Notes under the pieces: model-generated | Database searches by the model: none | Seen by the model: the letters and a program-made list of their open reading frames with translations, nothing else | What the model was told of the DNA's origin: nothing | Source: an uncultured Gemmatimonadota bacterium | Lineage (GTDB): Bacteria; JAAXHH01 | Reading direction: 5' to 3' | Length of the DNA: 64,000 bases | Assembly (NCBI GenBank): GCA_951812955.1 | Contig: OX638340.1 | Location: forward strand, 1,024,001-1,088,000 | Program-made: the position numbers and the translations under genes | Part shown: positions 1 through 64,000 of the stretch, piece after piece | Position numbering within the stretch: the first letter of the stretch is position 1 | Layout of the letters: every line of letters begins with the position of its first letter

Positions 1-60
1 TACCGCAACGTGAAGGTGGACGGCCACGTGGAGAAGGTGCTCGACGAAGTGTCCGGCTGA
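1..60 (+). CDS. 3' end of an unidentified CDS (partial at window edge; ...YRNVKVDGHVEKVLDEVSG*)
   Basis: The frame is open from base 1 to the TGA at 58-60. It is too short for a family assignment. Confidence 0.35.
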   Translation, partial: YRNVKVDGHVEKVLDEVSG

Positions 61-94
61 AGCGCGCACGGCCCGGCGATCCGTCGCCCGACTG

Positions 95-961
95 TTAGAG
101 CATGAACCGTTTCAGGTGGGCCCGCGCGCGGACGAAACCCTCCTCTTCCAGATCCCACGAGCTATAATACCGGCCGTCCTCATGCTCGATGCTGAGTATG
201 CCGTCGTACCCGAAATCCTCGAGCCGTTTCATGATTTGCGCCCAGTCGGCCAGGCCCTCGCCGGGTATACAATACCGCCAGTAGCCTTCGCCGAAAGCGA
301 CCCGTGATTCGAAGGAAGGTTTGATTCTACCGTAAAGATAGAGCGCTTCCTCGTCGAACATGGTGTCCTTGGCGTGGACATGGTGTGCCCGGTGGCCGAA
401 TTCATTCAGGAAGCGCATCGGGTCCACACCCAGCCTGATCAGGTGCGAGGGATCGTAGTTGATCCCGAAGGCGGGCGATGGGCAGGCCTCGAACATGGCA
501 CGCAGCATCTCGGGCGTCGCGCCGATCCGCTCATGGTGGGTAGATCCACCGGGCCAGCCCTCTAAGGCGATGGTCGCCCCTCTGGATTCGGCAAAATCCG
601 CGATATCGGGCATGGTGCGCTTCCACTGTTCGAAAGTCGCATCGCGTCCCTGGGCGGGGTCCCCGGGTGCCGGCGCCACATAGAACATATTGGTCACGCC
701 ATGGTCCACCGCGCGCTGTATGGAATCCCTGGACTCGCCCAGCGCATGTTCCCGCTGTCCGGCGTCTTCACTCAACAGTTCCGTGCCGGCGACCAGGTCT
801 ACCTGGCCGATGGCCACGCCGTGTGTTTCGGCGGTCCGGACCTTGTCCCCGTCGATCCGGGAAATGTCGATCGTATCGAACCCCTTTTCGGCCATCCACG
901 CGCAGACCGACTCAAATGGCATTTCGTTCAATCGGCCCGTAGTGCGAATCCCCACTCTCAT
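95..961 (-). CDS. sugar phosphate isomerase/epimerase (xylose isomerase-like TIM barrel family)
   Basis: 288-aa ORF whose layout and C-terminal ...LSIEHEDG... resemble AP-endonuclease-2/xylose-isomerase-like TIM barrels. This is a family-level call only. Confidence 0.7.
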   Translation of the reverse strand: MRVGIRTTGRLNEMPFESVCAWMAEKGFDTIDISRIDGDKVRTAETHGVAIGQVDLVAGTELLSEDAGQREHALGESRDSIQRAVDHGVTNMFYVAPAPGDPAQGRDATFEQWKRTMPDIADFAESRGATIALEGWPGGSTHHERIGATPEMLRAMFEACPSPAFGINYDPSHLIRLGVDPMRFLNEFGHRAHHVHAKDTMFDEEALYLYGRIKPSFESRVAFGEGYWRYCIPGEGLADWAQIMKRLEDFGYDGILSIEHEDGRYYSSWDLEEEGFVRARAHLKRFML

Positions 962-994
962 CGTGACTCTCCTTCAGATTTGAAAAAACGTCGT

Positions 995-1022
995 TGACAC
1001 AGTCGCCGGTCAATGTATATGA
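995..1022 (+). promoter_or_regulatory. candidate sigma70-type promoter upstream of bioY (TTGACA-16 nt-TATATG), overlapping inverted repeat TTGAC-N10-GTCAA
   Basis: TTGACA lies at 995-1000 and TATATG at 1017-1022. The arms TTGAC (995-999) and GTCAA (1010-1014) are reverse complements. Read by eye only. Confidence 0.3.
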
Positions 1023-1104
1023 ACCTGCATGGGGTCGCAAGGCAAAGCAGCCCTTTGAAACCGCAGACCATATGTGATTCGACTGGGACTGCAGAAAGGA
1101 CAAT

Positions 1105-1656
1105 TTGACCAGGAACACGCGACTGGCCACGGCCTCCCTGATGGCGGCGCTGACCGCGGTGAGCGCCTACGTAATCCTGCCCATTGGCCCGGTGCCGATC
1201 ACCATGCAGACCTGCTTCGTCCTGCTCTCCGGCGCGGTGCTCGGCAGCCGCTGGGGCGCCGGAAGCCAGATCGTCTACGTTTGTCTCGGCCTGGCGGGCA
1301 TCCCGGTATTCGCCGGCGGCATGAGCGGCCCCGGAGTCGTGATTTCGCCGACTTTCGGCTACATCGCAGGATTCGTGCTGGCCGCGTTTCTGACCGGAAA
1401 ATACCTGGAGCGTTTTTCCAGGAACAGCGTAACGCATCTCGCCGCGGGCATGCTGATCGGGCAGGCGGCCATCTGGGGATGCGGCCTGTTGTACCTCCAT
1501 GCCTATTTCAATCTGTACGCGGGCGTGGAGACCTCGTGGCGCGGCGCCATTGCCATGGGACTGCTTCCCTTCATCCCCTTCGACCTGGTCAAGCTCGTAC
1601 TCGCGTTGTCCGTCAGCCGCACGTTGTCCAGGTATACGCCTTGGGAAACTGCATGA
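1105..1656 (+). CDS. bioY: biotin transporter BioY (ECF S-component type)
   Basis: 183-aa polytopic membrane ORF. ...VSAYVILPIGPVPITMQT...GIPVFAGG...FGYIAGF... is typical of the BioY family. Confidence 0.8.
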   Translation: MTRNTRLATASLMAALTAVSAYVILPIGPVPITMQTCFVLLSGAVLGSRWGAGSQIVYVCLGLAGIPVFAGGMSGPGVVISPTFGYIAGFVLAAFLTGKYLERFSRNSVTHLAAGMLIGQAAIWGCGLLYLHAYFNLYAGVETSWRGAIAMGLLPFIPFDLVKLVLALSVSRTLSRYTPWETA

Positions 1657-1711
1657 GGTCTTGAGACCGGCGACCGCTCCCCTGCGCGAAGCGGCGGCAG
1701 ACACCTCGCTG

Positions 1712-1740
1712 TTGACACGACAACGGCGGATCAGTATAGT
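1712..1740 (+). promoter_or_regulatory. candidate sigma70-type promoter (TTGACA-17 nt-TATAGT) for the substrate-binding protein gene
   Basis: TTGACA at 1712-1717 and TATAGT at 1735-1740 with a 17-nt spacer, about 40 nt upstream of the ATG at 1780. Confidence 0.45.
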
Positions 1741-1779
1741 CTTTACCTTCCGGGATCGCGCGACAGCGCCGGTCCCATC

Positions 1780-3534
1780 ATGTACACAACATCTTCAGGT
1801 AATCCCATGAAGGAATGGACACGATCGATCCGGGTTGCGTGTTCGCGCTTTCCGGCCTTATCCGCGCGCGGCCGTATAGCCGCCGTCTCGACATGTCTGC
1901 TCGGGTTCCTGCTCGGATTCCTGCCGGCCGGTACGCTGACCGGCGCCGTCCCAGTGGTCAATTCCATTGGAAAACCGATGCCGCCGGACGCGGCGCCCCT
2001 GGACCAGCAGGTGTTCCGCTACACGCTGGTCGAGCCTCTGACCTTCGACGTCAGTATCAACATTTACGAGGGCCAGGGAGCGCTTACGCTGTTCGAGCGC
2101 CTGGTCATGCTCGACAAGAACCTGGAGCTGGTCGGCGCGGCGGCTTCCTCGTGGGAGCAGTCGGCGGACGGGCTTCGCTGGACGTTCAAACTCCGTCCCG
2201 ATGGGAGATGGAGTGATGGACGCAGGGTCACGGCACACGACTACGAATACACCTACAAGCGGTTCCTCGATCCGGCCGTGGCAAGTCCCTACGCCTTCTT
2301 CTACTACGAAATCAAGGGCGCCCGCCCGTTCAACCAGGGCAGTGTTACCGATCCATCAACCGTGGGCGTGCGTGCCCTGGACGACCTCACGCTGGAGATC
2401 GAAACGGAGAAGCCCTGTCCCTATCTGCCCTTTATTGTGGCTTTCACCGGATCGGGACCGGTACCCCGGTGGCAGGTGGAAAAACACGGGGTACTTTGGA
2501 GCGAAGCCGGGAACCTGGTTTCCAATGCGAGCTACACCCTATCTGAATGGCAAAAGGGCAGGCAGGCCACGCTGACCCTCAATCCCTACTATACCGGTCC
2601 CCATAAGGGGTATCTCGAGAAAATCGTCCAGATATTCACCACGGGACACCCGGGTACCCCGCCGTACGAGAACGACGAAATCGACTATCTCAGGGTCCTG
2701 TTGACCGACCTGCCGTTTATTGAGAACCATCCAACCCTGAAATCCGAGCTTGTATACTACGCCTTTCCGGAAACGTGGTATCTTTTTTTCAAGACCCGCG
2801 AGCCGCCATTCGACGATGTACGGGTGCGGCGGGCGATCAGCCACGCCATCGACCGCGAGGCCTTGTGCACCGTCGTGCTGCGAAATACGGGCGTACCCGC
2901 ATACTCCATGTTGCCTCCCAGATTCCCAGGCAGCGCGGATTCGTCCATACAGGCAATCCAGGCTTACGACACCGAACGCGCCAAGGCCCTGCTTGCCGAA
3001 GCGGGCTATCCCGATGGAAAGGGGTTTCCGGTCATCGATTTCTGGATAGGCAAGACCAATCCCCAGATCAGTTACACCGCCCAGGCCGTGCAGGCGATGC
3101 TTGGAAATACCCTGGGGATGCGTATGCGGATGAGAGGTTCGGAGGACAAGGTGTACCGGGACAACATGTACAAGTGGAACATCCCCATGGGGCTTGGAGG
3201 ATTCAATGCGGACTATCCCGATCCGAACAACCTGCTCGGTATGGTATGGCGTTCGCAGCCGAGGGGATTCGGGCGGCAGGACTGGCGTAACGAGGGTTTC
3301 GACCAGCTGATCGACGCGGCGGCGGACGAGTTGGATCACAACAAGCGCATGAGCATGTACCAGGAAGCGGAACGGATCCTGGCGGAAGACGCCGGCGGCG
3401 CATTTCTGTACCATAACATGACGGTGGATCTGCGCAAACCCTATCTCAAAGGGCTCGAAGTCAACAAGTTCGGATACACGATGTTCTCCTGGATCGGCAT
3501 CATGCATACGAAAATGTACATCGCCCGGCATTAG
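1780..3534 (+). CDS. ABC transporter substrate-binding protein, family 5 (peptide/nickel/opine type), orphan
   Basis: 584-aa ORF with an N-terminal hydrophobic signal region and the length and sequence style of family-5 SBPs (OppA/DppA-like). No permease or ATPase genes are adjacent. The start may be the ATG at 1807. Confidence 0.75.
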   Translation: MYTTSSGNPMKEWTRSIRVACSRFPALSARGRIAAVSTCLLGFLLGFLPAGTLTGAVPVVNSIGKPMPPDAAPLDQQVFRYTLVEPLTFDVSINIYEGQGALTLFERLVMLDKNLELVGAAASSWEQSADGLRWTFKLRPDGRWSDGRRVTAHDYEYTYKRFLDPAVASPYAFFYYEIKGARPFNQGSVTDPSTVGVRALDDLTLEIETEKPCPYLPFIVAFTGSGPVPRWQVEKHGVLWSEAGNLVSNASYTLSEWQKGRQATLTLNPYYTGPHKGYLEKIVQIFTTGHPGTPPYENDEIDYLRVLLTDLPFIENHPTLKSELVYYAFPETWYLFFKTREPPFDDVRVRRAISHAIDREALCTVVLRNTGVPAYSMLPPRFPGSADSSIQAIQAYDTERAKALLAEAGYPDGKGFPVIDFWIGKTNPQISYTAQAVQAMLGNTLGMRMRMRGSEDKVYRDNMYKWNIPMGLGGFNADYPDPNNLLGMVWRSQPRGFGRQDWRNEGFDQLIDAAADELDHNKRMSMYQEAERILAEDAGGAFLYHNMTVDLRKPYLKGLEVNKFGYTMFSWIGIMHTKMYIARH

Positions 3535-3569
3535 AATCGATTACCCGGAAGGAGCGCACGGAACTTGAT

Positions 3570-4436
3570 ATGCTCGGAAGGAGTGAACGGACCTTGAACG
3601 TGGAAGGGATCGTTACCGAAGACATCGTACGACAATACCGGGAAGACGGCGCGGTGTGCATCAGAAAGGCCTTCGATCCGCACTGGGTGTCCGTCGTGGA
3701 AGCCGGCGTGTCACGCAACGTGGCAGAGCCCAGCGACTATGCGGGCGTTCTGAAAGCGGGCGAGGAAGACAGGGGCGGGTTCTTCGACGACTACTGCAAC
3801 TGGCAGCGGATTCCCGAATACGGCGACTTCGTGTACGCGTCACCCGCGGGGGCCATGACGGCGCAGCTGATGGCATCGGGGAGCTCAGTATTCTATCACG
3901 AGCATCTGCTGATCAAGTGGCCCGGCACGCTCAAGCGGACGCCCTGGCACCACGACCAGCCCTATTACCCGGTGAACGGCCGGCAGAACGTATCCCTCTG
4001 GATGCCACTGGACCCGGTTTCGAAAGCGTCCTGCGTACAGTTCATCAGGGGTTCCCACAACTGGGACCGCTGGTTCGTCCCCCGCAAGTTCGCCAGCGAG
4101 ACCAATTACGCCCTCGCGGACGCCTCGGCGAAGCCGATGCTCGGTGACCGGCCCTTCGAGGACGTGCCGCCCATCGACGAACACCTGGAAGACTACGATA
4201 TCCTCGCGTGGGACATGGAACCCGGCGACGTCATCGCCTTTCACATGTGCACGCTGCACGGCGCGGCCGGCAACCAGTCCCTCTCCGATGCGCGGCGCGT
4301 CCTGGCCACGCGCTGGCTCGGTGACGACACCCGGTTTACCGACAGGCCCTGGGAGATTTCTCCTAAGGTGACGGGAGGTCTGGCCCCGGGAGATCCCATG
4401 GCCTGCGACCAGTTCCCGCTGGTCTGGTCAGCATAA
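3570..4436 (+). CDS. phytanoyl-CoA dioxygenase (PhyH) family Fe(II)/2-oxoglutarate dioxygenase
   Basis: 288 aa with WHHDQPYYP (the HxD of the facial triad) and a distal ...LHGAAGN... His, as in PhyH-family proteins. Confidence 0.7.
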   Translation: MLGRSERTLNVEGIVTEDIVRQYREDGAVCIRKAFDPHWVSVVEAGVSRNVAEPSDYAGVLKAGEEDRGGFFDDYCNWQRIPEYGDFVYASPAGAMTAQLMASGSSVFYHEHLLIKWPGTLKRTPWHHDQPYYPVNGRQNVSLWMPLDPVSKASCVQFIRGSHNWDRWFVPRKFASETNYALADASAKPMLGDRPFEDVPPIDEHLEDYDILAWDMEPGDVIAFHMCTLHGAAGNQSLSDARRVLATRWLGDDTRFTDRPWEISPKVTGGLAPGDPMACDQFPLVWSA

Positions 4437-4449
4437 AGAAGGAACCCAC

Positions 4450-5283
4450 ATGAACCATCAGTTAACGACCGAGCAGATCGCGTCTTACAGGGAAAACGGC
4501 TTTCTGATCATAGAGGATTTCCTGAATGAATCCGAACTGGAGACCTGGCGGTCGGCAGTGGAGGAAGCGGTGGCGTTGCGGGACGAGAACCGGCTGCCGG
4601 AGGGATCCTACCACCTGGACAGGAAGGTAACGGCGGGGGATGAAGCCGTATTCCGGCAGCGGATCAACCTGTGGATGGATCATGCCGGCGTTCGCACGCT
4701 GATGCTGGACAGTAGGCTGGGCAGAATGGCGGCCGACCTGGAAGGCGTCGAAGGAATACGGATCTGGCACGACCAGGCCCTGATCAAGCTGCCGTGGGCG
4801 AATCCCACCACCTGGCATCAGGACAATACCAAGTGGTCCTTCGTGTCAGACCACTCCATCACGATCTGGGTCGCCCTCGACGAGGTAACCATCCAGAACG
4901 GCTGCATGTTTTTCATGCCCGGTTCCCAAAAGAAACGGCGCGACGATTACCCGGCGGCGGGGAATCACGTGGGCGCCATGTTCGAAGCTTATCCCGATCT
5001 CGGCGCGATGGAACCCGTGCCCGTCGTCATGCCGGCGGGGGGCTGTTCCTTTCACAACGGACTGATCGTGCACGCCGCCAATGCAAATATGACGCCCTAT
5101 CCGCGAAGGGCCTTTACCTGCGCCTACATGCCCGACCACAGCCGTTTCAACGGCATACCCAATGTCCTTCCCAAGCGGATCCTGAATACCATTCAAATTG
5201 GCGATCCGCTTGAAGATGGAGACCAGAACCCGCTGATCCACACCTACGACCCGAAACGCGAAGGCCTCACCGGCCCCGTGTGA
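4450..5283 (+). CDS. phytanoyl-CoA dioxygenase (PhyH) family dioxygenase (tandem paralogue)
   Basis: 277 aa with the N-terminal ...YRENGFLIIEDFL..., WHQDNTKW and ...VHAANAN... motifs. It starts 13 nt after the previous PhyH gene. Confidence 0.7.
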   Translation: MNHQLTTEQIASYRENGFLIIEDFLNESELETWRSAVEEAVALRDENRLPEGSYHLDRKVTAGDEAVFRQRINLWMDHAGVRTLMLDSRLGRMAADLEGVEGIRIWHDQALIKLPWANPTTWHQDNTKWSFVSDHSITIWVALDEVTIQNGCMFFMPGSQKKRRDDYPAAGNHVGAMFEAYPDLGAMEPVPVVMPAGGCSFHNGLIVHAANANMTPYPRRAFTCAYMPDHSRFNGIPNVLPKRILNTIQIGDPLEDGDQNPLIHTYDPKREGLTGPV

Positions 5284-5295
5284 GGAGGTACATCG

Positions 5296-8004
5296 ATGAA
5301 CCGGTTTACCGTCCTGCCACTGTTATGCCTGATTCTTCTCTGCGGAACGATCTCCGGCGTTTCAAAAGCGCAGGACTTCGAGTATTGGCCCGGCACCGAA
5401 TACGATGCTTCGGTACCCACCGCGGAGGAGATCCTGGGCTACCGGATCGGTGACCGCATCACGCCCCACGCGGGCCTGATGAAATACCTGGAAGCGCTCG
5501 AGTCGGCGATGCCCGACCAGGTGCATATTCTCGAATACGCACAGTCCTGGGAAAGGCGCAGACTCGTCTATGCTTTCGTGGGATCGGCGGAACACATCGG
5601 CGCACTGGCGGCCATCGGCGAAGGCATGGAACGGCTGGCGGACCCGAGAATAACGTCCCGCGCCAGCGCCGACAGCCTGATTGCCTCCATGCCGGTAATT
5701 GTGAATCTCAGCTACAGCGTGCACGGAAACGAGATCTCCCCTTCGGATGCGGCGCTGCTCACGGCCTACCACCTGCTGGCGGCCCGGAACGACCCTGTCG
5801 TCGACCGGATCCTCAAAGAGACGATCGTGATGATCGATCCGGTCCAGAATCCCGATGGGCGGGACCGGTTCGTCCATAATTTCGAGATCGCCGAAGGACT
5901 GGAGCCGAATGCCAGTCCGCTTGCGGCCGAGCACAACGAACCCTGGCCCGGGGGGCGGACCAACCATTACTACTTCGACCTGAACCGCGACTGGATTTCG
6001 TTGAACCATCCCGAGACCCTGGGGAGGGTGAAGGTTCTGCAGGAGTATTTCCCGCCGGTCTTCGTCGACCTCCACGAAATGGGATCCAATGCCACCTATT
6101 ACTTCGCGCCAGAGGCCATTCCCTACAATCCGCACCTGGCCAGGGACCAGCGGGAGAGTCTCCAGCTCTTCGGAAAAAACAACGCGAAGTGGTTCGACCA
6201 TTTCGGATTCTCGTACTTCACGAGGGAAGTGTTCGACGCCTTCTATCCGGGTTACGGCGCGAGTTGGCCGTCCTACTACGGCAGCGTGGCCATGACGTAT
6301 GAACAGGCGTCGGCCCGGGGACTCGTCGTCCGAAGAAGCGACGAGTCGGTCATGCATTTCCGGGACACGGTGCGGCATCACTTCGTCGCTTCCATCGCCA
6401 CCAGCGAAACGGCGGCGAGCAACCGGGAGCAGCTACTGGCGGACTTCTATGCCTACCGGCAGTCGGCGATTGAAGAAGGCCGCAGCGAAGATATCCGGTC
6501 CTACATCCTGCCGCGCAGGTTGGCCGGCAACACCTCGGGAGTGGACAAGCTGGCCTGGCTCATGGCTTATCACGGCGTGGAGGTCCAGCAGGCCGGTTCG
6601 GACTTCCGGGCGGGAGGGAAGAACTATCCCGCGGGCAGTTACGTCATATCTCTCGCCCAGCCCGCCAAGCGCCTGATTCGCACGCTCATGGATACGCACG
6701 TACCGATGAGCGAGGACTTTATCGCGGAACAGGAGCGGCGCAGGAGCAAGGGCTTAGGCGACCAGATATACGACGTGACCGCGTGGTCCTTTCCGCTGAT
6801 GTACAACGTCGAAACCGTGGCCGTGGACCGCCAGGTCGAGGGAAATCTCACCATGGTCGATCCCGCCCTGGTTCCGCCGGGATCGATCACGGGAGGCCGC
6901 GCGGAAGTAGCCTATCTGGTTCCCTGGGGCACCCAGGCCGCGGGTCGGCTGCTGGCCGCTTCGCTGAGGGCGGGACTCCGCGCATTCAGTACCGACCTGG
7001 CGTTCGCGCAGGGGGACCGGCGCTACCCGACCGGCACGCTGATCTTCAAGGTCAAGGACAACCCGGATCACATGCACGAAACGTTGGCGGAGATCGCCGT
7101 CTCATCCGGAGCGGAAGTCATCGCGACCGATACCGGGTGGGTGGATGAAGGGCCTAATTTCGGCAGCAACAACGTCGTGTATATGCGCAAGCCCCGCATC
7201 GCCCTGGCGTGGGACAGGCCGACCCGGGCCTACAACGCCGGCGCCACCCGTTTCGTCGTGGAACGCCAGATCGGGTACCCGGTGACGCCTATCCGGACGC
7301 GCCAGATTGCCACTGCCGACCTGAGGGACTTCGATGTACTGCTGCTGCCCGATCCCGGGTTCGGCGCCACTTATGAGGACGTACTCGGCGAACGGGGAAC
7401 CAGGCGGATAAGGGACTGGGTCCGTACCGGCGGCACGGTGGTTGGCCTGGGCAGCGGCGCCACGGCCTTCCTCGCGGGTGGTATGACCGGACTTCTTTCG
7501 ACGGCCAGAGAGGACCAGGCCAAAGAGGACGGCGAAGGCGACGGCGATACCGGTGACGGAGATGCTGCCGGCAGGATATTCCGTACGGAAGAAGAATACC
7601 TGAGGGCGTTGAAGTCCGATGACTCCGCGCCGCCGGCCACGCAGGGCGTCCTCCTCAAGGCCGGGCTCGATCCCGACCACTGGTTGGCCGCCGGCAGGGA
7701 CAGCACCGTGAACGCCCTGGTCAGCGGCAGCTCGATCTTTACTCCGCTCAAGCTGGACGAAGGAAATAACGTGGCCGTCTTTCTGGGTCCCGACGAAGTA
7801 CTCGCCAGTGGGTTCGCGTGGGAAGGCAGCACGAAACAGTTGGCCTACAAGCCTTTGCTCATGGAAGAACGACACGGCCGCGGCCTGGCCATCGGGTTTA
7901 CGGCCGACCCGAACTTCAGGGCGTACATGGACGGTCTGAACATCCTGTTCCTCAACGCGATATTTCGAGGCCCGGCCCATTCGGGAGCGGCCGTGACCGA
8001 GTAG
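5296..8004 (+). CDS. M14 family zinc carboxypeptidase, long form with C-terminal extension
   Basis: 902 aa with a signal peptide. SVHGNEISPS supplies the HxxE zinc ligands and DLHEMG the third His ligand. An acidic low-complexity stretch EDGEGDGDTGDGD lies in the C-terminal half. Confidence 0.8.
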   Translation: MNRFTVLPLLCLILLCGTISGVSKAQDFEYWPGTEYDASVPTAEEILGYRIGDRITPHAGLMKYLEALESAMPDQVHILEYAQSWERRRLVYAFVGSAEHIGALAAIGEGMERLADPRITSRASADSLIASMPVIVNLSYSVHGNEISPSDAALLTAYHLLAARNDPVVDRILKETIVMIDPVQNPDGRDRFVHNFEIAEGLEPNASPLAAEHNEPWPGGRTNHYYFDLNRDWISLNHPETLGRVKVLQEYFPPVFVDLHEMGSNATYYFAPEAIPYNPHLARDQRESLQLFGKNNAKWFDHFGFSYFTREVFDAFYPGYGASWPSYYGSVAMTYEQASARGLVVRRSDESVMHFRDTVRHHFVASIATSETAASNREQLLADFYAYRQSAIEEGRSEDIRSYILPRRLAGNTSGVDKLAWLMAYHGVEVQQAGSDFRAGGKNYPAGSYVISLAQPAKRLIRTLMDTHVPMSEDFIAEQERRRSKGLGDQIYDVTAWSFPLMYNVETVAVDRQVEGNLTMVDPALVPPGSITGGRAEVAYLVPWGTQAAGRLLAASLRAGLRAFSTDLAFAQGDRRYPTGTLIFKVKDNPDHMHETLAEIAVSSGAEVIATDTGWVDEGPNFGSNNVVYMRKPRIALAWDRPTRAYNAGATRFVVERQIGYPVTPIRTRQIATADLRDFDVLLLPDPGFGATYEDVLGERGTRRIRDWVRTGGTVVGLGSGATAFLAGGMTGLLSTAREDQAKEDGEGDGDTGDGDAAGRIFRTEEEYLRALKSDDSAPPATQGVLLKAGLDPDHWLAAGRDSTVNALVSGSSIFTPLKLDEGNNVAVFLGPDEVLASGFAWEGSTKQLAYKPLLMEERHGRGLAIGFTADPNFRAYMDGLNILFLNAIFRGPAHSGAAVTE

Positions 8005-8125
8005 GCAAACCGAGCGCCCGAATCGACCTCGGTGAAGCCGGCGCATTATCGAAACGGCCGGGGAACAGATCCGCGACCCGGTGGCAGTCTGATAGAACAA
8101 CTCCCGAAGAAAGGCGGTCTGTGGC

Positions 8126-9133
8126 ATGTCCTCCATTCCCATGCGTAACACCCCGCCGGACCATGGTATCAGGGTGCCTTACGAAACCCATTCTGCATTT
8201 ATCGCGGAACTTTTCGCCGCGGCCGGCATGAGACGCGGTGAAGCCGGGTTGATGGCCAGGATCCTTGCCACGGCCGACAAACGCTGTGTGTACAGCCACG
8301 GCACACAGCAGGCGCTCGGGTATTTGCCGAAGCTTCGTGACGGCGAGGTGAATCCACGCCCAAACGTCACCGCGGTTCGCGAATCGGACACCGTCGTGGT
8401 CCTGGACGGAGACGGCGGCATGGGATACGGACCGTCCCACCGGGGTATGGAAACCGCCATCGAAAAAGCCCTGGCCCATGGCCTTGGCGCGGCCACCACG
8501 CGGAACCATTATCATTTCGGCGCGGCAGGGAACTACTCCCGCATGGCCCTGGAACATGGGTGCGTGGGATGGGCACTGTCCACCCACCGCGTCGCGCTCG
8601 ATCCTGACAGCGTGATCATGTCCGCAAGCGGCGGTTCGCCCATGAGCCTGGCCTTCCCGACGCGGAGCCAGCCTCCCCTGGTGCTCGACATGGCCGCGGT
8701 TTTCATGGGATACAAGGACGAACTGTTCCAGGAATTCTATGCCTTGTTCGCCAAGAGCCTGGGTCTCGCGGTCGCCTTGCAGGCGCTCGGGGGCATCCTG
8801 GCCGGCATCTGGAGGCCTGAATTCCAACCTCCCCGGACGAAATGGGAATCCAACCAGGGCGCTTTCCTGCTGGCCATGAAGATCGATCACTTCATGGATC
8901 TGGACGAGTTTGAGCGATCACTGGACGATTTCGTATCGAAGGCGAGGAACATGAGGCCGTTCCCTGGCATGCCATCGGCGGAACTGCCTGGTGGGATGGA
9001 GTGGCGGTGGGAAAAGGAAAATGATGAGACGGGGGTGCCGTTGAGCGACGAACACCGCGTGAGGCTGGAGGAGATCGCGGATACGTTCAACGTAGAGCCG
9101 CCCTACGAGTCGTTCGAATCCACGCGGTTCTGA
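8126..9133 (+). CDS. Ldh_2 family (malate/L-lactate/ureidoglycolate dehydrogenase type 2) oxidoreductase
   Basis: 335 aa. ...HGTQQALGYLPKLRDGEVNPRPN...VLDGDGGMGY... matches the recognisable pattern of the Ldh_2 family. Confidence 0.65.
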   Translation: MSSIPMRNTPPDHGIRVPYETHSAFIAELFAAAGMRRGEAGLMARILATADKRCVYSHGTQQALGYLPKLRDGEVNPRPNVTAVRESDTVVVLDGDGGMGYGPSHRGMETAIEKALAHGLGAATTRNHYHFGAAGNYSRMALEHGCVGWALSTHRVALDPDSVIMSASGGSPMSLAFPTRSQPPLVLDMAAVFMGYKDELFQEFYALFAKSLGLAVALQALGGILAGIWRPEFQPPRTKWESNQGAFLLAMKIDHFMDLDEFERSLDDFVSKARNMRPFPGMPSAELPGGMEWRWEKENDETGVPLSDEHRVRLEEIADTFNVEPPYESFESTRF

Positions 9134-9187
9134 TACGGACTGCCTTTCCATTCCATACAGATTACCGGGGCGTTTAGCCGGCAGGGA

Positions 9188-9604
9188 TCAAGCGGTCGCC
9201 TCCTTGAACCAGGTTTCGTGCACGCGCAGCCATTCCAGTCCGTTCGGCATTGCATCATTGCGTCGGAATATCACGGTGCTGTGCCTGGAAGTGGTTTCTC
9301 CGCCTTCTTCCTGCCATTCTTCGTACTCCGCTATAACGAGTTCGTGATCTTCTGCCAGTATGCGGACGTTCTCGATCCAGATGCGTATACCCGGCCGGCC
9401 GGTGTGGGCTTCGTACAGGACTTTCAGCAGGGGTTCCCGCTCCACCTTTCCGCCATGCGGCATGACGATCACAAAGGCTCTAGCGAGCACGGTCCCCATT
9501 CGTTCGAACGCTTCGGTGGTCCTGGGGACACGACCGTTGAACCAGGATTCGAAACACTGGTGCAAGGCGTCGATTTCGTTTCGGCAGGAAGCGATCAGCT
9601 GCAT
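9188..9604 (-). CDS. DUF4440/SnoaL-like (NTF2-fold) protein
   Basis: 138-aa ORF whose size and sequence pattern (...FESWFNG...; C-terminal WLRVHETW) resemble NTF2-like DUF4440 proteins. Confidence 0.4.
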   Translation of the reverse strand: MQLIASCRNEIDALHQCFESWFNGRVPRTTEAFERMGTVLARAFVIVMPHGGKVEREPLLKVLYEAHTGRPGIRIWIENVRILAEDHELVIAEYEEWQEEGGETTSRHSTVIFRRNDAMPNGLEWLRVHETWFKEATA

Positions 9605-9697
9605 GGTTGATCCATTGTAAAGGCTATTAGGTTCGGGTGGTTAATTCTAGTTATCTTATTGAATTTATTGAAATAAGGTTTTATTCGATCGGAGGAT

Positions 9698-10240
9698 TCA
9701 CCGGCCTACCTTGAAGCCCACCATGGCGTAGACCGCGGTCGTGCTCACGCCCTTGTCCAGGTTGATGTATCTTCCCTCGATCCCCACGAACGCAATACCG
9801 AGCGAGGTCCCGACAAAAACGCCCGGCTGCGCGTAAAAGGTATTCGTCGTCCTGGTGATATCCGTCCTGGTATCATCCTCCAGGTTCATCGACTTCTCGG
9901 AATCCTGCGCCCGTCCCACTCCGATCATCGCGCGCACCAGAATGGGAGACGATACCAGCGTCACGCCCGCGTCCACCCCGTATAACAGCAGGGATTTCTC
10001 TCCGTCGTCCCCGGTTTTCGCAAGGTGATAGGTCGCTCTCGCACCGACGTGAACAGTTCTGATTCCGGTCGGCAGGCTAACGATTACACTGCCGCCCCCG
10101 CCTCTCTCGTATTTTTCCGTGGCCTGTCCGCCGTGAAAACCGAACTCGGCGCCCTGGGCGTGGGTCCGTTCCGGGGTGACGGCGGCCATGAGCCACATCA
10201 GGCAGACCGCGCGACAGATCAACTGCAAGAAAGTCATCAT
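9698..10240 (-). CDS. small outer-membrane beta-barrel protein (porin-family-like)
   Basis: 180 aa with a signal peptide ending ...THAQG and an alternating hydrophobic/Gly-rich strand pattern. Confidence 0.5.
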   Translation of the reverse strand: MMTFLQLICRAVCLMWLMAAVTPERTHAQGAEFGFHGGQATEKYERGGGGSVIVSLPTGIRTVHVGARATYHLAKTGDDGEKSLLLYGVDAGVTLVSSPILVRAMIGVGRAQDSEKSMNLEDDTRTDITRTTNTFYAQPGVFVGTSLGIAFVGIEGRYINLDKGVSTTAVYAMVGFKVGR

Positions 10241-10577
10241 TCGTTCCCGGGCAATCTCGAACTAGTCTTCGATGCCGCATCACGTTCCCGGACAATCCAG
10301 CCTGCGCCCTTCACTCCGCGTTACCATCTCGAGAGGATAGCAGGAGCTATGATACCCAAGTAATATGGTCCGCGTCCAATACTTTCCATTTATTCTCTCC
10401 CAGCCGCGACGCCAGGACGCTGAATTGAGCCTGCAAACCCCTACTGTTATCGTTTGTAATCGCGCATTCGTTTGACCCTCAATCTAAATTCCAGTATTTT
10501 GGGAACGAGACACGATCCCGGCATCGGTCTGCCTGAAGAGGCCACGATTACCATAGCAGTTTTCGGAACTCTTCACA

Positions 10578-12779
10578 TTGAATCCAACATCCAAATCGGT
10601 CATTCCCGCGCTCTCAGCCGGACTTACTTCGGGTCTGGGACTTCTGGTTGCCCAGGTTGCCTTCGGCAGCTTCATTTTCTCGGGGGCCCTGGCGCCCTAC
10701 GCTTCACAGGGCGTGGGCCTGGTGCTGTTCGGGAACTTCGCGGCGTGTCTGGTCATCGCTCTTTTGGGTGGTTTCCGCGGGGCTATCGCGGGGCTGTCGC
10801 CCGCGCTGGTCATCGGCATGGCCGTGATCGGCTCCTCCCTGGACGCCGAGGGTCACGCGCTGTTCGCGACCGCATCCGTCGCCCTGATATTCTGTGCGGC
10901 GACCACGGGCGTGTGCTGTCTCGCGGTCGGCCGGTTCCGGCTCGCCAACCTGTTGCGCTTTATACCGTATCCCGTGGCCGGGGGATTCGTGGCCGGAATT
11001 GGCGGGGCCGTGTGCCTGGCGGCCCTGTCCCTGATGGGCGCAGACCCGGATTGGCTGGCAATGCCCGCTCTGTTCGAACCCTCCGTTTTATGGAAGTGGG
11101 TGCCGGGAGTAGTCTTTGGCGTCTTGCTCTACCTCTCCATGAAGACCTGGCGCAACCCACTTATCCTTCCCATGGGTGTGTTACTGGCTGTAGGTGCATA
11201 TCATTTCGCACTCAACAACCTCGGCATTTCGGGAGAAGAGGCACGGACCGCGGGATTGCTACTTACGAGCACGGCGGAAGGCAGCCTGTGGCCGGCGTTA
11301 GGGCCTGCCGATCTGTCCAATGTCAACTGGGCTTCGCTGACCTCGCAGATCCCCAACATGCTGGCGCTGATGCTGGTGGCGTTTATAAGCATCATCATGA
11401 ATATCGCCGGACTCGAAATGGCGACGAACCAGGAACTGAACTGGGACCAGGAGTTCAGGGTGACGGGACTGGCAAGCGTGCTTGCGGGACTGGGCGGGGG
11501 GACCGTGGCGACGCTTGTCGTTCCCGCGTCGCTTCGAAGCAAGTTGTTCGGTGCGACAACCCGGATGACCGGGGTGGTCGCTGCACTCGTTATCGGCGTG
11601 GCCCTTGTACTGGGCGACGGCATGCTGGAGATCGTACCCGCGGCGCTCGTGGGCGGAATCCTGGTCTTCGCCGGCCTGGGCATGCTGGACGAAGGGCTTG
11701 TGAGAAGCCGAAGAAGGCTTCCGCGGATGGAGTATGGAATTGTTCTGGCGATGTTTGCGGTTGTCACGTCGCTCGGATTGATCGAGGGCGTAGCCGTCGG
11801 TATGCTGGCCACGCTGGTTTTCTTCGCCGTGCGGCTCAGCAGGGTTGACCCCATCGAATCAAGATTCACCGCGCAGGAACGAGAGAGCATAAAATCGAGA
11901 TCCATACCCGACCGGGCTATACTGCGCAGAGAAGGTGAGCGGATACAGGTATACAAGCTGCGTGGTTACATTTTCTTCGGCAGCGCCTACGCGCTCTCAG
12001 ATGAATTCAAGAACAGGTTAAGCGGCGATTCGAGACCGGTGTGCATCATGCTGGATTTCGCGGCCGTTTCAGGCCTCGACTTCTCGGCCGTGAACGCCAT
12101 GGGAAGGTTTCTGCAAGCGGCGAAAGCGTCCAGCGTACGTGTCGTGCTCAGCGCGTTGTCCGAGGGACTGAAAGACCGGTTCGAACGCAGCCTGCCGGCT
12201 TCGGTGTATGGCGAATTGCTGTGGGAACCCGACGCGGACCGCGGTCTCGAACGTTGCGAGGATATCCTGATCGAAACGTGGAACACCGAGTCCGGAGGGA
12301 CCGAAGAACGGCGAGAATCGCTGCTGAAACATTCCGCGGAAGAACTGGAACACTACCTCGATCGACAAATCGATTTCGAGAGCCTGACGGAATCACTGCA
12401 AGGGTGGCTGAACCCAAGCAAGTACGAAGCAGGCGAGGTCCTGGCCGGGCCGGGTGCTCCCACGGACCATCTGCAACTGATCCTTTCGGGCCGCGTATCC
12501 GGTTACGATACCAGGGCGACCCGCCTGTTCCAATGCGGGCCGGGTGACGCGATCTGGCCGAATGGCGCGCCGGGTCAGAAAGCACACCGCGTAGTGGCCA
12601 ATGTACACTGTCAAACGATGTTGCTATCGCCCGCGGTTCTTGGCCGGCTGGAGCAGAACGAACAGCAACTGGTACATGACCTTTACCGGTACTTGCTGGC
12701 CGGACGGCTTCGCAGCGAACGGGAAGCCGGAGCATCGTTTACGGATACTGACAGCAAGATGCAGGGAAAAGAACGATGA
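10578..12779 (+). CDS. SulP/SLC26 family anion transporter with C-terminal STAS and degenerate cyclic-nucleotide-binding-like domains
   Basis: 733 aa (TTG start) with a polytopic N-terminal part in SulP style. The STAS-like segment reads ...IMLDFAAVSGLDFSAVNAM.... The C-terminal segment ...GEVLAGPGAPTDHLQLILSGRVSG...GPGDAIWPNG... resembles a cNMP-binding beta-roll. Confidence 0.8.
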   Translation: MNPTSKSVIPALSAGLTSGLGLLVAQVAFGSFIFSGALAPYASQGVGLVLFGNFAACLVIALLGGFRGAIAGLSPALVIGMAVIGSSLDAEGHALFATASVALIFCAATTGVCCLAVGRFRLANLLRFIPYPVAGGFVAGIGGAVCLAALSLMGADPDWLAMPALFEPSVLWKWVPGVVFGVLLYLSMKTWRNPLILPMGVLLAVGAYHFALNNLGISGEEARTAGLLLTSTAEGSLWPALGPADLSNVNWASLTSQIPNMLALMLVAFISIIMNIAGLEMATNQELNWDQEFRVTGLASVLAGLGGGTVATLVVPASLRSKLFGATTRMTGVVAALVIGVALVLGDGMLEIVPAALVGGILVFAGLGMLDEGLVRSRRRLPRMEYGIVLAMFAVVTSLGLIEGVAVGMLATLVFFAVRLSRVDPIESRFTAQERESIKSRSIPDRAILRREGERIQVYKLRGYIFFGSAYALSDEFKNRLSGDSRPVCIMLDFAAVSGLDFSAVNAMGRFLQAAKASSVRVVLSALSEGLKDRFERSLPASVYGELLWEPDADRGLERCEDILIETWNTESGGTEERRESLLKHSAEELEHYLDRQIDFESLTESLQGWLNPSKYEAGEVLAGPGAPTDHLQLILSGRVSGYDTRATRLFQCGPGDAIWPNGAPGQKAHRVVANVHCQTMLLSPAVLGRLEQNEQQLVHDLYRYLLAGRLRSEREAGASFTDTDSKMQGKER

Positions 12780-12885
12780 GCGGGTAATGCCGGCTGTCTT
12801 CTATACGTCCCATACCACATGGGTTCAGGAAATCAGTCTCCGCTATGAATTACACGGAGATTCTGACGAATCCGCCTTCGTGCAG

Positions 12886-13668
12886 CTAGAACCGATAGGC
12901 CGTCTCCAGCGGTTGCCCCTCCTCCAAGGCGCGTCGTGAAAAGTTCTCTTTTTCGCGCAACTCCCCGATCACGCGAATGACGTCCTCCAACGACTCACTG
13001 GGAAAGGCCATCACGCCGTTCACGTCCGCGGCGATAACGTCACCGGGGGCGACTTCGATTCCTCCGCAGACTATCGGCACGTTGGCGGCGACGGGGCGGA
13101 TCACCGAACCGGGACCATAGAGGCAGATTCCCCCCGCGTAAACAGGCAGGCCGATTTCCTCCATGCCCTCGATATCCCGGCAGCCGCCATCGGTCACCAG
13201 GCCCGCCATCCCCTTCTGACGACAGGCCAGCACGATCACGTCTCCGAACATGCTGAGCACCTCGCTGGTACCACTCGCCGTCACCCAGATCGATCCGGGC
13301 TCCGCTTCGTCCACCGGGCGAAAGACGAATGAACGAATGTCGTCCCGCGTGGTCGGGGTGTCGCTCTCCTCGTACTTCGTCGTCACGGCCGGCCCGGCGA
13401 TCGTACCCCTGGCGGGGATCATTGGTCGCACGCTTCGGGACATGGCCAGCCGCTCCCGGTCATGCCCCAGCCGGATCAACGCGTCCATGATCAGCGGCGT
13501 TGGTGCGTCTCTGAGCGCGCGGAAGGGATCACTGCTGGTACCGGTTTCCTGGTTCGTCTGAACCGCATGCGTTCTGGCGGGACTAGAGGCAAGGCTCGCG
13601 GCGGCCGTCGCGGCCATTCCGGATTTCAGGAACCCCCTGCGGGACAGGCTTCGATTGAATATCGTCAT
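12886..13668 (-). CDS. RraA family protein (RraA/HMG-aldolase-like) with twin-arginine signal peptide
   Basis: The RraA-like core reads ...VLACRQKGMAGLVTDGGCRDIEGMEEIGLPVYAGG.... The N-terminus MTIFNRSLSRRGFLKSGMAATAAASLASSPARTHA is a canonical Tat signal. The start is taken at the internal ATG (13668); the long ORF extends to 13731. Confidence 0.7.
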   Translation of the reverse strand: MTIFNRSLSRRGFLKSGMAATAAASLASSPARTHAVQTNQETGTSSDPFRALRDAPTPLIMDALIRLGHDRERLAMSRSVRPMIPARGTIAGPAVTTKYEESDTPTTRDDIRSFVFRPVDEAEPGSIWVTASGTSEVLSMFGDVIVLACRQKGMAGLVTDGGCRDIEGMEEIGLPVYAGGICLYGPGSVIRPVAANVPIVCGGIEVAPGDVIAADVNGVMAFPSESLEDVIRVIGELREKENFSRRALEEGQPLETAYRF

Positions 13669-13816
13669 ATTGTGCTCCTGGAATGTGTGGATGAGGGTCG
13701 AAAACCAGCATCGTTCCTGCGCATACATCAACTCGGTTCCACGTTGCGATTAAACTGTTGATACCGTGGAAGACCACGTCTATTATAATTGAACCTGCCG
13801 TCGGACCGGGCAGTTT

Positions 13817-13865
13817 ACCTGAAGTCTTTCGATCCTGGCAGATAACCTGAAGTCTTTCGATCCTG
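13817..13865. repeat. perfect 21-bp direct repeat ACCTGAAGTCTTTCGATCCTG x2, 28-bp period
   Basis: Copies at 13817-13837 and 13845-13865 are identical. They lie in the divergent intergenic region between the RraA-like and LarA-like genes. Confidence 0.9.
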
Positions 13866-13906
13866 TCCCCTTGTGCATCAAGTGGCCATCCCGAAAGTGG
13901 TTCGCG

Positions 13907-15463
13907 ATGAAATACCTGACCTATTCCGGTAACAACATCATCCACGCGGAACTGCCCGAAGAAGCGTCGGTCTTCTTCCCTCCGCCACCGCTCCCTGGAA
14001 TACCGAACAAGGATATACCGAACCGGGTCAGGGCGGCCTTCGAATCTCCCCTGGACATGCCGCCCCTGGAGGAACTGGTCGACGAGAAGAGCAGGATCCT
14101 CATCGCTTTCGACGACAATTGCCAGCCCTTTCCAGCTACCGCGCCGCCCGATATCCGCCAGCTCGCCATCGAGGCTCTGCTGGATATGCTCGACAGCTAC
14201 GGGGTGAAGCTGGAAAACATCGAGCTTATGTGTGCGGTCGCGCTGCATCGCAAGATGAAGGACTACGAATTGGCCGCCATGCTAGGCAAGCGCATCATGA
14301 AAACCTTCCACCCCCATCAACTGGTCAATTTCGACGCCGAGGACCCCGACGACATCGTCGTGCTGGGTACGACCGAAGAGGGAGAACCGGTGGAGACCAG
14401 CCGCAAGGTCATCGAAAGCGACCTGGTGATCTACGTGGACTCCATTCAGATTCCCCTGAACGGGGGACACAAATCCGTGGCCGTGGGTCTGGGAACGTAC
14501 AACAGCATCGCGCCGCACCACGCGCCCCAGATGACCTCTGAGAAGCCCCACGTCATGCAGCCCGAAGGTTCCGAAATGCACGGTTCAATCGAGCGCATTA
14601 GCCGCGTCATACTGAAACACACCCGCGTCATGGTCCTCGAGGCCGCCATGAACAACGCGTCCTATCCCCCGCTGATGCGCTATCTCAGCAAACCGGCGGA
14701 GCGTTGCAACCTGTTCGAGCGCGTGCTGAAGGCCACGACGCCGGCGTCCATGAAACTGTTGCCCGAATCGGTGCGATTCCAGGTATTCAAGGGCATTCAG
14801 AGCGCCTATCTTCCCGTCGAGATCAATGCCGGCTCAATCGACGCCGTCCACGAACCGACGCTGCAGACGCTGAAGGACCAGTTGCTGGTGACGACCGACC
14901 ACCAGCACGACACACTCGTATTCGGCCTGCCCGACCTCAGTCCCTACTCGGTCGGTGCGCGGATCAACCCGGTCCTGGTCCTGAGCGACGTCCTCGGATA
15001 CGTATTCAACTGGTTCTACAACAAGCCCTTCGTGAAGCCGGGAGGCGTGGTTATCATCATGAACCCGGTCTTCGAGTACTTCCATCCCGAGTACCACGTC
15101 GCCTACGAGAAGTTCTGGAACGAGGTGCTGCCCGAGACCCAGGATCCCTTCGAGATGCAATCGGCTTTCCAGGAGAAGTTCGCCCGGGATCCCCACATGA
15201 TCGACTGTTACCGGCACCGCTTCGCCCACCACGGCTTCCATCCCTTCACCGTGTGGTACTGGGCGACTTACCCGCTTAAATACCTGTCCAGGGTGATCCT
15301 GGCCGGCCCGAAAACAGACTTCGCCGCCAAGAGGCTGGGCGTTTCCTGGGCGCCGGACCTGGAGCACGCACTGGGTCAGGCCCGCGAAGTTACCGGCGGC
15401 GACGACGTGGTGGCCCTGACCATCCCGCCCTTCATGTACATGCAGGTGAATGACAAGGGTTAA
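13907..15463 (+). CDS. LarA-like (DUF2088, lactate racemase N-terminal domain) protein
   Basis: ...SRILIAFDDNCQPFP...ELMCAVALHRKM... follows the DUF2088/LarA N-domain pattern. The start is taken at MKYLTYSG; the ORF extends to 13871. Confidence 0.55.
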   Translation: MKYLTYSGNNIIHAELPEEASVFFPPPPLPGIPNKDIPNRVRAAFESPLDMPPLEELVDEKSRILIAFDDNCQPFPATAPPDIRQLAIEALLDMLDSYGVKLENIELMCAVALHRKMKDYELAAMLGKRIMKTFHPHQLVNFDAEDPDDIVVLGTTEEGEPVETSRKVIESDLVIYVDSIQIPLNGGHKSVAVGLGTYNSIAPHHAPQMTSEKPHVMQPEGSEMHGSIERISRVILKHTRVMVLEAAMNNASYPPLMRYLSKPAERCNLFERVLKATTPASMKLLPESVRFQVFKGIQSAYLPVEINAGSIDAVHEPTLQTLKDQLLVTTDHQHDTLVFGLPDLSPYSVGARINPVLVLSDVLGYVFNWFYNKPFVKPGGVVIIMNPVFEYFHPEYHVAYEKFWNEVLPETQDPFEMQSAFQEKFARDPHMIDCYRHRFAHHGFHPFTVWYWATYPLKYLSRVILAGPKTDFAAKRLGVSWAPDLEHALGQAREVTGGDDVVALTIPPFMYMQVNDKG

Positions 15464-15485
15464 TTAAGCGCGCTAATGACAAGGA

Positions 15486-16511
15486 TTAAGAGAGCGCGCC
15501 ACGGAGTTTCCCCACCAGGTCACGGGCCGGCGCAAAGGGCAGCGTAACGACCGCCCGGCGCAACGCGCTTTCGTAAATCCCCAGGATCACGCTGAAGTCG
15601 GACAGCGCCGAATCGATGTTCAACGGGTGGACGGCCGAGTCGTCTTCGATCCAGTCGATCATGGCTTCGGTCATCGCCGCCTGGCCGCGGATGTCTTCCT
15701 CGGCGTAGACATGTTCCCCGCTTTCGTATTTGTTGTCTATCCTGGATTCCCAACCGTGCATGGTCCAATGCACGTACCCCTTGTCCCCGTACACCGCAAT
15801 ACGCTTGTGGACGTTTACCGCTCCGGCGGCGATAACGCGAGGCGCGACGGCGCCGCAGCGCAGCAGGGCGCTCACGCCGTTGTCGTAGTTGATGACTCCG
15901 GTGCAATGGTCCGGCGCGTAGTGGTGCCTGGAGGTTTCGGCCAGTCCTTCCGGGCCCGATACCTGTCCGAAGACATCGACCGGCGTCGCGCCGGTGTTGA
16001 AAGCACCTACGGCCTGCAGCGCGTGCGTCCCCTGGTAGGCCAGGTTCATCCCCGCACTGGCCTCAATGAAGCGTAGATTCCCGATTGCGCCTTCCCGCAC
16101 CTTCCGCTGAAACAGGCTCCGTCGAGGGTGAAAGTGCAACTGGTGATTGACGGCTATTTTGACCCTGGCAGACCGCGCGAAGGCCTGCATCGCCAGGAAA
16201 TCCTCTCCCTGGATGGCAACGGGTTTCTCGACCAGCACGGCCGGTATCCCCGCCGACTCCGCCGCTTCGAAGATCTCCATGCGTACCGAGGGCGGCGTGT
16301 TAACATGGACCAGGTCCGGTTTCTCCCGCTCGAACATCTCGCGGTAGTCTGTGTACCTCGCGGACACATCGAACGCCGATCCGAAGGCATCGAGCTTATC
16401 CCGCTGACGGCTCGACACGGCGGCCAGGCTTCCGCGGCTTACGTGCCGGTAGGCCTCGGCCAGTCCACGAGCCCTCCCGCCGCTGACCCCGATGATTGCG
16501 CTTTTCATCAT
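15486..16511 (-). CDS. Gfo/Idh/MocA family oxidoreductase
   Basis: Contains the N-terminal Rossmann MMKSAIIGVSGG... and the EKP motif (VLVEKPVA). The start is taken at the ATG at 16511, because the longer ORF to 16676 would overlap the upstream gene. Confidence 0.75.
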   Translation of the reverse strand: MMKSAIIGVSGGRARGLAEAYRHVSRGSLAAVSSRQRDKLDAFGSAFDVSARYTDYREMFEREKPDLVHVNTPPSVRMEIFEAAESAGIPAVLVEKPVAIQGEDFLAMQAFARSARVKIAVNHQLHFHPRRSLFQRKVREGAIGNLRFIEASAGMNLAYQGTHALQAVGAFNTGATPVDVFGQVSGPEGLAETSRHHYAPDHCTGVINYDNGVSALLRCGAVAPRVIAAGAVNVHKRIAVYGDKGYVHWTMHGWESRIDNKYESGEHVYAEEDIRGQAAMTEAMIDWIEDDSAVHPLNIDSALSDFSVILGIYESALRRAVVTLPFAPARDLVGKLRGALS

Positions 16512-16545
16512 ATTGATATTTGCCTCGCCTGTTCGAAATGCTAGG

Positions 16546-16625
16546 CAATGCGAGACCGGTCCAGGTAATGCGGGACCCTTCCAGGTAATGCGAGACCTAC
16601 CTCGGTAATGCGGGACCCGTACCGT
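16546..16625. repeat. 20-bp tandem repeat x4 (consensus YAATGCGRGACCnnnCCnGG)
   Basis: Units start at 16546, 16566, 16586 and 16606. AATGCG(A/G)GACC is conserved in all four. The array lies between two minus-strand genes. Confidence 0.85.
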
Positions 16626-16638
16626 ACCCGGCCGGCCG

Positions 16639-17658
16639 TCAGGTCCATGGCCGGATGACGACTTTCCCACATTCACCGGATACCTGCGTCTCCCATGCGC
16701 GCTGTATTTCGTCTATGGAAAATACGTGCGTAATGAGTCGATCCACTTTCTTCCTGTTTCGATCAATGATGCCCATGATATCGTGGGCACCCTTCATGTT
16801 GTAATGCCAGGAACCTTTCAGATCGATGCCCTTGCGAATCATGTCGTCGCTTACGACCAGCCGGGTGTCCGCACCGCTCTCACCGACGAAGGCGAGGCTC
16901 CCTCTCCTGCGAAGTGCATCGATGCAGAATCTGTGCGCGGTCGGAGAACCTGAACAGTCCACGGCCTTGTCGACGCCGGTGCCGCCGGTCAGCTCGCGTA
17001 TGCGTTCCGCCGCGTGTTCGTCCCGTGGACAGATGACGTGCGCGGCACCCAATTCCCTTGCCTTCGCCTTCCGGTAAGGATGGGATTCCACGGCGATGAC
17101 CTCGGCGCCCATGTGACTTGCGCAGATCACGCCGCCCAGGCCTACCGGTCCCATTCCGGTTATAAGGACGGTTTCACCGCCCCTCAACCGAAGACGGTCC
17201 AGTGCGCCGTAGGTCGGTCCCAGTCCGCAGCAGGCCATGGCCCCATGCTCATAGGACATGCCTTCGGGGATTGGCGTTAAAAGCCAGTCCTGTTTGAGCA
17301 TGTACTGGGCCAGGGTCGCCTTGCCTTCGTCGCTTCCCGTGAACGCTGCGAAATCCACGACGTTTTCACAATGTATGTAGTCTCCGGAACGACACAGCGC
17401 GCATCCGCCGCACGGATACTGCGGCATGACCGCGACCCGGTCTCCTGCCCTGACAAGACCGGGCTGCGCGACTTCGACCACCTCGCCCGCCGCTTCGTGA
17501 CCGAGAAAATCCGCCCTGTGGCCGGCCGCGAAACCCTTGTACTCGGTGCAGAGCGGCGCCGCGTGTATCTTGATCGGAACCCAGTCTTCCTTTGGTTTCG
17601 GTTCGTCGGCCTCGACGGTGCCTCCGTGGTTCTTTCCGAGGATTACGGCTCTCTTCAT
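16639..17658 (-). CDS. zinc-dependent medium-chain alcohol/polyol dehydrogenase (threonine/sorbitol dehydrogenase-like)
   Basis: GHEAAGEVVEV is the catalytic Zn motif and CGGCALCRSGDYIHC the structural Zn motif, with a GxGxxG-type fold (ITGMGPVGLG). The ATG at 17658 is preceded by GGGGGA. Confidence 0.8.
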   Translation of the reverse strand: MKRAVILGKNHGGTVEADEPKPKEDWVPIKIHAAPLCTEYKGFAAGHRADFLGHEAAGEVVEVAQPGLVRAGDRVAVMPQYPCGGCALCRSGDYIHCENVVDFAAFTGSDEGKATLAQYMLKQDWLLTPIPEGMSYEHGAMACCGLGPTYGALDRLRLRGGETVLITGMGPVGLGGVICASHMGAEVIAVESHPYRKAKARELGAAHVICPRDEHAAERIRELTGGTGVDKAVDCSGSPTAHRFCIDALRRRGSLAFVGESGADTRLVVSDDMIRKGIDLKGSWHYNMKGAHDIMGIIDRNRKKVDRLITHVFSIDEIQRAWETQVSGECGKVVIRPWT

Positions 17659-17794
17659 CGGTAAACGTCCCCCCACGCGAAATCGGGTTACAAATCGTGG
17701 TCTGCGGCCGAACAGGTTGCGTGATGCGTAAGCCGCAATATAACGTCCGTCCGATCTTGACGCAACATACCGAAGACTGTTACTTGGTAAGTCA

Positions 17795-19042
17795 ATGAGC
17801 AGACTTTATCACAACGAATCCGGCCGTGTCATACCGGCGCTGTGCGAGGAACTTACGAGGTTCCGGCGTGCCCGCGTCATCCTGAACCTGCCGGCCACCG
17901 GTTCGGACGCGAACCTGTACGTGCTTGCCCGGCCCCATCGGACCGGCGACAACCCGCTGAACCTGTCCATCAACGGGATCCGTCAGGCTGCAATCCACGC
18001 TGGTGCGGATCTGCATTACAGATGGTATGAAGGGGTCGTAAAAGCCGGCGACCTGCGCGAAGGAGAGAACGTGGTGGCGTTATGGGCCGAGGACAGTGCG
18101 ATGACGGGTTGGTCGCTCGCGCTGGAACCCGGGGGCGCCTCATCCAGCAGTTTCCTTTCCGACGATGGGGGTACGGTCTGGCGCTCCGACCGGATGGGAT
18201 ATCTGAACGCGGTGCAGGGCAACTACTGCGTACGCATTCGCCTGATGGAAGGCCAAGACGATCCGCCTCCGGATATGGTGTGGGAGTCCCCCATTCATCC
18301 TAGGACACGGTCGCTCCACGAGCTGCTCCCGCGCCGTGCCGTTAACGCCACGGATCGGCTCACCCAGGTACGGGAACTGTCTTCCTGGCTGGCTTCGAGC
18401 TGGGAACATTCCGGGTCCCGTCGCGCGACGGTTTACGCGCCGTGGGACGCGGAGACCATACTCGCCTGGGGCGGCAGCCAGCGCGGTCACAACGACGAGC
18501 GTCCCATCGCCATGTGCGTACATTACGCGGTGGCCTTCGTCAGTGCCTGCCAGTCACTCGGCATCCCGGCGCGCTGCGCAGCGCTGACGGGCACGCCCAA
18601 CGGATATGACGGTCATTTCGTGGCGGAAGTCTGGTTCGAGGAACACCGGAAATGGGTGATGGTCGACCCGAACTGCGACGCGATCCTGTTCCGTAACGGG
18701 CAACCGCTGTCCATCGAGGAGATTCAGGAACTGGGAGGCGGACTGGAGCCTTACGTGGCATGGGGTGTCGGTACGCGGTACCAGCGGACTTTCTCCCATA
18801 TAAAAGACTTCATTCGCAACAATCTGACTAAAGGGGCGTGTTTCCGGAACAGAAGCGTCTGGCCGAGGACCGACTTCCTGTCCCGTCCCGAGTATACGCC
18901 TCCGGGCCACGGATCCGTCTCCTACTGTGAGACCGACCTGGTCTGGACGGAATCGGACGTGGAATCAGGCTTCGGAATGTTCAGGTATTTCGCGCAAAAC
19001 GACTACTTTGCCGCGCCACCCGACAGGACCGCCTATGCCTGA
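17795..19042 (+). CDS. transglutaminase-like (papain-fold Cys-His-Asp) domain protein
   Basis: 415 aa. CVHYAVAFVSACQSLGIPAR (Cys), GHFVAEVWF (His) and WVMVDPN (Asp) lie in the order typical of the transglutaminase core. Confidence 0.65.
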   Translation: MSRLYHNESGRVIPALCEELTRFRRARVILNLPATGSDANLYVLARPHRTGDNPLNLSINGIRQAAIHAGADLHYRWYEGVVKAGDLREGENVVALWAEDSAMTGWSLALEPGGASSSSFLSDDGGTVWRSDRMGYLNAVQGNYCVRIRLMEGQDDPPPDMVWESPIHPRTRSLHELLPRRAVNATDRLTQVRELSSWLASSWEHSGSRRATVYAPWDAETILAWGGSQRGHNDERPIAMCVHYAVAFVSACQSLGIPARCAALTGTPNGYDGHFVAEVWFEEHRKWVMVDPNCDAILFRNGQPLSIEEIQELGGGLEPYVAWGVGTRYQRTFSHIKDFIRNNLTKGACFRNRSVWPRTDFLSRPEYTPPGHGSVSYCETDLVWTESDVESGFGMFRYFAQNDYFAAPPDRTAYA

Positions 19043-20048
19043 CGTGATCACGAGCGAAGAAGCGCTGATCGACCAGATGACGACCCCATCACGGCCGGTA
19101 GTCCAGGCGGTATCGGCACTGGATGGGGATGTGTTGATCCTGGGGGCCGGCGGTAAGATGGGGCCGACACTCGCGGAACTCCTCGTTAGGGCCGGCGCGC
19201 GGCGCGTGATCGGGATATCGCGGTTCAGCGACGCGAAGGTCAGGACATCCCTCGAGGAAGCGGGCGTGGAGACCATCCAGGCGGACCTGCTAAGCGAGCA
19301 AGACCTGGGCCGTCTCCCGGATGCGCCGTACGTCCTCTTACTAGCGGGATTCAAGTTCGGCGCCACGGGAAACTCGCCCATGACGTGGGCGATGAACACA
19401 TGGCTTCCCGGCCGTATCATGCAGCGGTATGCCGAATCCCGTGTAGTCTACGTCAGTTCCGGCAACGTATACGCCTATTCGCCGGTCATGGCAGGCGGTT
19501 CCGACGAGGAAGCCGAAATCGGGCCGGTGGGTGAATACGCCCAGTCCCGACTGGGTGGTGAACGCATTGCGGAGCACCTTAGCGTCGAGCAAGGCACTCC
19601 GCTGCTTATCGTGCGACTGTTTTACGCCACGGAGCTGCGCTACGGCATCATGCACGACCTGGGCCGGAAAATCCACGAAGACGTGCCGATCGACCTGGCC
19701 ATGGGTCATGTAAACCAGATCTGGCAGGGGGACGCGAACAGCTACCTTGCCCGCATGTTCCCGTTCTGCAGCAGTCCCGCCACGATCCTGAACCTGACGG
19801 GACCGGACATCCTCTCCGTTCGGTCGGTGTCCGAGATGCTTGGCCGTCGACTCGAAAGAAAGCCGCAGTTTACGGGCCACGAGAGCGAAACGGCGCTGCT
19901 TGGCGACGCCCGCAGACTTTTCGACAAGCTGGGCAAGCCTGAGATACCGGTGGAAAGGATCGCGGACTGGGTTGCCCACTGGCTCCGCACTGGTGGCCGA
20001 AGCCTGGATAAACCGACCGGCTACGAATCGCGCTCCGGACGTTTCTGA
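19035..20048 (+). CDS. NAD-dependent epimerase/dehydratase family protein
   Basis: Rossmann motif LILGAGGKMGPTLAELL. The ATG at 19035 overlaps the upstream stop (ATGCCTGA), which implies translational coupling. Confidence 0.7.
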   Translation: MPDVITSEEALIDQMTTPSRPVVQAVSALDGDVLILGAGGKMGPTLAELLVRAGARRVIGISRFSDAKVRTSLEEAGVETIQADLLSEQDLGRLPDAPYVLLLAGFKFGATGNSPMTWAMNTWLPGRIMQRYAESRVVYVSSGNVYAYSPVMAGGSDEEAEIGPVGEYAQSRLGGERIAEHLSVEQGTPLLIVRLFYATELRYGIMHDLGRKIHEDVPIDLAMGHVNQIWQGDANSYLARMFPFCSSPATILNLTGPDILSVRSVSEMLGRRLERKPQFTGHESETALLGDARRLFDKLGKPEIPVERIADWVAHWLRTGGRSLDKPTGYESRSGRF

Positions 20049-20110
20049 GCGTGAGTGCCGTTTAACCAGGGAAGCGAATATGGGATCCGATTCCCCATAC
20101 CATATGGATA

Positions 20111-20153
20111 CTCGGCCGCGGACGCCTGGCCGCGGATGCTCGGCCGCGGGATG
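20111..20153. repeat. about 14-bp tandem repeat x3 centred on GGCCGCGG
   Basis: GGCCGCGG occurs at 20114-20121, 20128-20135 and 20142-20149 with similar flanks (CTCGGCCGCGGAcgc / CTGGCCGCGGAtg / CTCGGCCGCGGGatg), 30-70 nt upstream of the next CDS. Confidence 0.8.
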
Positions 20154-20184
20154 AATTGAAAACGTACGTTTCCGGAGATTACTC

Positions 20185-21246
20185 ATGCATGACGTTATGC
20201 CCCCGGCAGTCCGGGCTGCTTTGAAACAGGGCGTGGTTATCCCGGCCCATCCCCTGGCAGTCACGGCAGACAGAATGCTGGACGAGCGCCGCCAGCGTGC
20301 GCTCACGCGGTACTACCTCGCTGCCGGTGCCGGTGGCCTTGCCGTGGGCGTTCATACGACCCAGTTCGAGATCCGGGATCCGACGTACGGACTCTACGAT
20401 CCGGTGCTGGGGCTTACCGCGGAGATCATGGACCGGGAAGCACCGGCGGATTTCATCCGGATCGCCGGGATCTGTGGACGGACGGCGCAGGCGACCGGCG
20501 AGGCGGAAACGGCAAGATCCCTTGGCTACCATGCCGGCCTGCTCAGCCTGACCGCCATGGGCGGCGCCACGGACGACGAACTTATCGCGCACTGCCGGGC
20601 CGTGGCCGACGCCATACCCGTCATGGGGTTCTACCTGCAGCCGTCTGTCGGCGGCCTGGTGCTCCCCTTCCGTTTCTGGCGGCGATTCGTGGAACTGGAA
20701 GGGGTCGTGGCCATAAAGATCGCGGCGTTCAACCGGTATCACACGCTCGACGTGCTCAGGGCACTGGCGGAATCCGGCAGGCACGAGGAGATCGCGCTCT
20801 ACACCGGAAACGACGACAACATCGTGATGGATCTCCTGACGGAGCACGCATTCCAGTGCGGAGACGCGCGCCGGTCGGTACGGTTCAGGGGCGGGCTGCT
20901 TGGTCACTGGGCTGTATGGACCCGGGGAGCTGTGGAGTTGCTGCGGGCGTGTCAGGCCGTCTCGACATCCTGCGAGGCGGTACCCCAGAACCTGCTGACC
21001 CGATCGATCGAGGTCACGGACTGCAACGCGGCATTCTTCGATCCTGCCCATGGTTTTGCCGGGTGCATCCCCGGGATTCACGAGGTGCTGCGCAGGCAGG
21101 GACTGCTCGAAGGCAACTGGTGCTTAAATCCCGAAGAGACCCTTTCGCCCGGCCAGTACGAGGAGATAGACCGGGTTTACCGCGCTTATCCCCATCTGAA
21201 CGACGACGCGTTCGTCGCAGAACACCGGGACGACTGGCTCAGATGA
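20185..21246 (+). CDS. dihydrodipicolinate synthase (DapA/NAL)-like family protein
   Basis: 353 aa. The N-terminal ...VVIPAHPLAV...YYLAAGAGGLAVGVHTTQFE... matches the style of a DHDPS-like TIM-barrel subfamily. This is a family-level call. Confidence 0.55.
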   Translation: MHDVMPPAVRAALKQGVVIPAHPLAVTADRMLDERRQRALTRYYLAAGAGGLAVGVHTTQFEIRDPTYGLYDPVLGLTAEIMDREAPADFIRIAGICGRTAQATGEAETARSLGYHAGLLSLTAMGGATDDELIAHCRAVADAIPVMGFYLQPSVGGLVLPFRFWRRFVELEGVVAIKIAAFNRYHTLDVLRALAESGRHEEIALYTGNDDNIVMDLLTEHAFQCGDARRSVRFRGGLLGHWAVWTRGAVELLRACQAVSTSCEAVPQNLLTRSIEVTDCNAAFFDPAHGFAGCIPGIHEVLRRQGLLEGNWCLNPEETLSPGQYEEIDRVYRAYPHLNDDAFVAEHRDDWLR

Positions 21247-21308
21247 ATGCACAGTAGAAAACCTCATCCGCATGACGGATGCTTGAACCGCCGGAAACGG
21301 AGCAGAAC

Positions 21309-22427
21309 ATGAAGATAACCCGCATTGAAACCATTCCTGTCGAAGTGCCACTCAAGCAGGGCATGACCACGAAAACCGCTCACGGCGAACATATCGTCTC
21401 CCCTTACGTCATACTCAGGGTGCATACGGACGAGGGGCTGACCGGGTTGGGCGAAGCCACGGTCGCGCCGCGCTGGAGCGGAGAAACGTCCGCGTCCTGT
21501 ACAGCTGCGATCCGGGATCTGGTGGATCCCGCGCTGAAGGGGGAGGATCCGGCTGACGTGAACCGGCTTTGCGGAGTCATGGACGAGGTCGTCAAGCTGA
21601 ACCCCTTCACCAAGGCGGGCGTGGAGATGGCCCTTTGGGACCTGGCGGGCAAGCATGCGGGGAAGCCTCTCTATCAATTGCTGGGCGGAAAGGTCCGGCA
21701 AGAGATTCCAATGAAGATGGTGGTCGGCGCCTTTGACGTGCCGACTTCGGTTGCCCTGGCGGAGAAATTCCTGCAGTGGGGTGTGCAGTGTCTCAAGGTC
21801 AAAGTCGGGCTGGATCCCGGGGAGGATCTCGAACGCGTCCGCGCGGTCCGCGCGCTGGCCGGCCCCGACATCCGTATGAGCATCGACGCGAATTGCGGGT
21901 GGCCGCCGGCCGTTGCGCGACGCATGTTGCATCTCCTCGAGCCATTGGACATCCTGTTCGCAGAGCAGCCCATGGCACCGCAGTTCGACGATGAAGCGGC
22001 CCTGATCAGAACGGGCACGACCATCCCCATCATGGCCGACGAGAGCGTCTTCACCCCGCACGACGCCATGCAGACCGCACTGCGCCGATCGGCGGACATC
22101 ATCAGCGTATATCCGGGCAAGAACGGAGGGATCGGACAGACGCTGGGCATCTCGCACGTGGCCAGCGCGGCGGGACTGCGCTGTCACATGGGCAGCAATC
22201 TCGAGTTGGGGATCGCCACGGCGGCCATGCTCCACGTGGCGGCCAGCGTGGAACCCATCGACAGTGAGACCTATCCCGGCGACCTGCTCGGTCCGCTGTA
22301 CCACGAAGGCGATATGATCGAGACGCCGCTGGAACTCGGCCCCGTCCATGCGAGCGTACCCGAAGGACCCGGTCTCGGAGTCACCCTGGATGAAGCACAG
22401 ATCGAACGCTGGAAAGACGCGTCATGA
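21309..22427 (+). CDS. enolase superfamily enzyme (muconate cycloisomerase / dipeptide epimerase-like subgroup)
   Basis: Contains MKITRIETIPV..., the KxK motif (LKVKVG), DANCGW, AEQP and ADES metal/base motifs. The start is at 21309; the ORF extends to 21279. Confidence 0.8.
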   Translation: MKITRIETIPVEVPLKQGMTTKTAHGEHIVSPYVILRVHTDEGLTGLGEATVAPRWSGETSASCTAAIRDLVDPALKGEDPADVNRLCGVMDEVVKLNPFTKAGVEMALWDLAGKHAGKPLYQLLGGKVRQEIPMKMVVGAFDVPTSVALAEKFLQWGVQCLKVKVGLDPGEDLERVRAVRALAGPDIRMSIDANCGWPPAVARRMLHLLEPLDILFAEQPMAPQFDDEAALIRTGTTIPIMADESVFTPHDAMQTALRRSADIISVYPGKNGGIGQTLGISHVASAAGLRCHMGSNLELGIATAAMLHVAASVEPIDSETYPGDLLGPLYHEGDMIETPLELGPVHASVPEGPGLGVTLDEAQIERWKDAS

Positions 22428-22442
22428 CCGGCTGTTCGAACG

Positions 22443-22514
22443 GAATCCCACCCATGACCGGATCCGCATGCATGACCGGAATCCCACCTATGACCGGATC
22501 CACACGCATGACCG
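22443..22514. repeat. 36-bp tandem repeat x2 (33/36 identical), rich in ATGACCG submotifs
   Basis: Units at 22443-22478 and 22479-22514 differ at 3 positions. ATGACCG occurs 5 times between 22424 and 22514. Confidence 0.9.
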
Positions 22515-22589
22515 TTACGCGCGGCACGATACACAGTTACGAGCATAGCGCCAACCTAGAAGCAGTACCAAACTACAGAAAGGACAGCC

Positions 22590-23648
22590 ATGGCTGACGA
22601 ACGGACCTACAAGGCTTGCGTGGTGGGCCTGAGCGGCATCGGGGCGGGGCAGCCCCCGGTCGACGGCGACCACGGAATGGGCCAAGAAATGCCTAACCGG
22701 CACGTACCGGCCTATGCCCTCCTGCCGTTTACGGAGGTGGTCGGTGTATGTGACCTGAAAGAAGACCTCCTGCAGGAAACCATGGATGATTGGTCGGGTA
22801 CCTTCCCGGGATTGCGGGGATTCGCGGACTACAGGGAGATGCTTGAAGCCTGCAAACCGGATATACTGAGCGTAGTAACATCGGACCACCGCCACGCGGA
22901 CATCGTCGTGGACGGAGTCGCGGCGGGCGTTCGGGGCATCTATTGCGAGAAACCGATTGCGACCTCACTTGCGGATGCCGACCGCATGATCGCCGCGGTG
23001 GAAAGCCGGAACGTGCCCATGAACATCAACCACACCCGCCGCTGGGGAGCGGTATACCGGGAAGTCAGGAAGCTGCTCGACGAAGGCGCGATCGGCGAGC
23101 TGAAACGCATCACGCTGAATTTCGGCGGCCCCCGGGCCATTCTTTTCCGCAACGGCACCCACATGATCGACATGGCCTGCTACCTCGCGGGATCGGAACC
23201 CGCGTGGGTTTTCGCCGAACTCGACGAAGGCTACGAGGACTACTGGCCCTACCAGGGCGATGGCGGAAGGAACGCGGACCTGGAGCCGGGCTGCTCCGGT
23301 TTCATCCATTTCAAGAACGGCGTGCGTGCATTTTACAACGGTTCCAAGGGAATGGAATGCCGTGGAGGTTACCAGCTGGACGGTACCGACGGATGGATGT
23401 TCGTTCACGAGGACTATTACGAGCTCGACACGGGTAAAGGTATCCAGACTGTCGCTCCCAAGGGTCCGACCCATTACTACTCCGTCGCGGCTATCCGGGA
23501 CCTCGTCCACGTCATGGAACACGGAGGTGAGACCATTTCACCTCCCCGCGCCGCCCGGAATACCCTGGAGATCATCCTGGGGTTTCTCGCATCACAGAAG
23601 CACGGCAACGTACGCATAGATTTCCCGCTGGACGAGAACACCGTATAG
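22590..23648 (+). CDS. Gfo/Idh/MocA family oxidoreductase
   Basis: Contains the N-terminal VVGLSGIGAG and the EKP motif (IYCEKPIA). 352 aa. Confidence 0.75.
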   Translation: MADERTYKACVVGLSGIGAGQPPVDGDHGMGQEMPNRHVPAYALLPFTEVVGVCDLKEDLLQETMDDWSGTFPGLRGFADYREMLEACKPDILSVVTSDHRHADIVVDGVAAGVRGIYCEKPIATSLADADRMIAAVESRNVPMNINHTRRWGAVYREVRKLLDEGAIGELKRITLNFGGPRAILFRNGTHMIDMACYLAGSEPAWVFAELDEGYEDYWPYQGDGGRNADLEPGCSGFIHFKNGVRAFYNGSKGMECRGGYQLDGTDGWMFVHEDYYELDTGKGIQTVAPKGPTHYYSVAAIRDLVHVMEHGGETISPPRAARNTLEIILGFLASQKHGNVRIDFPLDENTV

Positions 23649-23671
23649 CCTTCCACGAGCGGTAACTTCCC

Positions 23672-25714
23672 ATGAGCGTTCGCATCGCCATCGACACGGG
23701 CGGCACGTTTACAGACCTTGTATTGTCCGACCCCGACACGGGCCGGCTGGTCTTTCACAAGGTGCCGAGTACGCCCGCCGATCCGAGCCGGGCACTGGTG
23801 GAAGGTGTCAAAGGGCTCGTCGACCGGGCCGGCGTCGGCACTGCCGAAATCCTGTTTCTGATTCACGGTACCACGGTGGCCACCAATACGATCCTTCAGC
23901 GGAAGGGGGCCCATACCGCCTTCATCACCACCGAAGGGTTCCGGGACGTGCTCCACATCCAGCGGCAGGACCGCCCCCACCTGTACAACATGCGCATCCG
24001 CCGGACCCCGGCCCTCGTACCCCGCTCACTGCGATATGAGCTGCCCGAACGGACCCTGCACGACGGGTCGGAAGCGGCGCCGATAGACCAAGATCGACTT
24101 GGCAGCCTCGTGGCGGCACTCAGGGAGGAAGGCATCGAAGCCGTCGGCGTCGGGTTTCTCCACAGTCACATCGATCCCGGTCACGAACAATCGGCAGGCG
24201 AAGTGCTGCGGCGGGCACTGCCCGAAACCACAGTCTGCCTCTCCTCCGACATGAGTCGTGAAGAAGGCGAATACGAACGGTTCAGTACTTGCGTCATGAA
24301 CGCCTACGTGCAGCCCATCATGACGAACTACCTGAAGAAGGTGGACGATGCCCTTTCCAAGGCATCCATCGAGGCGCCGCTGTATGTCATGAAATCCAAT
24401 GGCGGGGTCACCTCGGCCCGGGACGCAGCGGATCACTGCGTGCATACGATTCTTTCAGGTCCGGCCGGGGGTGTCGTGGCCGGCGAGGAAATCGGAAGGC
24501 GGCTCGACCGGCCAAACGTCATCACCGCCGACATGGGGGGAACAAGTTTCGACGTGGCGATGATATATGAACGCAACATAGCTTTCGCGAAGAACGCGGA
24601 GATCGACGGCCTGGCCCTCAAAGCCCCCATGATGGACATCCATACGATTGGCGCAGGCGGTGGCAGCATCGCATGGATCGATTCGGGCGGCGCCCTGAGG
24701 GTGGGCCCGCAATCGGCAGGGGCGGAGCCGGGTCCCGCCTGCTACGGCGCCGGCGGTTCCGAACCCACCGTGACAGACGCGAACCTGGTGCTGGGCCGGC
24801 TCTCCACGGACAGTCTGCTGGGCGGCGCGCTGTCGCTGGATTCCGAAACCGCGCGTCGGGTGATCGACGAGAAAATCGCGGCCAGTCTGCAATGCACGGT
24901 GGAGGAGGCCGCCGAAGGGATCATCCGGGTGATCAACGCCTCCATGACGGCGGCCATCCGGAAGCTCACCGTGGAACGGGGGTACGATCCCCGCCTCTTT
25001 ACGCTGGTTCCCTTCGGCGGCGCAGGACCGCTCCATGGTACCGCTCTTGCCCGGGAACTGGGCATACGCGACGTGGTGGTACCGCTCGCGCCCGGGGTCG
25101 CTTCGGCCGAGGGCCTCGTTTTTTCGAACCTGCGTTCGGACCGGATCCAGACCCACGTAGAACTGCTGGATCGACTCGGGGCTTCGGAATTCGAGAAGAT
25201 GCTGGAAGAACTGACCGTACAGGCGGAAGGGGATCTGTCTACTTCGTCGGCTACAGGCCATCCGGTCATCAGCCGGCGCGCGGGCCTGCGATACGCAGGT
25301 CAGGGGTACGATATTCCCATCGACCTGCCCGAGGGCGCCGCCGACCTCGCCTTGCTCGAATCGGCCTTTCACCTCGAGCACGAGCGCCAGTACGGATTCG
25401 CGCGGCGTGATCAACGGGTTCAACTCGTCAACCTGTGGGTGTCTGCGGAACTGGTGATTTCGGGCAGCCGGCGTGATACCGCCGAACGAGCCGTGCCGGA
25501 TCGACCCAAACCACCTACCATGCGGCCCGTGTATCTTTCAGGCAACTGGATCGAAACAGCCGTGTTTGACCGTACCGCACTGCGCAGCGGCCAACAGATC
25601 GACGGACCGGCCATCATCGAACAGCTTGATTCCACGACACTGATCTGGCCCGGTGAGCACGCAGGAATCGATGCCTGGGATCAGATCGTCATTGCCGGAC
25701 TGGAAAACCCATGA
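23672..25714 (+). CDS. hyuA: hydantoinase/oxoprolinase family, A (beta) subunit
   Basis: 680 aa. The N-terminus MSVRIAIDTGGTFTDLV is characteristic of HyuA/OplA-type ATP-dependent hydrolases. Confidence 0.85.
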   Translation: MSVRIAIDTGGTFTDLVLSDPDTGRLVFHKVPSTPADPSRALVEGVKGLVDRAGVGTAEILFLIHGTTVATNTILQRKGAHTAFITTEGFRDVLHIQRQDRPHLYNMRIRRTPALVPRSLRYELPERTLHDGSEAAPIDQDRLGSLVAALREEGIEAVGVGFLHSHIDPGHEQSAGEVLRRALPETTVCLSSDMSREEGEYERFSTCVMNAYVQPIMTNYLKKVDDALSKASIEAPLYVMKSNGGVTSARDAADHCVHTILSGPAGGVVAGEEIGRRLDRPNVITADMGGTSFDVAMIYERNIAFAKNAEIDGLALKAPMMDIHTIGAGGGSIAWIDSGGALRVGPQSAGAEPGPACYGAGGSEPTVTDANLVLGRLSTDSLLGGALSLDSETARRVIDEKIAASLQCTVEEAAEGIIRVINASMTAAIRKLTVERGYDPRLFTLVPFGGAGPLHGTALARELGIRDVVVPLAPGVASAEGLVFSNLRSDRIQTHVELLDRLGASEFEKMLEELTVQAEGDLSTSSATGHPVISRRAGLRYAGQGYDIPIDLPEGAADLALLESAFHLEHERQYGFARRDQRVQLVNLWVSAELVISGSRRDTAERAVPDRPKPPTMRPVYLSGNWIETAVFDRTALRSGQQIDGPAIIEQLDSTTLIWPGEHAGIDAWDQIVIAGLENP

Positions 25715-27390
25715 AGACCGACCCCATCACCCTGGAACTGATGCGCAACCGGTGGACCGGCATCGCGGAGGAAATGTGCGCCGCGCTGATCCGCACCAGT
25801 TACTCCACCAATATCAAGGACCGGCGCGACTGTTCCGCGGCCATCGTGCAGCCCACGGGGGAGATCCTGGCCCAGGCCGAGTCGGGCGTCCCCTTACACC
25901 TGGGCGTGATGCCAGGCGTGGTGAAGTCCATCCTGGAAGTCTATCCCGTGTCGGCCATGAAGCCTGGAGACGTCTACATCACGAACCTGCCGTATCCCGA
26001 AGGACCGGGCCATCTGCCGGATGTTTCCCTGGTATCCGCCATATTCTATGAAAACCGCGCGGTCGCACTGGCGGCATCCACCGCCCATCACGTGGACATG
26101 GGCGGGTTCGCACCGGGCAGCATGCCCTTCGGCGTGACGGAAATCTACCAGGAGGGCCTGCAGATCCCCCCGCTCCCCATTTTCAAGGGCGGACAGCTTG
26201 ACGAAGATATCTACAAGTTGATCAACCAGAACGTGCGGACGCAGTACGAGGTGCGGGGCGACCTGATGGCCCAGTACGCCTGCGCACAGATCGGCCAGCA
26301 GAGGGTAAGCGAACTCATGTCCAGGGAGTCGCCCGAAGAAGTAATCCACTACATGGACGAGATCCAGGACTACGCGGAACGACGGATGCGGGCGGGGATA
26401 GGGACCCTGCCCGACGGCGAGTACACCTTCGAGGACTACCTGGACGACGACGGCGTCACCGATACGCCAGTGAAGATCGCGGTCGCCCTGACCGTCTCGG
26501 GCGACGAACTGCGCGCGGACTTTTCGGGTTGCAGCGACCAGGTTCTGGGTCCGCTGAACGCGCGGCTGCCGGCGGCCGCTTCCTGCATAAGCTACGTGTG
26601 CAAGGCGGTGATCGATCCGGACCTGCCCGCGTGTGCCGGGGCGTACCGGCCCCTGGACATCTTCGCCCCCGAGGGATCCATCCTGCAGGCTACCTATCCG
26701 GCGGCCATCGGGAACGCCAACATCCTGACGGACCAGCGGGTCGTGGACGTGCTGATGGGCGCGCTGTACCAGGCCGCGCCCGACCGCGTATGCGCGGCCT
26801 GCAGCGGGGAGATGAACCTGGTAAATATCGGCGGAATCGATCCTGCTTCCGGGGAGTACTACAACTACGTGGAAACCTACGCCGGTGGGCAGGGCGCCAT
26901 GTTCGACATCGACGGAGAGGACGGCGTGCACACGCACCTCACCAACACACGGAACGCGCCGGTCGAAATCATGGAACGTACCTACCCGCTGCGGGTCGAG
27001 CGGTACGGCCTGATCCCGGATACGGAGGGGCCCGGCCGCCAGCGCGGAGGCTGCGGGATGATGCGGGAGCTGAAGTGCCTGGGTGAACGCACCATCATCA
27101 CCCTGGGTTCAGACCGCCGGAAGTTCACGCCCTGGGGGCTCGAAGGCGGCGGCAATGCGTCGGGCGCCCACTGTTACGTGATCGACAACGAAGGGCAGGT
27201 CAGGGAGATCCCTACCAAGGCCCATACCGAGCTTTACAGGGACGACGTCCTGCGGATCGAAACCCCCGGCGGCGGTGGCTGGGGAGACCCGGCCGAACGG
27301 GTCCGGGAGAAAGTGGAAGAGGATGTGCGAAACGAGCTCATTGGCCCGGAACGGGCGAGCGGACACTACAGATGGGGGAAGGATCAGTAA
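25711..27390 (+). CDS. hyuB: hydantoinase B/oxoprolinase family, B (alpha) subunit
   Basis: 559 aa with N-terminal DPITLELMRNRW...IAEEM. A 4-nt ATGA overlap with hyuA indicates coupling. Confidence 0.85.
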   Translation: MKTDPITLELMRNRWTGIAEEMCAALIRTSYSTNIKDRRDCSAAIVQPTGEILAQAESGVPLHLGVMPGVVKSILEVYPVSAMKPGDVYITNLPYPEGPGHLPDVSLVSAIFYENRAVALAASTAHHVDMGGFAPGSMPFGVTEIYQEGLQIPPLPIFKGGQLDEDIYKLINQNVRTQYEVRGDLMAQYACAQIGQQRVSELMSRESPEEVIHYMDEIQDYAERRMRAGIGTLPDGEYTFEDYLDDDGVTDTPVKIAVALTVSGDELRADFSGCSDQVLGPLNARLPAAASCISYVCKAVIDPDLPACAGAYRPLDIFAPEGSILQATYPAAIGNANILTDQRVVDVLMGALYQAAPDRVCAACSGEMNLVNIGGIDPASGEYYNYVETYAGGQGAMFDIDGEDGVHTHLTNTRNAPVEIMERTYPLRVERYGLIPDTEGPGRQRGGCGMMRELKCLGERTIITLGSDRRKFTPWGLEGGGNASGAHCYVIDNEGQVREIPTKAHTELYRDDVLRIETPGGGGWGDPAERVREKVEEDVRNELIGPERASGHYRWGKDQ

Positions 27391-27465
27391 CCAGACGGAC
27401 GGTTCGAAACTGAAAGTATGGACCTCGATGAAACCGTCGTTTAGGCGGGACGGCACGGGACGGCC

Positions 27466-28845
27466 ATGGTTAATGGAACCATACCAAAACGTATAGCCAT
27501 TATCGGCGGTGGGATATCCGGGCTGGGCGCAGCGTGGGCGTTGAATCAACATCCAGACCGGTTCGATTTCCGTATTTACGAAGCCCGGGAGCAGGTGGGC
27601 GGAAACGCAATCACCGCCGACATGCCGCAGGATGACGGCGGTTCCATTCCCTTCGACATTTCCGTCACCGCACTGATCCCATCGGTCTATCACCACATCC
27701 TGTTGTTGATGCGGAAGTTCGGCATCGAACTGCTCGATACCCGGTTCAACTACAGCGTGAAATACCATGGGCAGGTATACGCCCACGATTTCGACTCCGC
27801 CATCAGAAGGCAGCTGCAACCGGAGATTGTCCGGTTTCAACGGCTCCTGAAGCGTCTTCACCGGCTCGGCTGGCTGACCCATTCCCGGTCGAGGCTCGTC
27901 AACGCGCTCAATCCCTTAAATTACGTCAGCATGGGGACCGTGCTCAACCTGGGCGGTTTTTCAGGGGACTTCAGGTTCAAGATCCTGAAGCCCATGTTCG
28001 TCAATTTCCTGATGGCGACGAACGTGTTCGATATGCCCGCGTCGCTTTTTGCGCGGTACCTGGAGTTCTTCGATATCGAATCTGCGACGCCCATGCAGAC
28101 GTGGGACCAGGGCACGCGTCGTATCTACGAGCACCTTTCAGCCGGTTTCCGGGACAGGATATACCTCGGCCGGCCCGTACGAAAAGTGTACCGACGGCCG
28201 AACTGTGTCGTGATCGAGGATCCGGACGGAGTAGAGGAGACGTTCGACGAGGTGATCTTCGCCTGCAACGCGAACCAGACGCTGATGCTGCTCGACCGGC
28301 CCACGTTTCTGGAGCGGTACATTCTGTCGTCGATCCGTTATGAAAGCGAACTCCACAACCACACGGTCGTGCATTCGGACGCCTCCGTCCTGCCGGAGAA
28401 CGAAGTGAAACCGCTGGAGACGCGGAGCAATCATATTGAACAGTACGGGGCCAGGCCGGACAACTATGAAATAACCTACATCATGCACAACCAGCAGCCA
28501 TGGGCCAACCGGTCCGACAAACCCTGCCTGGTGACCTATAACCCGGTCACGCCCATCGACGAACGGAAGATCGTCAAGAAGTGGTGGTTCCAGCACATCG
28601 TGCATGATGTGCGCCATGTCGCCTGGCTCATCCATCTGTTCCGTTTCATCCAGGGCAGACGGCGGACCTGGCACTGCGGTGCCCATACCCTGATGAACAG
28701 CCAGGAAACCTGCTTTGTAACGGGACTCGCCGCGGCCTCGCAGATCGGCGCTGAATATCCCTTCAAAGACCCCCTGGCCAGGCGCATGTTCAATTATTAC
28801 GGAAGAATTCTGCACGGCTGGCGTTTCCGGAAGGCGAGAGGTTGA
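27466..28845 (+). CDS. NAD(P)/FAD-binding oxidoreductase (amine-oxidase-like Rossmann flavoprotein)
   Basis: The dinucleotide fold reads RIAIIGGGISGLGAAWAL...YEAREQVGGN. 459 aa. The substrate is unknown. Confidence 0.7.
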   Translation: MVNGTIPKRIAIIGGGISGLGAAWALNQHPDRFDFRIYEAREQVGGNAITADMPQDDGGSIPFDISVTALIPSVYHHILLLMRKFGIELLDTRFNYSVKYHGQVYAHDFDSAIRRQLQPEIVRFQRLLKRLHRLGWLTHSRSRLVNALNPLNYVSMGTVLNLGGFSGDFRFKILKPMFVNFLMATNVFDMPASLFARYLEFFDIESATPMQTWDQGTRRIYEHLSAGFRDRIYLGRPVRKVYRRPNCVVIEDPDGVEETFDEVIFACNANQTLMLLDRPTFLERYILSSIRYESELHNHTVVHSDASVLPENEVKPLETRSNHIEQYGARPDNYEITYIMHNQQPWANRSDKPCLVTYNPVTPIDERKIVKKWWFQHIVHDVRHVAWLIHLFRFIQGRRRTWHCGAHTLMNSQETCFVTGLAAASQIGAEYPFKDPLARRMFNYYGRILHGWRFRKARG

Positions 28846-29090
28846 AAACCGCACCGGGTGACAGGGCTTCTACTGTCCAGTCAACATGCACCGAACGACG
28901 GAAATCCCGCGCGTATCTGCGCCGCCGCATTCCCCGCTACACCTGTTCGGGCCAAATCCTGCTTGTCGCGTTAATGCCTTGTAGTTATCATACTTACAGT
29001 GTGGAACACTATAGCGTTTCTTGACCCCTGCGGCCCTTCGATACCCGGACGAATTCACCGGCGCCGAGGAGGATCACGGAAGGACTGGAT

Positions 29091-30167
29091 TTGCATACCT
29101 CCGAAACGATCGCAACCCCCATGGCCGACGCAGATACCGTACACCGTACCGGGCACGCTCCGGGTGGCCTACCCCCCTTCCCGGAAGGCTGGTACCTGGT
29201 AACCACGCGCGAAACCCTGTTGCGGGAAAAACTGATCGAGAAGATGTGGATGGGGGAGAACATCGTCGCATGGTGTGACGAGGAAGGCCGTATCTGCGTG
29301 GCCGACGCGGTTTGTCCGCACCTGGGTTCCGACCTGGGACCGCAGGTCGGCGGCAAGATTCACGGTGGCCGCCTGGTCTGTCCGTTCCACGGGTTCGAGT
29401 TCGATGCGACGGGTCAATGCGTCGCGACGCCCAACGCCCCGGCGCCGAAAGCCGCGAAACTGACCGTGTATGAAACCCGTGAGATCTCCGGCCTGGTCTT
29501 CGCGTGGTACGGAATCGACGGCCGTCCCGCGCACTGGCACCTGCCGGACGATCCTCCGACCGGTAACGAGTGGGGCGAACTGGGATTCAGAACCCTGCGT
29601 TTTCGCAGCCATCCACAGGAAACGGCGGAGAACTCCGTGGATATCGGACACCTGCGCTACGTACACGGCTATGACAATGTGGACCCGGTCGGCCCGGTGA
29701 CGGTGGACGGAGCCTACCTGAGGAGCTGTTTCAACTTCAAGCGCGTCCGCAGCATTATGGGCTTGAAGGACCTCACCTATGAAGTATCGGCCGTCGCCCA
29801 TATCCACGGTCTGGGATACTCCTATGTCGAAGTCCACGAAAAAACGATCGATATGCACTTGAGACTGTGGGTACTGCCCACGCCGATCGATGGCAGCCTG
29901 ATCGATCTCGTACTGGCGGGCCAATTGCAGGGAATCCGCAGACCCCGGCGTTTCATCTCGGGCCTGGGGTTCCTCCCCATGGCGTTGCGCAACCGCTTGA
30001 TGAAGCAAATCATGCTTTCACAGCAAAAACGGGACGTACTGCAGGACGTGGTGATCTGGGAACGAAAGCAGTTTCGCACGCCGCCCCGGCTGTGCAAGGC
30101 CGATGGGCCCATTGGCCTTTACCGGCGCTATTGCCTGCAGTTCTATCCTGAACAACCGAAAGCCTGA
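29091..30167 (+). CDS. Rieske [2Fe-2S] non-haem iron oxygenase (KshA / cholesterol-7-desaturase / SdmA-like class)
   Basis: The Rieske motif is CPHLGSDLG...CPFHGFEF (CxH...CxxH), followed by a catalytic-domain-sized C-terminus. The TTG at 29091 is preceded by GGAAGGA. An alternative ATG lies at 29121. Confidence 0.8.
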   Translation: MHTSETIATPMADADTVHRTGHAPGGLPPFPEGWYLVTTRETLLREKLIEKMWMGENIVAWCDEEGRICVADAVCPHLGSDLGPQVGGKIHGGRLVCPFHGFEFDATGQCVATPNAPAPKAAKLTVYETREISGLVFAWYGIDGRPAHWHLPDDPPTGNEWGELGFRTLRFRSHPQETAENSVDIGHLRYVHGYDNVDPVGPVTVDGAYLRSCFNFKRVRSIMGLKDLTYEVSAVAHIHGLGYSYVEVHEKTIDMHLRLWVLPTPIDGSLIDLVLAGQLQGIRRPRRFISGLGFLPMALRNRLMKQIMLSQQKRDVLQDVVIWERKQFRTPPRLCKADGPIGLYRRYCLQFYPEQPKA

Positions 30168-30255
30168 CCAATGCGACCCTTATCGGAGACAGGTAGAAGG
30201 TGGTCCGGTCCTGGAGGAGACCGCTCAAGCCTGCTGATATCTGCCGCTCTATAAG

Positions 30256-31050
30256 CTATCCGCCGTCCTCCAGCTCAGCCAGAGTCTCCAGCACCCCCTG
30301 CTGGATGAACTCCTCGTAGGCGTCCCGTGTCGGTAGTTCGGCCGCCTTCGACAGCATTTTCGTGGCCCGCGCCCGGCCGTCCTCGCGATCAAGATATGGA
30401 AGCCTGAGCGCATATTCAAACAGCACGACCTTCGAGTCCGGAGCTAGCTCCAGAGCCCGCTCGTAATGGATGACGGCGTTTTTCCGATTCCCCTTGTACA
30501 AGAACCGTGCAACGCGCCCGGCACGTGCGATGTCGGCGTGCCAGCCCCCTAAGGCCATATGCGCCTCTGCGAAGTCGGGGGAGATGGTGAGCGCGGTCTC
30601 GAGCAAATCGCGTGCCCTGCCCGCCAGACCTCGGCGAAATGCAGTTAGTTTACCGATACTCTGTGCATATCGGCCAACAGCGTGCGCGGATTGGAAATAT
30701 GCTTCGGAATTGGTCGAATCGATGCGCACTGCTTCTTCCCCGTACTCTATCGCGCGTTCCAAAATACCGTTCCGGTCCTCCTCAGTCGCCACATGGTGGC
30801 CGTACACCGCGAGCGATTGCGCCGCAAGGGCGTAGCCTTCGGATGTACCGACGGCTGACGCGAGATCCGCCGCCTCGAGAAAACGGCCTTCCTCGAAATC
30901 GGTCCTTGCTTCATCGATCGACTGCGCGTTCGCGCCAGCCGGGTCGGCCAGGCTGGCCGCAATAATCACGAATCCCGCAACTGCCACGAAACGGACAACT
31001 GCCGCGAATCCCGCAACGACTGCGAAACGGTAAAACTGGGTAAGGGTCAT
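30256..31050 (-). CDS. secreted/periplasmic TPR (Sel1/TPR-like) repeat protein
   Basis: 264 aa. A hydrophobic N-terminus ends ...PAGANA|Q, followed by helical repeat segments (...AEAHMALGGWHADIA..., ...AVIHYERALELAPDS...). Confidence 0.6.
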   Translation of the reverse strand: MTLTQFYRFAVVAGFAAVVRFVAVAGFVIIAASLADPAGANAQSIDEARTDFEEGRFLEAADLASAVGTSEGYALAAQSLAVYGHHVATEEDRNGILERAIEYGEEAVRIDSTNSEAYFQSAHAVGRYAQSIGKLTAFRRGLAGRARDLLETALTISPDFAEAHMALGGWHADIARAGRVARFLYKGNRKNAVIHYERALELAPDSKVVLFEYALRLPYLDREDGRARATKMLSKAAELPTRDAYEEFIQQGVLETLAELEDGG

Positions 31051-31208
31051 CTGATATCCCCAGTTCTATTCAGCGGACGGGTACTCGCATCTCGGCTCGA
31101 CGCTTTAGTGTCTTTCAGCGATCAGTCATGCGAATCCACACCATATGGACAAACGCGGTGCTGCCCGACGGCATCGGCTATGGACCGATTCGACTAGGTC
31201 AACGGGGT

Positions 31209-32252
31209 CTAAAGAGGTTTACGAGCCAGGAAACAGTACAGCGGCGTGAAGATACCCGACCTGCCGCCCTCGACATAAGCGTCAGCAGTTCGATCCAGGA
31301 GTCGGACCACTTCCGAATACCCCTTCGGAATCAGACTTAGCGCTTCGGCCATCTTCGATCCTGCGATCACGGCCTTGCGACCCCAAGGGAGCCTGTTCAG
31401 TGCGTTCCCCAAAGTCCCATGCCGACTCTCCATTGGCCGATACCAAGGCGTGGAGGGTTCATTCCGGACGTCTCGGTCCATCCCTTCGATGACGTGGAAT
31501 CCCGCCGCTTCAAGCCCGTGATTCACTTCCCTGAACGTCGCAATGTCGTTCAGCGCAATGCCGCGCATGAGGTCCTGCTCAATGGCCCGGTGCCGGTTGT
31601 CTTTCGGATCGAATTTCTCGGTCAGACACATTTCCTGACCCCAAAACAGGGCTCCTGGTTTGAGTACGCGGAAGATCTCCGCGAAAGCGCGTTCCTTGTC
31701 TGGCGCGTGGCACGTTGACTCGATGGCATAGGCTCGGTCAAACGTCTCGTCCTCAATGCCGCCCATATCCATGAAGCTACACGTCTCGTAATCGACCATG
31801 TGGCCGAGTCCCGCTTCAGCGTTCAACCGCTTTGCCTTATCCAATTGGAGTTCGTTGATGTTGATTCCGACAACCCGGACGCCGGCCTCCCGGACGACGC
31901 GACGCATCGGACCGCCGATTCCACAACCAACGTCGGCCACCGTCATACCCTGCTCCAACTCCAGCTTCGAGATCATCAACCGCTGATGCCGGATTATGGA
32001 TTCCTCCAGGCTTTCATCGGGCTTTAGTGGCGCGAAGTGGAGGGATTCGCTCCAACCCCACACCATTAACCCGCTGCAAAGATCATAGTACTCTTTCACT
32101 GTTTCTGTGTGGTCGTACTCATACGCGCCATCGGCCCCCGGGACCGCCCGGGCTGCCCGGGCGGTCCAGCCTTCAAGGCGCTGCGCGCGACTCTTGACGT
32201 CCGATCCCCGGCTCGCATCTTTCAGTTCTCTGGATAGTTTGCCCATCGCCAT
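31209..32252 (-). CDS. sterol C-24 methyltransferase (ERG6/SMT family, with Sterol_MT_C-type C-terminus)
   Basis: The protein is collinear with my recollection of yeast ERG6. YYDLCSGLMVWGWSESLHF corresponds to YYNVVTDFYEYGWGSSFHF, DVGCGIGGP to DVGCGVGGP, AIESTCHAP to AIEATCHAP, FRVLKPG to YKVLKPG, and C-terminal IFTPLYCFLARKP to LFTPMMLFVARKP. Confidence 0.85.
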   Translation of the reverse strand: MAMGKLSRELKDASRGSDVKSRAQRLEGWTARAARAVPGADGAYEYDHTETVKEYYDLCSGLMVWGWSESLHFAPLKPDESLEESIIRHQRLMISKLELEQGMTVADVGCGIGGPMRRVVREAGVRVVGININELQLDKAKRLNAEAGLGHMVDYETCSFMDMGGIEDETFDRAYAIESTCHAPDKERAFAEIFRVLKPGALFWGQEMCLTEKFDPKDNRHRAIEQDLMRGIALNDIATFREVNHGLEAAGFHVIEGMDRDVRNEPSTPWYRPMESRHGTLGNALNRLPWGRKAVIAGSKMAEALSLIPKGYSEVVRLLDRTADAYVEGGRSGIFTPLYCFLARKPL

Positions 32253-32288
32253 TTCGTGGTATTCCCCTGGTTTTTCGTCTACAAGGCT

Positions 32289-34316
32289 TCAGACTTGCAG
32301 TTCGTGTCTTTGCTCGGAGATGACGAACTGCAGCTTCTTGGTCGGTTTCATAGACGGAAACGGATTGAACCGCAGCTTATAGTTTGCAGGCGACACATCG
32401 ATCTTGAAGTAGTGCGCCAGCATCAGCACGTTGACAGCCAATTGCAGTTCCATCCAACGGGTGCCGAGACACATGTGCGTGCCCAGCCCGTACGGAGCGT
32501 ACCCGGGGCTGCGATGCTCATTGCGCGACGGCAAGTAGCGGTCGATGTCGAAGGAGTGCGGGTCGGGGAAGATGTCACTCATGTAATGCGAGGCGGTCGG
32601 CGCGATGTGGATCCGTTCCCTCATGGGCAGTTCGTATCCCTCAAACACACACGTATTCATCACGTGTCGAACAGACATGGGAACGATCGGGTACATGCGC
32701 ATACACTCCATGAGGAAGCGGTGCGTGACGTCAATCGCGGATGGAGTGAAGGCCTCGATGTCCGGAACGCCGTTCCCGAATACGTCATCGGCTTCATTTC
32801 GGATTTTCTCGTAGAGTGCAGGCTGCGACGCCATGGCATAGACTACCAGACTGAACGTGTCACCAAGGTACACGCTGGCGATCAACGCCGCAGAAAAGGC
32901 AAACCGCAGGTTGGCCTCCGGGAGGAATTGCGGGTCGCTCGCGTGCAGGCTAAGGTAATCGTCCACCAGGTCCCGCGGTTTTCCGGCCCGTTGGGCGGGG
33001 GTGTGGCCCTCCTCGACTCTTTTCATCAGTGTATCAAGGGATTTCGCCCGGCGTTTCATGCCCGGGGTGTTCAGCGTGAACTCGGGCAGCATCCTGGCGA
33101 TATGCACGCTGAGCGCCCGTTCCTTGTACTGCATCAGATCGTCCATCAGGTCCTGCGTGTCGATGCCGATAAACAGGGGCGAGAGTTGGGCGTTTATCAT
33201 CTGCCGGCACATGGACGTAGCAGAATAGGAATCGCCGACATTCAAGCTTGCCATGTATTTCCAGGCATGATGGTAGAGCTTGTCCAGCTGCCCCGCAAGT
33301 CTCCCGCGTGAATACGCTGGAGACAAAGACTTGCGCAGGCGGAAATGGTCGGCGCCGTCCAGGGAAGGCAAGAGGCCGGAAGCGCCGTAGACTTTCTCGA
33401 AGTCTCTGAAATAGTCCTTGGCACTCAGGTACATGCGCCCGTGCTTATGCACCCAGCGGTTTGCCTCGGGTCCGACCAGGAAGACCATGGGCCGGGTGAA
33501 AGGAGGGCGGATCTCAAACACCGGACCGTAGTCCTGCGCAAGGTCCGCAAAGAGCGCGTGGAGGTTGCCGTCTCGAACATGCGGTTGCATCATCAGCTTG
33601 CGTAACGGTACCCTCGGAATCTTCTTTGTAAAACCGGGACGTCGAAGCGTCGGGCCGGCGAGTTTGTGGGAGACTGCTTCGGCGATGGACCGGCCGATCA
33701 CGTCCATCTTGCAGATCAACTCGATGCGTTGCTCCGTCTCGTCATCGAGTTGGAACATGAATCGAAACACATCGCACGTATTGACGAGGCAAATTACGAT
33801 AACGTCTCTCGGGTCGGGGATCTCGTTCATGAAGATCGCCCGGCTGATCCGCGTTCTGATGAACTGACTTGCAGTACTCGAATCGACATCGTTGTTCAAT
33901 TCCATCTTCCAGTCAGTACGGGCCAGCGTCCAGAACTCGCCATCGTGGTGTTCCAGGATCTTCATTTCTACCAGGCGATCCAGAACCGAATCTATAATGG
34001 TCTCCGCTCGGGGGGCCAGCCGTTCGATCCAGTACTGTGTATTGTGCTGATTTGGCTCATTTACGATTTCTTCCAGAATGAAATCGATGGTGGAATTGCC
34101 CGTTGGTGTCTGGTCGAGGACGAACAGAGACCCCGGGTCCGTGTCGATGCGAGATCTGATTGAAAGCTCCGCAAGTGCGGCACCGATTACGGCGCAGTTC
34201 AAATCCCAGCCAGGCACCTGGTGGAAGTAGCCAGTCTCCTCATTGAGGAGCATCAGGATGAGTTCCTGGGTCAAAGTAAGTGATTGGGGCTTCACGTCCT
34301 TTGCAGTATCAGCCAT
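32289..34316 (-). CDS. GPP34 (GOLPH3/Vps74-like) domain fused to cytochrome P450
   Basis: The N-terminal ~200 aa follow the GPP34 pattern (LTQELILMLLNEETGYF...WDLNCAVIGAALAELSIRSRI...PDPRDVIVICL). The C-terminal part has P450 ExxR (ECMRMYP) and haem loop YGLGTHMCLG. The start is taken at the ATG at 34316, which overlaps the RND stop (TAATG); the ORF extends to 34406. Confidence 0.8.
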   Translation of the reverse strand: MADTAKDVKPQSLTLTQELILMLLNEETGYFHQVPGWDLNCAVIGAALAELSIRSRIDTDPGSLFVLDQTPTGNSTIDFILEEIVNEPNQHNTQYWIERLAPRAETIIDSVLDRLVEMKILEHHDGEFWTLARTDWKMELNNDVDSSTASQFIRTRISRAIFMNEIPDPRDVIVICLVNTCDVFRFMFQLDDETEQRIELICKMDVIGRSIAEAVSHKLAGPTLRRPGFTKKIPRVPLRKLMMQPHVRDGNLHALFADLAQDYGPVFEIRPPFTRPMVFLVGPEANRWVHKHGRMYLSAKDYFRDFEKVYGASGLLPSLDGADHFRLRKSLSPAYSRGRLAGQLDKLYHHAWKYMASLNVGDSYSATSMCRQMINAQLSPLFIGIDTQDLMDDLMQYKERALSVHIARMLPEFTLNTPGMKRRAKSLDTLMKRVEEGHTPAQRAGKPRDLVDDYLSLHASDPQFLPEANLRFAFSAALIASVYLGDTFSLVVYAMASQPALYEKIRNEADDVFGNGVPDIEAFTPSAIDVTHRFLMECMRMYPIVPMSVRHVMNTCVFEGYELPMRERIHIAPTASHYMSDIFPDPHSFDIDRYLPSRNEHRSPGYAPYGLGTHMCLGTRWMELQLAVNVLMLAHYFKIDVSPANYKLRFNPFPSMKPTKKLQFVISEQRHELQV

Positions 34317-37300
34317 TAGTGGCCTCCCTTCATCAGACGCAGATGAATGGTAGAAAGAGCGGGAACGACCATCATGAGTATGGCCGTGACGACGAGGATA
34401 CCGCAACCAAGCGATGCGGCAAAGGGAACCAGGAACTGAGCATGAATAGCGCGTTCCAGAATCAAGGGGGTGAAGCCGAGAAACGTAGTCAGAGAAGTAA
34501 GCATAATCGGACGAAAACGTCCCTTTGCGCCCTCTATGATCGCAGTTCGCGCCGGAGCGCCTTCCCTGAGTTTCTGATCGATGAAAACGATCATGACCAG
34601 TGAATCGTTCACAACCACGCCGCTCAGGCCGAATATACCCATGAAGGAGATTGCGCTCAGGGCTACTCCAAGGGCCCAGTGACCAAGGATCACTCCGATG
34701 AACCCGAACGGGATCACCGCCATGATGATGAACGGTTTGGTATAGGATCGTAAGGGGATGGCGAGCAGCACGAAGATCATGATCAGAGCGATCGCAAATC
34801 CGCGATACAGTGCATCCAGGGAATCGAGTTGTTGTTGTTGCTCACCTCCGAACGTGTAGGTCAGGTCCGGGTACACGGCGGTCAATTCCGCGAGGATTGA
34901 ATCCGCCAGGATGCTATTGGCCTGGTCACCGGAGATCACCGCGGCATCCACGTCCGCAGTGACCGTGACGACACGCTGACCATCCTTCCGCCGAATGGCC
35001 GGCGGCGACACGCCCGTGTTCAGCGCGGCCACACTGACGATCGGGACCTCGGCACCGGCCGGCGTACGGATCAGGTACCTTTCGATATCGGTGATGGAAC
35101 TTCGTTCATCGGCGGGCAGGCGCACGTAGACCCGAACCTCTTCACGGCCGCGCTGCACCCGGACGGCATCCGCACCGAAAAACGCGGCGCGCGTCTGTCC
35201 GGCCAACGCTTCCAGCGTGAGACCCAAAGTCCGCGCTTCCGGCCGGAGTTCAAGCTGTATTTCCGGGATACCCGGGGTGTGATCCGAACGGACATCGTAG
35301 ACGCCTGTCACTCCACGGAGACCATCGACCACCGAGTCCGCAATCCGGGCGAGTCGCACCGGATCCGGATGCGACAGCACGGCCTCGACCGGGTTGCCCA
35401 GGTCGAAGACCTCTCCGCTGAAGGTGACACCGCGCACGTAGGGCAGCACACCCACTTCCTCTCGCCATGCCTGCACAACCTCTCCGGTAGTGATCTGCCT
35501 TTGCTCCGCGCTCAGGAGTTTGAACTCGATGGTTGCAATGTTGGCCTGAGGATTAAGGGTGGGGGCTGGATTAAGCCCACCCTCGAGCCTCGAGCCCTGT
35601 CCGACGGTCACCATTACGCCGGTCAGCAGTGGTGGCGCATCCTCGGGGCGGCCGCGCGAAAGCCGATCGACGACCCGGTAACCTGCGGCCTCCAGTTCCT
35701 GTGCCACCTCGTATGTCCTTGGAGCGGTCGTCCCGTCGGGCATCTCCAGGATGACCGTCGCAAAATCCCCCTCCACGTCAGCAGCCAACGTGGTAGGTAC
35801 GATCCCCGCCGGTACCAGCGAGATACTAAGTACGAGTATTCCAACGGCCCCCCCCAGCGTGACCGCGGGCTGATCCGTCGCGAACCGTAACGCTCGGTCC
35901 AGGGGACCCTGCACGAACCGGTTCAGCGACTCGTTCACACGTCCCTGGATCCGCGCGAAGAACCGGTCGAAAGCACTTGTCGGCGTCCATTCCGGACCGT
36001 GCAAACGGGACAGGTGGTTGGGTAGTACCAGCAGTGATTCGATCAGGGAAACAAACAGTATGGCGATAAGGATGATCGGCAGTGCCCGCCATACGTCACC
36101 GACGCCTCCGGGTATGAACAGCAGCGGGACGAAAGCCACCACCGAAGTAAGGACCGCGAAGGTCAACGGCACTTTTATCCGTCGTACTCCGCGTATCGCA
36201 GCCACGACACCGGGCGTTCCCCGACTGCGTTCATATTGAATGTGCTCGGCTACGACGATGGCGTCATCGACGACAATCCCTATGGCGAGGACGAAAGAGA
36301 ACAGGCTGATGGTGTTAATAGCTACGTCGAGTACCATCATGACGGCCAATGTGCCTATACCCGAAACGGCGAGGCCGACGGCGACCCACAATGCAAGCCG
36401 GATTTCCAGAAACAGGCTGAGTGCGATCAACACCAGCAACAGACCCAGGATGCCATTCTTGACGAGAATATCGGCACGTTCCTCATAGGCTTGGGATTCG
36501 TCATTCCACATGGTGATGTGCACACCGTTCGGCAGAGCCGGGATCACCTCGTTTGCCATATGTTCCCGGACAGTCGTGGCGACGTCCATCACTTGTTCGC
36601 CGTTGGCTCGGTACACCTCGACGAATACAGCGGGATGGTTCTGATGCCGAACAATCAGGTCGGATTCCTGAAAACCATCGCGAACCCTGGCGATATCGCC
36701 AAGGCGCAAGGCAGTGCCGTCACTTCTGCTAAGCAGGATGATCTCTTCGAAATCCTGCTGGTCGTAGTTCTGGCCGAGGGTACGAACCCGCACCTGGGAT
36801 TCCCGGGTATCGATACTGCCGGCAGAAAGGTTCAGGGAACTGCGACGAATGGTATTGGCGACATCGGCGAGTGTCAGTCCAAGGGCTCTCAGCCGATGAA
36901 GCGGCACCTCGATGGAGATCTCGTATTTCCGAACACCACTGACCTCGACCTGGGACACGGACGGAAGCGCCGTGAGTCCATCCTCGATCTGATATGCCGT
37001 TTCCTTCAGCGAGCGTTCGGACACGTCGCCGTAGACGATGAACCGTATCATGCTCATACGGTTGTCCATCTCACGGAAACTGGGACGATCGGCACCGGCC
37101 GGGAAAGACTGGATGCGATTGACCGCGGACTCGATATCGTTGAGCGCCTGGACCATGTCCGTACCGAAATCCATTTGAATCCGCACGGATGCTATACCCG
37201 GGGCCGCTACAGACTTGACCGCCTTCACGTCATCCAACCCGCTGACCTGGTCCTCGATCTTGACGACGATCGACTCCTCGACCTCCTCCGGCGTGGCGCC

Positions 37301-37489
37301 GGGATAGGCCATCGACACTTCGATATGGTAGAAGGGAGTAGTGGGCCACGCTTCCCGATCGATGCCGGACAGCGAAATCAGCCCTGCGGCGACGATGGCC
37401 ATCATCAACAGATTGGCGGCCACGCTGTTGCCCGTCATGTAAGCGATCGGACCGGAAGGTTCGTTATGATTTCCGTTGTCCATACTCAT
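34316..37489 (-). CDS. RND efflux transporter permease (AcrB/HAE-type, 12-TM)
   Basis: 1057 aa with AcrB-like architecture and sequence style (...AYPGATPEEVE...VKSVAAPG...). A 4-nt overlap links it with the MFP gene. Confidence 0.9.
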   Translation of the reverse strand: MSMDNGNHNEPSGPIAYMTGNSVAANLLMMAIVAAGLISLSGIDREAWPTTPFYHIEVSMAYPGATPEEVEESIVVKIEDQVSGLDDVKAVKSVAAPGIASVRIQMDFGTDMVQALNDIESAVNRIQSFPAGADRPSFREMDNRMSMIRFIVYGDVSERSLKETAYQIEDGLTALPSVSQVEVSGVRKYEISIEVPLHRLRALGLTLADVANTIRRSSLNLSAGSIDTRESQVRVRTLGQNYDQQDFEEIILLSRSDGTALRLGDIARVRDGFQESDLIVRHQNHPAVFVEVYRANGEQVMDVATTVREHMANEVIPALPNGVHITMWNDESQAYEERADILVKNGILGLLLVLIALSLFLEIRLALWVAVGLAVSGIGTLAVMMVLDVAINTISLFSFVLAIGIVVDDAIVVAEHIQYERSRGTPGVVAAIRGVRRIKVPLTFAVLTSVVAFVPLLFIPGGVGDVWRALPIILIAILFVSLIESLLVLPNHLSRLHGPEWTPTSAFDRFFARIQGRVNESLNRFVQGPLDRALRFATDQPAVTLGGAVGILVLSISLVPAGIVPTTLAADVEGDFATVILEMPDGTTAPRTYEVAQELEAAGYRVVDRLSRGRPEDAPPLLTGVMVTVGQGSRLEGGLNPAPTLNPQANIATIEFKLLSAEQRQITTGEVVQAWREEVGVLPYVRGVTFSGEVFDLGNPVEAVLSHPDPVRLARIADSVVDGLRGVTGVYDVRSDHTPGIPEIQLELRPEARTLGLTLEALAGQTRAAFFGADAVRVQRGREEVRVYVRLPADERSSITDIERYLIRTPAGAEVPIVSVAALNTGVSPPAIRRKDGQRVVTVTADVDAAVISGDQANSILADSILAELTAVYPDLTYTFGGEQQQQLDSLDALYRGFAIALIMIFVLLAIPLRSYTKPFIIMAVIPFGFIGVILGHWALGVALSAISFMGIFGLSGVVVNDSLVMIVFIDQKLREGAPARTAIIEGAKGRFRPIMLTSLTTFLGFTPLILERAIHAQFLVPFAASLGCGILVVTAILMMVVPALSTIHLRLMKGGH

Positions 37490-47136: not shown

Positions 47137-47174
47137 ATCAGTAGGCCTGGGCGTAATCAGTAGGCCTGGGCGTA
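47137..47174. repeat. perfect 19-bp tandem duplication (ATCAGTAGGCCTGGGCGTA x2) covering the proS stop codon
   Basis: Copies at 47137-47155 and 47156-47174 are identical. The second copy contains the proS stop and its last five codons (YAQAY*). The first copy is a noncoding duplicate. Confidence 0.95.
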
Positions 47175-48584
47175 GGCGACCATGCGCTCCGAAGGACCAC
47201 CGCAATACGCGCAGGCACCCGTAACGGCATCCCAGTGCATGGGGACGCACCGGATCGTGTTCCGGGTCTCCTCTTTAATCGCGGCTTCGCAAGCCGGATC
47301 GCCGCACCAGTGGGCATGGATGAATCCGCCGTCGCCGTTCGCGGCTGTCACAAATGAATCGCGTTCCTGGATCTCCTGGGAACGTGATTCGCGGAAAGTC
47401 AGGGCGCGCTGGAACATGTCCCGCTGCACCGTCTGCAGCAAGTCTCCGACCCGGCCTCCCAGAGACTCGAGGGGTACAAACTCCTTCTCGCCCGTGTCCC
47501 TGCGTACGACTACGGCCTGGCCGGACGCGATATCACGCGGACCGAGTTCCACGCGCAGCGGAACGCCCTTCGTTTCCCACTCGGTGAACTTCCAGCCCAG
47601 GCCGAACTGCTCGCGGTCGTCGACCTTCACCCGCACGCCTTCCAGCGTTTCGAGCAGCCGGTCGACGGCTTCCCGGACGACGGCCTGCTCCTCGTCGGAT
47701 TTCGCGATGGGAATGACCACGACCTGGTGAGGCGCCAGGCGGGGCGGCAGCACCAGCCCCCTGTCGTCGCCATGGGCCATGATGATCGCGCCGACGGTCC
47801 GGGTGCTCATCCCCCAACTCGTCTGGTACACGTACTCTCGCGAACCGTCCCGCGTCTGAAAATCGATATTGAAGGCGCGGGAGAAGTTCTGCCCCAGGTT
47901 GTGCGACGTGCCCATCTGAAGGGCCTTGCCATCCTTCATCATGCCTTCGATGGCGTAGGTCTGCAGCGCGCCTGGGAATTTCTCGGCGTCTGTTTTCGGA
48001 CCGTATAGCACCGGAATCGCCATGTAGTCTTCGGCGAAGGTGCGGTATATGTCCAGGATGCGCAGGGTTTCCTCTTCTGCCTCTTCCGCCGTGGCGTGTG
48101 CCGTGTGTCCTTCCTGCCAGAGGAATTCCGTCGTGCGCAGGAAGGCCCTGGGACGGAGTTCCCACCGGAAGACGTTGGCCCACTGGTTGATGAGCAGGGG
48201 CAGGTCGCGATAGGACTGGATCCACCTGGCGTACATGTCCGCTATGATGGTCTCTGAAGTCGGGCGGACCATGAGGTTTTCTTCGAGCTTCTTGCCCCCG
48301 CCGTGCGTAACCACGGCGCATTCGGGAGAAAACCCCTCCACGTGTTCGGCTTCTTTCTGGAAGAAACTGTCGGGGATCAACAGAGGGAAATAGGCGTTCA
48401 CGTGACCGGTGTCCTTGAACATCCGGTCCAGTTCCGCCACCATGTTTTCCCAAAGTGCGAATCCGTATGGCCGGATGACCATGCAGCCGCGGGTCGGCGC
48501 GTTGTCGGCCAGTTCGGCTTTCGCGATCACTTCATTGTACCAGGCTGAGAAATCGTCCGCCTGCGCGGTCAACTTTTTTGCCAT
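47157..48584 (-). CDS. proS: proline--tRNA ligase (archaeal/eukaryote-like type with C-terminal Zn-binding domain)
   Basis: 475 aa. It has the N-terminal ...FSAWYNEVIAKAELADNAPTRGCMVIRPYG..., class II motifs, a C-terminal Cys cluster and a terminal Tyr. Confidence 0.9.
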   Translation of the reverse strand: MAKKLTAQADDFSAWYNEVIAKAELADNAPTRGCMVIRPYGFALWENMVAELDRMFKDTGHVNAYFPLLIPDSFFQKEAEHVEGFSPECAVVTHGGGKKLEENLMVRPTSETIIADMYARWIQSYRDLPLLINQWANVFRWELRPRAFLRTTEFLWQEGHTAHATAEEAEEETLRILDIYRTFAEDYMAIPVLYGPKTDAEKFPGALQTYAIEGMMKDGKALQMGTSHNLGQNFSRAFNIDFQTRDGSREYVYQTSWGMSTRTVGAIIMAHGDDRGLVLPPRLAPHQVVVIPIAKSDEEQAVVREAVDRLLETLEGVRVKVDDREQFGLGWKFTEWETKGVPLRVELGPRDIASGQAVVVRRDTGEKEFVPLESLGGRVGDLLQTVQRDMFQRALTFRESRSQEIQERDSFVTAANGDGGFIHAHWCGDPACEAAIKEETRNTIRCVPMHWDAVTGACAYCGGPSERMVAYAQAY

Positions 48585-48692
48585 TTTTCCGCTCCGGTAT
48601 CCTTGAGCTGTCTTACGTTACACGCTGTAACCCGCACCGCGCCGCACCACCACCTATAACCCGGTTCGTCACGATCCGCCGGGACGGCAAGT

Positions 48693-49103
48693 CTACCCCG
48701 ATTCCACCTTTTCGTCCGAGGTCATCGCGAGATAGAACCGCCCGATCTCCACTTCGAAATTCCGGCCGTCCGCATCCTGCATTTCATATTCGCCTTCCAT
48801 GGTGCCCCACTCCGTGTCCAGGGGGCAAAGGCTCTGGTATTCGTGGCTTTCCCCCGGTTCGAACTCGGGCTGCAACCCCACAACGCCCGGGCCTCTGATT
48901 TCGCTGCGTTTTCCGTCGGCATTGATGATGACCCAGTGACGGTTGATCAGTTTCACCCACTGCTCGCTGCCATTGGTGATGACGATACGGTACGCGAACA
49001 CATACTGGTCCCGCCCGGGATCGGAATGGTCGGGAAGGTAGCCAGGATAAACCTGGACACGTATACCATGGGTGATCGTGTCGGAATCCAGTGGTGTCGC
49101 CAT
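48693..49103 (-). CDS. apaG: ApaG (DUF525) protein
   Basis: ...ITHGIRVQVYPGYLPDHSDP...YVFAYRIVITN...RHWVIINADG...GPGVVG.QP... is the ApaG signature pattern. The start is taken at MATPLDS; the ORF extends to 49145. Confidence 0.8.
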   Translation of the reverse strand: MATPLDSDTITHGIRVQVYPGYLPDHSDPGRDQYVFAYRIVITNGSEQWVKLINRHWVIINADGKRSEIRGPGVVGLQPEFEPGESHEYQSLCPLDTEWGTMEGEYEMQDADGRNFEVEIGRFYLAMTSDEKVESG

Positions 49104-49228
49104 CGAACCGCTCCGCGGAAATGACCTTGAAAATCGAAGATGCATAAGATAAATACCGGGGGATGAAACGACAAATAAAATCCGACTCGGAAATCGATCC
49201 CGGCTTCAGAGGCCGTGCCAAAAACACC

Positions 49229-49257
49229 TTGACACTACAGGGTCGTATCTCTATTCT
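49229..49257 (+). promoter_or_regulatory. candidate sigma70-type promoter for gltA (TTGACA-17 nt-TATTCT)
   Basis: TTGACA at 49229-49234 and TATTCT at 49252-49257, about 40 nt upstream of the ATG at 49298, which is preceded by GGGGAAG. Confidence 0.4.
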
Positions 49258-49297
49258 GTCCACGGCATAAAACAGTATCACGCGGGGAAGAATCGGA

Positions 49298-50419
49298 ATG
49301 GTCAATCAAGGCCTGGAAGGCGTCGTAGCCGCACAGTCGGCCATCTGTTTTATCGATGGCCAGCAGGGCAGAATGCTCTACCGGGGCCACGACATTCACG
49401 ACCTGGCCACCCATTCGAGTTTCGAGGAAACCGCCTACCTGCTGTGGCACGGCATCCTGCCCGGTCCAGGCCGGTTGGCGGAACTCGAAGAGCAGCTTCT
49501 AACCGGTAGAACCCTGCCTTTCGAAGTCATGGAACTGCTGCGGGCGATTCCGCGGGACACGGCGCCCATGGACGTGCTCCGTTCCGCGGTCTCGTTCCTT
49601 GCCGCGTACGACCCGGACGTGGCGAACCATTCCCGCGAAGCGAACCTGCGCAAAGCCGTCCGCCTGACCGCCCAACTCGCATCCATAACCACGGCCTGGC
49701 ACCGGATCTCGAACGACGAACCTCCTGTGGATCCGAATCCCGGTCTCGGCCACGCGGCGAATTTCCTTTACATGCTGAGCGGTGCGGAACCGGAACCCGA
49801 GCATGCGAGGGCCTTTGACGTCGCCATGATACTGCACGCCGACCATGAGTTGAACGCGTCCACCTTCTCCGCCCGGGTAACCGCGGCCACGCTTTCGGAC
49901 ATGCATTCTGCGGTCACGTCGGCCATCGGCACGCTCAAGGGCCCACTGCACGGAGGCGCCAACAAGGACGTGATGGATATGCTTTACGAGATCCGGGAGA
50001 TCTCCCGTGCCGAGGATTACGTCAGAGAGAAACTGGCCGCGAGAGAAAAAATCCCCGGTTTCGGTCACCGTGTCTACAAGACGGAAGATCCCCGGGCGAC
50101 GCACCTGCGACGACTTTCCAAGGACCTGGGCAGGAGTGCGGGCGACCTGAAGTGGTTTGAAATGTCCCGTGTGATCGAGAAAACGATGATGGAAGTGAAG
50201 GGCATTGCCTGCAACGTGGACTTCTATTCCGGTTCGGTATACACCACCATGGGCATTCCGGCTCGGTTGTTCACGCCCGTTTTCGCCTGCGGCCGCATCA
50301 CCGGTTGGACCGCCCATCTCCTCGAACAGTACGCCGATAACCGGATCATCCGTCCCGTGGGAGAGTACACGGGGCCGACCGAAGCCCGGTATATACCCAT
50401 GGATGGGCGCCCCGCCTGA
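49298..50419 (+). CDS. gltA: citrate synthase (small type; citrate/2-methylcitrate synthase family)
   Basis: 373 aa with the N-terminal GLEGVVA...S.I..IDG and the catalytic GFGHRVYKTEDPRA motif. Confidence 0.9.
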   Translation: MVNQGLEGVVAAQSAICFIDGQQGRMLYRGHDIHDLATHSSFEETAYLLWHGILPGPGRLAELEEQLLTGRTLPFEVMELLRAIPRDTAPMDVLRSAVSFLAAYDPDVANHSREANLRKAVRLTAQLASITTAWHRISNDEPPVDPNPGLGHAANFLYMLSGAEPEPEHARAFDVAMILHADHELNASTFSARVTAATLSDMHSAVTSAIGTLKGPLHGGANKDVMDMLYEIREISRAEDYVREKLAAREKIPGFGHRVYKTEDPRATHLRRLSKDLGRSAGDLKWFEMSRVIEKTMMEVKGIACNVDFYSGSVYTTMGIPARLFTPVFACGRITGWTAHLLEQYADNRIIRPVGEYTGPTEARYIPMDGRPA

Positions 50420-50450
50420 GAAGCGGAACGCCCGATCGGTGACATGTCAT

Positions 50451-51038
50451 ATGATACAGGCTTTCCGCGCGCTGGTCTTCGCGACAACCGTCAGTGTATT
50501 TGCATTGCCGGCGTCCGGCCAGTTCAATTTCAACCTGGGCGGCGAAATAGCCCGCCCCACGTCGGGTCTTGCCAAACTGGTCGAAGAAGACTATGGTTAC
50601 GGCGCCCATGCCGCCCTGACTTACTGGTTGAGTTATCGAGTCCAGTTCGTCTGCTCGGGCGGCTACATCACATACGGTAGCGAAGCGTTCGCCTCCCGCA
50701 CCGAAGTGGAGGACCTGGTAGACCGGAATCTGGACGAAATAGTCGACCGGATCGAAGGCAATTACTCCAGCATACCGGTGACCACCGGGCTGCGATTCTA
50801 CCCTCTGGAACGACTCTTCGTGCAGGGCTCTGCCGGCGTGGTGTACAAGAGAACGCGGCAGAAAGGCGACGCAGCCACGAATTCGGAAGAGGGCTTCGTC
50901 ACTGAAAGAGAACTCATCGTGTCGCCGGGGGTCGGGCTGCTGATCGGCCGTTTCAGCCTGCAGGCGCAGTACAACGTGTCCAAGGACGACTGGAAGTGGT
51001 TGAGCCTGGGGGTGTCGATGATCTTCGGGAAGCTGTAA
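50451..51038 (+). CDS. small outer-membrane beta-barrel protein
   Basis: Has the signal peptide MIQAFRALVFATTVSVFALPASG and a beta-strand-style sequence. The start is taken at the ATG at 50451; the upstream part of the computed ORF overlaps gltA. Confidence 0.5.
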   Translation: MIQAFRALVFATTVSVFALPASGQFNFNLGGEIARPTSGLAKLVEEDYGYGAHAALTYWLSYRVQFVCSGGYITYGSEAFASRTEVEDLVDRNLDEIVDRIEGNYSSIPVTTGLRFYPLERLFVQGSAGVVYKRTRQKGDAATNSEEGFVTERELIVSPGVGLLIGRFSLQAQYNVSKDDWKWLSLGVSMIFGKL

Positions 51039-51146
51039 GGCTTCTGCTGTAAAATGCTTTCAGAATGTCGTCCTTGGAAGAAAACTCTAAACTACGCATT
51101 TGCAGACATCCGATTTTAACAGGCCCCTCCATTTACGGTAATTGCT

Positions 51147-54103
51147 ATGCCAGTCAATAGCGAGCCATCCTTCAACGAAGCACTGGCACGTGTCCTCCGG
51201 TCGAAGAATCCTCGCTGGCGGGACACGCTTGCCGCAGAACAACACCAAACGCTAAAGGGTGGCGGTAGACCTGACGTAATACTGCGGAATCCGCGCGGTT
51301 CGGTGGTTGTCGTCGAGACCGAGTACGTTCCAGCCCGTACGGTTGAGACGGAAGCCAATGATCGCATCGGTCGAGAACTCAGTGATTCAGGCGTGGCTAT
51401 TGAGCAGTGTGTCGCCGTCCGAGTACCTGATTACTTAAAAACGGTCCCTCAGCACGATCTCGACACCCGTACGGCGGTGGCGACCTACGAATTCTGCCTC
51501 TTCAGCGAAACGGACAATGCCGAGGATCCTTTGCGCTGGCCTGCGGATGGTTGGATCACAGGCGCGATCAACGATCTCGCGCTCCTGATCGAAACCGCGT
51601 CGATTTCAGAACGGATCGTCGCCCAAAGCCTGGACATTCTGGAAGATGGGATAAGCGAAACTGCCGTCCAGTTGCGCGAAGCCACTAAGGACAGACCAAA
51701 CGTAAGTTCCCGCATTGCGAAAACGCTCCTGCAAGAAGACGGCGTGCAGACTTCCCGAATGGCTATGGCCATCATCGCAAATGCGCTCACTTTTCAGAGC
51801 ATGCTCGCCGGGGTCTTTCACGTAAAGACGATCGACGATCTACGCCGGAACGGAGTCATCCCAAAGTCGGCGGTCCTGCGAGAATGGAAGCGCATCCTTC
51901 GAATAAACTACTGGCCCATATTCCACATTGCGAGCGAGGTCCTCAGTCCGATTCCGGATGGCATCTCCGCTCGTTTGCTGGAAAAGTTGTCGAATGTGTC
52001 GAGCGAGTTAGAAGCACACGGCATCACCCAGTCACACGACATCTATGGGCGAATGTTCCAGCGGATGATCAGCGACAGGAAGTTCCTCGCGACGTTTTAC
52101 ACCTTGCCCACGTCGGCGACGTTGCTCGCGGAGTTGGCAGTTGAGATGATAGACGTTGAGTGGAGCGATCCTGATGAGGTGACGAAGCTTCGCACCGCAG
52201 ACTTTGCATGCGGTACGGGTACGTTGATCACGGCGCTCTATCAGGCAATGCTGGGTCGCCATCGACGTGCTGGCGGCAACGATGAGGCGATTCACAAGAG
52301 CATGATGGAGACTTCTATCTTCGCGGCCGATATCATGCCGGCGGCTACCCATCTGACCACTTCGATGTTGTCCAGTACCCATCCAACAACCCCTTTCGAG
52401 CAGACCCGTGTCCATCTCTTGCCCTACGGCCAGCAGGAGGACGACGTAGGGGCCATTACCTTCGCGCTGGGCGCGCTTGACCTGATACGAGCGCAGCACG
52501 GTACCGGACTATTCGAGAACACGGGGATCATGGTACAAAGCGGTACAGAAAGCACGCAGGACGTCATTAGAGAAGCAGGTAGATTGACGGACACATTCCT
52601 GCTTCAGCACCACTCGATGGACGTGGTTATCATGAATCCGCCCTTTACTCGCCCGACCAACCACGAAGCGACCGATGTCCCTGTACCTTCTTTTGCCGGC
52701 ATGGGAAATAATGAGGCAGAGCAGGCAGCCATGTCCCAACTTCTGAGAGATATCCGGAGGGAAATTGACGATCCCGCCGGTCACGGAAACGCCGGACTCG
52801 CGTCCAATTTCCTTGACCTCGCTGACGCCAAGATCCGTCCCGGCGGCTTGCTTGCGCTCGTGATGCCACTCAGCCTTCTTCAAGGCAACGCGTGGAAGGC
52901 AAGCCGCGACCTACTGCAGGCAAAGTATGAGAGCGCAGTGGTCGTCAGCCTAGCATCCGTAGTTCGAGACAGTGCGGTATCATTCTCGGCCGATACCGGA
53001 ATGGGAGAGGTGTTGTTGATCGCACGACGCAGAACCGTACCAGACAGTCCAGAGCACACGAAAACTGAAGAGACAGTCGATACGGTTACCTATTCGCGCT
53101 GCGAAAGCCGCCGGCATCGGGAACCGAGGCAACAGGGATCGCATCGGCGATTCGTGACGCGATCCAGCAGGGCACCTCGCGAATCGCCATTGGAAACGCC
53201 CGTTACGGTATTCTCACACGAGGTACCTGGGACGAGGGCCACTGCGCGTCAGTGATAAATGCTGAACTCGTAGATACCGTGAGAAACCTGCAAGATAGCA
53301 AACTGAAATTGCCTCGAATGGCTCAAGCGTATTCGGTTCCAACAACGATGCTGGGCGAGTTGGGAAAACGGGGCTTGGTTCACCGAGATATCAATGGGAT
53401 TGAAAGAAAATCCGTTCAAGATCAACAGGAATCAAAACGGTATTTTCGCGGTCCGTTCGATATCGTACATACGACAGACGAACCGACCTTTCCGGTTCTC
53501 TGGGGACATGCCACTGACCGCGAACGTTGCATCGTGGTTCAGCCTGACAGTGCAGGAATAATTCGCGAAGACTGTGAAGACGGCGCGCACGATGCCTGGA
53601 GAACGGCGACCAGGCTCCACTTCAGTCTCGACTTTCGCCTCAACTCACAATGCCTCGCCGCGTGCCTTACTCCAACCGAAACACTGGGAGGAAGAGCATG
53701 GCCCAATTTCCAGATGGACAGCCGTAGGAATGAGACTGTTACCGCGCTGTGGGCTAACACAACGCTGGGACTGATACTGTTCTGGTGGGCAGGTACCGTT
53801 CAGCAAGCAGGACGAGCCAACCTTACCATCAGCAGGTTGCCCGAACTGCTCACGCTGGATGCGCGTACGCTGACAGACGCGCAGCACAAGCAGGTAGATC
53901 TGATCTTCAAAGAGTTTGAGAAACGCCCACTGTTGCCAGGAAACGAGGCGTATCGGGACGCGAGCCGACAGGCGCTGGATGAGGCCGTGCTCATTGGCCT
54001 CATTGGACTGCCTGAATCAATTCTCGATCCTCTCGCGGTGCTTCGCCGGCAGTGGTGCAGTGAGCCGACCGTGCATGGTGGGAAAAGTACGCGACCCAAT
54101 TGA
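51147..54103 (+). pseudogene. MmeI-like (Type IIG/IIL) fused restriction-modification enzyme, interrupted by a 1-nt frameshift
   Basis: The N-terminus has a PD-(D/E)xK-like motif (GGRPDVIL...VVVETEY). The gamma-class N6-adenine MTase motifs are FYTLPTSATLLAEL, DFACGTGTL (motif I) and MNPPF (motif IV). The frame changes near 53069-53100. The frame of the downstream ORF is open from 53069 and reads protein-like (...YLFALRKPPASGTEATGIASAIRDAIQQG...), whereas the upstream frame turns into an Arg-rich tail. Confidence 0.7.
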
Positions 54104-54173
54104 ATAGTTTTACGATAGTACTCAAACCCCAAAATGCAGTTGGCTTCCATATAGCACCGCATTCTAATTGATC

Positions 54174-56870
54174 ATGAATTGCGATGGTAATATGAGTTCA
54201 TCTAAAATCAGACCTGCTGAAAAACCGCTCGCAATGTTTGTAAGTAGTGTGATGGATGATGACCTTCAACCATATCGAGATACAGCAGAATCCCTGATCA
54301 ATTCCAGGTTCCTCACGTCTTGGGTTTTCGAATACACCCCCGCGAGTTCTGAATCATTAGACGAGTCCTATTTACGACACGTAAGAAATGCGGATTTCGT
54401 AATATGGATAGGTGGTGAAAAAACATCGAATCCTGTGAAGCGGGAGGTAAATGAAGCAATCATTCATCAAAAACGCCTGTTGGTTTTTCTACTACCTGCT
54501 AACACTAGAAATGCTGGTACTGAGGAGATAATTGAGACTATCAGTTCAAACAAAGGTCCAAAGTGGTGTAAACTGGACGATCGAAATATCGAAACATTTG
54601 AGGAAGCACTTGACTATACGATACAGGACGAATTTGCTCGGGCGATTAGAAATGATCATAGTTGGCAACGAATCGGCACATTGGAACGACTAAACCGCGA
54701 CTCTCGAGCAAGGTCTTTGTCCAGATTCATGGCATCCGGCCTTTCACGAAATCAAGCAAATCGTATGTTTAAGAAGGTTTCCGATCTTCCTGTCTTAGCA
54801 TCGCCTGAGTTACCGAAAGAAGGCGAGGTGAGTTTACTTGTTGGGACGCTGGGATCCGGAAAGTCATTCACGGCTGAAAAAGTGTATCAGGAGGTCCTTG
54901 ATCAATCTAGATCTCCGTTGGCTCCTGTACCTTTCTACATAACTGCACGTCATGTTAGAAATGGTTTGGATTCTTACATCAAACAACTCAATCCTGAGTT
55001 AGGTGACGTCACTTCAATTGGCGCCTCCATAGTAATTGATCAAATTGACGATCTTCCCAATTCCGATTCACGCCGACTGTATGAAGAAGCGCTTGCTCTC
55101 ACGTTATCGTGGCCCAAGACGAGGGTTCTACTCGTTAGTCGTCCTCAGCCGTGGAGCCGAGACTGTGTTGCTACTACACATGTAAGGGAGATGTCGTTAG
55201 AGGAAGTTGAAACTGTGGTAGAACTCGTGTCGGATTCAATTCGTTCCCAGCTTCTTTGGATAATGCCTCATGCTTTACGTCGATCCGTTCAACGCCCTCT
55301 TTTCGCGATCCTGCTTGCCAAGTATCTCGAATCTAATGAAGATCAAGTTCCAATTTCTATGGCTAAGTTACTCGACCGGATGGTACGCGAAGCTGTCGAG
55401 AACGCTGGCACTGAAAGCAATCAGTCGATAGAAAAGATGCTGAGGTCTTTGGCTGTAAAACTGACAGACGGCCATGCCGATGTGAAACTGACGGATCTTA
55501 CTATACCAATATCCGATAGAAACAGACTCTTAAATACACATTTGGTATATGAGGAATCTGAACGTCTGGATTTTGCCTTGCCTATCTTGCGGCAATGGTT
55601 CGCATTTGATGCCATATGTCAAAAAGAAGTAGATATCGTAGAATTATCACTTGATGCGGGACGACTCGATAAGTGGGAAGATGTATTAACCACTGCAGTT
55701 GAACTCGCCACTAATCAGATTGATGACATAGTAGAACCCATTGTCGTCAATAACCCATCTGTAGCGTCAGTCATTCTCGACAGTGCATTCGGCCATCTGT
55801 GGTATAGTAGTCCTGATTCTGATCTATCTGCCGACACGTTCGGGAAACATATTCGAAGGGCAATGACGGCATTTGCCAAAGGCATAGGCCCTCTAAGTGG
55901 GCTAATTGCTCCTGTGAATGAACAAGGAGAAGTAAAACCGCTCGGTGTAGCCAAATTGAACGAAGGCTATTACAAGACGAGTTGGTATGAGGGATCATCT
56001 GACATAGAAAACGTAGTCGGGGTTTCTTCGGAAGATGATTTGGCGATTTCTGATTGGCCCCACATTTTCTCGCGAACAAGGATAGACTCACCTGCGTGGG
56101 CTTGGCTGGATGTCAAGCACCAGTTGAGGGAGCGTTTGGAAAAACTACTAAATTGTTACGGTTTTCCTATTCGAAATACCTTCTTCTTGCATGAATCAGC
56201 TTGGGAATTAGCATCCTCGGCATTGAACCGACATTCGCAGTTAGAACCCCAAGTCTCTAGTGATGAAATGAATGACGTGCTCCGATGGATCCAGAAAAGA
56301 CCTTCGACCATGCTTCGACAATTTAGTCCAGAGACCGTAGTGTTAGCAGCAACGTACCTACAAGGACTCATTGACAAAAACAGGCCACTCCGAGCACCGT
56401 GGCCTGGGCCTGATCAGGCTTTGTCTAGTAGTAAGTGGGTGTGGGAACTGTATTCTCCTGAGAGGCTTCGCAAAAGGCTTCAACGCGTCTTAAGTGCATC
56501 TTTAGAAATGTATCAGGAAATCGTATCCAAATGGTTTATCACTATGTCCAACAGATTCGAGTTATTTTCACTAAATCCAGTACGTCTTGTTGGTTACTTA
56601 TACGTGCCTGAAGGAAAAACTTCCGACTTGAGAAGTGAACCATCCGTAACGTTCTATTTTGAACCGATTCGGGGACATGTGTCGTCAAGTGTGGATATCT
56701 TTCTCGGTTCAATTCCGTTAGCAGAATTAGAGTCAACTGTACTTAAAGTCAATCCAAATGCTATCACAATATGTACGTCTATGGTTGTCAGTATTTTCGG
56801 CAGACGTCCAGCAACTGATCAGGCTTACGATTGGCTGAAAGACGGTTTACGTTCCGCCAAGTGGGACTAA
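54174..56870 (+). CDS. DUF4062-like N-terminal domain / NACHT-type STAND P-loop NTPase / uncharacterised C-terminal domain (Avs/bNACHT-like)
   Basis: The N-terminus ...LAMFVSSVMDDDLQPYRDTAESLI... follows the DUF4062 pattern. The NTPase motifs are Walker A LLVGTLGSGKSF, Walker B SIVIDQIDDL and a NACHT-like RVLLVSRPQP. About 560 aa of C-terminus have no motif I recognise. The start is ambiguous (TTG 54168, ATG 54174 or ATG 54192). Confidence 0.7.
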   Translation: MNCDGNMSSSKIRPAEKPLAMFVSSVMDDDLQPYRDTAESLINSRFLTSWVFEYTPASSESLDESYLRHVRNADFVIWIGGEKTSNPVKREVNEAIIHQKRLLVFLLPANTRNAGTEEIIETISSNKGPKWCKLDDRNIETFEEALDYTIQDEFARAIRNDHSWQRIGTLERLNRDSRARSLSRFMASGLSRNQANRMFKKVSDLPVLASPELPKEGEVSLLVGTLGSGKSFTAEKVYQEVLDQSRSPLAPVPFYITARHVRNGLDSYIKQLNPELGDVTSIGASIVIDQIDDLPNSDSRRLYEEALALTLSWPKTRVLLVSRPQPWSRDCVATTHVREMSLEEVETVVELVSDSIRSQLLWIMPHALRRSVQRPLFAILLAKYLESNEDQVPISMAKLLDRMVREAVENAGTESNQSIEKMLRSLAVKLTDGHADVKLTDLTIPISDRNRLLNTHLVYEESERLDFALPILRQWFAFDAICQKEVDIVELSLDAGRLDKWEDVLTTAVELATNQIDDIVEPIVVNNPSVASVILDSAFGHLWYSSPDSDLSADTFGKHIRRAMTAFAKGIGPLSGLIAPVNEQGEVKPLGVAKLNEGYYKTSWYEGSSDIENVVGVSSEDDLAISDWPHIFSRTRIDSPAWAWLDVKHQLRERLEKLLNCYGFPIRNTFFLHESAWELASSALNRHSQLEPQVSSDEMNDVLRWIQKRPSTMLRQFSPETVVLAATYLQGLIDKNRPLRAPWPGPDQALSSSKWVWELYSPERLRKRLQRVLSASLEMYQEIVSKWFITMSNRFELFSLNPVRLVGYLYVPEGKTSDLRSEPSVTFYFEPIRGHVSSSVDIFLGSIPLAELESTVLKVNPNAITICTSMVVSIFGRRPATDQAYDWLKDGLRSAKWD

Positions 56871-56898
56871 TTCATTCAGTTTCAGATACCTTTGATTC

Positions 56899-57900
56899 AT
56901 GGCTTACGAATCCCGTATGACCGAATTCAGGAAAGCGAGAGACCGCGGTGCCAAATACCTGCTTCGCCAGGTACACGCGGACGGCAGTTTCGGCAATCCC
57001 GTTCTCGGCGTAACCGAATACTACAAGGCGCCGGCCGCGTTTCTCGTGTGTGGACTGTCCCATGCCGCGAATCGACAGCTAAACTGGATCAGGCACAACG
57101 GCTTCCTGCCGAACGGTGATTTCGGTCCAAGACCCGCCAGCGAACGCAACAGTTACTATTACACCTACCACAATGCCTGGGTGATCAAGGCGGCCCACCG
57201 CATGGGCGCTTTCGACCTCGCCCGGCGCGGCATGGACTTCCTCCTCGGATTCCGCGACCCGGCCAGCGGCGGTTTCTACTCCCACCCGATGGCGCGCGAC
57301 GATACGACCGAGCAGGACCTGTGGGTCGTGAGCGGCATAGGCTGGTGCGCCGTTTACACCGGAAAGCTGGACGTGGCCAGGGGCATCGGCCGCTGGATGC
57401 GTCGCCTGATGGAGGATCAGCCCGATTACCCCAGTGCGTTGTGGACGGTCTACAGCCGCGACCGCGGACTGATCACCGAGGTGCTGGACGGCGACGATTT
57501 CAGGTACGTGCTGACTCGGGACGAGTCGCGCGACCAATCCTTCTACCACCCAGGCATCGCGGCTGGCTTCCTGTGCCGCCTCTACATGGCCACGGGCGAG
57601 GAGGAATGGCTGGATCTCGCGAGGGAGTACATGCGGTTCTGCGAAAACGTGGGGGACTATCACTTCAAGTTGCTGCGCGCGGGCAAGGTCGGTTGGGCTG
57701 GCGCGATGCTCTACACGCTCACGGGGGAAGTAAAGTACCGCGACATGGCGGTCAGGGTAGGAAACAACCTGGTCCAGGCCCAGTTGGCAAACGGCGCATG
57801 GGCCTGGCCGGAGATGGGGCTGACCGGACCGCACAACGACATCACGGCCGAAATGGTCGTATGGCTCGACGAGATCCACCAGGCGGTTGGCGACGGCTAG
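56899..57900 (+). CDS. prenyltransferase/squalene-oxidase-repeat (alpha/alpha toroid) protein
   Basis: 333 aa with QW-like or prenyltransferase-like repeats: GAKYLLRQVHADGSFG, ASGGFYSHP...DDTTEQDLWVVSGI and VGNNLVQAQLANGAWAW. Confidence 0.5.
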   Translation: MAYESRMTEFRKARDRGAKYLLRQVHADGSFGNPVLGVTEYYKAPAAFLVCGLSHAANRQLNWIRHNGFLPNGDFGPRPASERNSYYYTYHNAWVIKAAHRMGAFDLARRGMDFLLGFRDPASGGFYSHPMARDDTTEQDLWVVSGIGWCAVYTGKLDVARGIGRWMRRLMEDQPDYPSALWTVYSRDRGLITEVLDGDDFRYVLTRDESRDQSFYHPGIAAGFLCRLYMATGEEEWLDLAREYMRFCENVGDYHFKLLRAGKVGWAGAMLYTLTGEVKYRDMAVRVGNNLVQAQLANGAWAWPEMGLTGPHNDITAEMVVWLDEIHQAVGDG

Positions 57901-58661
57901 GCCGCGTTACCTGGATGCTCCCGAACGACCACGGCCCTGGCGTGCCGGTCCTCCACCGATAAACGGCGGGCAACGCCCGCCCTGAGCAGCGCGATATCCC
58001 CCGGTTCGAGCGAAAAGTCCCGTCCATCCAGTGCTAGTCGCACGACCCCGTTCAGTACCATCCAGTGCTCTTGCCGGTCCGTTGCGGTATCTCCAAGGTT
58101 ATTCAACTCATCGTATCCCTGCAACCGCCATTCGGAGATGGGACACCTCGGACCGGGATCTGAAATGGGGCCGGTATTCATGTTGCCGGGAACGACGAAT
58201 CCGGGCACGGTTGGCTCGGGCGGGCCATATTCTTCTACGGTCAGGTGAAGCGGTCGCTGTGCTCTTTCCAGCCGCGTCACGATGGCGTTGTTCTCGTAGG
58301 GCGTGAACATCTGGAACTGGTGCACGCACCCCATGGGCGTATAGACCAGGGTATTGGGCGTGATTTCGTATCGGACGCCGTCCAGCCGGACCTCCCCGTA
58401 GCCCGTTGTGAACAGCCAGATTTCGTCGTTGTCGTGGTAGTGGGGCTCGACACCGGTCCCGGCTCCGCCGTCCGGAAAGTGCCGGTAGCAGTTCAGGGCG
58501 GTCCATTCCGGGAACACGCCCTGTTCCCAGTAAGTCTGGTTCGAGTTGAGCGAACGTATCATGTATCGGGGGGCGTCTATGACCATGCTGCCTCGACTTT
58601 CGACGGGTTGAAGCCACCAAACTTCCGAATGTCTGCGATTCATCAGGCGATCAGGCGACAT
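57897..58661 (-). CDS. bicupin domain protein
   Basis: Two cupin-like modules are present: GVEPHYHDNDEIWLFTTGYGEVRLDG...GCVHQF and ...HWMVLNGVVRLALDG...GDIALL. The start is uncertain. Its stop overlaps the convergent gene's stop within CTAG. Confidence 0.6.
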   Translation of the reverse strand: MSPDRLMNRRHSEVWWLQPVESRGSMVIDAPRYMIRSLNSNQTYWEQGVFPEWTALNCYRHFPDGGAGTGVEPHYHDNDEIWLFTTGYGEVRLDGVRYEITPNTLVYTPMGCVHQFQMFTPYENNAIVTRLERAQRPLHLTVEEYGPPEPTVPGFVVPGNMNTGPISDPGPRCPISEWRLQGYDELNNLGDTATDRQEHWMVLNGVVRLALDGRDFSLEPGDIALLRAGVARRLSVEDRHARAVVVREHPGNAA

Positions 58662-58900
58662 CGCCTGTCTGCTCGAGATCGTAACCAGACTAATGAAGAC
58701 TGCGCCTTGAATTTACCGGTTCAATCTGTGTAAATTACGCCCCATCGTCTGACATATGGCAAGCACAACTTCGCTGATTCAGCGAATGGGTGCTGAAGGG
58801 AATCCGTTTAGCCAGTCCGGACTCACCTTAAAAAAAGTAACTTCAATCACTTGTCTGCCCGCTGCCTTGAATACCGGGCAGCCAACCTGCGAGCGCACCC

Positions 58901-60427
58901 ATGACAGCCGACAATCCAATTGAACGGATGGAAGCGCGAATCCGGGAGGCTGGCGACCTTGCCGCCGCATTCGCCCGCGACCCGCACCGCCCCGCCTACC
59001 ACTTCACGCCACCAGCGGCGTGGATGAACGATATCAACGGAGCCCTGTTCTGGAAGGGGAGGTACCACATCTTCTACCAGTATAATCCGCACGGCGCGTA
59101 CTGGCATCTCATCCAGTGGGGCCATGCCTCCAGCGCCGATCTCGTGCACTGGGTCCACCATCCGGTGGCGTTGACCCCGGATGCGGATGGACCGGACCGG
59201 AAGGGCTGCTACAGCGGGGGCGCACTGGTCAGCCGTGAAGGTGTTCCGGTCCTGATCTACTATGGCAACCCCGATGGCCTCTGCATTGCCCGCAGCAACG
59301 ACGACCTGCTGATCGAGTGGACGAAAGACCCGGACAATCCAGTCATTCCCCAACCCGCCGAAGGGAGTGCCGACTTCGGCCGTTACACCATCCACGACCC
59401 CTGCGGGTGGCTGGCAGACGACCAGTATTACGCCGCCGTCAACAAGAGCGACCCGCAAGACCAGGGGGACGCGGCATACCTTTTCAAGTCACCTGACCTG
59501 CGCACATGGGAGTACGTGGATTTGTTCTATCGGTCGCGGCGGGAGTGGACCGAAGGGGGCGAAGACTGCGCCGTGCCGGATTTCTTCCCGCTCGGTGACC
59601 GTCACATGCTGCTCTTCTGCAGCCATCTGCAGGGAAGCCAGTATTACATCGGCCAGGTCCGGGACGAACGGTTTTATCCCGAGATACACGGGCGCATGAG
59701 CTGGGAGGGGGGTCATCTCGGCGGACCGCGGACCCTGCTCGACGCAACCGGCAGGCGCATCTTCTTCGACTGGGTCCGCGAACTGCGCGGAAACGAGCGT
59801 GAGCGCGCCTCGGGATGGTCAGGCGTAATGACTGTTCCACGGATGTTGTCGCTGGATTCTGGCGGCCGGCTGCAAATCGATCCAGTCCCGGAGCTGGAAG
59901 TGTTGCGGATGGATGCCCACCGGCTTGAATCCATGGACGTGGCCGCCGATTCCGAAACGGCGGTCGAGGGAATCGGCGGCGACTGCCTGGAATTGGCCGT
60001 TGAGATTGATCCGTTGAAAGCGCGGGAAGTAGGGCTGAAAGTGCGGCGCTCCCCTGGGGGCGAGGAGGAAACCGCGGTCTCATTTAACTCAGATGCCGCC
60101 GTGCTTCGGGTCGAAGTCGGCCGGTCGTCGCTCGACCGCGAAATACGTTACACGCGATACCGCCGACACCAGCCGCATCTTTCGGAGCGCGAGCGGTATG
60201 TCACCGCCCAGGAAGGGCCGTTCGAGTTGGCGCCGGGTGAACCACTGACGCTGCGCATCTTCCTCGACCGTTCGATCCTCGAGGTCTTTGCCAACCGAAG
60301 GCAATGCATTACTCAGCGCATCTATCCGACGCGGGCCGACAGCACAGGCATCAGCCTGTTTGCACGCGGTGGCGCGGCCAGATTAAGGTCACTGCAGGCC
60401 TGGACCCTCGCCCCGATACACATATGA
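58901..60427 (+). CDS. glycoside hydrolase family 32 (beta-fructofuranosidase/levanase-like)
   Basis: Contains HFTPPAAWMNDINGALFWKGRYHIFYQYNP (the WMNDPNG block), a five-bladed propeller-sized N-domain and a beta-sandwich C-domain. 508 aa. Confidence 0.85.
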   Translation: MTADNPIERMEARIREAGDLAAAFARDPHRPAYHFTPPAAWMNDINGALFWKGRYHIFYQYNPHGAYWHLIQWGHASSADLVHWVHHPVALTPDADGPDRKGCYSGGALVSREGVPVLIYYGNPDGLCIARSNDDLLIEWTKDPDNPVIPQPAEGSADFGRYTIHDPCGWLADDQYYAAVNKSDPQDQGDAAYLFKSPDLRTWEYVDLFYRSRREWTEGGEDCAVPDFFPLGDRHMLLFCSHLQGSQYYIGQVRDERFYPEIHGRMSWEGGHLGGPRTLLDATGRRIFFDWVRELRGNERERASGWSGVMTVPRMLSLDSGGRLQIDPVPELEVLRMDAHRLESMDVAADSETAVEGIGGDCLELAVEIDPLKAREVGLKVRRSPGGEEETAVSFNSDAAVLRVEVGRSSLDREIRYTRYRRHQPHLSERERYVTAQEGPFELAPGEPLTLRIFLDRSILEVFANRRQCITQRIYPTRADSTGISLFARGGAARLRSLQAWTLAPIHI

Positions 60428-60614
60428 CCTCTGCCGCCCCCAGCACACCCAGGCACCGCCCACAGGGCATGAAATCTCAATTGACAAAAACTCCTGCGAA
60501 CGACTACTTGTTCAGGCTTAAATCCACTTGTTTATTGACCCTTTGGGCGTGTCGAAACCCGTCGGCCCACTGGACGTGTAGTTTGGCACCGGATCCTCGT
60601 TCAAGGAAACACCT

Positions 60615-61385
60615 ATGTCCATATCGGATGCATTCAGACTGGATGGCAGAACCGCTCTCGTAACCGGCTGTCGCAGAGGGATCGGAAGGGGACTTGCAGA
60701 GGGGCTGGCCGAAGCCGGCGCGGATATCGTGGGCGTGAGCGCGTCGATGGAGCCGTCCGGAAGCGAAATAGAAGGAGCGGTCACGGCCCTTGGCCGGAAG
60801 TTTACCGGGTATAGCGCGGACCTCAACGACCGGGACGCGCTGTATGATTTCATTCGCAAGGTCAAGCGCGATTTTCCGGCCATCGACATCCTCGTCAACA
60901 ACGCCGGCCTCACGCTGAGGGCGCCGGCCGCGGAGCATTCCGACGAGTACTGGGACACGGTCATGAATGTGAACCTGCATGCGCCGTTCATTCTCAGCCG
61001 GGAAATCGGCCGGGACATGGTAGCCCGCGGCAAAGGCAAGATCGTGTTTACCGCTTCCGTGCTTTCCTTCCAGGGCGGCATCACCGTGCCCAGTTACGCG
61101 GCCTCCAAGGGGGCGATCGGCCAACTGGCCATGGCATTGTCCAACGAATGGGCCTCGAAGGGTGTCAACGTCAACGCCATCGCGCCCGGTTATATCGCAA
61201 CGGACCTCACGTCGGCCCTGCAGACCGACCCGGAGCGGTCCCGGTCCATTTCCGAACGGATCCCTGCGGGCCGCTGGGGCACGCCGGAAGACCTGAAGGG
61301 CGCCGTGGTATACCTGTGCTCGGACGCGTCCAACTACGTCAATGGGACGATCCTGACTGTAGACGGCGGCTGGATGGGCCGCTGA
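60615..61385 (+). CDS. SDR family oxidoreductase (KduD / 2-deoxy-D-gluconate 3-dehydrogenase-like)
   Basis: Contains TALVTGCRRGIGRG (TGxxxGIG), NNAG and YAASKGAIGQL (YxxxK). 256 aa. Confidence 0.8.
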   Translation: MSISDAFRLDGRTALVTGCRRGIGRGLAEGLAEAGADIVGVSASMEPSGSEIEGAVTALGRKFTGYSADLNDRDALYDFIRKVKRDFPAIDILVNNAGLTLRAPAAEHSDEYWDTVMNVNLHAPFILSREIGRDMVARGKGKIVFTASVLSFQGGITVPSYAASKGAIGQLAMALSNEWASKGVNVNAIAPGYIATDLTSALQTDPERSRSISERIPAGRWGTPEDLKGAVVYLCSDASNYVNGTILTVDGGWMGR

Positions 61386-61506
61386 CCTCCCGTCAAAGCC
61401 GATGAATCGGCCGGCGTTTATGATGCCCGCCGGGTCGACGCCCCGGATGCTTCGAAACTACGCCACGTCCAACGACGACAGGACGACAGAAGGACGATAG
61501 GTTCAG

Positions 61507-62337
61507 ATGGGCCAATGCGTATTCTGTAACCAGCCAGCCGGATTTCTCAGGAAACAGCACAGCGCGTGCAGGGATCGCCACGAATCCGGCAAAAGAGAAA
61601 TCGTCGCGCTGGTCAGCGAAATCGGCACACCGGAACGTGATCTGGCCCGGCTGGAGACGCAGGTCGGAGAAATCGCCGCGGGGTGTTTCGTGGACAACTT
61701 CATGCTGCGCGATCTCGTGGTCAGAGGTTGGGAAAGCGCCGTGGATGTCGCCTTCGAAGACCACGTGATATCGGAGGAAGAAGAACGGCTGCTCGCGGAG
61801 TTGAAGCGCCACTTCGGGCTCTCCGACGAGGTGGTGGACCGGAATGGCGCCCTGAGCAGAATGAGGAAAGGAAAGGTAATCCGGGAACTGCTGGAGGGCA
61901 ACTTCCCGGACCAGTTCGCCACCTCTGGTCCCCTGCCCTTCAATCTGCAAAAGACGGAACAACTCGCCTGGGTGTTCGAGGGCGTCAAATACCACGAGCA
62001 CAAGAAACGCACCGAATATGTCGGCGGTTCCAGCGGGGTGAGCTTCCGCGTCGCGAAAGGCGTCTATTACCGTACGGGAGCGTTCAAGGGGCGCCGGGTC
62101 GAGACCATGGAGCAGGTCCACGTGGATTCCGGCCTCCTCGGCATGACCAGCAAGCATCTCTACTTCGTCGGCGAGCATAAGCGATTCAGGATCCGGTTCG
62201 ACAAGATCATCTCGTTCGAACCGCTGGAAGACGGGATCAGCGTGCAGCGTGACGCCATGACCGCGACGCCGCAGACTTTCATAACCGGTGATGGCTGGTT
62301 TACGTACAACCTCGTCGCGAACCTGGCGCAGATGTAA
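61507..62337 (+). CDS. hypothetical protein (N-terminal CxxC...HxxC zinc-ribbon-like motif; C-terminal PH/GRAM-like region?)
   Basis: 276 aa. Its coding-like codon pattern is preferred over the antisense ORF 61393..62178. It begins MGQCVFCNQPAGFLRKQHSACRDRH. No family is recognised with confidence. Confidence 0.5.
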   Translation: MGQCVFCNQPAGFLRKQHSACRDRHESGKREIVALVSEIGTPERDLARLETQVGEIAAGCFVDNFMLRDLVVRGWESAVDVAFEDHVISEEEERLLAELKRHFGLSDEVVDRNGALSRMRKGKVIRELLEGNFPDQFATSGPLPFNLQKTEQLAWVFEGVKYHEHKKRTEYVGGSSGVSFRVAKGVYYRTGAFKGRRVETMEQVHVDSGLLGMTSKHLYFVGEHKRFRIRFDKIISFEPLEDGISVQRDAMTATPQTFITGDGWFTYNLVANLAQM

Positions 62338-62369
62338 CCTGCGCCGGCAAATTTCTGAGAAGACCGTTT

Positions 62370-63218
62370 ATGGCGTCGCCTTACGCACATCTGTTGACCG
62401 ATAACGAAAAGTGGCATTTCGACCTTCAGGGATACCTTCACCTGCGCGGCGTGATCGCGCCGGAGCGCCTGGGCCGTATCCTGGAGGTGGTCGATCACTG
62501 GCTGTCCGCCGACGAATACGAGATCCCCGCGCCGGTTTTAAGGCATCGACAGGAGCCCTACAAGACACACCTGGACCACATCCAGTACGGGCACAGGCTG
62601 TTCCAGGAACTGAACGCCGATCCGGAGATCATCCGCGTGGTCGCGGGACTGACCATGGGCATGCCACGGCTGTTTCACTGCAACTTCACGAAAATGGACC
62701 GCGCCGCGCCGGGCGACGCGGACGTTCAGGCCTATCACAGGGATGACAGCGGCTTCAAGTTCCCCCCGGGCTTCAGGAATCCCCACAACGATTACCAGGC
62801 GGCGGGCGGGGAGATCTACTGCAGCCACCTGGCCACGTGGATCGCGCTGGCGGATGTACCGGCGGGCACCGGGTTCAGCCTGGTGCCGGGCAGCCACAAG
62901 TCGGCCTTCGGCACGCCGGACGCACTGAAAGTCGGCGACTATCTGCCCGTATCGATCACCGTGCCCATGGACGCGGGCGACGTCCTCATTTTCTCGACCC
63001 ACTTGTTGCACGATGCCGCGGCCTGGACCCAGGACTATCCCAGGATGAACATCTTCCAGCGCTATCAGTTCAGCGCCTATTTCAACGAAAGCGGCAAAGG
63101 CGGACTGCCCATCGACGAATACCGGGATCAGATCACCGAAGAGGAGTACGAACTGGAATCGCTCAGCAAAGACGAAAAGGCCGCCGTAACCCGGATGCGG
63201 CGTCACTTCGGACTGTAG
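62370..63218 (+). CDS. phytanoyl-CoA dioxygenase (PhyH) family dioxygenase
   Basis: 282 aa with the N-terminal ...FDLQGYLHLRGVI..., YHRDDSGF (HxD) and a distal ...STHLLHDAAAW... His. Confidence 0.7.
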   Translation: MASPYAHLLTDNEKWHFDLQGYLHLRGVIAPERLGRILEVVDHWLSADEYEIPAPVLRHRQEPYKTHLDHIQYGHRLFQELNADPEIIRVVAGLTMGMPRLFHCNFTKMDRAAPGDADVQAYHRDDSGFKFPPGFRNPHNDYQAAGGEIYCSHLATWIALADVPAGTGFSLVPGSHKSAFGTPDALKVGDYLPVSITVPMDAGDVLIFSTHLLHDAAAWTQDYPRMNIFQRYQFSAYFNESGKGGLPIDEYRDQITEEEYELESLSKDEKAAVTRMRRHFGL

Positions 63219-63238
63219 TCAACCCACAGGAGACGGCC

Positions 63239-63802
63239 ATGGCGTGGATACGCACCATTGACGAATCGGAAGCGGAAGGTCAACTGGAAAGAATATACCA
63301 AGGATCGATGCGATCCTGGGGAGGCGTGGACAACATCATCAAGGTCCACAGCCTGAACGTGCAGGCGCTGAGAGCGCTTATGACCTTCTACAAGGGCCTC
63401 ATGCACGGGGACTGCGACCTCACGCTGGGGCAGCGGGAGATGATCGCGACGACCGTCTCGGTTCTGAACGAGTGCGAGTACTGAATCCGCCATCATGGGG
63501 AGGGGCTCCTCAGAGAGATCGACGACAGGGAACTGGTGGATGCGATCAAGAGAGACTACCGCGAAGCGAACCTGGACGACGGCGACCGCGCCATGCTGGA
63601 CTACGTCCGGAAACTCACCCTGGCGCCCGCTTCCACTTCCGAATCGGATATCGAGCAGTTGAGGCAGGCGGGTTTCGGAGACAAGGCGATCCTGGAGATC
63701 AACCAGATCACGGGTTTCTTCGCCTGGTGCAACCGGACGGTGGACGGCCTGGGCGTGGAACTTGAGGCATTCTGGGACGAACCGAACGCGACGAATGTTT
63801 GA
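63239..63802 (+). CDS. AhpD/carboxymuconolactone-decarboxylase-like peroxidase-related protein, putative selenoprotein (in-frame UGA at 63482-63484)
   Basis: ORF fragments 63239-63481 and 63536-63802 are in the same frame and are separated only by one TGA. The joined product reads ...VSVLNECEY[U]IRHHGEG.... This is the family motif C-x-x-C-x-x-x-H with the second Cys replaced by UGA. The C-terminal half continues the family pattern (...DRAMLDYVRKLT...GFGDKAILEINQITGFFAWCNR...). Confidence 0.65.
63496..63512 (+). promoter_or_regulatory. candidate bacterial SECIS upper stem-loop
   Basis: 17-nt hairpin UGGGGAG-GGG-CUCCUCA with a 7-bp stem (one G-U pair) and a G-rich triloop. It starts 11 nt after the UGA. 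Folded by eye only. Confidence 0.3.
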
Positions 63803-63812
63803 CGGATGTGTA

Positions 63813-63855
63813 GCTGCGTGGAAACCTGGAAAGTCACGCAGCCGCAATCGATTTT
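63813..63855 (+). terminator. possible intrinsic terminator after the AhpD-like gene
   Basis: Perfect 8-bp inverted repeat GCTGCGTG (63813-63820) / CACGCAGC (63835-63842) with a 14-nt loop. A TTTT run lies at 63852-63855, 9 nt after the stem, which is suboptimal. Confidence 0.35.
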
Positions 63856-63883
63856 GAATGTAGATCAGCGATTTCGGGGAATA

Positions 63884-64000
63884 ATGAGTACTTTCGAAGT
63901 CATACCGACCGGACGCGCGCTAGGCGCGGAAGTTATAGGCTTGGATCTGCGCCGCGAATTGGACGAGTATACCGTTGGCAGGCTTCGTGCGGCATTCCTC
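63884..64000 (+). CDS. TauD/TfdA family Fe(II)/2-oxoglutarate dioxygenase (5' fragment, runs off window)
   Basis: MSTFEVIPTGRALGAEVIGLDLRRELDEYTVGRLRAAFL is a typical TauD-family N-terminus. Only 39 codons are visible. Confidence 0.5.
   Translation, partial: MSTFEVIPTGRALGAEVIGLDLRRELDEYTVGRLRAAFL

Follow-up and report, generated by a model that had tools for sequence, protein, structure and literature searches.

The closest match in sequence and in structure to the Rieske oxygenase described here is KshA, the oxygenase component of 3-ketosteroid 9-alpha-hydroxylase (PDB 2zyl, 4qck, 4qdc, 4qdd and 4qdf), which acts on a steroid and has the same Rieske + KshA_C architecture and the same metal-ligand motifs, at 21-24% identity in structural alignments. 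Unlike KshA, the protein studied here has neither a KshB reductase nor catabolic genes as neighbours and is linked to a sterol methyltransferase (SMT), a GPP34-P450 and an exporter. Neverland/DAF-36, the cholesterol 7-desaturase, probably offers the closest functional parallel to a tailoring enzyme. It is of the Rieske + KshA_C type and modifies an intact sterol while cleaving no ring, but it is a eukaryotic protein and its gene is not part of a cluster.

A Rieske oxygenase that serves in bacterial sterol metabolism is SdmA (4-beta-methylsterol monooxygenase), part of the SdmA/SdmB sterol C-4 demethylase of Methylococcus capsulatus (MCA1016/1017; Lee et al. 2018, cited in PMC10070321). SdmA homologues adjoin SMTs in sponge symbionts and sometimes the gene set reported below, but SdmA-like proteins have a VanA_C catalytic domain and lie next to SdmB, whereas our Rieske protein has KshA_C and no sdmB neighbour. 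Clusters for steroid biosynthesis have been reported from such symbionts (Kelly 2022, PMC9531527; Brown 2023, PMC10070321), with the composition OSC-CYP51-ERG24-SdmA-SdmB plus an SMT of another clade, and other bacterial SMTs of these symbionts methylate desmosterol in vitro (PMC10070321).

Further systems resemble single parts of the locus. GPP34_L, a GPP34-P450 protein, was reported as exclusive to sponge symbionts of many phyla and proposed to be a secreted PI4P-binding effector against phagocytosis (PMC11706023, Microbiome 2025); the text of that study mentions no methyltransferase, RND protein or lipid, and a Rieske domain only as a rare fusion partner. UfaM/UfaD/UfaO, which make furan fatty acids with a CMAS-type SAM methyltransferase, next a phytoene-desaturase-like flavoprotein desaturase and finally an O2-using enzyme (PMC7380195), apply a like logic to a lipid olefin, but their substrate is a fatty acyl chain and not a sterol. 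BstABC and HpnN are RND-superfamily transporters encoded beside sterol or hopanoid enzymes, whose lipid they carry to the outer envelope (PMC10942540); a TPR-like helper is common to BstABC and our locus, while our pump, unlike BstABC/HpnN, is of the AcrB-type tripartite efflux kind.

We analysed a window of 64,000 nucleotides from an uncultured Gemmatimonadota bacterium, starting from a flavoprotein gene and the Rieske gene that follows it. Both genes belong to a horizontally shared module of sponge and coral symbionts, which in our judgement probably oxidises, methylates and exports a sterol. The initial annotation had recognised the flavoprotein/Rieske pair, but missed that the pair is part of this larger module, that the nearby P450 is a GPP34 fusion and that an RND pump is included. 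We found no paper describing the linkage of these genes.

The flavoprotein and Rieske genes

The Rieske gene (29091-30167, plus strand) encodes a 358-aa Rieske [2Fe-2S]/KshA_C non-heme-iron oxygenase, the founder of the module clade. The open reading frame was confirmed, and both motifs previously quoted for it, CPHLGSDLG and CPFHGFEF, were found in the translation. It starts with TTG, preceded by GGAAGGA, and this start is kept in four of the aligned relatives (loci L001, L002, L004 and L005), while an in-frame ATG at 29121 reads ACG in L001, a 95%-identical orthologue. The Pfam Rieske model matched with 58.2 bits (cut-off 20.3) and KshA_C (PF19298) with 80.3 bits (cut-off 23.3) over profile positions 2-207 of 207. 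The cluster ligands C75, H77, C97 and H100 are invariant in alignments of 15 and of 40 sequences, and so are D184, H187, H192 and D319, which by analogy with KshA we take to be the mononuclear-iron ligands (D-x2-H-x4-H plus a distal Asp). Among PDB sequences KshA matched best at 1e-22, over the N-terminal ~190 residues only in the phmmer alignment, and the next family at 1e-12; the AF2 model (pLDDT 77, pTM 0.80) is also closest to KshA (TM 0.72-0.77), ahead of SxtT/GxtA and DdmC. The placement in the KshA-type (alpha3) class made from the motifs is thus borne out by domain, sequence and structure. There are at least 1,724 homologues at E<=1e-10. In a neighbour-joining tree the module clade is monophyletic.

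Concerning electron supply, no FNR-type, Fer2 or glutathione-reductase-type gene was found in the 64-kb window, nor any ferredoxin/reductase partner among the conserved neighbours of 80 listed loci, which weighs against the module reading; the electron partner of the Rieske protein must therefore be encoded elsewhere.

The flavoprotein gene (27466-28845, plus strand, 459 aa) was found where the initial annotation had placed an amine-oxidase-like FAD protein, with the Pfam Amino_oxidase model matching at 54.7 bits (cut-off 19.8) and NAD_binding_8 as well. Its N-terminal FAD motif GGGxxG (G14-G15-G16-x-x-G19) is invariant in the alignment. In the PDB it matched LkcE at 6e-26 over its full length (residues 8-437) and 2b9w at 2e-10, with no KstD match, and the NCBIfam similarity is to phytoene-desaturase-like models; the protein resembles LkcE and the P. 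acnes fatty-acid isomerase. The AF2 model, built with a shallow alignment, is poor (pLDDT 47, pTM 0.49). The best 120 homologues have 79-97% identity and come from Gemmatimonadota, Chloroflexota and Acidimicrobiia.

In the gap upstream of the Rieske gene, a consensus scan found a sigma70-like element at 28963-28991 on the plus strand (TTGTCG, 17-nt spacer, TATCAT). The block cttgtcgcgttaa..gccttgtagttata.tacttac is kept in L001, L002, L004 and L005, while the surrounding intergenic DNA diverges, and the element may act as the Rieske promoter. Just downstream lies an inverted repeat that had been suggested as an operator. It is present, one base away from the position first given (at 28997-29011), but its arms are just 5 bp long (AGTGT/ACACT). 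Shuffling the gap yields 1.4 repeats of this kind on average, and 40% of shuffles have at least the 2 that it really contains; among the relatives, L001 and L002 carry a disrupted copy, and L004 and L005 have lost it by deletion. The repeat is therefore at chance level, and the operator idea was abandoned. A repeat search of the region returned only an overlapping 10-nt palindrome (90%).

Neighbouring genes and a gene set shared across phyla

With its stop at 30167, the Rieske gene converges, as had been noted, on a minus-strand gene for a TPR protein (30256-31050; Pfam TPR families) with a hydrophobic N-terminal signal or anchor (KD 2.44), an accessory member that adjoins the Rieske gene in 13 of the 80 listed loci. 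Identification of this protein as BstC or TatT was rejected, as it gave generic TPR matches only and no sequence match to either.

The SMT gene (31209-32252, minus strand) is separated by 1,042 bp from the stop codon of the Rieske gene, in agreement with the distance of about 1 kb first estimated. Its product matches Sterol_MT_C (56.7 bits, cut-off 21.7), Methyltransf_11 (66.5 bits) and CMAS, and belongs to a module-type clade, with 62-90% identity to the SMTs of other module loci and 40-44% to those of the de novo clusters. A conserved block, GW.ESLHF, resembles SMT region I.

The next gene (32289-34316, minus strand) encodes GPP34 (residues 45-245) and a cytochrome P450 (two stretches up to residue 693, the best being 454-693) in one open reading frame, with the heme loop YGLGTHMCLG and the ExxR motif ECMR. 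Translation probably begins with the ATG at 34316, while the frame as called mechanically extends to a TTG at 34406; this ATG overlaps the stop codon of the RND gene (TAATG) and is served by the ribosome-binding site GAAGGGAGG. The architecture is exactly that of GPP34_L, and the sponge-symbiont distribution agrees with PMC11706023; in contrast to the effector proposed there, the gene is an operon member together with the SMT, pump, Rieske and flavoprotein genes. No accompanying signal peptide or secretion gene was found for it. The four candidate enzymes of the initial annotation, flavoprotein, Rieske, SMT and P450, do fit within 7 kb (27466-34406, 6.9 kb).

The minus-strand operon continues upstream with an AcrB-type RND permease (34316-37489; ACR_tran, 533 bits), a membrane-fusion protein (37486-38703; HlyD_3), whose gene overlaps the RND gene by 4 nt, and an outer-membrane efflux protein (38710-40230; OEP), encoded by the first gene of the operon. 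Upstream hydantoinase, GFO and MR_MLE genes were left out of the module because they are conserved in close relatives only. The window holds no oxidosqualene cyclase or other core sterol gene, which weighs against our reading of the module.

To describe conservation, at least 80 Rieske-anchored loci were collected from GTDB contigs, one genome per species, 51 of them with full 10-kb flanks. Among these 51 listed loci the GPP34-P450 occurs in 48, the RND protein in 40, the flavoprotein in 26, the membrane-fusion protein in 23 and OEP in 16. An SMT lies within 10 kb in 34, from many phyla, so that the SMT neighbourhood, whose lack of conservation had been named as grounds for rejecting the sterol reading, is conserved. 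At least two of the four partners (GPP34-P450, RND, SMT, flavoprotein) are present in 49 of the 51, and gene order and strand differ between loci. The module thus has five core genes, encoding the Rieske protein, the flavoprotein, the GPP34-P450, an SMT of its own clade and an RND-superfamily transporter.

The module occurs in metagenome-assembled genomes (MAGs) of at least 10 phyla, among them Gemmatimonadota, Latescibacterota, Binatia, Acidobacteriota, Gammaproteobacteria, Nitrospirota, Verrucomicrobiota, Rhodothermales, Chloroflexota and Acidimicrobiia. Their labels are mostly those of sponge or coral bins, the sponge origin of many being taken from isolate labels and from general background on those projects, and the module is largely or wholly confined to sponge symbionts. 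Compared across phyla, the Rieske proteins are 52-77% identical to that of the window, the flavoproteins 78-84%, the SMTs 64-78% and the RND proteins 73-83%. The transporter of diderm hosts is AcrB/MFP/OEP, while in the monoderm Chloroflexota and Acidimicrobiia an MMPL/Patched/Sterol-sensing RND protein replaces it beside the same enzymes. One 51%-identical Rieske protein has, from the module, only the GPP34-P450 and an MMPL protein as neighbours.

The linkage has limits. Of the 22 long metagenome loci listed that were anchored on the SMT, about 10 carry the module SMT by itself, so linkage is not obligatory, and Rieske homologues at 34-41% identity have unrelated gene contexts; both weigh against the module. 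The linkage holds only to about 50% Rieske identity, since P0299 (41%) and P0337 (34%) fall outside. P0311/P0444, a 645-aa Rieske/KshA_C protein considered as a possible GPP34-Rieske fusion, was discarded, having no similarity to the GPP34 domain of the window and an unrelated context.

In three phyla the module abuts sterol genes. Its direct neighbours are of the sdmA and sdmB type in Binatia (L017, L019, L024 and L031), Opitutales (L063), Nitrospirales (L079) and on a metagenome contig (L091); in L079 the order is P450-ERG24-SdmA-SdmB-SMT, then FAD-OMP-Rieske-SMT and GPP34-P450. The clusters of Kelly and Brown share with the module the same hosts, the list of phyla, signs of horizontal transfer and strong constraint, and are physically adjacent to it in Binatia, Nitrospirales and Opitutales; they differ in their SMT clade (40-44% identity), and the module corresponds to genes left unnamed alongside them. 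Judged by gene order, the trio flanked by two SMTs in Brown's Nitrospira MAG would be FAD, OMP and Rieske, and the same order suggests that an SMT of the module type was among those assayed by Brown et al. (Nitrospira "2 of 2", gene 2682229270). Their tested contigs Ga0209021_1000146, LXNJ01000389 and LXNJ01004423 are not among the 80 loci listed.

A second association was found outside sponges. A different KshA_C Rieske gene (24-31% identity) accompanies the SMT in 13 of 35 non-sponge SMT loci listed, starting between 4 nt before and 10 nt after the SMT stop codon; a distant KshA_C Rieske clade is thus translationally coupled to another SMT type on non-sponge metagenome contigs.

Other readings of the module

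The alternative that survives best, although we regard it as unlikely, is a lipid or xenobiotic detoxification and efflux island, in which the oxygenases and the methyltransferase would alter a toxic non-sterol host terpenoid, alkaloid or other lipid for expulsion by the RND pump. AcrB-type pumps, P450s and Rieske oxygenases are typical of xenobiotic handling too: AcrB/MFP/OEP is a classic efflux system, and P450 and Rieske enzymes often oxidise xenobiotics. The module, moreover, occurs in hosts of widely differing chemistries, and the lack of core sterol genes in the window fits this reading as well. Against it, the methyltransferase carries Sterol_MT_C and groups with SMTs, the contiguity with sdmA/sdmB, ERG24 and P450 sterol genes recurs in three phyla, and the transporter of monoderm hosts matches the Patched and Sterol-sensing Pfam models. 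In a variant of the same reading the module would make or remodel a lipid signal aimed at the host, which would agree with the published host-phosphoinositide idea for GPP34 and with the sponge-symbiont-exclusive GPP34-P450 as a PI4P-binding effector (PMC11706023); the protein, however, comes without signal peptide or secretion gene and is translationally coupled to an inner-membrane pump.

Steroid catabolism, with the Rieske protein as a divergent KshA opening ring B of host steroids, the flavoprotein as KstD and the P450 as CYP125, is less probable still, and we give it little credit. In its favour, KshA comes nearest among solved structures and their sequences, the P450, Rieske and FAD trio loosely mirrors CYP125, KshA and KstD, and clusters of sponge-only "KshA homologues" were read as steroid degradation by Holert et al. 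2018 (PMC5790920). However, an identity of just 21-24% and the absence of 9,10-seco catabolic genes led us to reject orthology with KshA: across the 80 listed loci the 10-kb flanks show no recurrent kshB, kstD-family, hsaA-D or beta-oxidation genes. The flavoprotein belongs with LkcE and the amine oxidases, and the conserved neighbours are a biosynthetic SMT and sdmA/sdmB.

It is also very improbable that the flavoprotein is itself no catalyst and serves as an NAD(P)H-dependent reductase for the Rieske enzyme and the P450. Where present, its gene mostly adjoins the Rieske gene directly, with a median gap of 90 bp, and no other redox partner is encoded nearby; yet it is missing from about half of the listed loci that have Rieske and GPP34-P450, and the protein is similar over its full length to the substrate-oxidising LkcE, the P. 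acnes isomerase and phytoene-desaturase-like models, and unlike ferredoxin reductases of the FNR or glutathione-reductase type.

The analogy with SdmA drawn in the initial annotation, and with it an SdmA-type C-4 sterol demethylase oxygenase partnered by the flavoprotein or an unlinked SdmB, is effectively refuted by model score, domain family and coexistence, for although a Rieske oxygenase lies near an SMT and SdmA is its weak top NCBIfam match, the protein scores 31.8 bits with model NF052579, whose equivalog cut-off is 600, and aligns over residues 34-114 in the Rieske domain only, while VanA_C SdmA-like proteins beside SdmB (408 bits over the full length in L024), 18.5% identical to it, share loci with this Rieske protein.

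Proposed role of the module

Returning to the module as a sterol-modifying system, it would take up a sterol, host-derived or from the bacterium's own pathway, which would then be oxidised, desaturated, methylated and moved across the envelope. The Rieske enzyme is best read as a putative sterol oxygenase or desaturase. It would work as a homotrimeric monooxygenase, in which the C75/H77/C97/H100 cluster would receive electrons from the ferredoxin/reductase encoded elsewhere and pass them via D184 to the mononuclear iron at H187/H192/D319; this iron would activate O2, so that a sterol C-H is hydroxylated or desaturated. With low confidence, we propose that the side-chain double bond needed by the SMT is introduced or moved into place by the Rieske enzyme, by the flavoprotein or by the two together; this would account for the coupling of KshA_C Rieske genes to SMT genes in two independent lineages. 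More tentatively, and with somewhat less than even confidence, sponge and coral symbionts of more than 10 phyla could share, through horizontal transfer, a dedicated sterol-remodelling and export pathway made of a Rieske sterol oxygenase/desaturase of a new clade, a flavoprotein olefin desaturase/isomerase, a membrane-targeted GPP34-P450 and an SMT clade of its own.

The module unites three observations that have been treated separately, namely sponge-only "KshA homologues", GPP34-P450 fusions and bacterial SMTs, and it draws attention to a Rieske oxygenase clade, as yet uncharacterised, that is SMT-coupled in two independent lineages. If our reading is true, GPP34-P450 proteins would be lipid-pathway enzymes and not anti-phagocytosis effectors, and the SMT-Rieske pair would be a general bacterial two-enzyme device for sterol alkylation, free-living sediment bacteria included. 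Side-chain-alkylated steranes, 24-isopropylcholestane and 26-methylstigmastane among them, serve as the oldest chemical traces of animals, and it is disputed who makes these "sponge" biomarkers and whether sponge symbionts produce or alter sterols of this kind (PMC10070321, PMC12541326). As a cloneable and strongly conserved gene set with a distinct SMT clade and an exporter, the module would make a bacterial contribution directly testable; if the reading holds, the unconventional side-chain-alkylated or oxidised sterols now credited to sponges would be bacterial in part.

Gene layout around the Rieske oxygenase

The initial annotation described two plus-strand genes, and both were confirmed by ORF listing and Pfam scans: an amine-oxidase-fold flavoprotein of 459 aa (27466-28845; Amino_oxidase and NAD_binding_8) and a Rieske oxygenase of 358 aa (29091-30167; Rieske and KshA_C), in whose translation the quoted motifs were found. 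On the minus strand, Pfam identified a signal-anchored TPR protein (30256-31050), a sterol methyltransferase (SMT; 31209-32252, Sterol_MT_C), a GPP34-cytochrome P450 fusion in a single ORF (32289-34406 as listed), an AcrB-type RND permease (34316-37489), a membrane-fusion protein (MFP; 37486-38703) and an outer-membrane factor (38710-40230). The fusion most likely starts at ATG 34316, and TTG 34406, its mechanically listed start, is probably unused. The RND stop codon overlaps this ATG in TAATG (34314-34318, minus strand), and the ribosome-binding site GAAGGGAGG precedes it, so that GPP34-P450 is translationally coupled to the efflux pump. As the MFP and RND genes also share 4 nt, the genes of the minus strand form one operon, convergent with the flavoprotein-Rieske pair. 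In the P450, the heme loop (YGLGTHMCLG) is intact and an ExxR motif is present. Neither an oxidosqualene cyclase gene nor ferredoxin or reductase genes were found across the whole 64-kb window, and no redox partner for the Rieske protein was found within the module (Rieske, flavoprotein, GPP34-P450, SMT and RND-superfamily transporter).

An inverted repeat upstream of the Rieske gene (28997-29011, arms of 5 bp) had been considered a possible operator, a proposal that we abandon: repeats of this kind are about as common in shuffled sequence (2 observed vs 1.4 expected), and the nearest relatives have it disrupted or lack it. Just upstream of it, a sigma70-like promoter is predicted at 28963-28991 (TTGTCG, 17-nt spacer, TATCAT); it is kept in the locus of the 95%-identical orthologue (L001) and in L002, L004 and L005, where the intergenic DNA around it diverges. 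Of the two candidate Rieske starts, the TTG is conserved and the ATG at 29121 is not.

Other parts of the window deserve mention. Upstream of the flavoprotein, enolase-superfamily, GFO/IDH/MocA and hydantoinase A/B (oxoprolinase-like) genes occupy 20185-27390, syntenic solely in the closest relatives (L002-L005, L009, L012). A second amine-oxidase/DAO-type flavoprotein ORF (45131-47128), downstream of GFO/IDH/MocA and enolase-family genes, has by position no tie to the module. Four ORFs at 51147-57900 (702, 283, 900 and 333 aa) are almost without Pfam matches (one DUF4062), the first giving weak PADLOC matches, to DNA methyltransferase only; GC is about 0.60 elsewhere but drops to 0.45 at 54-56 kb, and the block is possibly an island of foreign or defence type.

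Identity of the Rieske protein and the flavoprotein

The Rieske protein matches KshA_C over the whole profile (80.3 bits, cut-off 23.3). Its best PDB sequence matches are KshA proteins (1e-22), followed by SxtT, phthalate dioxygenase and DdmC (about 1e-12). The AlphaFold model (pLDDT 77, pTM 0.80) is likewise closest to KshA structures (TM 0.72-0.77, 21-24% identity), SxtT/GxtA and dicamba monooxygenase coming second. Neither the Rieske ligands nor the D-x2-H-x4-H ... D iron motif varies in alignments of 15 and 40 sequences. Homologues number 1,724 at E<=1e-10, the best 120 of them being 63-93% identical. KshA-type catabolism is the function that this similarity would recall, and sponge-only clusters of "KshA homologues" were interpreted as steroid catabolism by Holert et al. 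2018 (PMC5790920); for a Rieske gene found beside an SMT, we consider it less well supported than sterol tailoring. A 645-aa protein (P0311/P0444; 10001-11938 of locus L085) joins an N-terminal extension of about 290 residues, not assignable to a family, to a Rieske/KshA_C part 40% identical to the window's; it was seen on about 100 contigs, in surroundings other than the module, one member being named from an Acidimicrobiia MAG.

SdmA had been listed among the possible analogues, a reading that did not hold: on the NCBIfam SdmA model the protein scores 31.8 bits (cut-off 600), and no more than its Rieske domain aligns. SdmA identity was rejected, as a separate SdmA-like protein shares the locus with a Rieske of the window's family in Binatia (L024) and Nitrospirales (L079). 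Both SdmA-like genes adjoin an SdmB-like gene and their products match Pfam VanA_C, not KshA_C; the L024 protein reaches 408 bits over the full length of the SdmA model and is 18.5% identical to the window Rieske. The de novo clusters of Brown et al. 2023 (PMC10070321) contain not this Rieske family but true homologues of sdmA, at 44-47% identity to MCA1016 of Methylococcus capsulatus. SdmA-type demethylation is less well supported as well.

The flavoprotein resembles LkcE from end to end (6e-26) and, at 2e-10, the Propionibacterium acnes fatty-acid isomerase 2b9w; its NCBIfam matches (protoporphyrinogen oxidase, HpnE, carotenoid desaturases) are all weak. Its AlphaFold model is very poor despite a common fold (pLDDT 47), likely because the alignment is shallow (26 sequences, none below 79% identity). 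It is more conserved than the Rieske protein, the best 120 matches, Chloroflexota and Acidimicrobiia included, all being 79-97% identical. That it is a mere reductase, serving a Rieske protein with no other partner in the module, is less well supported given this kinship with LkcE and the isomerase.

Conservation of the module across phyla

A Rieske-anchored scan of one-genome-per-species contigs returned at least 80 loci, nearly all MAGs by title, from Gemmatimonadota, Latescibacterota, Binatia, Acidobacteriota, Gammaproteobacteria, Nitrospirales, Opitutales and Rhodothermales; the isolate labels of many are presumably sponge or coral bin series. Partners were counted by tblastn with the window proteins in the 51 loci with full 10-kb flanks, among the loci listed. 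GPP34-P450 was found in 48 of them, the RND permease in 40, the SMT in 34 and the flavoprotein in 26, while 49/51 have at least two of these four; the Rieske-SMT neighbourhood first noticed in the window is thus conserved. Gene order and orientation vary by lineage, and de novo ORF clustering of the 10-kb flanks of the loci listed revealed no further widely shared neighbour.

In monoderm Chloroflexota and Acidimicrobiia, an MMPL/Patched/Sterol-sensing RND protein takes the place of AcrB-MFP-OEP, beside flavoprotein, Rieske and GPP34-P450 (and, in Chloroflexota, SMT). A 51%-identical Rieske has only GPP34-P450 and an MMPL protein alongside, suggesting a minimal triad, and homologues at 34-41% identity lie in unrelated surroundings with no module context. 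Across phyla, Rieske proteins are 52-77% identical to the window's, flavoproteins 78-84%, SMTs 64-78%, GPP34-P450 fusions 41-71% and RND proteins 73-83%. These values fit genes that spread horizontally while under strong constraint, a pattern that Kelly et al. (PMC9531527) reported for sterol-synthesis clusters in these hosts.

In L017, L019, L024, L031, L034, L059 and L061, the Rieske gene is directly followed by a GPP34-P450 of a second subtype, 40-45% identical to that of the window (about position 11100 in each locus, about 3750 in L059); in L024 the two genes overlap by 4 nt. The module therefore includes at least two paralogous GPP34-P450 lineages. Envelope accessory genes also adjoin the Rieske gene: an OMP beta-barrel gene in L079 (9013-9927, between flavoprotein and Rieske) and, in the window, the signal-anchored TPR gene, conserved in 13/80 loci listed.

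Ties to sterol genes and proposed function

Module SMTs form their own clade (62-90% identity to the window SMT, vs 40-44% for SMTs of de novo sterol clusters). With an alignment of them as query, at least 45 metagenome loci reached >=60% identity, each on a contig from a sponge-metagenome series; four of these series are Aplysina, Petrosia or Sarcotragus metagenomes (Brown et al., Supplementary Table 4; PMC10070321). Among the matches listed, contigs from other environmental metagenomes come next, after a sharp drop to <=47%. The module Rieske occurs in 10/22 and GPP34-P450 in 11/22 of the listed SMT-anchored loci of at least 12 kb, so SMT linkage is frequent, not obligatory.

In Binatia, Opitutales, Nitrospirales and one metagenome contig, sdmA- and sdmB-like genes directly adjoin the module. 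L079 has the order P450-ERG24-SdmA-SdmB-SMT, then flavoprotein, OMP, Rieske, module SMT and GPP34-P450, which appears to mirror the gene numbering of the Nitrospira MAG of Brown et al. (PMC10070321), where three unnamed genes separate two assayed SMTs; gene order is the basis of this correspondence. In Binatia locus L019 (14695-20400), SdmB-like and SdmA-like genes are followed by three more tandem SMT paralogues, 39-43% identical to the window SMT, directly adjoining the module flavoprotein, Rieske and GPP34-P450.

A different KshA_C Rieske (24-31% identity to the window's) starts between 4 nt before and 10 nt after the SMT stop codon in 13 of 35 non-sponge SMT loci listed (L137 at 6956-9045, L138-L140, L143, L148, L155, L159, L161, L162, L166, L168, L169). 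These SMTs belong to another clade (40-44% identity), and the pair is surrounded by housekeeping genes (DnaK/DnaJ, arginine biosynthesis, AsmA), further sterol genes being absent from the vicinity in those 13 loci. In a quick neighbour-joining tree the two Rieske clades form separate KshA_C branches, indicating SMT-Rieske coupling in two separate lineages.

Our literature search, mostly without subscription journals, found no publication describing the module linkage. According to a 2025 GPP34 paper (PMC11706023), GPP34-P450 occurs exclusively in sponge symbionts and its expression is seen in Aplysina; the authors propose a secreted PI4P-binding effector, and methyltransferases, RND transporters and lipids are unmentioned there. 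A module for non-sterol detoxification or signalling would accommodate an efflux pump and such an effector; with an SMT and adjoining sterol genes in several lineages, it is less well supported. Judging from sequence, sterol tailoring and export is the best-supported reading of the module. The Rieske protein would act in it as a sterol monooxygenase or desaturase, and, plausibly, Rieske, flavoprotein or both may create or shift the side-chain double bond needed by the SMT, a scheme with a parallel in furan fatty-acid synthesis (PMC7380195), which combines a methylase, a flavoprotein desaturase and an oxygenase.

What the first reader, a model, noticed from the sequence alone, without database searches (positions are those of the whole stretch)
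31209..32252. ERG6/SMT-type sterol C-24 methyltransferase in a bacterium
The 347-aa product aligns block-for-block with eukaryotic sterol 24-C-methyltransferases. The matching blocks are the substrate region YY...WGWSESLHF, SAM motif I DVGCGIGGP, AIESTCHAP, and the Sterol_MT_C-like tail TPWYRPM...IFTPLYCFLARKP. C-24 alkylated steranes are used as eukaryotic (algal or sponge) biomarkers. Bacterial SMTs have only recently been reported from uncultured bacteria, so each new genomic context is informative. Hand-counted lines suggest somewhat lower GC than the flanking genes (35/60 at 31501-31560, against 40-42/60 in lines of clearly native genes). That is compatible with horizontal acquisition.
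Basis: partly seen in the sequence, partly recalled or inferred. Interest (0 to 1): 0.7.

Follow-up and report, generated by a model that had tools for sequence, protein, structure and literature searches.

The report
Divergent sterol-methyltransferase-like gene in symbiont pump operon
The gene is a real bacterial member of the sterol-methyltransferase family, but it belongs to a distinct sponge/coral-symbiont subfamily with a rebuilt substrate pocket; the two members tested so far did not methylate the standard C-24 substrates, so it should not be counted as a source of C-24 alkylated sterol biomarkers until its real substrate is found.

Summary

It is not a canonical ERG6-type enzyme. It sits in a monophyletic subfamily (200/200 NJ bootstrap) that keeps the SAM site but changes the sterol-binding segments: Y81M, E82V, F89L, A221W, Y223Q, W225M and I249 (ERG6 numbering).

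I matched two members about 75% identical to it, from a coral Nitrospira MAG and an Aplysina aerophoba symbiont, to genes assayed by Brown et al. Both fall in the 'No activity' group for desmosterol and 24-methylenecholesterol. Their canonical SMT neighbours were active.

The gene is the last in a tightly coupled operon: OMF, MFP, AcrB, GPP34-P450 fusion, SMT. A KshA-like Rieske oxygenase and an amine-oxidase-fold flavoprotein lie beside it. This module recurs at 72-92% identity in MAGs labelled with about ten phyla. All 65 JGI metagenome hits are in sponge-type contig series.

The window has no cyclase or other sterol-synthesis gene.

Most likely it methylates a sterol-like lipid other than a simple delta-24 sterol, and the pump exports the product. 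It is a new variant of a known kind.

The parts
31209..32252 (-). SMT-family SAM-dependent methyltransferase (347 aa) of the divergent 'MVW' subfamily. The SAM motif VADVGCGIGGP and the Sterol_MT_C tail are intact. The acceptor pocket is changed: M81, V82, W83, S86, L89, W221, Q223, M225, I249 (ERG6 numbering).
   Evidence: dN/dS of 0.11-0.28 shows purifying selection.
32289..34316 (-). GPP34 (GOLPH3-like) domain fused to a cytochrome P450 (675 aa from the ATG at 34316). The heme loop YGLGTHMCLG and the ExxR motif are present. It is not CYP51.
   Evidence: Pfam GPP34 100.3 bits plus p450 127.8 bits. The start overlaps the AcrB stop as TAATG. Identity to the cluster CYP51 is only 22.7%, and the best PDB hits have E about 1e-16. 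It is linked to the SMT in 65-74 of 80 genome loci.
34316..37489 (-). AcrB-type RND permease (1057 aa).
   Evidence: Pfam ACR_tran 533 bits and NCBIfam RND_permease_2 412 bits. It is 83-95% identical in 37 of 80 loci. It overlaps the MFP gene as ATGA.
37486..38703 (-). Membrane-fusion (periplasmic adaptor) protein of the RND pump (405 aa).
   Evidence: Pfam HlyD_3 and HlyD_D23. Present in 26 of 80 loci.
38710..40230 (-). Outer-membrane factor of the RND pump (506 aa), first gene of the operon.
   Evidence: Pfam OEP 128.5 bits. A 6-nt gap separates it from the MFP gene. Present in 17 of 80 loci.
30256..31050 (-). TPR-repeat protein (264 aa) with a hydrophobic N-terminal signal or anchor, 158 nt downstream of the SMT. 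Probably a periplasmic accessory protein.
   Evidence: Pfam TPR families. N-terminal sequence. Present in 18 of 80 loci.
29091..30167 (+). Rieske [2Fe-2S] oxygenase with a KshA_C catalytic domain (358 aa), convergent with the operon. It has CxH...CxxH at residues 75-100 and HxxxxH at 187-192. It is a paralogue distinct from SdmA.
   Evidence: Pfam KshA_C 80.3 bits plus Rieske 58.2 bits. PDB best hit is KshA, E 1e-22. The NCBIfam SdmA model scores 31.8 bits against a cutoff of 600. It is 63% identical to the module Rieske of L032 and 22% to L032 sdmA. Present in 66 of 80 loci.
27466..28845 (+). Amine-oxidase-fold FAD flavoprotein (459 aa), resembling LkcE and the P. acnes fatty-acid isomerase.
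   Evidence: Pfam Amino_oxidase and NAD_binding_8. PDB hits LkcE at E 6e-26 and 2b9w at E 2e-10. Present in 37 of 80 loci at 76-96% identity. It has been lost in the closest relative, L001.

Best explanation
The ORF encodes a functional SAM-dependent methyltransferase of the sterol-methyltransferase family. It belongs to a separate subfamily, found so far in sponge and coral symbionts, that arose inside the bacterial SMT radiation and rebuilt its acceptor pocket.

It is the last gene of a translationally coupled operon: outer-membrane factor, adaptor, AcrB permease, GPP34-P450, methyltransferase. A KshA-like Rieske oxygenase and an amine-oxidase-fold flavoprotein are accessory neighbours.

Inferred mechanism:
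1. A sterol-like membrane lipid is the substrate. It may be made by the bacterium elsewhere in the genome or taken from the host.
2. The P450 oxidises or desaturates it at the cytoplasmic face of the inner membrane. The GPP34 domain may tether the P450 to the membrane.
3. Where present, the Rieske oxygenase and the flavoprotein also act on it.
4. This enzyme methylates the product at a carbon that is not reached from plain delta-24(25) or delta-24(28) sterols.
5. The RND pump exports the result to the outer membrane or out of the cell.

Shown: family membership, clade identity, the pocket substitutions, operon structure, module conservation and mobility, purifying selection, and the literature inactivity of two clade members on standard substrates.

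Inferred: the substrate class, the order of steps, the role of GPP34, and export.
For: - Family: Sterol_MT_C scores 56.7 bits against a cutoff of 21.7, and the SAM motif is intact. 22 of the 25 'functional SMT' residues are kept.
- Distinct clade: 200/200 NJ bootstrap, sister to canonical bacterial symbiont SMTs.
- Pocket: clade-specific substitutions cluster in sterol-binding Regions I and IV: Y81M, E82V, F89L, A221W, Y223Q, W225M, plus E108Q, D177S and I249. Brown & Welander place residues 81 and 249 within 5 A of the docked sterol side chain.
- First tested clade member: L032 is the 70,077-bp Nitrospira contig of Brown 2023. The gene order reproduces their numbering, which places the MVW copy at gene 2682229270, '2 of 2', in the 'No activity' block.
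- Second tested clade member: L088 and L090 reproduce the JGIcombinedJ30088_10000835 cluster. The MVW copy gives 35.159% identity to ERG6, against the paper's 35.16% for the inactive '2 of 2'. The neighbouring canonical copy matches the published propylating Ap_sym_SMT sequence.
- Selection: dN/dS is 0.11-0.28.
- Operon coupling: ATGA and TAATG overlaps and a 36-nt gap.
- Module conservation in 80 genome loci: P450 65-74, Rieske 66, flavoprotein 37. An RND-superfamily transporter is present in 63: AcrB in 37, and two MMPL/sterol-sensing-domain types in 15 and 11.
- Sterol link: the module directly abuts complete sterol clusters in Nitrospirales and A. aerophoba symbiont contigs. It lies about 16-20 kb from one on a 384-kb contig.
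- Transport precedent: BstA and HpnN move sterols and hopanoids (PMC10942540).
Against: - No activity has been measured for this protein or for any clade member, so the substrate is unknown.
- The negative assays used E. coli lysates and only two substrates. Poor expression or folding, or a requirement for a different sterol nucleus, would give the same result.
- One of the two tested members carries D189N (found only in that copy) and L341M (3 of 86 copies), which could inactivate it independently.
- The 'No activity' grouping was read from an OCR'd supplementary figure.
- The window has no cyclase. Two searches did not find one on the 3.81-Mb contig, but the hit lists were cut off, so the source of any sterol substrate is unresolved.
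- AcrB-type pumps are generic, and linkage to a pump could reflect detoxification and not lipid export.
Confidence: 0.55

Rival explanations
1. It is an ordinary C-24 sterol methyltransferase. It makes 24-methyl sterols from a delta-24 sterol.
For: - The Sterol_MT_C domain is present and 22 of the 25 'functional' residues are kept.
- The gene is adjacent to full sterol clusters in Nitrospirales and A. aerophoba symbionts.
- Brown & Welander's G249I mutant still made C28 sterols, so Ile249 alone does not block a first methylation.
- Only two substrates were tested.
- One tested member carries D189N, found only in that copy.
Against: - Two of two tested clade members were inactive, while their canonical neighbours worked in the same system.
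- F89 is invariant in functional SMTs, and the clade has Leu there.
- Y81, E82, Y223 and W225 are conserved in 88-96% of canonical SMTs and are replaced in 93-100% of the clade.
- In several loci the clade copy coexists with a canonical SMT in one cluster, which points to a separate function.
- In most loci, and in this 64-kb window, no sterol-synthesis gene is nearby.
Confidence: 0.2
2. It is an SMT-fold enzyme that acts on a non-sterol lipid or a host-derived terpenoid or steroid, in a detoxification-and-efflux operon. The P450, Rieske oxygenase and methyltransferase tailor a hydrophobic sponge or coral metabolite, and the pump expels it.
For: - The gene is tightly coupled to a tripartite multidrug-type RND pump.
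- Hits are confined to sponge and coral metagenomes wherever the source can be recognised.
- The window has no cyclase.
- From my own knowledge, not tested here: SMT-like enzymes with non-sterol acceptors exist, such as the Botryococcus triterpene methyltransferases. Papers mentioning them were located.
Against: - In phyla without the AcrB pump, the linked transporters are MMPL proteins with sterol-sensing-domain hits.
- The module abuts sterol clusters in several lineages.
- The partner Rieske protein is KshA-like, a steroid-oxygenase type.
Confidence: 0.17
3. It is a catalytically dead paralogue, either a pseudo-enzyme or a sterol-binding or regulatory protein.
For: Two tested clade members were inactive.
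Against: - All SAM-binding residues are kept: D125, G127, G129, G132 and P133. E195 and G217 are also kept.
- dN/dS is 0.11-0.28.
- The clade is maintained in 525 species-level genomes and has been transferred repeatedly.
Confidence: 0.04

Closest known systems
Canonical bacterial C-24 sterol methyltransferases (Brown et al. 2023, PMC10070321), for example Nitrospira '1 of 2' and the propylating A. aerophoba Ap_sym_SMT
   Same: They share the fold and domain pair (Methyltransf_11 plus Sterol_MT_C), the SAM motif and the C-terminal signature residues. They occur in the same habitat, sometimes in the same gene cluster. They are the sister group in the tree.
   Different: Identity is only 37-45%. 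Region I is MVW...SLHF where canonical enzymes have Y/F-E-Y/F...SFHF. Region IV has W221, Q223 and M225 where canonical enzymes have A, Y and W. Position 249 is Ile. The two tested members were inactive on desmosterol and 24-methylenecholesterol. The clade is linked to a GPP34-P450 and an RND pump, not to OSC, CYP51 or ERG24.
Yeast ERG6 and plant SMT1/SMT2
   Same: Identity to ERG6 is 33-35% over the full length, and 22 of the 25 residues conserved in functional SMTs are kept.
   Different: T78, G86 and F89 of that set are missing, as are Y81, E82, Y223 and W225. The host is bacterial and the gene sits in an operon. It was validated only by its length and by 32 positions stated in the paper, and by reproducing the published identities of 35.16% and 35.63%.
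SMT-family enzymes with altered acceptors: Botryococcus triterpene methyltransferases and nematode STRM-1 C-4 methyltransferase (PMC6997595 was listed; their properties are from my own knowledge)
   Same: They set the precedent that the SMT fold can be retargeted to a different carbon or a different lipid by changing the acceptor pocket.
   Different: I made no sequence comparison with them here. They are eukaryotic and are not linked to pumps or P450 fusions.
Methylococcus BstABC and HpnN lipid-trafficking systems (PMC10942540)
   Same: RND-superfamily transporters are genetically linked to sterol- or hopanoid-modifying genes and move the lipid to the outer membrane. MMPL proteins with sterol-sensing-domain hits accompany the module in Chloroflexota and Nitrospirales loci.
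   Different: The window's pump is a tripartite AcrB/MFP/OMF system (ACR_tran 533 bits; the HpnN model scores only 21 bits), not an MMPL protein. There is no BstB-like periplasmic binding protein. I did not compare the TPR protein with BstC.
SdmA (bacterial C-4 methyl oxidase) and KshA (3-ketosteroid 9-alpha-hydroxylase), relevant to the neighbouring Rieske gene
   Same: It is a Rieske non-heme iron oxygenase with a steroid-type catalytic domain. KshA is the best PDB match at E 1e-22.
   Different: It is not SdmA. The NCBIfam SdmA model scores 31.8 bits against a cutoff of 600. Identity to the cluster sdmA is 22%. The catalytic domain is KshA_C, whereas sdmA has VanA_C. Its reaction is unknown.

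Membership tests
Sterol methyltransferase family (Pfam Methyltransf_11/25 plus Sterol_MT_C) | C-terminal Sterol_MT_C domain detected by profile search | tested here: met
   PF08498 scores 56.7 bits against a cutoff of 21.7, covering residues 289-346.
Sterol methyltransferase family (Pfam Methyltransf_11/25 plus Sterol_MT_C) | SAM-binding Region II, 125-DxGxGxxGP-133 | tested here: met
   The sequence is DVGCGIGGP, and D125, G127, G129, G132 and P133 are all present.
Functional C-24 SMTs as defined by Brown & Welander 2025 (25 conserved residues) | Region I motif 84-GWGxxFHF-91 | tested here: not met
   The window has GWSESLHF, so G86 is Ser and F89 is Leu. F89L occurs in 77 of the 86 SMT copies from the loci and in 100% of the clade set.
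Functional C-24 SMTs as defined by Brown & Welander 2025 (25 conserved residues) | [quoted passage not shown] | tested here: not met
   22 of 25 are present. T78 is Ser, G86 is Ser and F89 is Leu.
Functional C-24 SMTs | Aromatic/acidic pair Y/F81-E82 and aromatic Y223 and W225 in the sterol pocket | tested here: not met
   The window has M81, V82, Q223 and M225. These positions are 88-96% conserved in 72 canonical sequences, and the clade's replacement residues are absent from them.
Functional C-24 SMTs | Methylation of a delta-24 sterol in vitro | not testable with these tools
In the literature, the two clade members about 75% identical to the window protein (genes 2682229270 and JGIcombinedJ30088_100008359) are in the 'No activity' group for desmosterol and 24-methylenecholesterol.
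Propylating (24-isopropyl-forming) bacterial SMTs | Gly at position 249 (necessary) and Phe at position 81 and/or 83 | tested here: not met
   The window has I249, M81 and W83. The neighbouring canonical copy in L088 has F81, F83 and G249.
De novo bacterial sterol biosynthesis gene cluster | Oxidosqualene cyclase with CYP51, ERG24 and sdmAB near the SMT | tested here: not met
   tblastn with SMO-OSC, CYP51, ERG24, sdmA and sdmB found no orthologue anywhere in the 64-kb window. Pfam scans of the other ORFs found none either. Whether they exist elsewhere in the genome is unresolved.
SdmA (for the adjacent Rieske gene) | Match to the NCBIfam equivalog NF052579 and orthology to cluster sdmA | tested here: not met
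   The model scores 31.8 bits against a cutoff of 600. Identity to L032 sdmA is 22%. The domain is KshA_C, not VanA_C.
CYP51 sterol 14-alpha-demethylase (for the P450 fusion) | Close sequence relationship to CYP51 | tested here: not met
   CYP51 structures match only at E 1e-15 to 1e-10, on a par with taxadiene hydroxylase and CYP120. Identity to the cluster CYP51 is 22.7%.
HpnN/BstA-type MMPL lipid transporters (for the pump) | MMPL-family RND protein | tested here: not met
   The window pump is ACR_tran (533 bits), and the HpnN models score about 20 bits. MMPL proteins with sterol-sensing-domain hits do accompany the module in 26 other loci.

The most novel reading that the evidence does not exclude
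The MVW subfamily could be the missing enzyme for non-canonical sponge sterol side chains. Examples are terminal (C-26/C-27) methylation, which gives aplysterol-type and 26-methyl sterols (precursors of the 26-methylstigmastane biomarker), or cyclopropane-forming methylation. It would act on a side chain whose double bond has first been moved or introduced by the partner flavoprotein, P450 or Rieske enzyme.

This reading would explain four things: the inactivity on delta-24(25) and delta-24(28) substrates, the rebuilt pocket around the side chain, the coexistence with canonical C-24 SMTs in single clusters, and the restriction to sponge holobionts. It would also mean that a biomarker regarded as diagnostic of sponges is made, at least in part, by bacterial symbionts.
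Probability: 0.1. Interest if true: 0.92.

Novelty: new variant of a known kind. Interest (0 to 1): 0.6.

Why it matters
C-24 alkylated steranes, and sponge-linked steranes in particular, are used to date early eukaryotes and animals. Genome surveys now count 'SMT1/ERG6' homologues in bacteria as capacity for side-chain alkylation.

The homologue in this window represents a subfamily found in 525 species-level genomes, mostly sponge and coral symbiont MAGs. It differs from proven SMTs at exactly the pocket residues that set product outcome, and two tested members were inactive on the standard substrates. Counting such genes as C-24 alkylation capacity probably overstates the bacterial contribution to 24-alkyl steranes.

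This subfamily also comes with a defined partner set: a GPP34-P450 fusion, a KshA-like oxygenase, a flavoprotein and an RND exporter. That makes it a concrete, testable candidate for the still-unknown enzymes behind unconventional sponge sterols. The module's spread across phyla adds to the evidence that sterol-related genes are exchanged among members of sponge microbiomes.

Tried and rejected
- **Cyclase in the window's genome.** I searched the 5.8-billion-protein collection with an OSC domain from L035 and with the SMO-OSC fusion P0191, then matched 'longest_contig' lengths. No hit lay on the 3,813,436-bp contig or on the chromosomes of its syntenic relatives. Each list is cut off at 120 of 824-1435 hits, so the result is inconclusive.
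- **Source contig.** The look-up of encoding contigs with the window protein returned 'not on record'.
- **Published alignment.** I searched the supplementary alignment for MVW-type motifs. It is stored as an OCR table with no searchable residues. I linked loci to the tested genes through contig length, gene order, published percent identities and a published coding sequence instead.
- **Rieske as SdmA, P450 as CYP51.** Both readings are rejected.
- **Promoter and terminator scan of 27-40.7 kb.** Counts were no higher than in shuffled sequence, so it was uninformative.
- **P0060.** This apparent Rieske-SMT fusion looks like an in-frame read-through from a truncated gene call. It is too weak to use.
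- **Solved structures.** The PDB holds no true SMT structure. The best hits are generic class I methyltransferases, so I did not attempt structure-based pocket analysis.
- **Phylum of the window organism.** It could not be tested directly. The closest labelled syntenic relatives are Gemmatimonadota bins (L002, L071, L079), but one is labelled Latescibacterota (L029), so the labels are not fully reliable.
Full report
**Observation.** The ORF at 31209-32252 on the minus strand is real: ATG start, 347 aa. Pfam detects Methyltransf_11 (66.5 bits), Methyltransf_25 (58.7 bits) and, above its curated cutoff, Sterol_MT_C (56.7 bits against 21.7). NCBIfam has no specific model for the protein. The PDB holds no true SMT structure, and the best hits are generic class I methyltransferases.

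The GC count of 35/60 at 31501-31560 is exact. At gene level the SMT has GC 0.582 and GC3 0.681, against 0.618 +/- 0.016 and 0.76 +/- 0.033 for the flanking genes. The whole minus-strand operon shares the dip. The effect is real but modest.

**Known background.** Bacterial C-24 SMTs are no longer hypothetical. Brown et al. 2023 (PMC10070321) showed that many SMTs from sponge-symbiont and environmental metagenomes methylate desmosterol and 24-methylenecholesterol. Three of them make 24-isopropyl side chains. Many sit in clusters with OSC, CYP51, ERG24 and sdmAB. Brown & Welander 2025 (bioRxiv 10.64898/2025.12.19.695621) defined 25 residues conserved in all functional SMTs. They showed that Gly249 is necessary for propylation and that Phe81 and Phe83 promote it.

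**A distinct subfamily.** I validated it by its length (383 aa) and by 32 positions stated in the paper. It later reproduced the published identities of 35.16% and 35.63%.

The window protein keeps 22 of the 25 residues, including the whole SAM motif, E195, G217 and the C-terminal signature. It deviates at T78S, G86S and F89L. It also has M81, V82 and W83 where canonical SMTs have Y/F-E-Y/F, and A218, L219, Q223 and I249.

An unbiased comparison of 100 clade sequences with 72 canonical ones picks out these clade-defining positions: Y81M, E82V, F89L, E108Q, D177S, A221W, Y223Q and W225M. They are concentrated in sterol-binding Regions I and IV. Positions 81, 89 and 223 were used to sort the two groups, so only the other five are independent findings.

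I built a neighbour-joining tree from 122 sequences: 50%-identity representatives from a 1.84-billion-protein library, ERG6, and both SMT types from related loci. The clade is monophyletic in 200 of 200 bootstraps and lies next to canonical bacterial symbiont SMTs. Pairwise dN/dS of 0.11-0.28 shows that the gene is under purifying selection.

**Tested members of the clade.** Two clade members could be tied to genes that were assayed.

- **Nitrospira, coral reef MAG.** Locus L032 is the 70,077-bp 'Nitrospira sp., coral reef' contig of Brown 2023. Its gene order is CYP51, ERG24, sdmA, sdmB, canonical SMT, flavoprotein, OMP, Rieske, MVW SMT. This reproduces their gene numbers 278 down to 270. The MVW copy is therefore 2682229270, '2 of 2', which lies in the 'No activity' block of the 2025 Supplementary Figure 1. 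The canonical copy, 2682229274, is active. This representative carries D189N, which no other copy in the loci has, and L341M, which 3 of 86 copies have. Both are a caveat.
- **Aplysina aerophoba symbiont.** Loci L088 and L090 reproduce the JGIcombinedJ30088_10000835 cluster. The canonical copy begins MNPTPAKQSNSRSLADLAPDEVKSTVDGYT, which matches the translation of the published codon-optimised propylating Ap_sym_SMT. The MVW copy is 35.159% identical to ERG6 by BLASTP, against the paper's 35.16% for the inactive '2 of 2'. It differs from the 25-residue set only at T78S and F89L.

Both are about 75% identical to the window protein. So two of two tested clade members failed to methylate the standard substrates, in a system where their canonical neighbours worked.

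**Genomic context in the window.** The SMT is the last gene of a tightly coupled minus-strand operon:

| Gene | Coordinates | Junction with the next gene |
|---|---|---|
| OMF | 38710-40230 | 6-nt gap |
| MFP | 37486-38703 | ATGA overlap |
| AcrB permease | 34316-37489 | TAATG overlap |
| GPP34-P450 fusion | 32289-34316 | 36-nt gap |
| SMT | 31209-32252 | 158-nt gap |
| TPR protein with N-terminal anchor | 30256-31050 | - |

. Convergent with the operon are a Rieske oxygenase with a KshA_C domain (29091-30167) and an amine-oxidase-fold flavoprotein (27466-28845).

- The Rieske protein is not SdmA. The NCBIfam SdmA model scores 31.8 bits against a cutoff of 600. Identity to the cluster sdmA is 22%. 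Its domain is KshA_C, whereas sdmA has VanA_C.
- The P450 is not CYP51. Identity to the cluster CYP51 is 22.7%, and PDB matches have E about 1e-16.
- The catalytic motifs of both are intact.
- The rest of the 64-kb window holds no OSC, SMO, CYP51, ERG24, sdmAB or other terpenoid gene.

**Distribution and mobility.** The exact protein is already in NCBI and ENA on a 3,813,436-bp contig. A scan of one genome per GTDB species found relatives in 525 genomes. The best 80 are 72-92% identical. They carry labels of Gemmatimonadota, Latescibacterota, Dehalococcoidia/Chloroflexota, Nitrospirales, Nitrospinota, Actinomycetes, Rhodothermales, Binatia and Thermodesulfobacteriota. Many have bin names that I read as sponge or coral bins, from my own knowledge of those naming schemes.

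All 65 hits among JGI metagenome records fall in contig series that Brown et al. name as Aplysina, Petrosia or Sarcotragus metagenomes. One hit is of unknown source. That scan uses exact peptide patterns from the window, so it only finds close relatives.

Across the 80 genome loci the SMT travels with these partners:

| Partner | Loci (of 80) |
|---|---|
| GPP34-P450 | 65-74 |
| Rieske oxygenase | 66 |
| Flavoprotein | 37 |
| Any RND-superfamily transporter | 63 |
| of which AcrB type (83-95% identical) | 37 |
| of which two MMPL types with sterol-sensing-domain hits | 15 and 11 |

. Canonical sterol genes lie within 10 kb in only about 5-8 loci. On one 384-kb contig they lie 16-20 kb from the module.

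Flanking genes are shared only within the window's own lineage. Synonymous divergence from a 6.4-Mb 'Latescibacterota' copy is only 0.23. This agrees with Kelly et al. 2022, who reported horizontally transferred sterol gene clusters in Ircinia symbionts. The closest relative, L001, has lost the flavoprotein and retains only a 49-aa Rieske remnant, so these two genes are accessory.

**Interpretation.** The protein belongs to the SMT family and almost certainly transfers a methyl group. The conserved, clade-wide rebuilding of the acceptor pocket is the first argument against a plain ERG6-type C-24 SMT. The second is its coexistence with canonical SMTs in single clusters. The third is the two negative assays.

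Three lines of evidence tie the module to sterol-like lipids: KshA-like oxygenases act on steroids, the linked MMPL transporters have sterol-sensing-domain hits, and the module abuts sterol clusters in several lineages. The best-supported model is therefore methylation of a sterol-like lipid that has first been altered by the partner oxidoreductases, followed by RND-mediated export. BstA and HpnN provide a precedent for such export (PMC10942540).

Whether the substrate is self-made or host-derived is unresolved. Two cyclase searches found no hit on the window's contig, but the lists were cut off.

By the published residue rules, Ile249, Met81 and Trp83 argue against 24-isopropyl formation.

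**Caveats.**
- No activity has been measured for this protein.
- The negative literature assays used two substrates and E. coli lysates.
- The 'No activity' grouping was read from an OCR'd figure.
- Taxon labels come from the database records.
- The tree is distance-based.

**Verdict.** The gene is a new variant of a known kind, of moderate to high interest because it affects how bacterial 'SMT' genes are counted in biomarker arguments. It also nominates a specific enzyme set for the unexplained sponge sterol side chains.

Noticed in passing
window 51147-57900 (+): Four consecutive ORFs (702, 283, 900 and 333 aa) have no Pfam hit. The 900-aa ORF (54168-56870) has GC 0.446 and GC3 0.40 in a window that averages 0.60 GC. 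The 702-aa ORF weakly resembles type II/IIS DNA methyltransferases (NCBIfam TIGR02987, 24.7 bits; PADLOC MTase_II, 31 bits). This is probably a horizontally acquired restriction-modification or defence island containing uncharacterised proteins.
   Followed up: partly
L035:3108-6578, L082:10001-13390, and proteins P0144-P0441: Squalene monooxygenase and oxidosqualene cyclase are fused into single proteins of 1,113-1,168 aa. These fusions are very common in symbiont MAGs: more than 170 clusters at 70% identity or above, carrying labels from several phyla. Brown's tables show ERG1 and ERG7 hitting the same gene.
   Followed up: partly
L001 (OY762445.1), locus coordinates about 12000-14700: In the closest relative of the window (SMT 92% identical, same flanking synteny), the flavoprotein gene is absent and the Rieske gene is reduced to a 49-aa remnant. 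The pump-P450-SMT-TPR operon is intact.
   Followed up: partly
protein P0060 (477 aa, 9 member sequences): The 3' end of a KshA_C Rieske gene reads in frame straight into an MVW-type SMT with no stop codon between them. This is either a real Rieske-SMT fusion in some lineage or a gene-calling artefact.
   Followed up: partly
L056:11031-13508, L023:18163-20451 and 24 other loci: In Chloroflexota and Nitrospirales loci, the AcrB pump is replaced by MMPL-family transporters that also hit the Sterol-sensing and Patched SSD profiles. Three non-orthologous RND-type transporters have therefore been recruited to the same module.
   Followed up: yes
window 3570-5283 and 62370-63218; 21279-23648 and 43122-45461; 23672-27390: The window holds three PhyH-family dioxygenases, two copies of a pairing of an MR/MLE enolase-superfamily gene with a GFO/IDH/MocA oxidoreductase gene, and a hydantoinase A/B pair. 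This looks like a catabolic gene set of unknown substrates around the module.
   Followed up: no
L032:7833-8729 and 12 other loci: A 298-aa outer-membrane beta-barrel protein (OMP_b-brl) sits between the flavoprotein and the Rieske gene in Nitrospirales-type versions of the module. It is absent from the window.
   Followed up: no

Follow-up and report, generated by a model that had tools for sequence, protein, structure and literature searches.

GOLPH3 and Vps74 (PDB 3KN1, 2ZIH), the eukaryotic proteins of the GPP34 family, are free-standing peripheral membrane adaptors. Both bind phosphatidylinositol-4-phosphate (PI4P), and in GOLPH3 the pocket is made up of W81, R90, R171 and R174 (Wood et al., 2009, PMC2806290). 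In bacteria, a fusion of the same domain (PF05719) to a cytochrome P450 (PF00067), about 675 aa long, has already been published under the name GPP34_L, with 656 examples and as a hallmark of sponge symbionts (Ferreira et al., 2025, Microbiome 13:4, PMC11706023). The main text of that paper also reports rarer GPP34-Rieske and GPP34-ABC-ATPase fusions, as well as P450 genes beside stand-alone GPP34, an assortment consistent with GPP34 being an accessory part of enzymes that associate with membranes.

Two other groups of systems invite comparison. De novo sterol clusters of sponge symbionts, as far as the text of Brown et al. (2023, PMC10070321) describes them, combine an oxidosqualene cyclase (OSC), squalene monooxygenase, CYP51, ERG24 and SdmA/SdmB with a gene of the sterol methyltransferase (SMT) family and a Rieske oxygenase. 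BstA of Methylococcus and HpnN are inner-membrane transporters of the RND superfamily that are linked to polycyclic-triterpenoid enzymes.

Here we describe a GPP34_L gene and its surroundings in a window of 64,000 nucleotides from an uncultured Gemmatimonadota bacterium (contig OX638340.1, positions 1,024,001 to 1,088,000; Table 1). The protein shows no structural difference from GPP34_L as presented in the main text of Ferreira et al. (2025) and its relatives show the same host-associated distribution; what differs is the published interpretation on the one hand and the gene context and pocket residues on the other. An exact-sequence look-up returned no database record for the fusion protein of the window.

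The fusion gene and its neighbours

The gene encodes both domains in one open reading frame, and the fusion of GPP34 to a P450 recognized in the original prediction is real. Its ATG (34316-34314) and the TAA that ends the upstream RND gene overlap (TAATG, 34318-34314); a Shine-Dalgarno-like site precedes the ATG. A longer TTG-initiated frame (705 aa, from 34406) was rejected on the strength of this site, the stop/start overlap and the length of the homologues, about 675 aa: more than 120 homologous clusters of 672-677 aa can be aligned from residue 1. Nor does the start lie downstream, a possibility raised earlier that would leave the N-terminal region untranslated.

Table 1. Features of the fusion locus; positions are those of the window.
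Feature	Position	Strand	Evidence
FAD-dependent oxidoreductase, amine-oxidase superfamily	27466..28845	+	Pfam Amino_oxidase and NAD_binding_8
KshA-like Rieske non-haem-iron oxygenase, probable ATG at 29121	29091..30167	+	Pfam Rieske and KshA_C
TPR protein, hydrophobic N-terminus, last gene on its strand	30256..31050	-	Pfam TPR families
Sterol-methyltransferase-family gene, 36 nt 3' of the fusion	31209..32252	-	Sterol_MT_C E=2.6e-15, SAM-methyltransferase domains
GPP34-cytochrome P450 fusion gene, 675 aa, GPP34_L family	32289..34316	-	ORF, Pfam GPP34 and p450
P450 domain, residues 247-675	32292..33578	-	Pfam p450 PF00067 E=5.5e-37, motifs
Basic inter-domain linker, residues 217-246 (…LAGPTLRRPGFTKKIPRVPLRKLMMQP…)	33579..33668	-	Composition, pLDDT, conservation
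GPP34 (GOLPH3/Vps74-like) domain, residues 13-216	33669..34280	-	Pfam, family profile, AF2 model
Shine-Dalgarno-like GGAGG, 6 nt 5' of the fusion ATG	34323..34327	-	Direct sequence reading
AcrB-type RND permease, stop overlapping the fusion start	34316..37489	-	Pfam ACR_tran E=1.4e-159
Membrane-fusion (HlyD-type) protein of the pump	37486..38703	-	Pfam HlyD_3; syntenic in 26 loci
Outer-membrane efflux protein (TolC-like)	38710..40230	-	Pfam OEP E=3.3e-37; syntenic in 18 loci

Low G+C content had been pointed out in this gene, and the counts given for two of its lines (25/60 and 30/60) are exact; the gene as a whole has a GC of 0.563 against a window mean of 0.598. The dip is not a meaningful signal, however: GC3 is 0.72, within the range of the neighbouring genes (0.67-0.83), and the lower GC therefore comes from amino-acid composition rather than a compositional anomaly. 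A foreign origin argued from low GC was rejected for the same reason.

The neighbours named earlier, an RND pump and a sterol methyltransferase, are both in place, upstream and downstream respectively. The genes for the outer-membrane efflux protein (OEP), membrane-fusion protein (MFP), RND permease, fusion and SMT form a tightly packed block and are probably co-transcribed. The TPR protein beyond them is conserved in 10 loci of the window's lineage; in one Opitutae locus (L127), too, a TPR protein adjoins the RND gene. A Pfam scan of 44 window proteins, leaving aside a few short or overlapping ORFs, found no OSC, squalene monooxygenase, CYP51, C-14 reductase, SdmA or SdmB among them.

Distribution and divergence of the family

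The original prediction presented the fusion as unusual; the architecture is in fact abundant as well as published. Orthologues occur in 77 species-level MAGs of 8 phyla and in 49 metagenome contigs, and about 45 further clusters of fused proteins (clustered at 50% identity) are divergent, with 22-55% identity. The nearest relatives of the window protein, at 93-94% identity, lie in loci L001, L002 and L078; the closest (94%) belong to the Gemmatimonadetes MAG APA_bin_41, an isolate name that seems to follow the sponge-MAG naming of Ferreira et al. (2025), and contig MKWU01002289. All MAGs in which the scans found the fusion are host-associated, and the metagenomes whose origin is documented all come from sponges; MAGs with names of the coral type (Plut_ isolates, Ca. 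Palauibacter poriticola) account for some of the relatives.

The GPP34 and P450 parts are both intact, are conserved together and evolve at similar rates: relative to the window protein, GPP34 has a median identity of 65.6% and the P450 one of 68.6%, and the two values are correlated (r=0.77, n=114).

A GPP34 domain without most of the PI4P pocket

Assignment of the N-terminal domain is secure. PF05719 matches residues 15-215, aligning positions 1-198 of its 201 with a score of 100.5 bits (cut-off 29.1; E=1.7e-28), and all 54 of the diverse fused proteins scanned match the same profile, so that the GPP34 homology read earlier from a sequence pattern is borne out at full length. A search of PDB with the single domain sequence reached only E=0.24; a family profile is needed, and that of the fusion GPP34 matches GOLPH3 (3kn1) at E=5e-6 and Vps74 at E=7e-4. 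The domain shares with these proteins the Pfam family and the helical fold with β-hairpins. An AF2 run with 30 sequences of at least 70% identity gave an unusable model (pLDDT 49.8); addition of fused representatives with 22-55% identity raised the pLDDT of the whole fusion to 87.3 (pTM 0.84). GPP34 is modelled with pLDDT of about 76-92 over most of its length, low in the loop 135-147, and the linker falls below 50 at residues 219-226.

The differences from GOLPH3 are concentrated where the eukaryotic protein binds its ligand. Three of the four PI4P-pocket residues are changed in the window's clade (R90 to V/I/A, R171 to E/D and R174 to I/V). As to the fourth, W37 aligns to W81 by HMMER but not by MAFFT, and a Trp near this position is kept in the window's clade, not in the wider fused superfamily. 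The 10-residue loop before α6 is absent; in the model, a single continuous helix (93-117) replaces this loop and the N-terminus of α6, which form the pocket in GOLPH3. In addition, the domain is acidic overall (pI 4.5, net charge -18) and, unlike GOLPH3 and Vps74, is fused to an enzyme. Docking of the phosphoinositide type, suggested by the eukaryotic homologues, is therefore not upheld.

These features bear directly on the one functional proposal made so far, in which sponge-symbiont GPP34 proteins are secreted effectors that bind PI4P on host phagosomes and block their maturation, with the P450 part in a supportive role (Ferreira et al., 2025). The proposal draws on the PI4P binding of GOLPH3 and Vps74, on the enrichment of GPP34 genes in sponge symbionts and their absence from free-living relatives, and on expression of GPP34_L genes in A. 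aerophoba, the last two as given in the main text of that paper (PMC11706023); the restriction of the fusion to host-associated sources described above agrees with it. It rests on analogy, however, and pocket residues and secretion lie outside the tests that the main text describes. The loss of R90, R171 and R174 and the continuous helix in place of the pocket argue against it. So do the lack of a signal peptide (neither a signal peptide nor a transmembrane segment is predicted for the fusion), the cytoplasmic electron supply that a haem P450 requires, the overlap of the fusion start with the RND stop and the linkage to membrane-lipid enzymes in 59-60 of 63 loci. We consider a secreted effector highly improbable.

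A membrane-recruitment or substrate-presentation role, also put forward in the original prediction, fares differently once the PI4P-type mechanism, with its replaced pocket residues, is set aside. The anatomy is compatible with such a role, because GPP34 occupies exactly the position of the membrane anchor of eukaryote-type P450s, with a basic linker containing proline behind it. This linker has seven K/R and no D/E (pI 12), and its I233 and P234 are invariant across the family.

A probably separate P450 family

The P450 domain carries a Cys-ligand loop of the FxxGxxxCxG type, ExxR and a PERF-like motif. The two motifs noted earlier, ECMR and YGLGTHMCLG, were located at E537-C-M-R540 and at Y609-GLGTHMC616LG, where C616 (codon 32469-32471) is the haem ligand. 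The I-helix reads Y-L-G-D-T (G485-D486-T487) in the window protein, as against (A/G)Gx(D/E)T in the standard motif, whereas the wider fused superfamily has the canonical A-G-x-D-T.

By both sequence and fold, the closest solved P450s are sterol and terpenoid enzymes: CYP725A, CYP51, CYP120, CYP46A1 and CYP90B1. The fusion shares with E-class P450s (CYP51, CYP46A1, CYP90B1, CYP725A, CYP120A1) the ExxR, PERF-like and Cys-loop motifs and the acid-alcohol pair of the I-helix, and these are its best matches, but with only 16-20% identity; it would thus form a separate CYP family. The earlier doubt about a CYP51 activity was well placed: identity to solved CYP51s is likewise 16-20%, the I-helix has no AGQHTS-type signature, and phmmer E-values to CYP51 (about 1e-16 to 1e-11) are no better than those to CYP725A, CYP120 and CYP46A1, so that CYP51 identity was rejected. 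Our best guess for the reaction is hydroxylation or desaturation of the side chain.

Like membrane-anchored P450s, the fusion has a proline/basic hinge ahead of its catalytic domain. E-class enzymes begin with an N-terminal transmembrane anchor; here a soluble domain of 200 aa stands in its place. A ferredoxin or other small Cys-rich conserved ORF was looked for near the fusion in 126 loci, and only antisense shadow ORFs were found; no linked reductase partner turned up either, which counts against the role proposed below.

A recurrent cassette around the fusion

Synteny was counted in 63 genome loci with full 10-kb flanks. The result, new in this analysis, is that the fusion almost always lies inside a cassette with a Rieske oxygenase, a lipid pump and often an SMT. 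A transporter of the RND superfamily is near the fusion in 60 of the 63 loci, either AcrB-type, which adjoins the fusion in 26, or MMPL/HpnN-like with a sterol-sensing domain; a KshA-like Rieske oxygenase is present in 52, an SMT within 10 kb in 40 and the FAD oxidoreductase, which is highly conserved, in 25. The composition varies: 23 of the 63 loci lack the SMT and 38 lack the FAD enzyme. The same pattern recurs in the 49 metagenome loci and in an Opitutae MAG. The main text of Ferreira et al. (2025, PMC11706023) mentions neither methyltransferase nor RND neighbours. The sterol/lipid context suspected from a single window is therefore real and far more general. The cassette is transferable; it recurs in symbionts of sponges, and of some corals, that belong to at least 8 phyla, probably through horizontal spread.

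In loci that lack the AcrB-type pump, its place is taken by an MMPL/HAE3/HpnN/BstA-like transporter that contains the Pfam sterol-sensing domain (E=1.2e-15). One such contig, LXNJ01000389 (locus L107), holds the fusion, FAD enzyme, MMPL transporter and Rieske gene within 10 kb and has an additional lipid-carrier lipoprotein (LppX_LprAFG). Its SMT was picked for in-vitro testing, according to the part of Brown et al. (2023, PMC10070321) that deals with this contig.

The linkage of Rieske oxygenase, lipid pump and SMT points to tailoring of a lipid, probably a sterol, rather than to a secreted protein that manipulates the host.

Cassette partners and known sterol systems

With the de novo sterol clusters the cassette shares an SMT-family gene, a Rieske oxygenase and an origin in the same sponge metagenomes, but, set against the clusters as Brown et al. 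(2023) describe them, the window has none of OSC, squalene monooxygenase, CYP51, ERG24 and SdmA/SdmB, its Rieske enzyme is KshA-like and Region I of its SMT is divergent. No NCBIfam equivalog was found for the fusion, the Rieske and FAD enzymes or the transporters, all matches being far below threshold.

In the SMT of the window, Region II (DVGCGIGGP) and Region III (IESTCHAP) are present, while Region I reads MVWGWSESLHF. Region I of the form Y-E-[YF]-G-W-G-x-x-F-H-F is common to all SMTs with demonstrated activity, on desmosterol or 24-methylenecholesterol (Brown and Welander, 2025, preprint). By motif comparison, the SMTs of the cassette clade, with M-V-[WFY]-G-W-[GSN]-E-S-L-H-F, do not match this consensus, and they may therefore act on something other than a conventional sterol. 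In Botryococcus, enzymes of the SMT family are known that act on non-sterol triterpenes.

The Rieske protein has the CPH…CPFH and DxxHxxxxH motifs, and its nearest solved structures are KshA enzymes, 3-ketosteroid 9α-hydroxylases (E=1e-22). Its identification as the C-4 demethylase SdmA was rejected, the score being 31.8 bits against an equivalog cut-off of 600. The FAD enzyme, 74-96% identical across phyla, is closest among solved structures to LkcE (E=6e-26) and to the fatty-acid isomerase of P. acnes (2b9w). As with BstA and HpnN, the cassette joins an RND-superfamily inner-membrane transporter to enzymes of the polycyclic-triterpenoid type. Its MMPL-type transporters match the HpnN and BstA models and carry the sterol-sensing domain, but fall far under the equivalog cut-offs (63.9 bits against 1400 for BstA); the transporter of the window, an AcrB-type tripartite pump, is unlike either.

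The KshA relationship raises the question of steroid catabolism, in which host sterols would be imported through the RND/MMPL transporter and pass to the P450, the KshA-like hydroxylase and an FAD dehydrogenase. The P450 would then oxidize the side chain in a CYP125/CYP142-like role, the transporters resemble sterol and hopanoid carriers, and markers of steroid degradation are enriched in the same sponge metagenomes, including a sponge-only KshA cluster that was apparently transferred horizontally and is suspected of a novel specificity (Holert et al., 2018, PMC5790920). However, catabolism has no use for a SAM-dependent SMT, which is present in 40 of 63 loci and lies directly 3' of the fusion in the window; the tripartite AcrB-MFP-OEP layout is an exporter's; and the FAD enzyme, a member of the amine-oxidase/CrtI superfamily, is not KstD-type. 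The other genes of the 9,10-seco pathway, some 20 or more in number and including KshB, KstD, HsaA-D and the side-chain β-oxidation set, were found neither in the window nor among the recurrent neighbour families, where only an occasional acyl-CoA dehydrogenase or SDR appeared. A catabolic front end is thus distinctly unlikely.

The substrate might instead not be a sterol. A hopanoid, a squalene- or carotenoid-type lipid, a sponge terpenoid or another toxic metabolite could be handled by a module for detoxification and efflux or for remodelling of envelope lipids, in which the SMT-family enzyme would methylate an isoprenoid olefin. The classical role of tripartite RND pumps is efflux, the best scores of the MMPL-type partner are to HAE3/HpnN (hopanoid) models, and Region I of the SMT is systematically non-canonical; furthermore, the FAD enzyme resembles CrtI/HpnE/LkcE-type enzymes and a fatty-acid isomerase, and the neighbours of the P450 include the terpenoid and fatty-acid enzymes CYP725A, CYP170A1, CYP184A1 and CYP120A1. 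Against this stand three independent homologies of a steroid flavour (Sterol_MT_C, KshA_C and the sterol-sensing domain) and the confinement to symbionts of animal hosts, which fits a host-supplied substrate such as a sterol. We regard a non-sterol substrate as unlikely.

Proposed role of the fusion

The reading that we prefer, at even confidence, is that GPP34_L is a cytoplasmic P450 docked to the membrane or to a transporter, within a horizontally spread cassette for tailoring and export of sterol-like lipids. The cassette would oxidize a sterol-like membrane lipid and, where an SMT is present, alkylate it. This lipid would most likely be host-derived, because no genes of sterol synthesis are linked. 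The oxidized or alkylated product may then be passed to the transporter for movement across the envelope. GPP34 would stand in for the N-terminal membrane anchor of eukaryote-type P450s and keep the enzyme near its hydrophobic substrate, either at the cytoplasmic membrane or attached to the co-encoded transporter; docking would probably not involve the eukaryotic PI4P pocket. The charge of GPP34 speaks against lipid tailoring in this form, since a net -18 is unexpected for an electrostatic anchor on anionic bacterial membranes.

In a more specific and very unlikely version, the cassette is a toolkit that symbionts share by horizontal transfer and use to remodel host sterols and export the products, with GPP34 docking the P450 in an enzyme-transporter assembly. 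For example, an unsaturation or hydroxyl might be introduced into the side chain, which would then be alkylated by the non-canonical SMT and exported.

Significance

GPP34_L is among the most widespread symbiosis-specific gene families of sponge microbiomes, and a secreted PI4P effector has been its sole functional proposal. The cassette linkage, the efflux-pump block and the mostly absent PI4P pocket provide a testable alternative, that the symbionts tailor and traffic sterol-like lipids. If this is true, a eukaryote-like membrane-adaptor fold has been reused in bacteria to position a P450 at a membrane or transporter, and sterol tailoring by symbionts would bear on the question of who makes the unusual sterols of sponges and on the interpretation of Neoproterozoic sterane biomarkers. 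Should the toolkit version hold, bacteria would have a share in making the unconventional sponge sterols with alkylated side chains, on which the 'sponge biomarker' record of 24-isopropylcholestane and 26-methylstigmastane rests.

The GPP34-P450 gene and its start

The fusion gene is translated as a single two-domain P450. Residues 15-215 match Pfam GPP34 from position 1 to 198 of the 201-position profile (E=1.7e-28; score 100.5 bits, cut-off 29.1), and the cytochrome P450 domain (E=5.5e-37) carries the ExxR motif as E537-C-M-R540, the haem-thiolate loop YGLGTHMC616LG, the PERF-type motif FDIDRY and a D486-T487 pair in the I-helix; named relatives of this domain are CYP184A1, CYP120A1, human CYP51 and CYP170A1. 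The original prediction of a GPP34 N-terminus, made from the family pattern, joined to a P450, recognised by the ECMR and YGLGTHMCLG motifs, agrees with both profiles. Neither a true start further downstream nor a lack of GPP34 profile support, both checked, was found: the GPP34 match is full-length, and the ATG at 34316-34314 is well supported by its sequence context. This ATG shares bases with the TAA that ends the upstream RND permease gene (TAATG), GGAGG lies 6 nt 5' of it, and homologues in more than 120 clusters measure 672-677 aa, with alignments beginning at residue 1. Consequently, a TTG-initiated 705-aa ORF is spurious.

Fourth in a block of closely spaced genes on one strand, the fusion is incorporated into it by the stop/start overlap and lies, as originally placed, between an RND pump and a sterol-methyltransferase-family (SMT) gene. 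No linked ferredoxin or reductase was found near it. The low GC remarked on earlier was counted exactly (25/60 and 30/60) but is not a signal: GC of the gene differs little from that of the window (0.563 vs 0.598) and its GC3 of 0.72 lies inside the range of neighbour genes, so the dip reflects amino-acid composition and carries no foreign-DNA signal.

Genes of the RND-pump block and the genes facing it
Gene	Position	Strand	Remark
Outer-membrane efflux protein	38710-40230	-	block gene 1
HlyD-type membrane-fusion protein	37486-38703	-	block gene 2
AcrB-type RND permease	34316-37489	-	block gene 3, directly upstream of fusion
GPP34-P450 fusion	32289-34316	-	ORF, 675 aa
Sterol-methyltransferase-family gene (SMT)	31209-32252	-	36-nt gap after fusion
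TPR protein, hydrophobic N-terminus	30256-31050	-	after SMT in block
KshA-like Rieske oxygenase	29091-30167	+	opposite strand, faces block
FAD amine-oxidase-superfamily enzyme	27466-28845	+	opposite strand, faces block

The TPR protein adjoins the RND pump both in the window lineage and in an Opitutae MAG locus (L127, 15345-16085), and may serve the transport module as an accessory component. Elsewhere, the window holds three PhyH (phytanoyl-CoA dioxygenase-family) genes in 64 kb (3570-4436, 4450-5283 and 62370-63218, +), two hydantoinase subunits, and several MR/MLE enolase-superfamily and GFO/IDH/MocA oxidoreductase genes; four consecutive ORFs at 51147-57900 (+; 702, 283, 900 and 333 aa) lack any Pfam match at E<=1e-5.

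A known and widespread architecture

The fusion was thought unusual, yet it is already known: exactly this architecture has been published as GPP34_L, which accounts for 656 of 663 long GPP34 proteins, occurs in many phyla but only in sponge symbionts, and is expressed in Aplysina aerophoba (Ferreira et al., 2025, Microbiome 13:4, PMC11706023). The database survey that had been suggested recovered it at 77 loci in species-representative genomes, all MAGs, at 49 metagenome loci, and in one Opitutae MAG; the phyla and lineages represented are Gemmatimonadota, Latescibacterota, Chloroflexota, Actinomycetota, Nitrospirota, Rhodothermales, Pseudomonadota and Verrucomicrobiota. When 1.84 billion 50%-identity representatives were searched exhaustively with HMMER, about 45 divergent full-length fused proteins were added, 22-55% identical to the query, which shows the fusion to be an old, diversified superfamily; in the same search the closest unfused P450s are just ~30-40% identical. 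Both Pfam domains are present in 54/54 fused proteins scanned, and the two domains have diverged in parallel, with median identities to the window protein of 65.6% (GPP34) and 68.6% (P450; r=0.77, n=114). Several loci (L037, L049, L052, L103, L104) carry two tandem paralogues, and one distant representative (P0137, 872 aa) has ~217 additional N-terminal residues.

An exact-sequence look-up returned no copy of the window protein in database records. By its 94% identity the gene is an orthologue of proteins from public sponge-symbiont MAGs, the nearest being those of Gemmatimonadetes MAG APA_bin_41 and contig MKWU01002289. Hosts of the MAG loci are suggested by isolate names, which are sponge-type for APA, IRC, RHO, SB06xx and COS and coral-type for a few (Plut_ isolates, 'Ca. 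Palauibacter poriticola'); among metagenome loci, sponge provenance is documented for the LXNJ01, LXNI01 and Ga0209021 series, from Petrosia, Sarcotragus and Aplysina, respectively (Brown et al., 2023, Supplementary Table 4, PMC10070321). Since MAGs with names that point to a coral (Porites) host (L004, L025, L074) carry the fusion together with its neighbours, the published exclusivity to sponge symbionts may be too narrow.

A conserved gene cassette

Searches by tblastn with window proteins on the 126 related loci reveal that the fusion is linked across phyla to RND/MMPL lipid transporters, a steroid-type Rieske oxygenase, an SMT-family enzyme and an FAD oxidoreductase. At the 63 genome loci whose 10-kb flanks are complete, an RND-superfamily transporter is present at 60, a Rieske homologue at 52, an SMT homologue at 40 and the FAD enzyme at 25, with at least one of these three enzymes at 59; metagenome loci and the Opitutae locus follow a like pattern, with varying gene orders. 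Chloroflexota and Actinomycetota loci have, instead of the AcrB-type pump, an MMPL/HAE3 transporter of 830 aa with a match to the sterol-sensing domain (Pfam, E=1.2e-15) and sub-threshold matches to the HpnN and BstA models. Across phyla the FAD enzyme is 74-96% and the fusion 55-94% identical, which indicates that the cassette has spread horizontally between host-associated bacteria. The FAD enzyme, whose range spans at least six phyla and exceeds the conservation of the fusion, looks like the most recently mobile or most strongly constrained part.

The cassette differs from de novo sterol clusters, which contain OSC, CYP51, ERG24 and SdmA/B (Brown et al., 2023, PMC10070321): none of these is among the window ORFs scanned. 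One SMT tested in vitro in that study sits on a Petrosia ficiformis contig (L107, LXNJ01000389.1); it is of the canonical type, and the FAD enzyme, fusion, MMPL transporter and Rieske gene lie within 10 kb. Genes at 5203-18004 of this contig encode an SDR, a START-like AHSA1 protein, the FAD enzyme, the fusion, the MMPL protein with its sterol-sensing domain, the Rieske protein, an MFS transporter and an LppX_LprAFG lipoprotein, placing a lipid-carrier lipoprotein and a START-like protein beside the cassette.

The Rieske protein has intact CxH…CxxH and DxxHxxxxH motifs, and its closest solved structures are 3-ketosteroid 9alpha-hydroxylases (E ~1e-22); an assignment as an equivalog of SdmA, the C-4 demethylase, is ruled out (31.8 bits vs a cut-off of 600). 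KshA-like clusters seen in sponges alone, apparently spread by horizontal transfer and suspected of a novel specificity, were described from the same metagenomes (Holert et al., 2018, PMC5790920). A steroid-catabolic front end would fit KshA, yet is quite unlikely: the SMT and the exporter architecture do not suit it and the remaining pathway is absent from the window and from the recurrent neighbour families.

The SMT has a Sterol_MT_C domain and Regions II and III, whereas Region I of cassette-type SMTs reads M-V-[WFY]-G-W-[GSN]-E-S-L-H-F in place of the canonical Y-E-[YF]-G-W-G-x-S-F-H-F; some Acidimicrobiia cassette SMTs also have Q for H90. GWGxxFHF is kept in every SMT active on desmosterol or 24-methylenecholesterol (Brown and Welander, 2025, preprint), so the cassette enzyme may act on another substrate, possibly one that the linked oxygenases produce. 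The closest solved relatives of the FAD enzyme are LkcE and a fatty-acid double-bond isomerase. A module that modifies and effluxes a non-sterol terpenoid or xenobiotic would accommodate the divergent SMT, the HpnN-like transporter and the CrtI/LkcE-like flavoenzyme, and is on balance unlikely.

A GPP34 domain with a mostly non-conserved PI4P pocket

Human GOLPH3 (3KN1, E=5e-6) and yeast Vps74 (E ~7e-4) are both hit by a profile built from 18 family N-domains, so the homology is real. The PI4P pocket of GOLPH3 comprises W81, R90, R171 and R174 (Wood et al., 2009, PMC2806290), residues that are mostly non-conserved in the aligned fusion sequences. R90 is V/I/A in the clade of the window protein, where the alignment is firmly anchored by G91 and the ELALRGR/ELSLRSR match; R171 is E/D; R174 is I/V, with Arg in about half of distant fused clades; W37, the sole possible W81 counterpart, is lost in the wider superfamily. 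The 10-residue loop preceding GOLPH3 alpha6 is missing, and the predicted model has one continuous helix (93-117) where the GOLPH3 pocket is formed by a loop and helix N-terminus. The phosphoinositide analogy of the original prediction thus finds no support in the sequence. Pocket residues and secretion lay outside the tests of Ferreira et al. (2025, PMC11706023), whose model of a secreted PI4P effector is highly improbable: the pocket, the gene context and the cofactor requirements speak against it, and the protein has no signal peptide.

The fusion protein has neither signal peptide nor transmembrane segment. Its GPP34 domain is acidic (pI 4.5, net -18) and is followed by a linker (residues 217-246) that contains proline and is strongly basic (pI 12), at the position of the post-anchor hinge in microsomal P450s. 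We infer that GPP34 may stand in for a membrane anchor and would keep the P450 at the cytoplasmic membrane or, by analogy with GOLPH3, which binds basic tails of membrane proteins, on the co-encoded transporter.

Implications for sponge symbiosis

Membrane or lipid recruitment in a sterol context, the original functional guess, is reasonable. The cassette would oxidise a sterol-like membrane lipid, alkylate it too where the SMT is present, and then hand it to the transporter; the lipid is probably host-derived, because no synthesis genes accompany the cassette and the family is restricted to symbionts of animals. The chances that this reading of lipid tailoring and transport is right as a whole are about even, and any specific role of GPP34 is less certain.

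The words methyltransferase and RND do not occur in the main text of Ferreira et al. (2025, PMC11706023), and a full-text literature search for the gene combination returned nothing further; as far as searched, neither the conservation of the cassette nor its lack in the PI4P pocket has been described before. That the cassette makes or remodels unusual sponge sterols is very unlikely, but if true would bear on the sterane biomarker debate. Together, the cassette and the non-conserved pocket provide, for a marker of symbiosis that had lacked an explanation, a hypothesis open to testing: that sponge symbionts may tailor sterol-like lipids.

Follow-up and report, generated by a model that had tools for sequence, protein, structure and literature searches.

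Does the stretch of reduced GC content at 51039-56898 hold one acquired island with a two-gene defence module, or do its genes have separate histories? The stretch lies within the window (the whole 64-kb stretch of DNA that was analysed), and the preliminary description favoured the island. Only two genes, co-directional and 88 nt apart, occupy the flagged region: a nuclease/N6-adenine methyltransferase fusion and a putative NACHT-type NTPase (Table 1). This gene content stands, but the first gene is now split into two ORFs by a 1-nt deletion. The region is probably best understood as a recombination hotspot with two defence elements of one gene each, independent of one another, and not as a two-gene module. 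The following sections document the anatomy of both genes with their folds and conserved motifs, show that each family is solitary in its distribution, and locate the frameshift and the boundaries of the slot; the enzymatic activities, antiphage role and trigger of these genes are what we infer.

Table 1. Features of the locus, in window coordinates
Feature	Position	Strand	Remarks
195-aa outer-membrane-like protein gene	50451..51038	+	Left backbone; 72-94% identical in L001, L003, L004, L005 and L008
Predicted type IIG-like RM gene, first part	51147..53093	+	aa 1 to ~649; from ORF and translation
PD..ExE nuclease motif (N-terminal)	D43 51273-51275; E57/E59 within 51312-51326	+	Motif coordinates
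Gamma-class N6-adenine methyltransferase core	DFACGTG 52200-52220; NPPF 52635-52646	+	Motifs I and IV
Frameshift site	53093..53094	+	1-nt deletion; ctat-tcg in window, ctatGtcg in five relatives
Predicted type IIG-like gene, C-terminal part	53094..54103	+	aa ~650-985; presumed DNA-recognition region
Low-GC cassette	54104..56898	.	Fills slot from methyltransferase stop codon to alpha/alpha-toroid gene start
NLR-like STAND gene	54192..56870	+	892 aa from ATG; identical to database protein P0001
DUF4062/TIR-like effector domain	54225..54581	+	aa ~12-130; candidate catalytic E85 54444-54446; F16 54237-54239
NACHT NTPase module (approximate)	54774..55601	+	aa ~195-470
NACHT motifs	GSGKS within 54843-54869; DQIDD within 55026-55058; R317 within 55134-55148	+	Walker A, Walker B, invariant Arg
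C-terminal region, presumed sensor (approximate)	55602..56867	+	aa ~471-892; confidently modelled
Alpha/alpha-toroid-like gene	56899..57900	+	Right backbone; 81-89% identical to relatives

Composition and edges of the low-GC stretch

The five hand counts of GC made previously across the locus (36/60, 33/60, 25/60, 20/60 and 42/60) were found to be exact. The signal is genuine but marks one gene, that of the NTPase, and not two. Between 54104 and 56898 the GC content is 0.444 against a background of 0.607 ± 0.016 (527 windows of the same size, lowest 0.559; z = -10.1), and the low-GC edges fall at approximately 54.1 kb and 56.9 kb. The methyltransferase gene (51147-54103), formerly counted as part of the island, is reduced only a little; its value of 0.562 (z = -2.9) lies at the low end of the background range. 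The two genes differ by approximately 11.5 points of GC, and not by the 15 or so first estimated. By GC3, the methyltransferase gene (0.62-0.64) lies between its neighbours (0.72-0.81) and the NTPase gene (0.40).

The signs of an integrative island were not found at this locus: the 64-kb window is free of tRNA genes throughout, no meaningful direct or inverted repeat flanks the low-GC stretch (the repeat search gave short chance matches), the neighbours are housekeeping genes and the NTPase gene is the only gene of the cassette. This agrees with the earlier remark that integrase, transposase, tRNA and direct repeats are lacking. A promoter and terminator scan returned fewer sites than shuffled controls.

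A conserved backbone with a variable slot

The gene order ProRS, DUF525, citrate synthase, outer-membrane-like protein (for which no Pfam match was found), methyltransferase, slot and toroid gene is common to seven relatives (L001-L005, L008 and L083). The methyltransferase fusion lies at the same position in 7/7 of these, with amino acid identities of 83-93% and dN/dS values of 0.10-0.13, like those of its neighbours. Judged by these comparisons, it is part of the clade backbone, ancestral and inherited together with the neighbouring housekeeping genes. A single island holding both genes is contradicted by this housekeeping-like divergence at near-native GC, the outcome which the preliminary description had itself named as refuting its reading and which holds here for the methyltransferase gene.

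L005 (OY762445.1), the closest informative relative (approximately 98% identical to the window in housekeeping proteins), matches it at 93.8% DNA identity over 44001-54096, with similarity resuming at 56926. Junction alignments show homology of the toroid gene to relatives from this same position, its first six or so codons being derived from the cassette. The slot of L005 carries an unrelated 206-aa ORFan. That of the window carries the NTPase alone, those of L001, L003 and L083 the NTPase together with an Amidase_2-type gene, and that of L008 a DUF6338 protein and a 282-aa protein; all slot cargo has a GC content of 0.41-0.50. These comparisons indicate that the slot is hypervariable and that the NTPase cassette is a swapped-in single gene. 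The earlier proposal of stepwise acquisition, or of replacement of the downstream gene, is supported by this slot content and by the co-linearity with L005.

The slot of L001 holds two cassettes in tandem, joined via an 11-nt microhomology, and a 101-nt repeat of the methyltransferase 3' end, with a junction that is chimeric with the toroid gene 5' end. Integrase-type insertion with a duplicated target, suggested by the 101-nt repeat, was considered and rejected, as the chimeric microhomology junction indicates that two cassette alleles recombined with each other, unequally or illegitimately. Strains probably trade slot content through recombination in the conserved sequences on either side, with no integrase, tRNA or repeats taking part.

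A type IIG-like restriction-modification gene

The preliminary description assigned the first gene to a nuclease/N6-adenine methyltransferase fusion, and this assignment was confirmed by motifs and fold. The first part of the protein contains, in order, a PD..ExE nuclease, a helical linker and an N6-adenine methyltransferase core, in which DFACGTG (aa 352) and NPPF (aa 497) follow the gamma-class pattern of motif I (FxGxG) ahead of motif IV (NPPY/F). P42, D43, E57, E59, motif I (G356 and G358) and N497-F500 are invariant across 20-25 homologues. The third catalytic position of the nuclease is Glu (D..ExE) and not Lys (D..ExK); ExE in place of ExK in this triad is a variant known from BamHI. 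Intact orthologues (L001, L005 and L083) are 985-991 aa in length, and the C-terminal part encoded in the window is 84.5% identical to aa 649-984 of L001.

Foldseek analysis of the predicted structure of a close homologue (P0031) gave BpuSI (E 8e-14) and DrdV as the best whole-length hits, with further matches to type I M subunits, LlaBIII and PglX; the model is poor at aa 743-854, in the C-terminal region. Profile searches were less informative: Pfam Eco57I (PF07669) reached 15.2 bits against a cut-off of 25.3 (a weak match was seen in 12/25 family members), NCBIfam TIGR02987 remained below threshold (24.7 versus 353.5 bits) and PADLOC 2.0 matched the protein weakly. Sequence searches of the PDB with the proteins of the locus returned marginal matches only, namely motif I of BrxX, NLRC4 and a TIR. 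The family was surveyed by a genome scan (79 loci); nuclease, methyltransferase and recognition region are on one polypeptide, with no conserved neighbour across 77 loci. The region 51147-54103 is predicted, from motifs and modelled fold, to be a single-polypeptide type IIG/IIL-like RM gene with putative nuclease, methyltransferase and recognition regions.

In the window this gene carries a frameshift, identified by DNA alignment with L001, L003, L004, L005 and L008. Analysis by tblastn places the change of frame at 53090-53093, and adding one G gives back an ORF of 985 codons. The gene is now read as two ORFs, 51147-53255 and 53252-54103, the latter opening with a GTG that shares bases with the out-of-frame stop just before it (GTGA). 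Cleavage and methylation would most likely both be lost in this genome, because the deletion parts the catalytic from the recognition portion.

Two other interpretations of the split gene were considered. A natural two-subunit form, suggested by a Dinoroseobacter plasmid encoding the C-terminal region alone, was rejected because what the plasmid carries is a remnant, lying among IS elements. Coupled translation across the GTGA overlap (53252-53255) is unlikely, as approximately 50 well-modelled residues would still be missing.

An assembly error at 53093/53094, with the RM enzyme intact and active in the living cell, is regarded as an unlikely source of the frameshift. The error would account for one base missing in an otherwise well conserved gene, with a dN/dS between window and L005 (0.117) that is not raised and in which no relaxed constraint is visible, but a recent mutation would not have raised this value yet. 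Furthermore, the site lies outside any homopolymer run, and the same gene is separately disrupted in L003 (IS1595 and a frameshift) and L008 (a frameshift). These independent breaks indicate that loss of the methyltransferase gene is common in the clade.

A further question is whether the family represents classical sequence-specific restriction enzymes at all. Its C-terminal third retains approximately 50% identity and many invariant residues across phyla, which is unusual for a specificity domain; the family falls under every Pfam and NCBIfam threshold, and several genomes carry 2-4 copies. A modification-dependent or other DNA-targeting enzyme would suit these features, but it is considered quite unlikely given that the best whole-length fold matches are BpuSI and DrdV, that the invariant nuclease and NPPF motifs suit a combined cleavage/methylation enzyme and that no partner gene was found. 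The family, type IIG-like, is large, uncurated and apparently common in MAGs of many phyla, many of which bear names pointing to marine sponge microbiomes, and RM catalogues may miss it.

An NLR-like NTPase gene in the slot

The second gene had been described as encoding a DUF4062-like domain and a NACHT-type NTPase, and both assignments hold. Pfam DUF4062 (PF13271) scored 25.7 bits against a cut-off of 24.7 at residues 24-84 of the 900-aa ORF. In the predicted structure (pLDDT 84, pTM 0.75), the N-terminal domain has a TIR/nucleoside-deoxyribosyltransferase-like fold, and the modelled NTPase module resembles solved NACHT domains, with helical and winged-helix extensions. The Pfam NACHT profile (PF05729) gave 17.5 bits on the window protein and did not reach its cut-off of 26.7; some homologues bear a precomputed PF05729 match, and a weak NPHP3_N match was seen at the P-loop. 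For the C-terminal region, no repeat architecture or recognised fold was found.

Invariant residues of the family include Walker A, Walker B (D283), R317 and E85. Walker A (GxxxxGK[ST]) is represented by GSGKS, and all of 24 homologues share its G221, G223 and K224. The family Walker B consensus IVIDGxDE, its D283 invariant, fits the NACHT signature D[GAS]hDE (10.1101/2022.07.19.500537); the window sequence D-Q-I-D-D departs from it, with Q for the small residue and D for E. In the N-terminal domain, F16 and E85 are invariant in 20 DUF4062-bearing homologues. On motif order only, E85 may be likened to the catalytic Glu of KpSwz (E97) and Eva01 (E87), and F16 to F11 of Eva01. What varies among homologues is the N-terminal effector, which may be an alpha/beta-hydrolase (lipase-like), metallophosphoesterase, CHAT, PNP_UDP_1 or, probably, HNH domain, whereas the NACHT and C-terminal regions persist.

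The defence-finder search proposed earlier was carried out with PADLOC 2.0 (2023; Avs and bNACHT models included), and no match at E<=0.01 was found for the window NTPase, P0014 or P0019; homologue P0011 gave a marginal mad8 match only. NCBIfam offered no usable assignment, a scan of viral contigs for the family found nothing and an exact-sequence look-up of P0001 returned no contig on record. The metagenome scan for the family used a trimmed homologue alignment.

Selection on the NTPase gene is purifying (dN/dS of 0.23-0.29 versus orthologues, approximately two-fold that of the methyltransferase gene). Its GC3 stays at 0.40-0.42 in four lineages despite dS values of approximately 0.7-0.8, and this lasting low GC3 is not explained by simple vertical residence. 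A homologue in L086 is likewise foreign in composition, yet lies among housekeeping genes; the surroundings of some others are integrative or ORFan-rich and include a serine recombinase or transposases.

Each gene adds a new member to a known kind of bacterial defence gene, in line with the classes to which they had first been assigned. Two 2026 preprints report that DUF4062 is a TIR-like NADase acting in abortive-infection systems that consist of a single gene (10.64898/2026.05.01.722283; 10.64898/2026.06.25.731849). If bacterial NACHT and Avs proteins, together with the DUF4062 systems Swarozyc and Evangelion, are taken as models, a mechanism may be outlined for the cassette gene, which is predicted to encode an NLR-like STAND protein of DUF4062/TIR-like domain, NACHT NTPase and C-terminal sensor region. 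The C-terminal region would sense a phage-derived trigger, upon which the NACHT module would swap nucleotide and oligomerise; oligomerisation could gather the DUF4062 domains, turning on NAD+ hydrolysis, and the ensuing NAD+ depletion would abort infection.

A fuller reading is offered tentatively, its chance as a whole falling somewhat below even. It holds that the 892-aa protein functions by itself as an NLR-like system against phage, with a DUF4062 NADase under the control of a NACHT switch, that it corresponds in bacteria to the DUF4062-NACHT core of the animal proteins TEP1, NWD1 and NPHP3, with a sensor of undescribed fold, and that its AT-richness reflects repeated re-import of alleles into one slot among symbiont strains. 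If the NTPase is active, it would offer a tractable bacterial model of NACHT-controlled DUF4062 NADase activation, an architecture also present in human TEP1, NWD1 and NPHP3, and would bring a sensor domain new to the catalogued bacterial pattern-recognition receptors.

The protein could instead be an AT-rich STAND regulator or housekeeping signalling protein acting in a MalT/AfsR-like or TEP1-like manner, consistent with the lack of a PADLOC match, the housekeeping context in L086, the purifying selection and the lack of relatives on viral contigs. A non-immune role of this kind is nevertheless rather improbable. The gene is patchy among close relatives, in a slot that turns over, and is foreign in composition both here and in L086; the effector swapping described above is typical of conflict systems, and some homologues occupy the integrative or ORFan-rich contexts already mentioned. 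Moreover, the protein has no DNA-binding output domain, and its DUF4062 domain belongs to a type reported as a defence NADase.

Relationship between the two genes

If the two genes formed a module, their families would be expected to occur together. The NTPase was found at 0/79 methyltransferase genome loci, among them those of the same-clade genomes L004 (whose contig stops approximately 700 bp past the methyltransferase gene), L005 and L008. Conversely, only one of approximately 86 NTPase loci outside the clade has a methyltransferase relative nearby, and a distant one (L087, both within 3 kb). Clustering of the flanking ORFs at 89 NTPase loci revealed no shared neighbour, marking this family as solitary. 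Within the clade, the methyltransferase is broken in the window and L003, each with an intact NTPase, and in L008, which has no NTPase; in L083 the NTPase is truncated and the methyltransferase intact. The two genes decay independently within the clade, and the module first suggested fails on this ground and on the lack of co-occurrence outside the clade.

Their adjacency and shared direction, their defence-type classes, the retention of the pair in four lineages (the window, L001/L002, L003 and L083) and the distant locus L087 might suggest one horizontally acquired island acting as a two-gene defence system, but this reading is very improbable and largely refuted by the solitary distribution of both families, by L005, which has the methyltransferase and not the NTPase, by each gene having been seen broken beside the intact other, and by their differing GC and GC3 and approximately two-fold difference in dN/dS.

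What appeared to be a two-gene island is better described as an older, decaying restriction gene beside a single-gene hotspot cassette, and cautions against defining modules from adjacency alone.

Comparison with known systems

The predicted restriction-modification protein shares with BpuSI and with DrdV of the MmeI family (type IIG/IIL) the same single-chain order, from a putative PD-(D/E)xK-type nuclease at the N-terminus to a presumed C-terminal recognition region, with motif I preceding NPPF; like these enzymes, it is encoded without partner genes. It differs from them in that sequence similarity is marginal, the triad is D..ExE, the C-terminal region is unusually conserved and the window copy is frameshifted.

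The slot resembles chromosomal defence hotspots, in which conserved flanks likewise surround differing and compositionally foreign cargo in close relatives with no integrase. In contrast to these, it is very small (one to few genes) and one of its flanks is itself a defence gene.

With the bNACHT systems (Kibby et al., 10.1101/2022.07.19.500537) the NTPase shares a tripartite single-gene layout of N-terminal enzymatic effector, NACHT and presumed C-terminal sensor, as well as the family Walker B consensus DGxDE and the swapping of effectors between close NACHT relatives. It differs from them in having no PADLOC 2.0 match, in an effector that is DUF4062 and not a canonical TIR, nuclease or similar, in a C-terminal region without repeats or recognised fold and in its Walker B sequence DQIDD.

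Swarozyc (KpSwz) and Evangelion (Eva01) have in common with it a DUF4062/TIR-like domain at the N-terminus, in which its conserved aromatic F16 and acidic E85 may correspond to residues of theirs; they too are single-gene, horizontally mobile and patchy, and by analogy the expected output would be NAD+ depletion. KpSwz and Eva01, however, lack an NTPase and carry a short auxiliary region directly joined to DUF4062, whereas in the window protein DUF4062 is followed by a NACHT module of approximately 280 aa and a C-terminal region of approximately 420 aa, which places it outside the Swarozyc and Evangelion lineages.

Compared with eukaryotic TEP1, NWD1, NWD2 and NPHP3, the NTPase has no WD40, TROVE or TPR repeats and a different C-terminus; with these proteins and with bacterial TEP1-like proteins it shares the same order of DUF4062 followed by NACHT (10.64898/2026.05.01.722283).

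GC content and gene content of the region

The preliminary description placed a low-GC island carrying a candidate two-gene defence module at positions 51039-56898. Its five 60-nt hand counts of GC were all exact on recount and the trough is real, but it is narrower than claimed: a sliding profile (500-nt windows) showed a sharp drop to 0.44-0.48 confined to ~54.1-56.9 kb, with values of 0.52-0.59 for 51.0-54.1 kb and 0.59-0.65 for the flanks. No other stretch of the 64-kb window nears this trough. Compared with 527 same-size windows elsewhere (mean 0.607, SD 0.016, minimum 0.559), the cassette between the methyltransferase stop codon and the alpha/alpha-toroid gene has a GC content of 0.444 (z = -10) and the methyltransferase stretch one of 0.562 (z = -2.9). 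Three classes of GC3 were found, namely 0.72-0.81 for neighbouring genes, 0.62-0.64 for the methyltransferase and 0.40 for the NTPase. The ORF listing gives three ORFs here and not the two genes described (see table). A database protein identical to the NTPase (P0001, encoded on an NCBI/ENA contig of 3.8 Mb) begins at ATG 54192.

Elsewhere in the window, 31209-34406 is mildly GC-poor (0.555-0.57) and may represent a sterol or lipid modification cluster; its 705-aa ORF may be two genes fused by the ORF listing.

Positions of features in the window and in related loci
Locus	Position	Strand	Feature
Window	31209-32252	-	ORF with Sterol_MT_C, CMAS and methyltransferase domains
Window	32289-34406	-	705-aa ORF with GPP34 and cytochrome P450 domains
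Window	34316-37489		AcrB-type transporter, adjoining the two preceding ORFs
Window	51147-53255		Listed ORF (truncated methyltransferase)
Window	53252-54103		Listed ORF
Window	54104-56898		Cassette
Window	54168-56870		Listed ORF
Window	54192-56870		NTPase, GC3 comparison
L001	10001-12721		NTPase, GC3 comparison
L003	10001-12685		NTPase, GC3 comparison
L083	8001-10109		NTPase, GC3 comparison
L001	12722-12910		Duplicated toroid 5' fragment
L002	~10946-11134		Duplicated toroid 5' fragment
L003	~12686-12810		Duplicated toroid 5' fragment
L003	6309-7253; about 9032		IS1595 insertion and frameshift in methyltransferase gene
L008	about 10807-10821		Frameshift in methyltransferase gene
L087	8001-10838; 13698-16571		NTPase and methyltransferase-family homologues, DDE transposase gene between

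A conserved locus with a variable slot

Homologues of the NTPase (63-70% identity) were identified on the related metagenome contigs L001/L002, L003 and L083, which have in common the gene order ProRS, DUF525, citrate synthase, 195-aa OMP-like gene, methyltransferase and NTPase, although no citrate synthase was called at its usual place in L083. A genome scan for the methyltransferase family added three same-locus relatives: L004 (Gemmatimonadetes bacterium APA_bin_41), L005 (OY762445.1) and L008 (OZ241838.1). L004 and L005 are the closest, with identities to the window of 98.5-98.7% for ProRS and 97.9% for citrate synthase. Co-linearity of the window with L005 extends over 44001-54096 (93.8% DNA identity) and again from 56926, with 2.8 kb between these blocks in the window versus 0.8 kb of unrelated sequence in L005. 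There, an intact 989-aa methyltransferase is followed by a 206-aa ORFan in the slot, while the slot of L008 holds a DUF6338 protein and a 282-aa protein; all slot cargo has a GC content of 0.41-0.50. Junction alignments place the left boundary of the slot at the last methyltransferase codons and the right boundary at the first few codons of the toroid gene. These boundaries confine the low-GC island to the NTPase cassette and leave the methyltransferase gene in the conserved backbone of the clade.

The toroid gene of the window possesses a 6-7 codon N-terminal extension (56899-56925, MAYESRM...) that is absent from relatives without the NTPase and homologous to sequence following the NTPase in L001 and L003; its start codon is therefore cassette-derived. 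Downstream of the slot, L001 (16610-22721) encodes three proteins that the window lacks: a 373-aa PDC-M30A match (PADLOC candidate, E 1e-12), a DUF5131 protein and a SIR2_2 protein of 1305 aa. In some relatives, the wider region behaves as a defence island.

The methyltransferase gene and its decay

The tail of ORF 51147-53255 resembles out-of-frame sequence, and protein-like sequence continues in another frame from ~53090. An intact 985-aa orthologue from a related contig aligns with 51147-53093 in one frame and 53090-54097 in another. DNA alignment with five relatives showed that one G is absent at 53093/53094 (ctat-tcg in the window, ctatGtcg in the relatives), outside any homopolymer run, and adding it regains a 985-codon ORF. 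At 53252-53255 (GTGA), the out-of-frame TGA of the truncated ORF overlaps a GTG of the original frame in a layout like that of translational coupling; this is probably coincidental, because ~50 structured residues would be lost anyway. The gene has been independently disrupted in three of seven related lineages: by this 1-nt deletion in the window, by an IS1595 insertion and a frameshift in L003, and by a frameshift near aa 270 in L008. Intact copies are under strong purifying selection (dN/dS 0.10-0.13).

Searches of curated libraries gave only sub-threshold matches for this protein (PADLOC MTase_II and mad2, NCBIfam TIGR02987, Pfam Eco57I), and no Pfam or NCBIfam threshold is reached by the family as a whole. 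Its family is large, with >4800 homologues, relatives encoded in at least 574 genome stretches and identities of ~50% across many phyla. The PD..ExE nuclease motif (P42, D43, E57, E59), motif I (G356xG358) and motif IV (N497-P-P-F500) are invariant among homologues. For the close homologue P0031, the AlphaFold model (pLDDT 75.6, pTM 0.82) is matched best by BpuSI, a type IIG enzyme (E 8e-14 over the whole length), and by DrdV, a type IIL enzyme; type I M subunits, type ISP LlaBIII, BREX PglX and BsaXI rank next. Clustering of the flanking ORFs of 77 loci revealed no recurrent neighbour. By predicted activity this is, then, a type IIG-like restriction-modification gene that encodes a single chain and stands alone. 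The fusion occurs very commonly among MAGs, across at least ten phyla (genome-scan loci L004-L082), the groups including Latescibacterota, Dehalococcoidia/Chloroflexota, Acidobacteriota, Alpha- and Gammaproteobacteria, Gemmatimonadota, Spirochaetales, Cyanobacteria, Acidimicrobiia and Binatia, with 2-4 copies in several genomes. Many of the MAG names (Poriferihabitaceae, Palauibacter rhopaloidicola, APA_/CAR_/RHO_ bins) suggest marine sponge microbiomes.

Independence of the two genes

A two-gene defence module, as first proposed, is not supported: outside the clade the families do not co-occur, one distant locus apart, and within it each gene decays alone. No NTPase was found within 10 kb of the methyltransferase in any of 79 genome loci, same-clade L004, L005 and L008 included (the contig of L004, however, ends ~700 bp past the methyltransferase). 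Among ~86 NTPase loci outside the clade (835 kb searched), only L087 encodes a methyltransferase relative, itself distant (957 aa, 28% identity), 2.9 kb from a distant NTPase homologue of 27% identity. Within the clade, either gene is found broken beside an intact other (L083 versus the window and L003). The methyltransferase and the NTPase are not a module.

Divergence and proposed exchange of the cassette

As in the preliminary description, no integrase, tRNA or repeats were found at the cassette when the window was searched. The left cassette junction is homologous in the window, L001, L003 and L083, and the right one in the window, L001 and L003. In L001 and L003, a duplicated 5' fragment of the toroid gene directly follows the NTPase. 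In L001 a microhomology of 11 nt (CCTGCTCGGAC) joins this fragment to another copy of the methyltransferase 3' end (101 nt, 87% identical), after which comes a second cassette consisting of a 167-aa gene and an Amidase_2/PG_binding_1 gene; L001 carries a tandem pair of slot cassettes. If two alternative cassette alleles recombined unequally, such an arrangement would be left, which points to exchange of the cassette through its conserved flanks, not by dedicated integration machinery.

Divergence between the window and related loci
Gene	Compared with	aa identity	dS	dN/dS
Housekeeping genes	L001/L003	83-93%	0.52-0.71	0.06-0.18
Methyltransferase	L001/L083	83-85%	0.73-0.81	0.12
NTPase	L001/L003	70-71%	0.68-0.80	0.23-0.29

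Purifying selection acts on the NTPase, but its protein sequence changes about twice as fast. Its dS between L001 and L003 is 0.82, against 0.25-0.55 for the flanks, a hint of allele exchange. Between the window and L005, dS climbs toward the slot (47157-57900; ProRS 0.13, citrate synthase 0.10, OMP 0.19, methyltransferase 0.29, toroid 0.42), as would be expected if hotspot recombination brings in diverged flanks. The NTPase keeps a GC content of ~0.45 and a GC3 of 0.40-0.42 in four lineages despite a dS of ~0.7-0.8; their hosts have 61-68% GC and neighbouring genes a GC3 >0.7. Lineage-polarised synonymous changes show a weak excess of AT-to-GC (106) over GC-to-AT (71), corresponding to approximately equal per-site rates and an implied equilibrium GC3 near 0.5, not host-like.

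The NTPase as an NLR-like protein

The domain calls made at first reading (nuclease/N6-MTase fusion, DUF4062-like/NACHT-type NTPase) were correct. Pfam places DUF4062 of the NTPase barely above cut-off, with NACHT and NPHP3_N sub-threshold; the AlphaFold model is good (pLDDT 84, pTM 0.75). The family has an invariant Walker A motif, as well as invariant D283 and R317. Its Walker B consensus, DGxDE, agrees with the NACHT signature quoted in Kibby et al. (10.1101/2022.07.19.500537), whereas the window protein has DQIDD at this site. In DUF4062-bearing homologues F16, E47, W72 and E85 are invariant (20/20). The NTPase of L083 was called as 702 aa without the DUF4062 region, with ~1 kb uncalled upstream, beside an intact 991-aa methyltransferase (L083 6937-10109).

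An exhaustive search (E<=1e-30) gave relatives in 447 clusters at 50% identity, many of which retain ~residue 155 to the C-terminus behind different N-termini, among them alpha/beta-hydrolase or lipase-like, calcineurin-like phosphoesterase, CHAT and PNP_UDP_1 domains. Immune STAND proteins typically show effector swapping of this kind. Members of the family stand alone, no conserved neighbour being found in 89 loci; their contexts include a serine recombinase element, a low-GC insertion of a single gene amid housekeeping genes, and regions rich in ORFans that also contain transposases. The protein is predicted to function as a bacterial NACHT protein of the NLR-like kind, with DUF4062 as its effector. 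DUF4062 has been reported to be a TIR-like NADase, and the single-gene DUF4062 systems Swarozyc and Evangelion are reported to protect via NAD+ depletion and abortive infection (2026 preprints 10.64898/2026.05.01.722283, 10.64898/2026.06.25.731849). In the human proteins TEP1, NWD1, NWD2 and NPHP3, the domain is likewise noted to adjoin a NACHT ATPase (10.64898/2026.05.01.722283).
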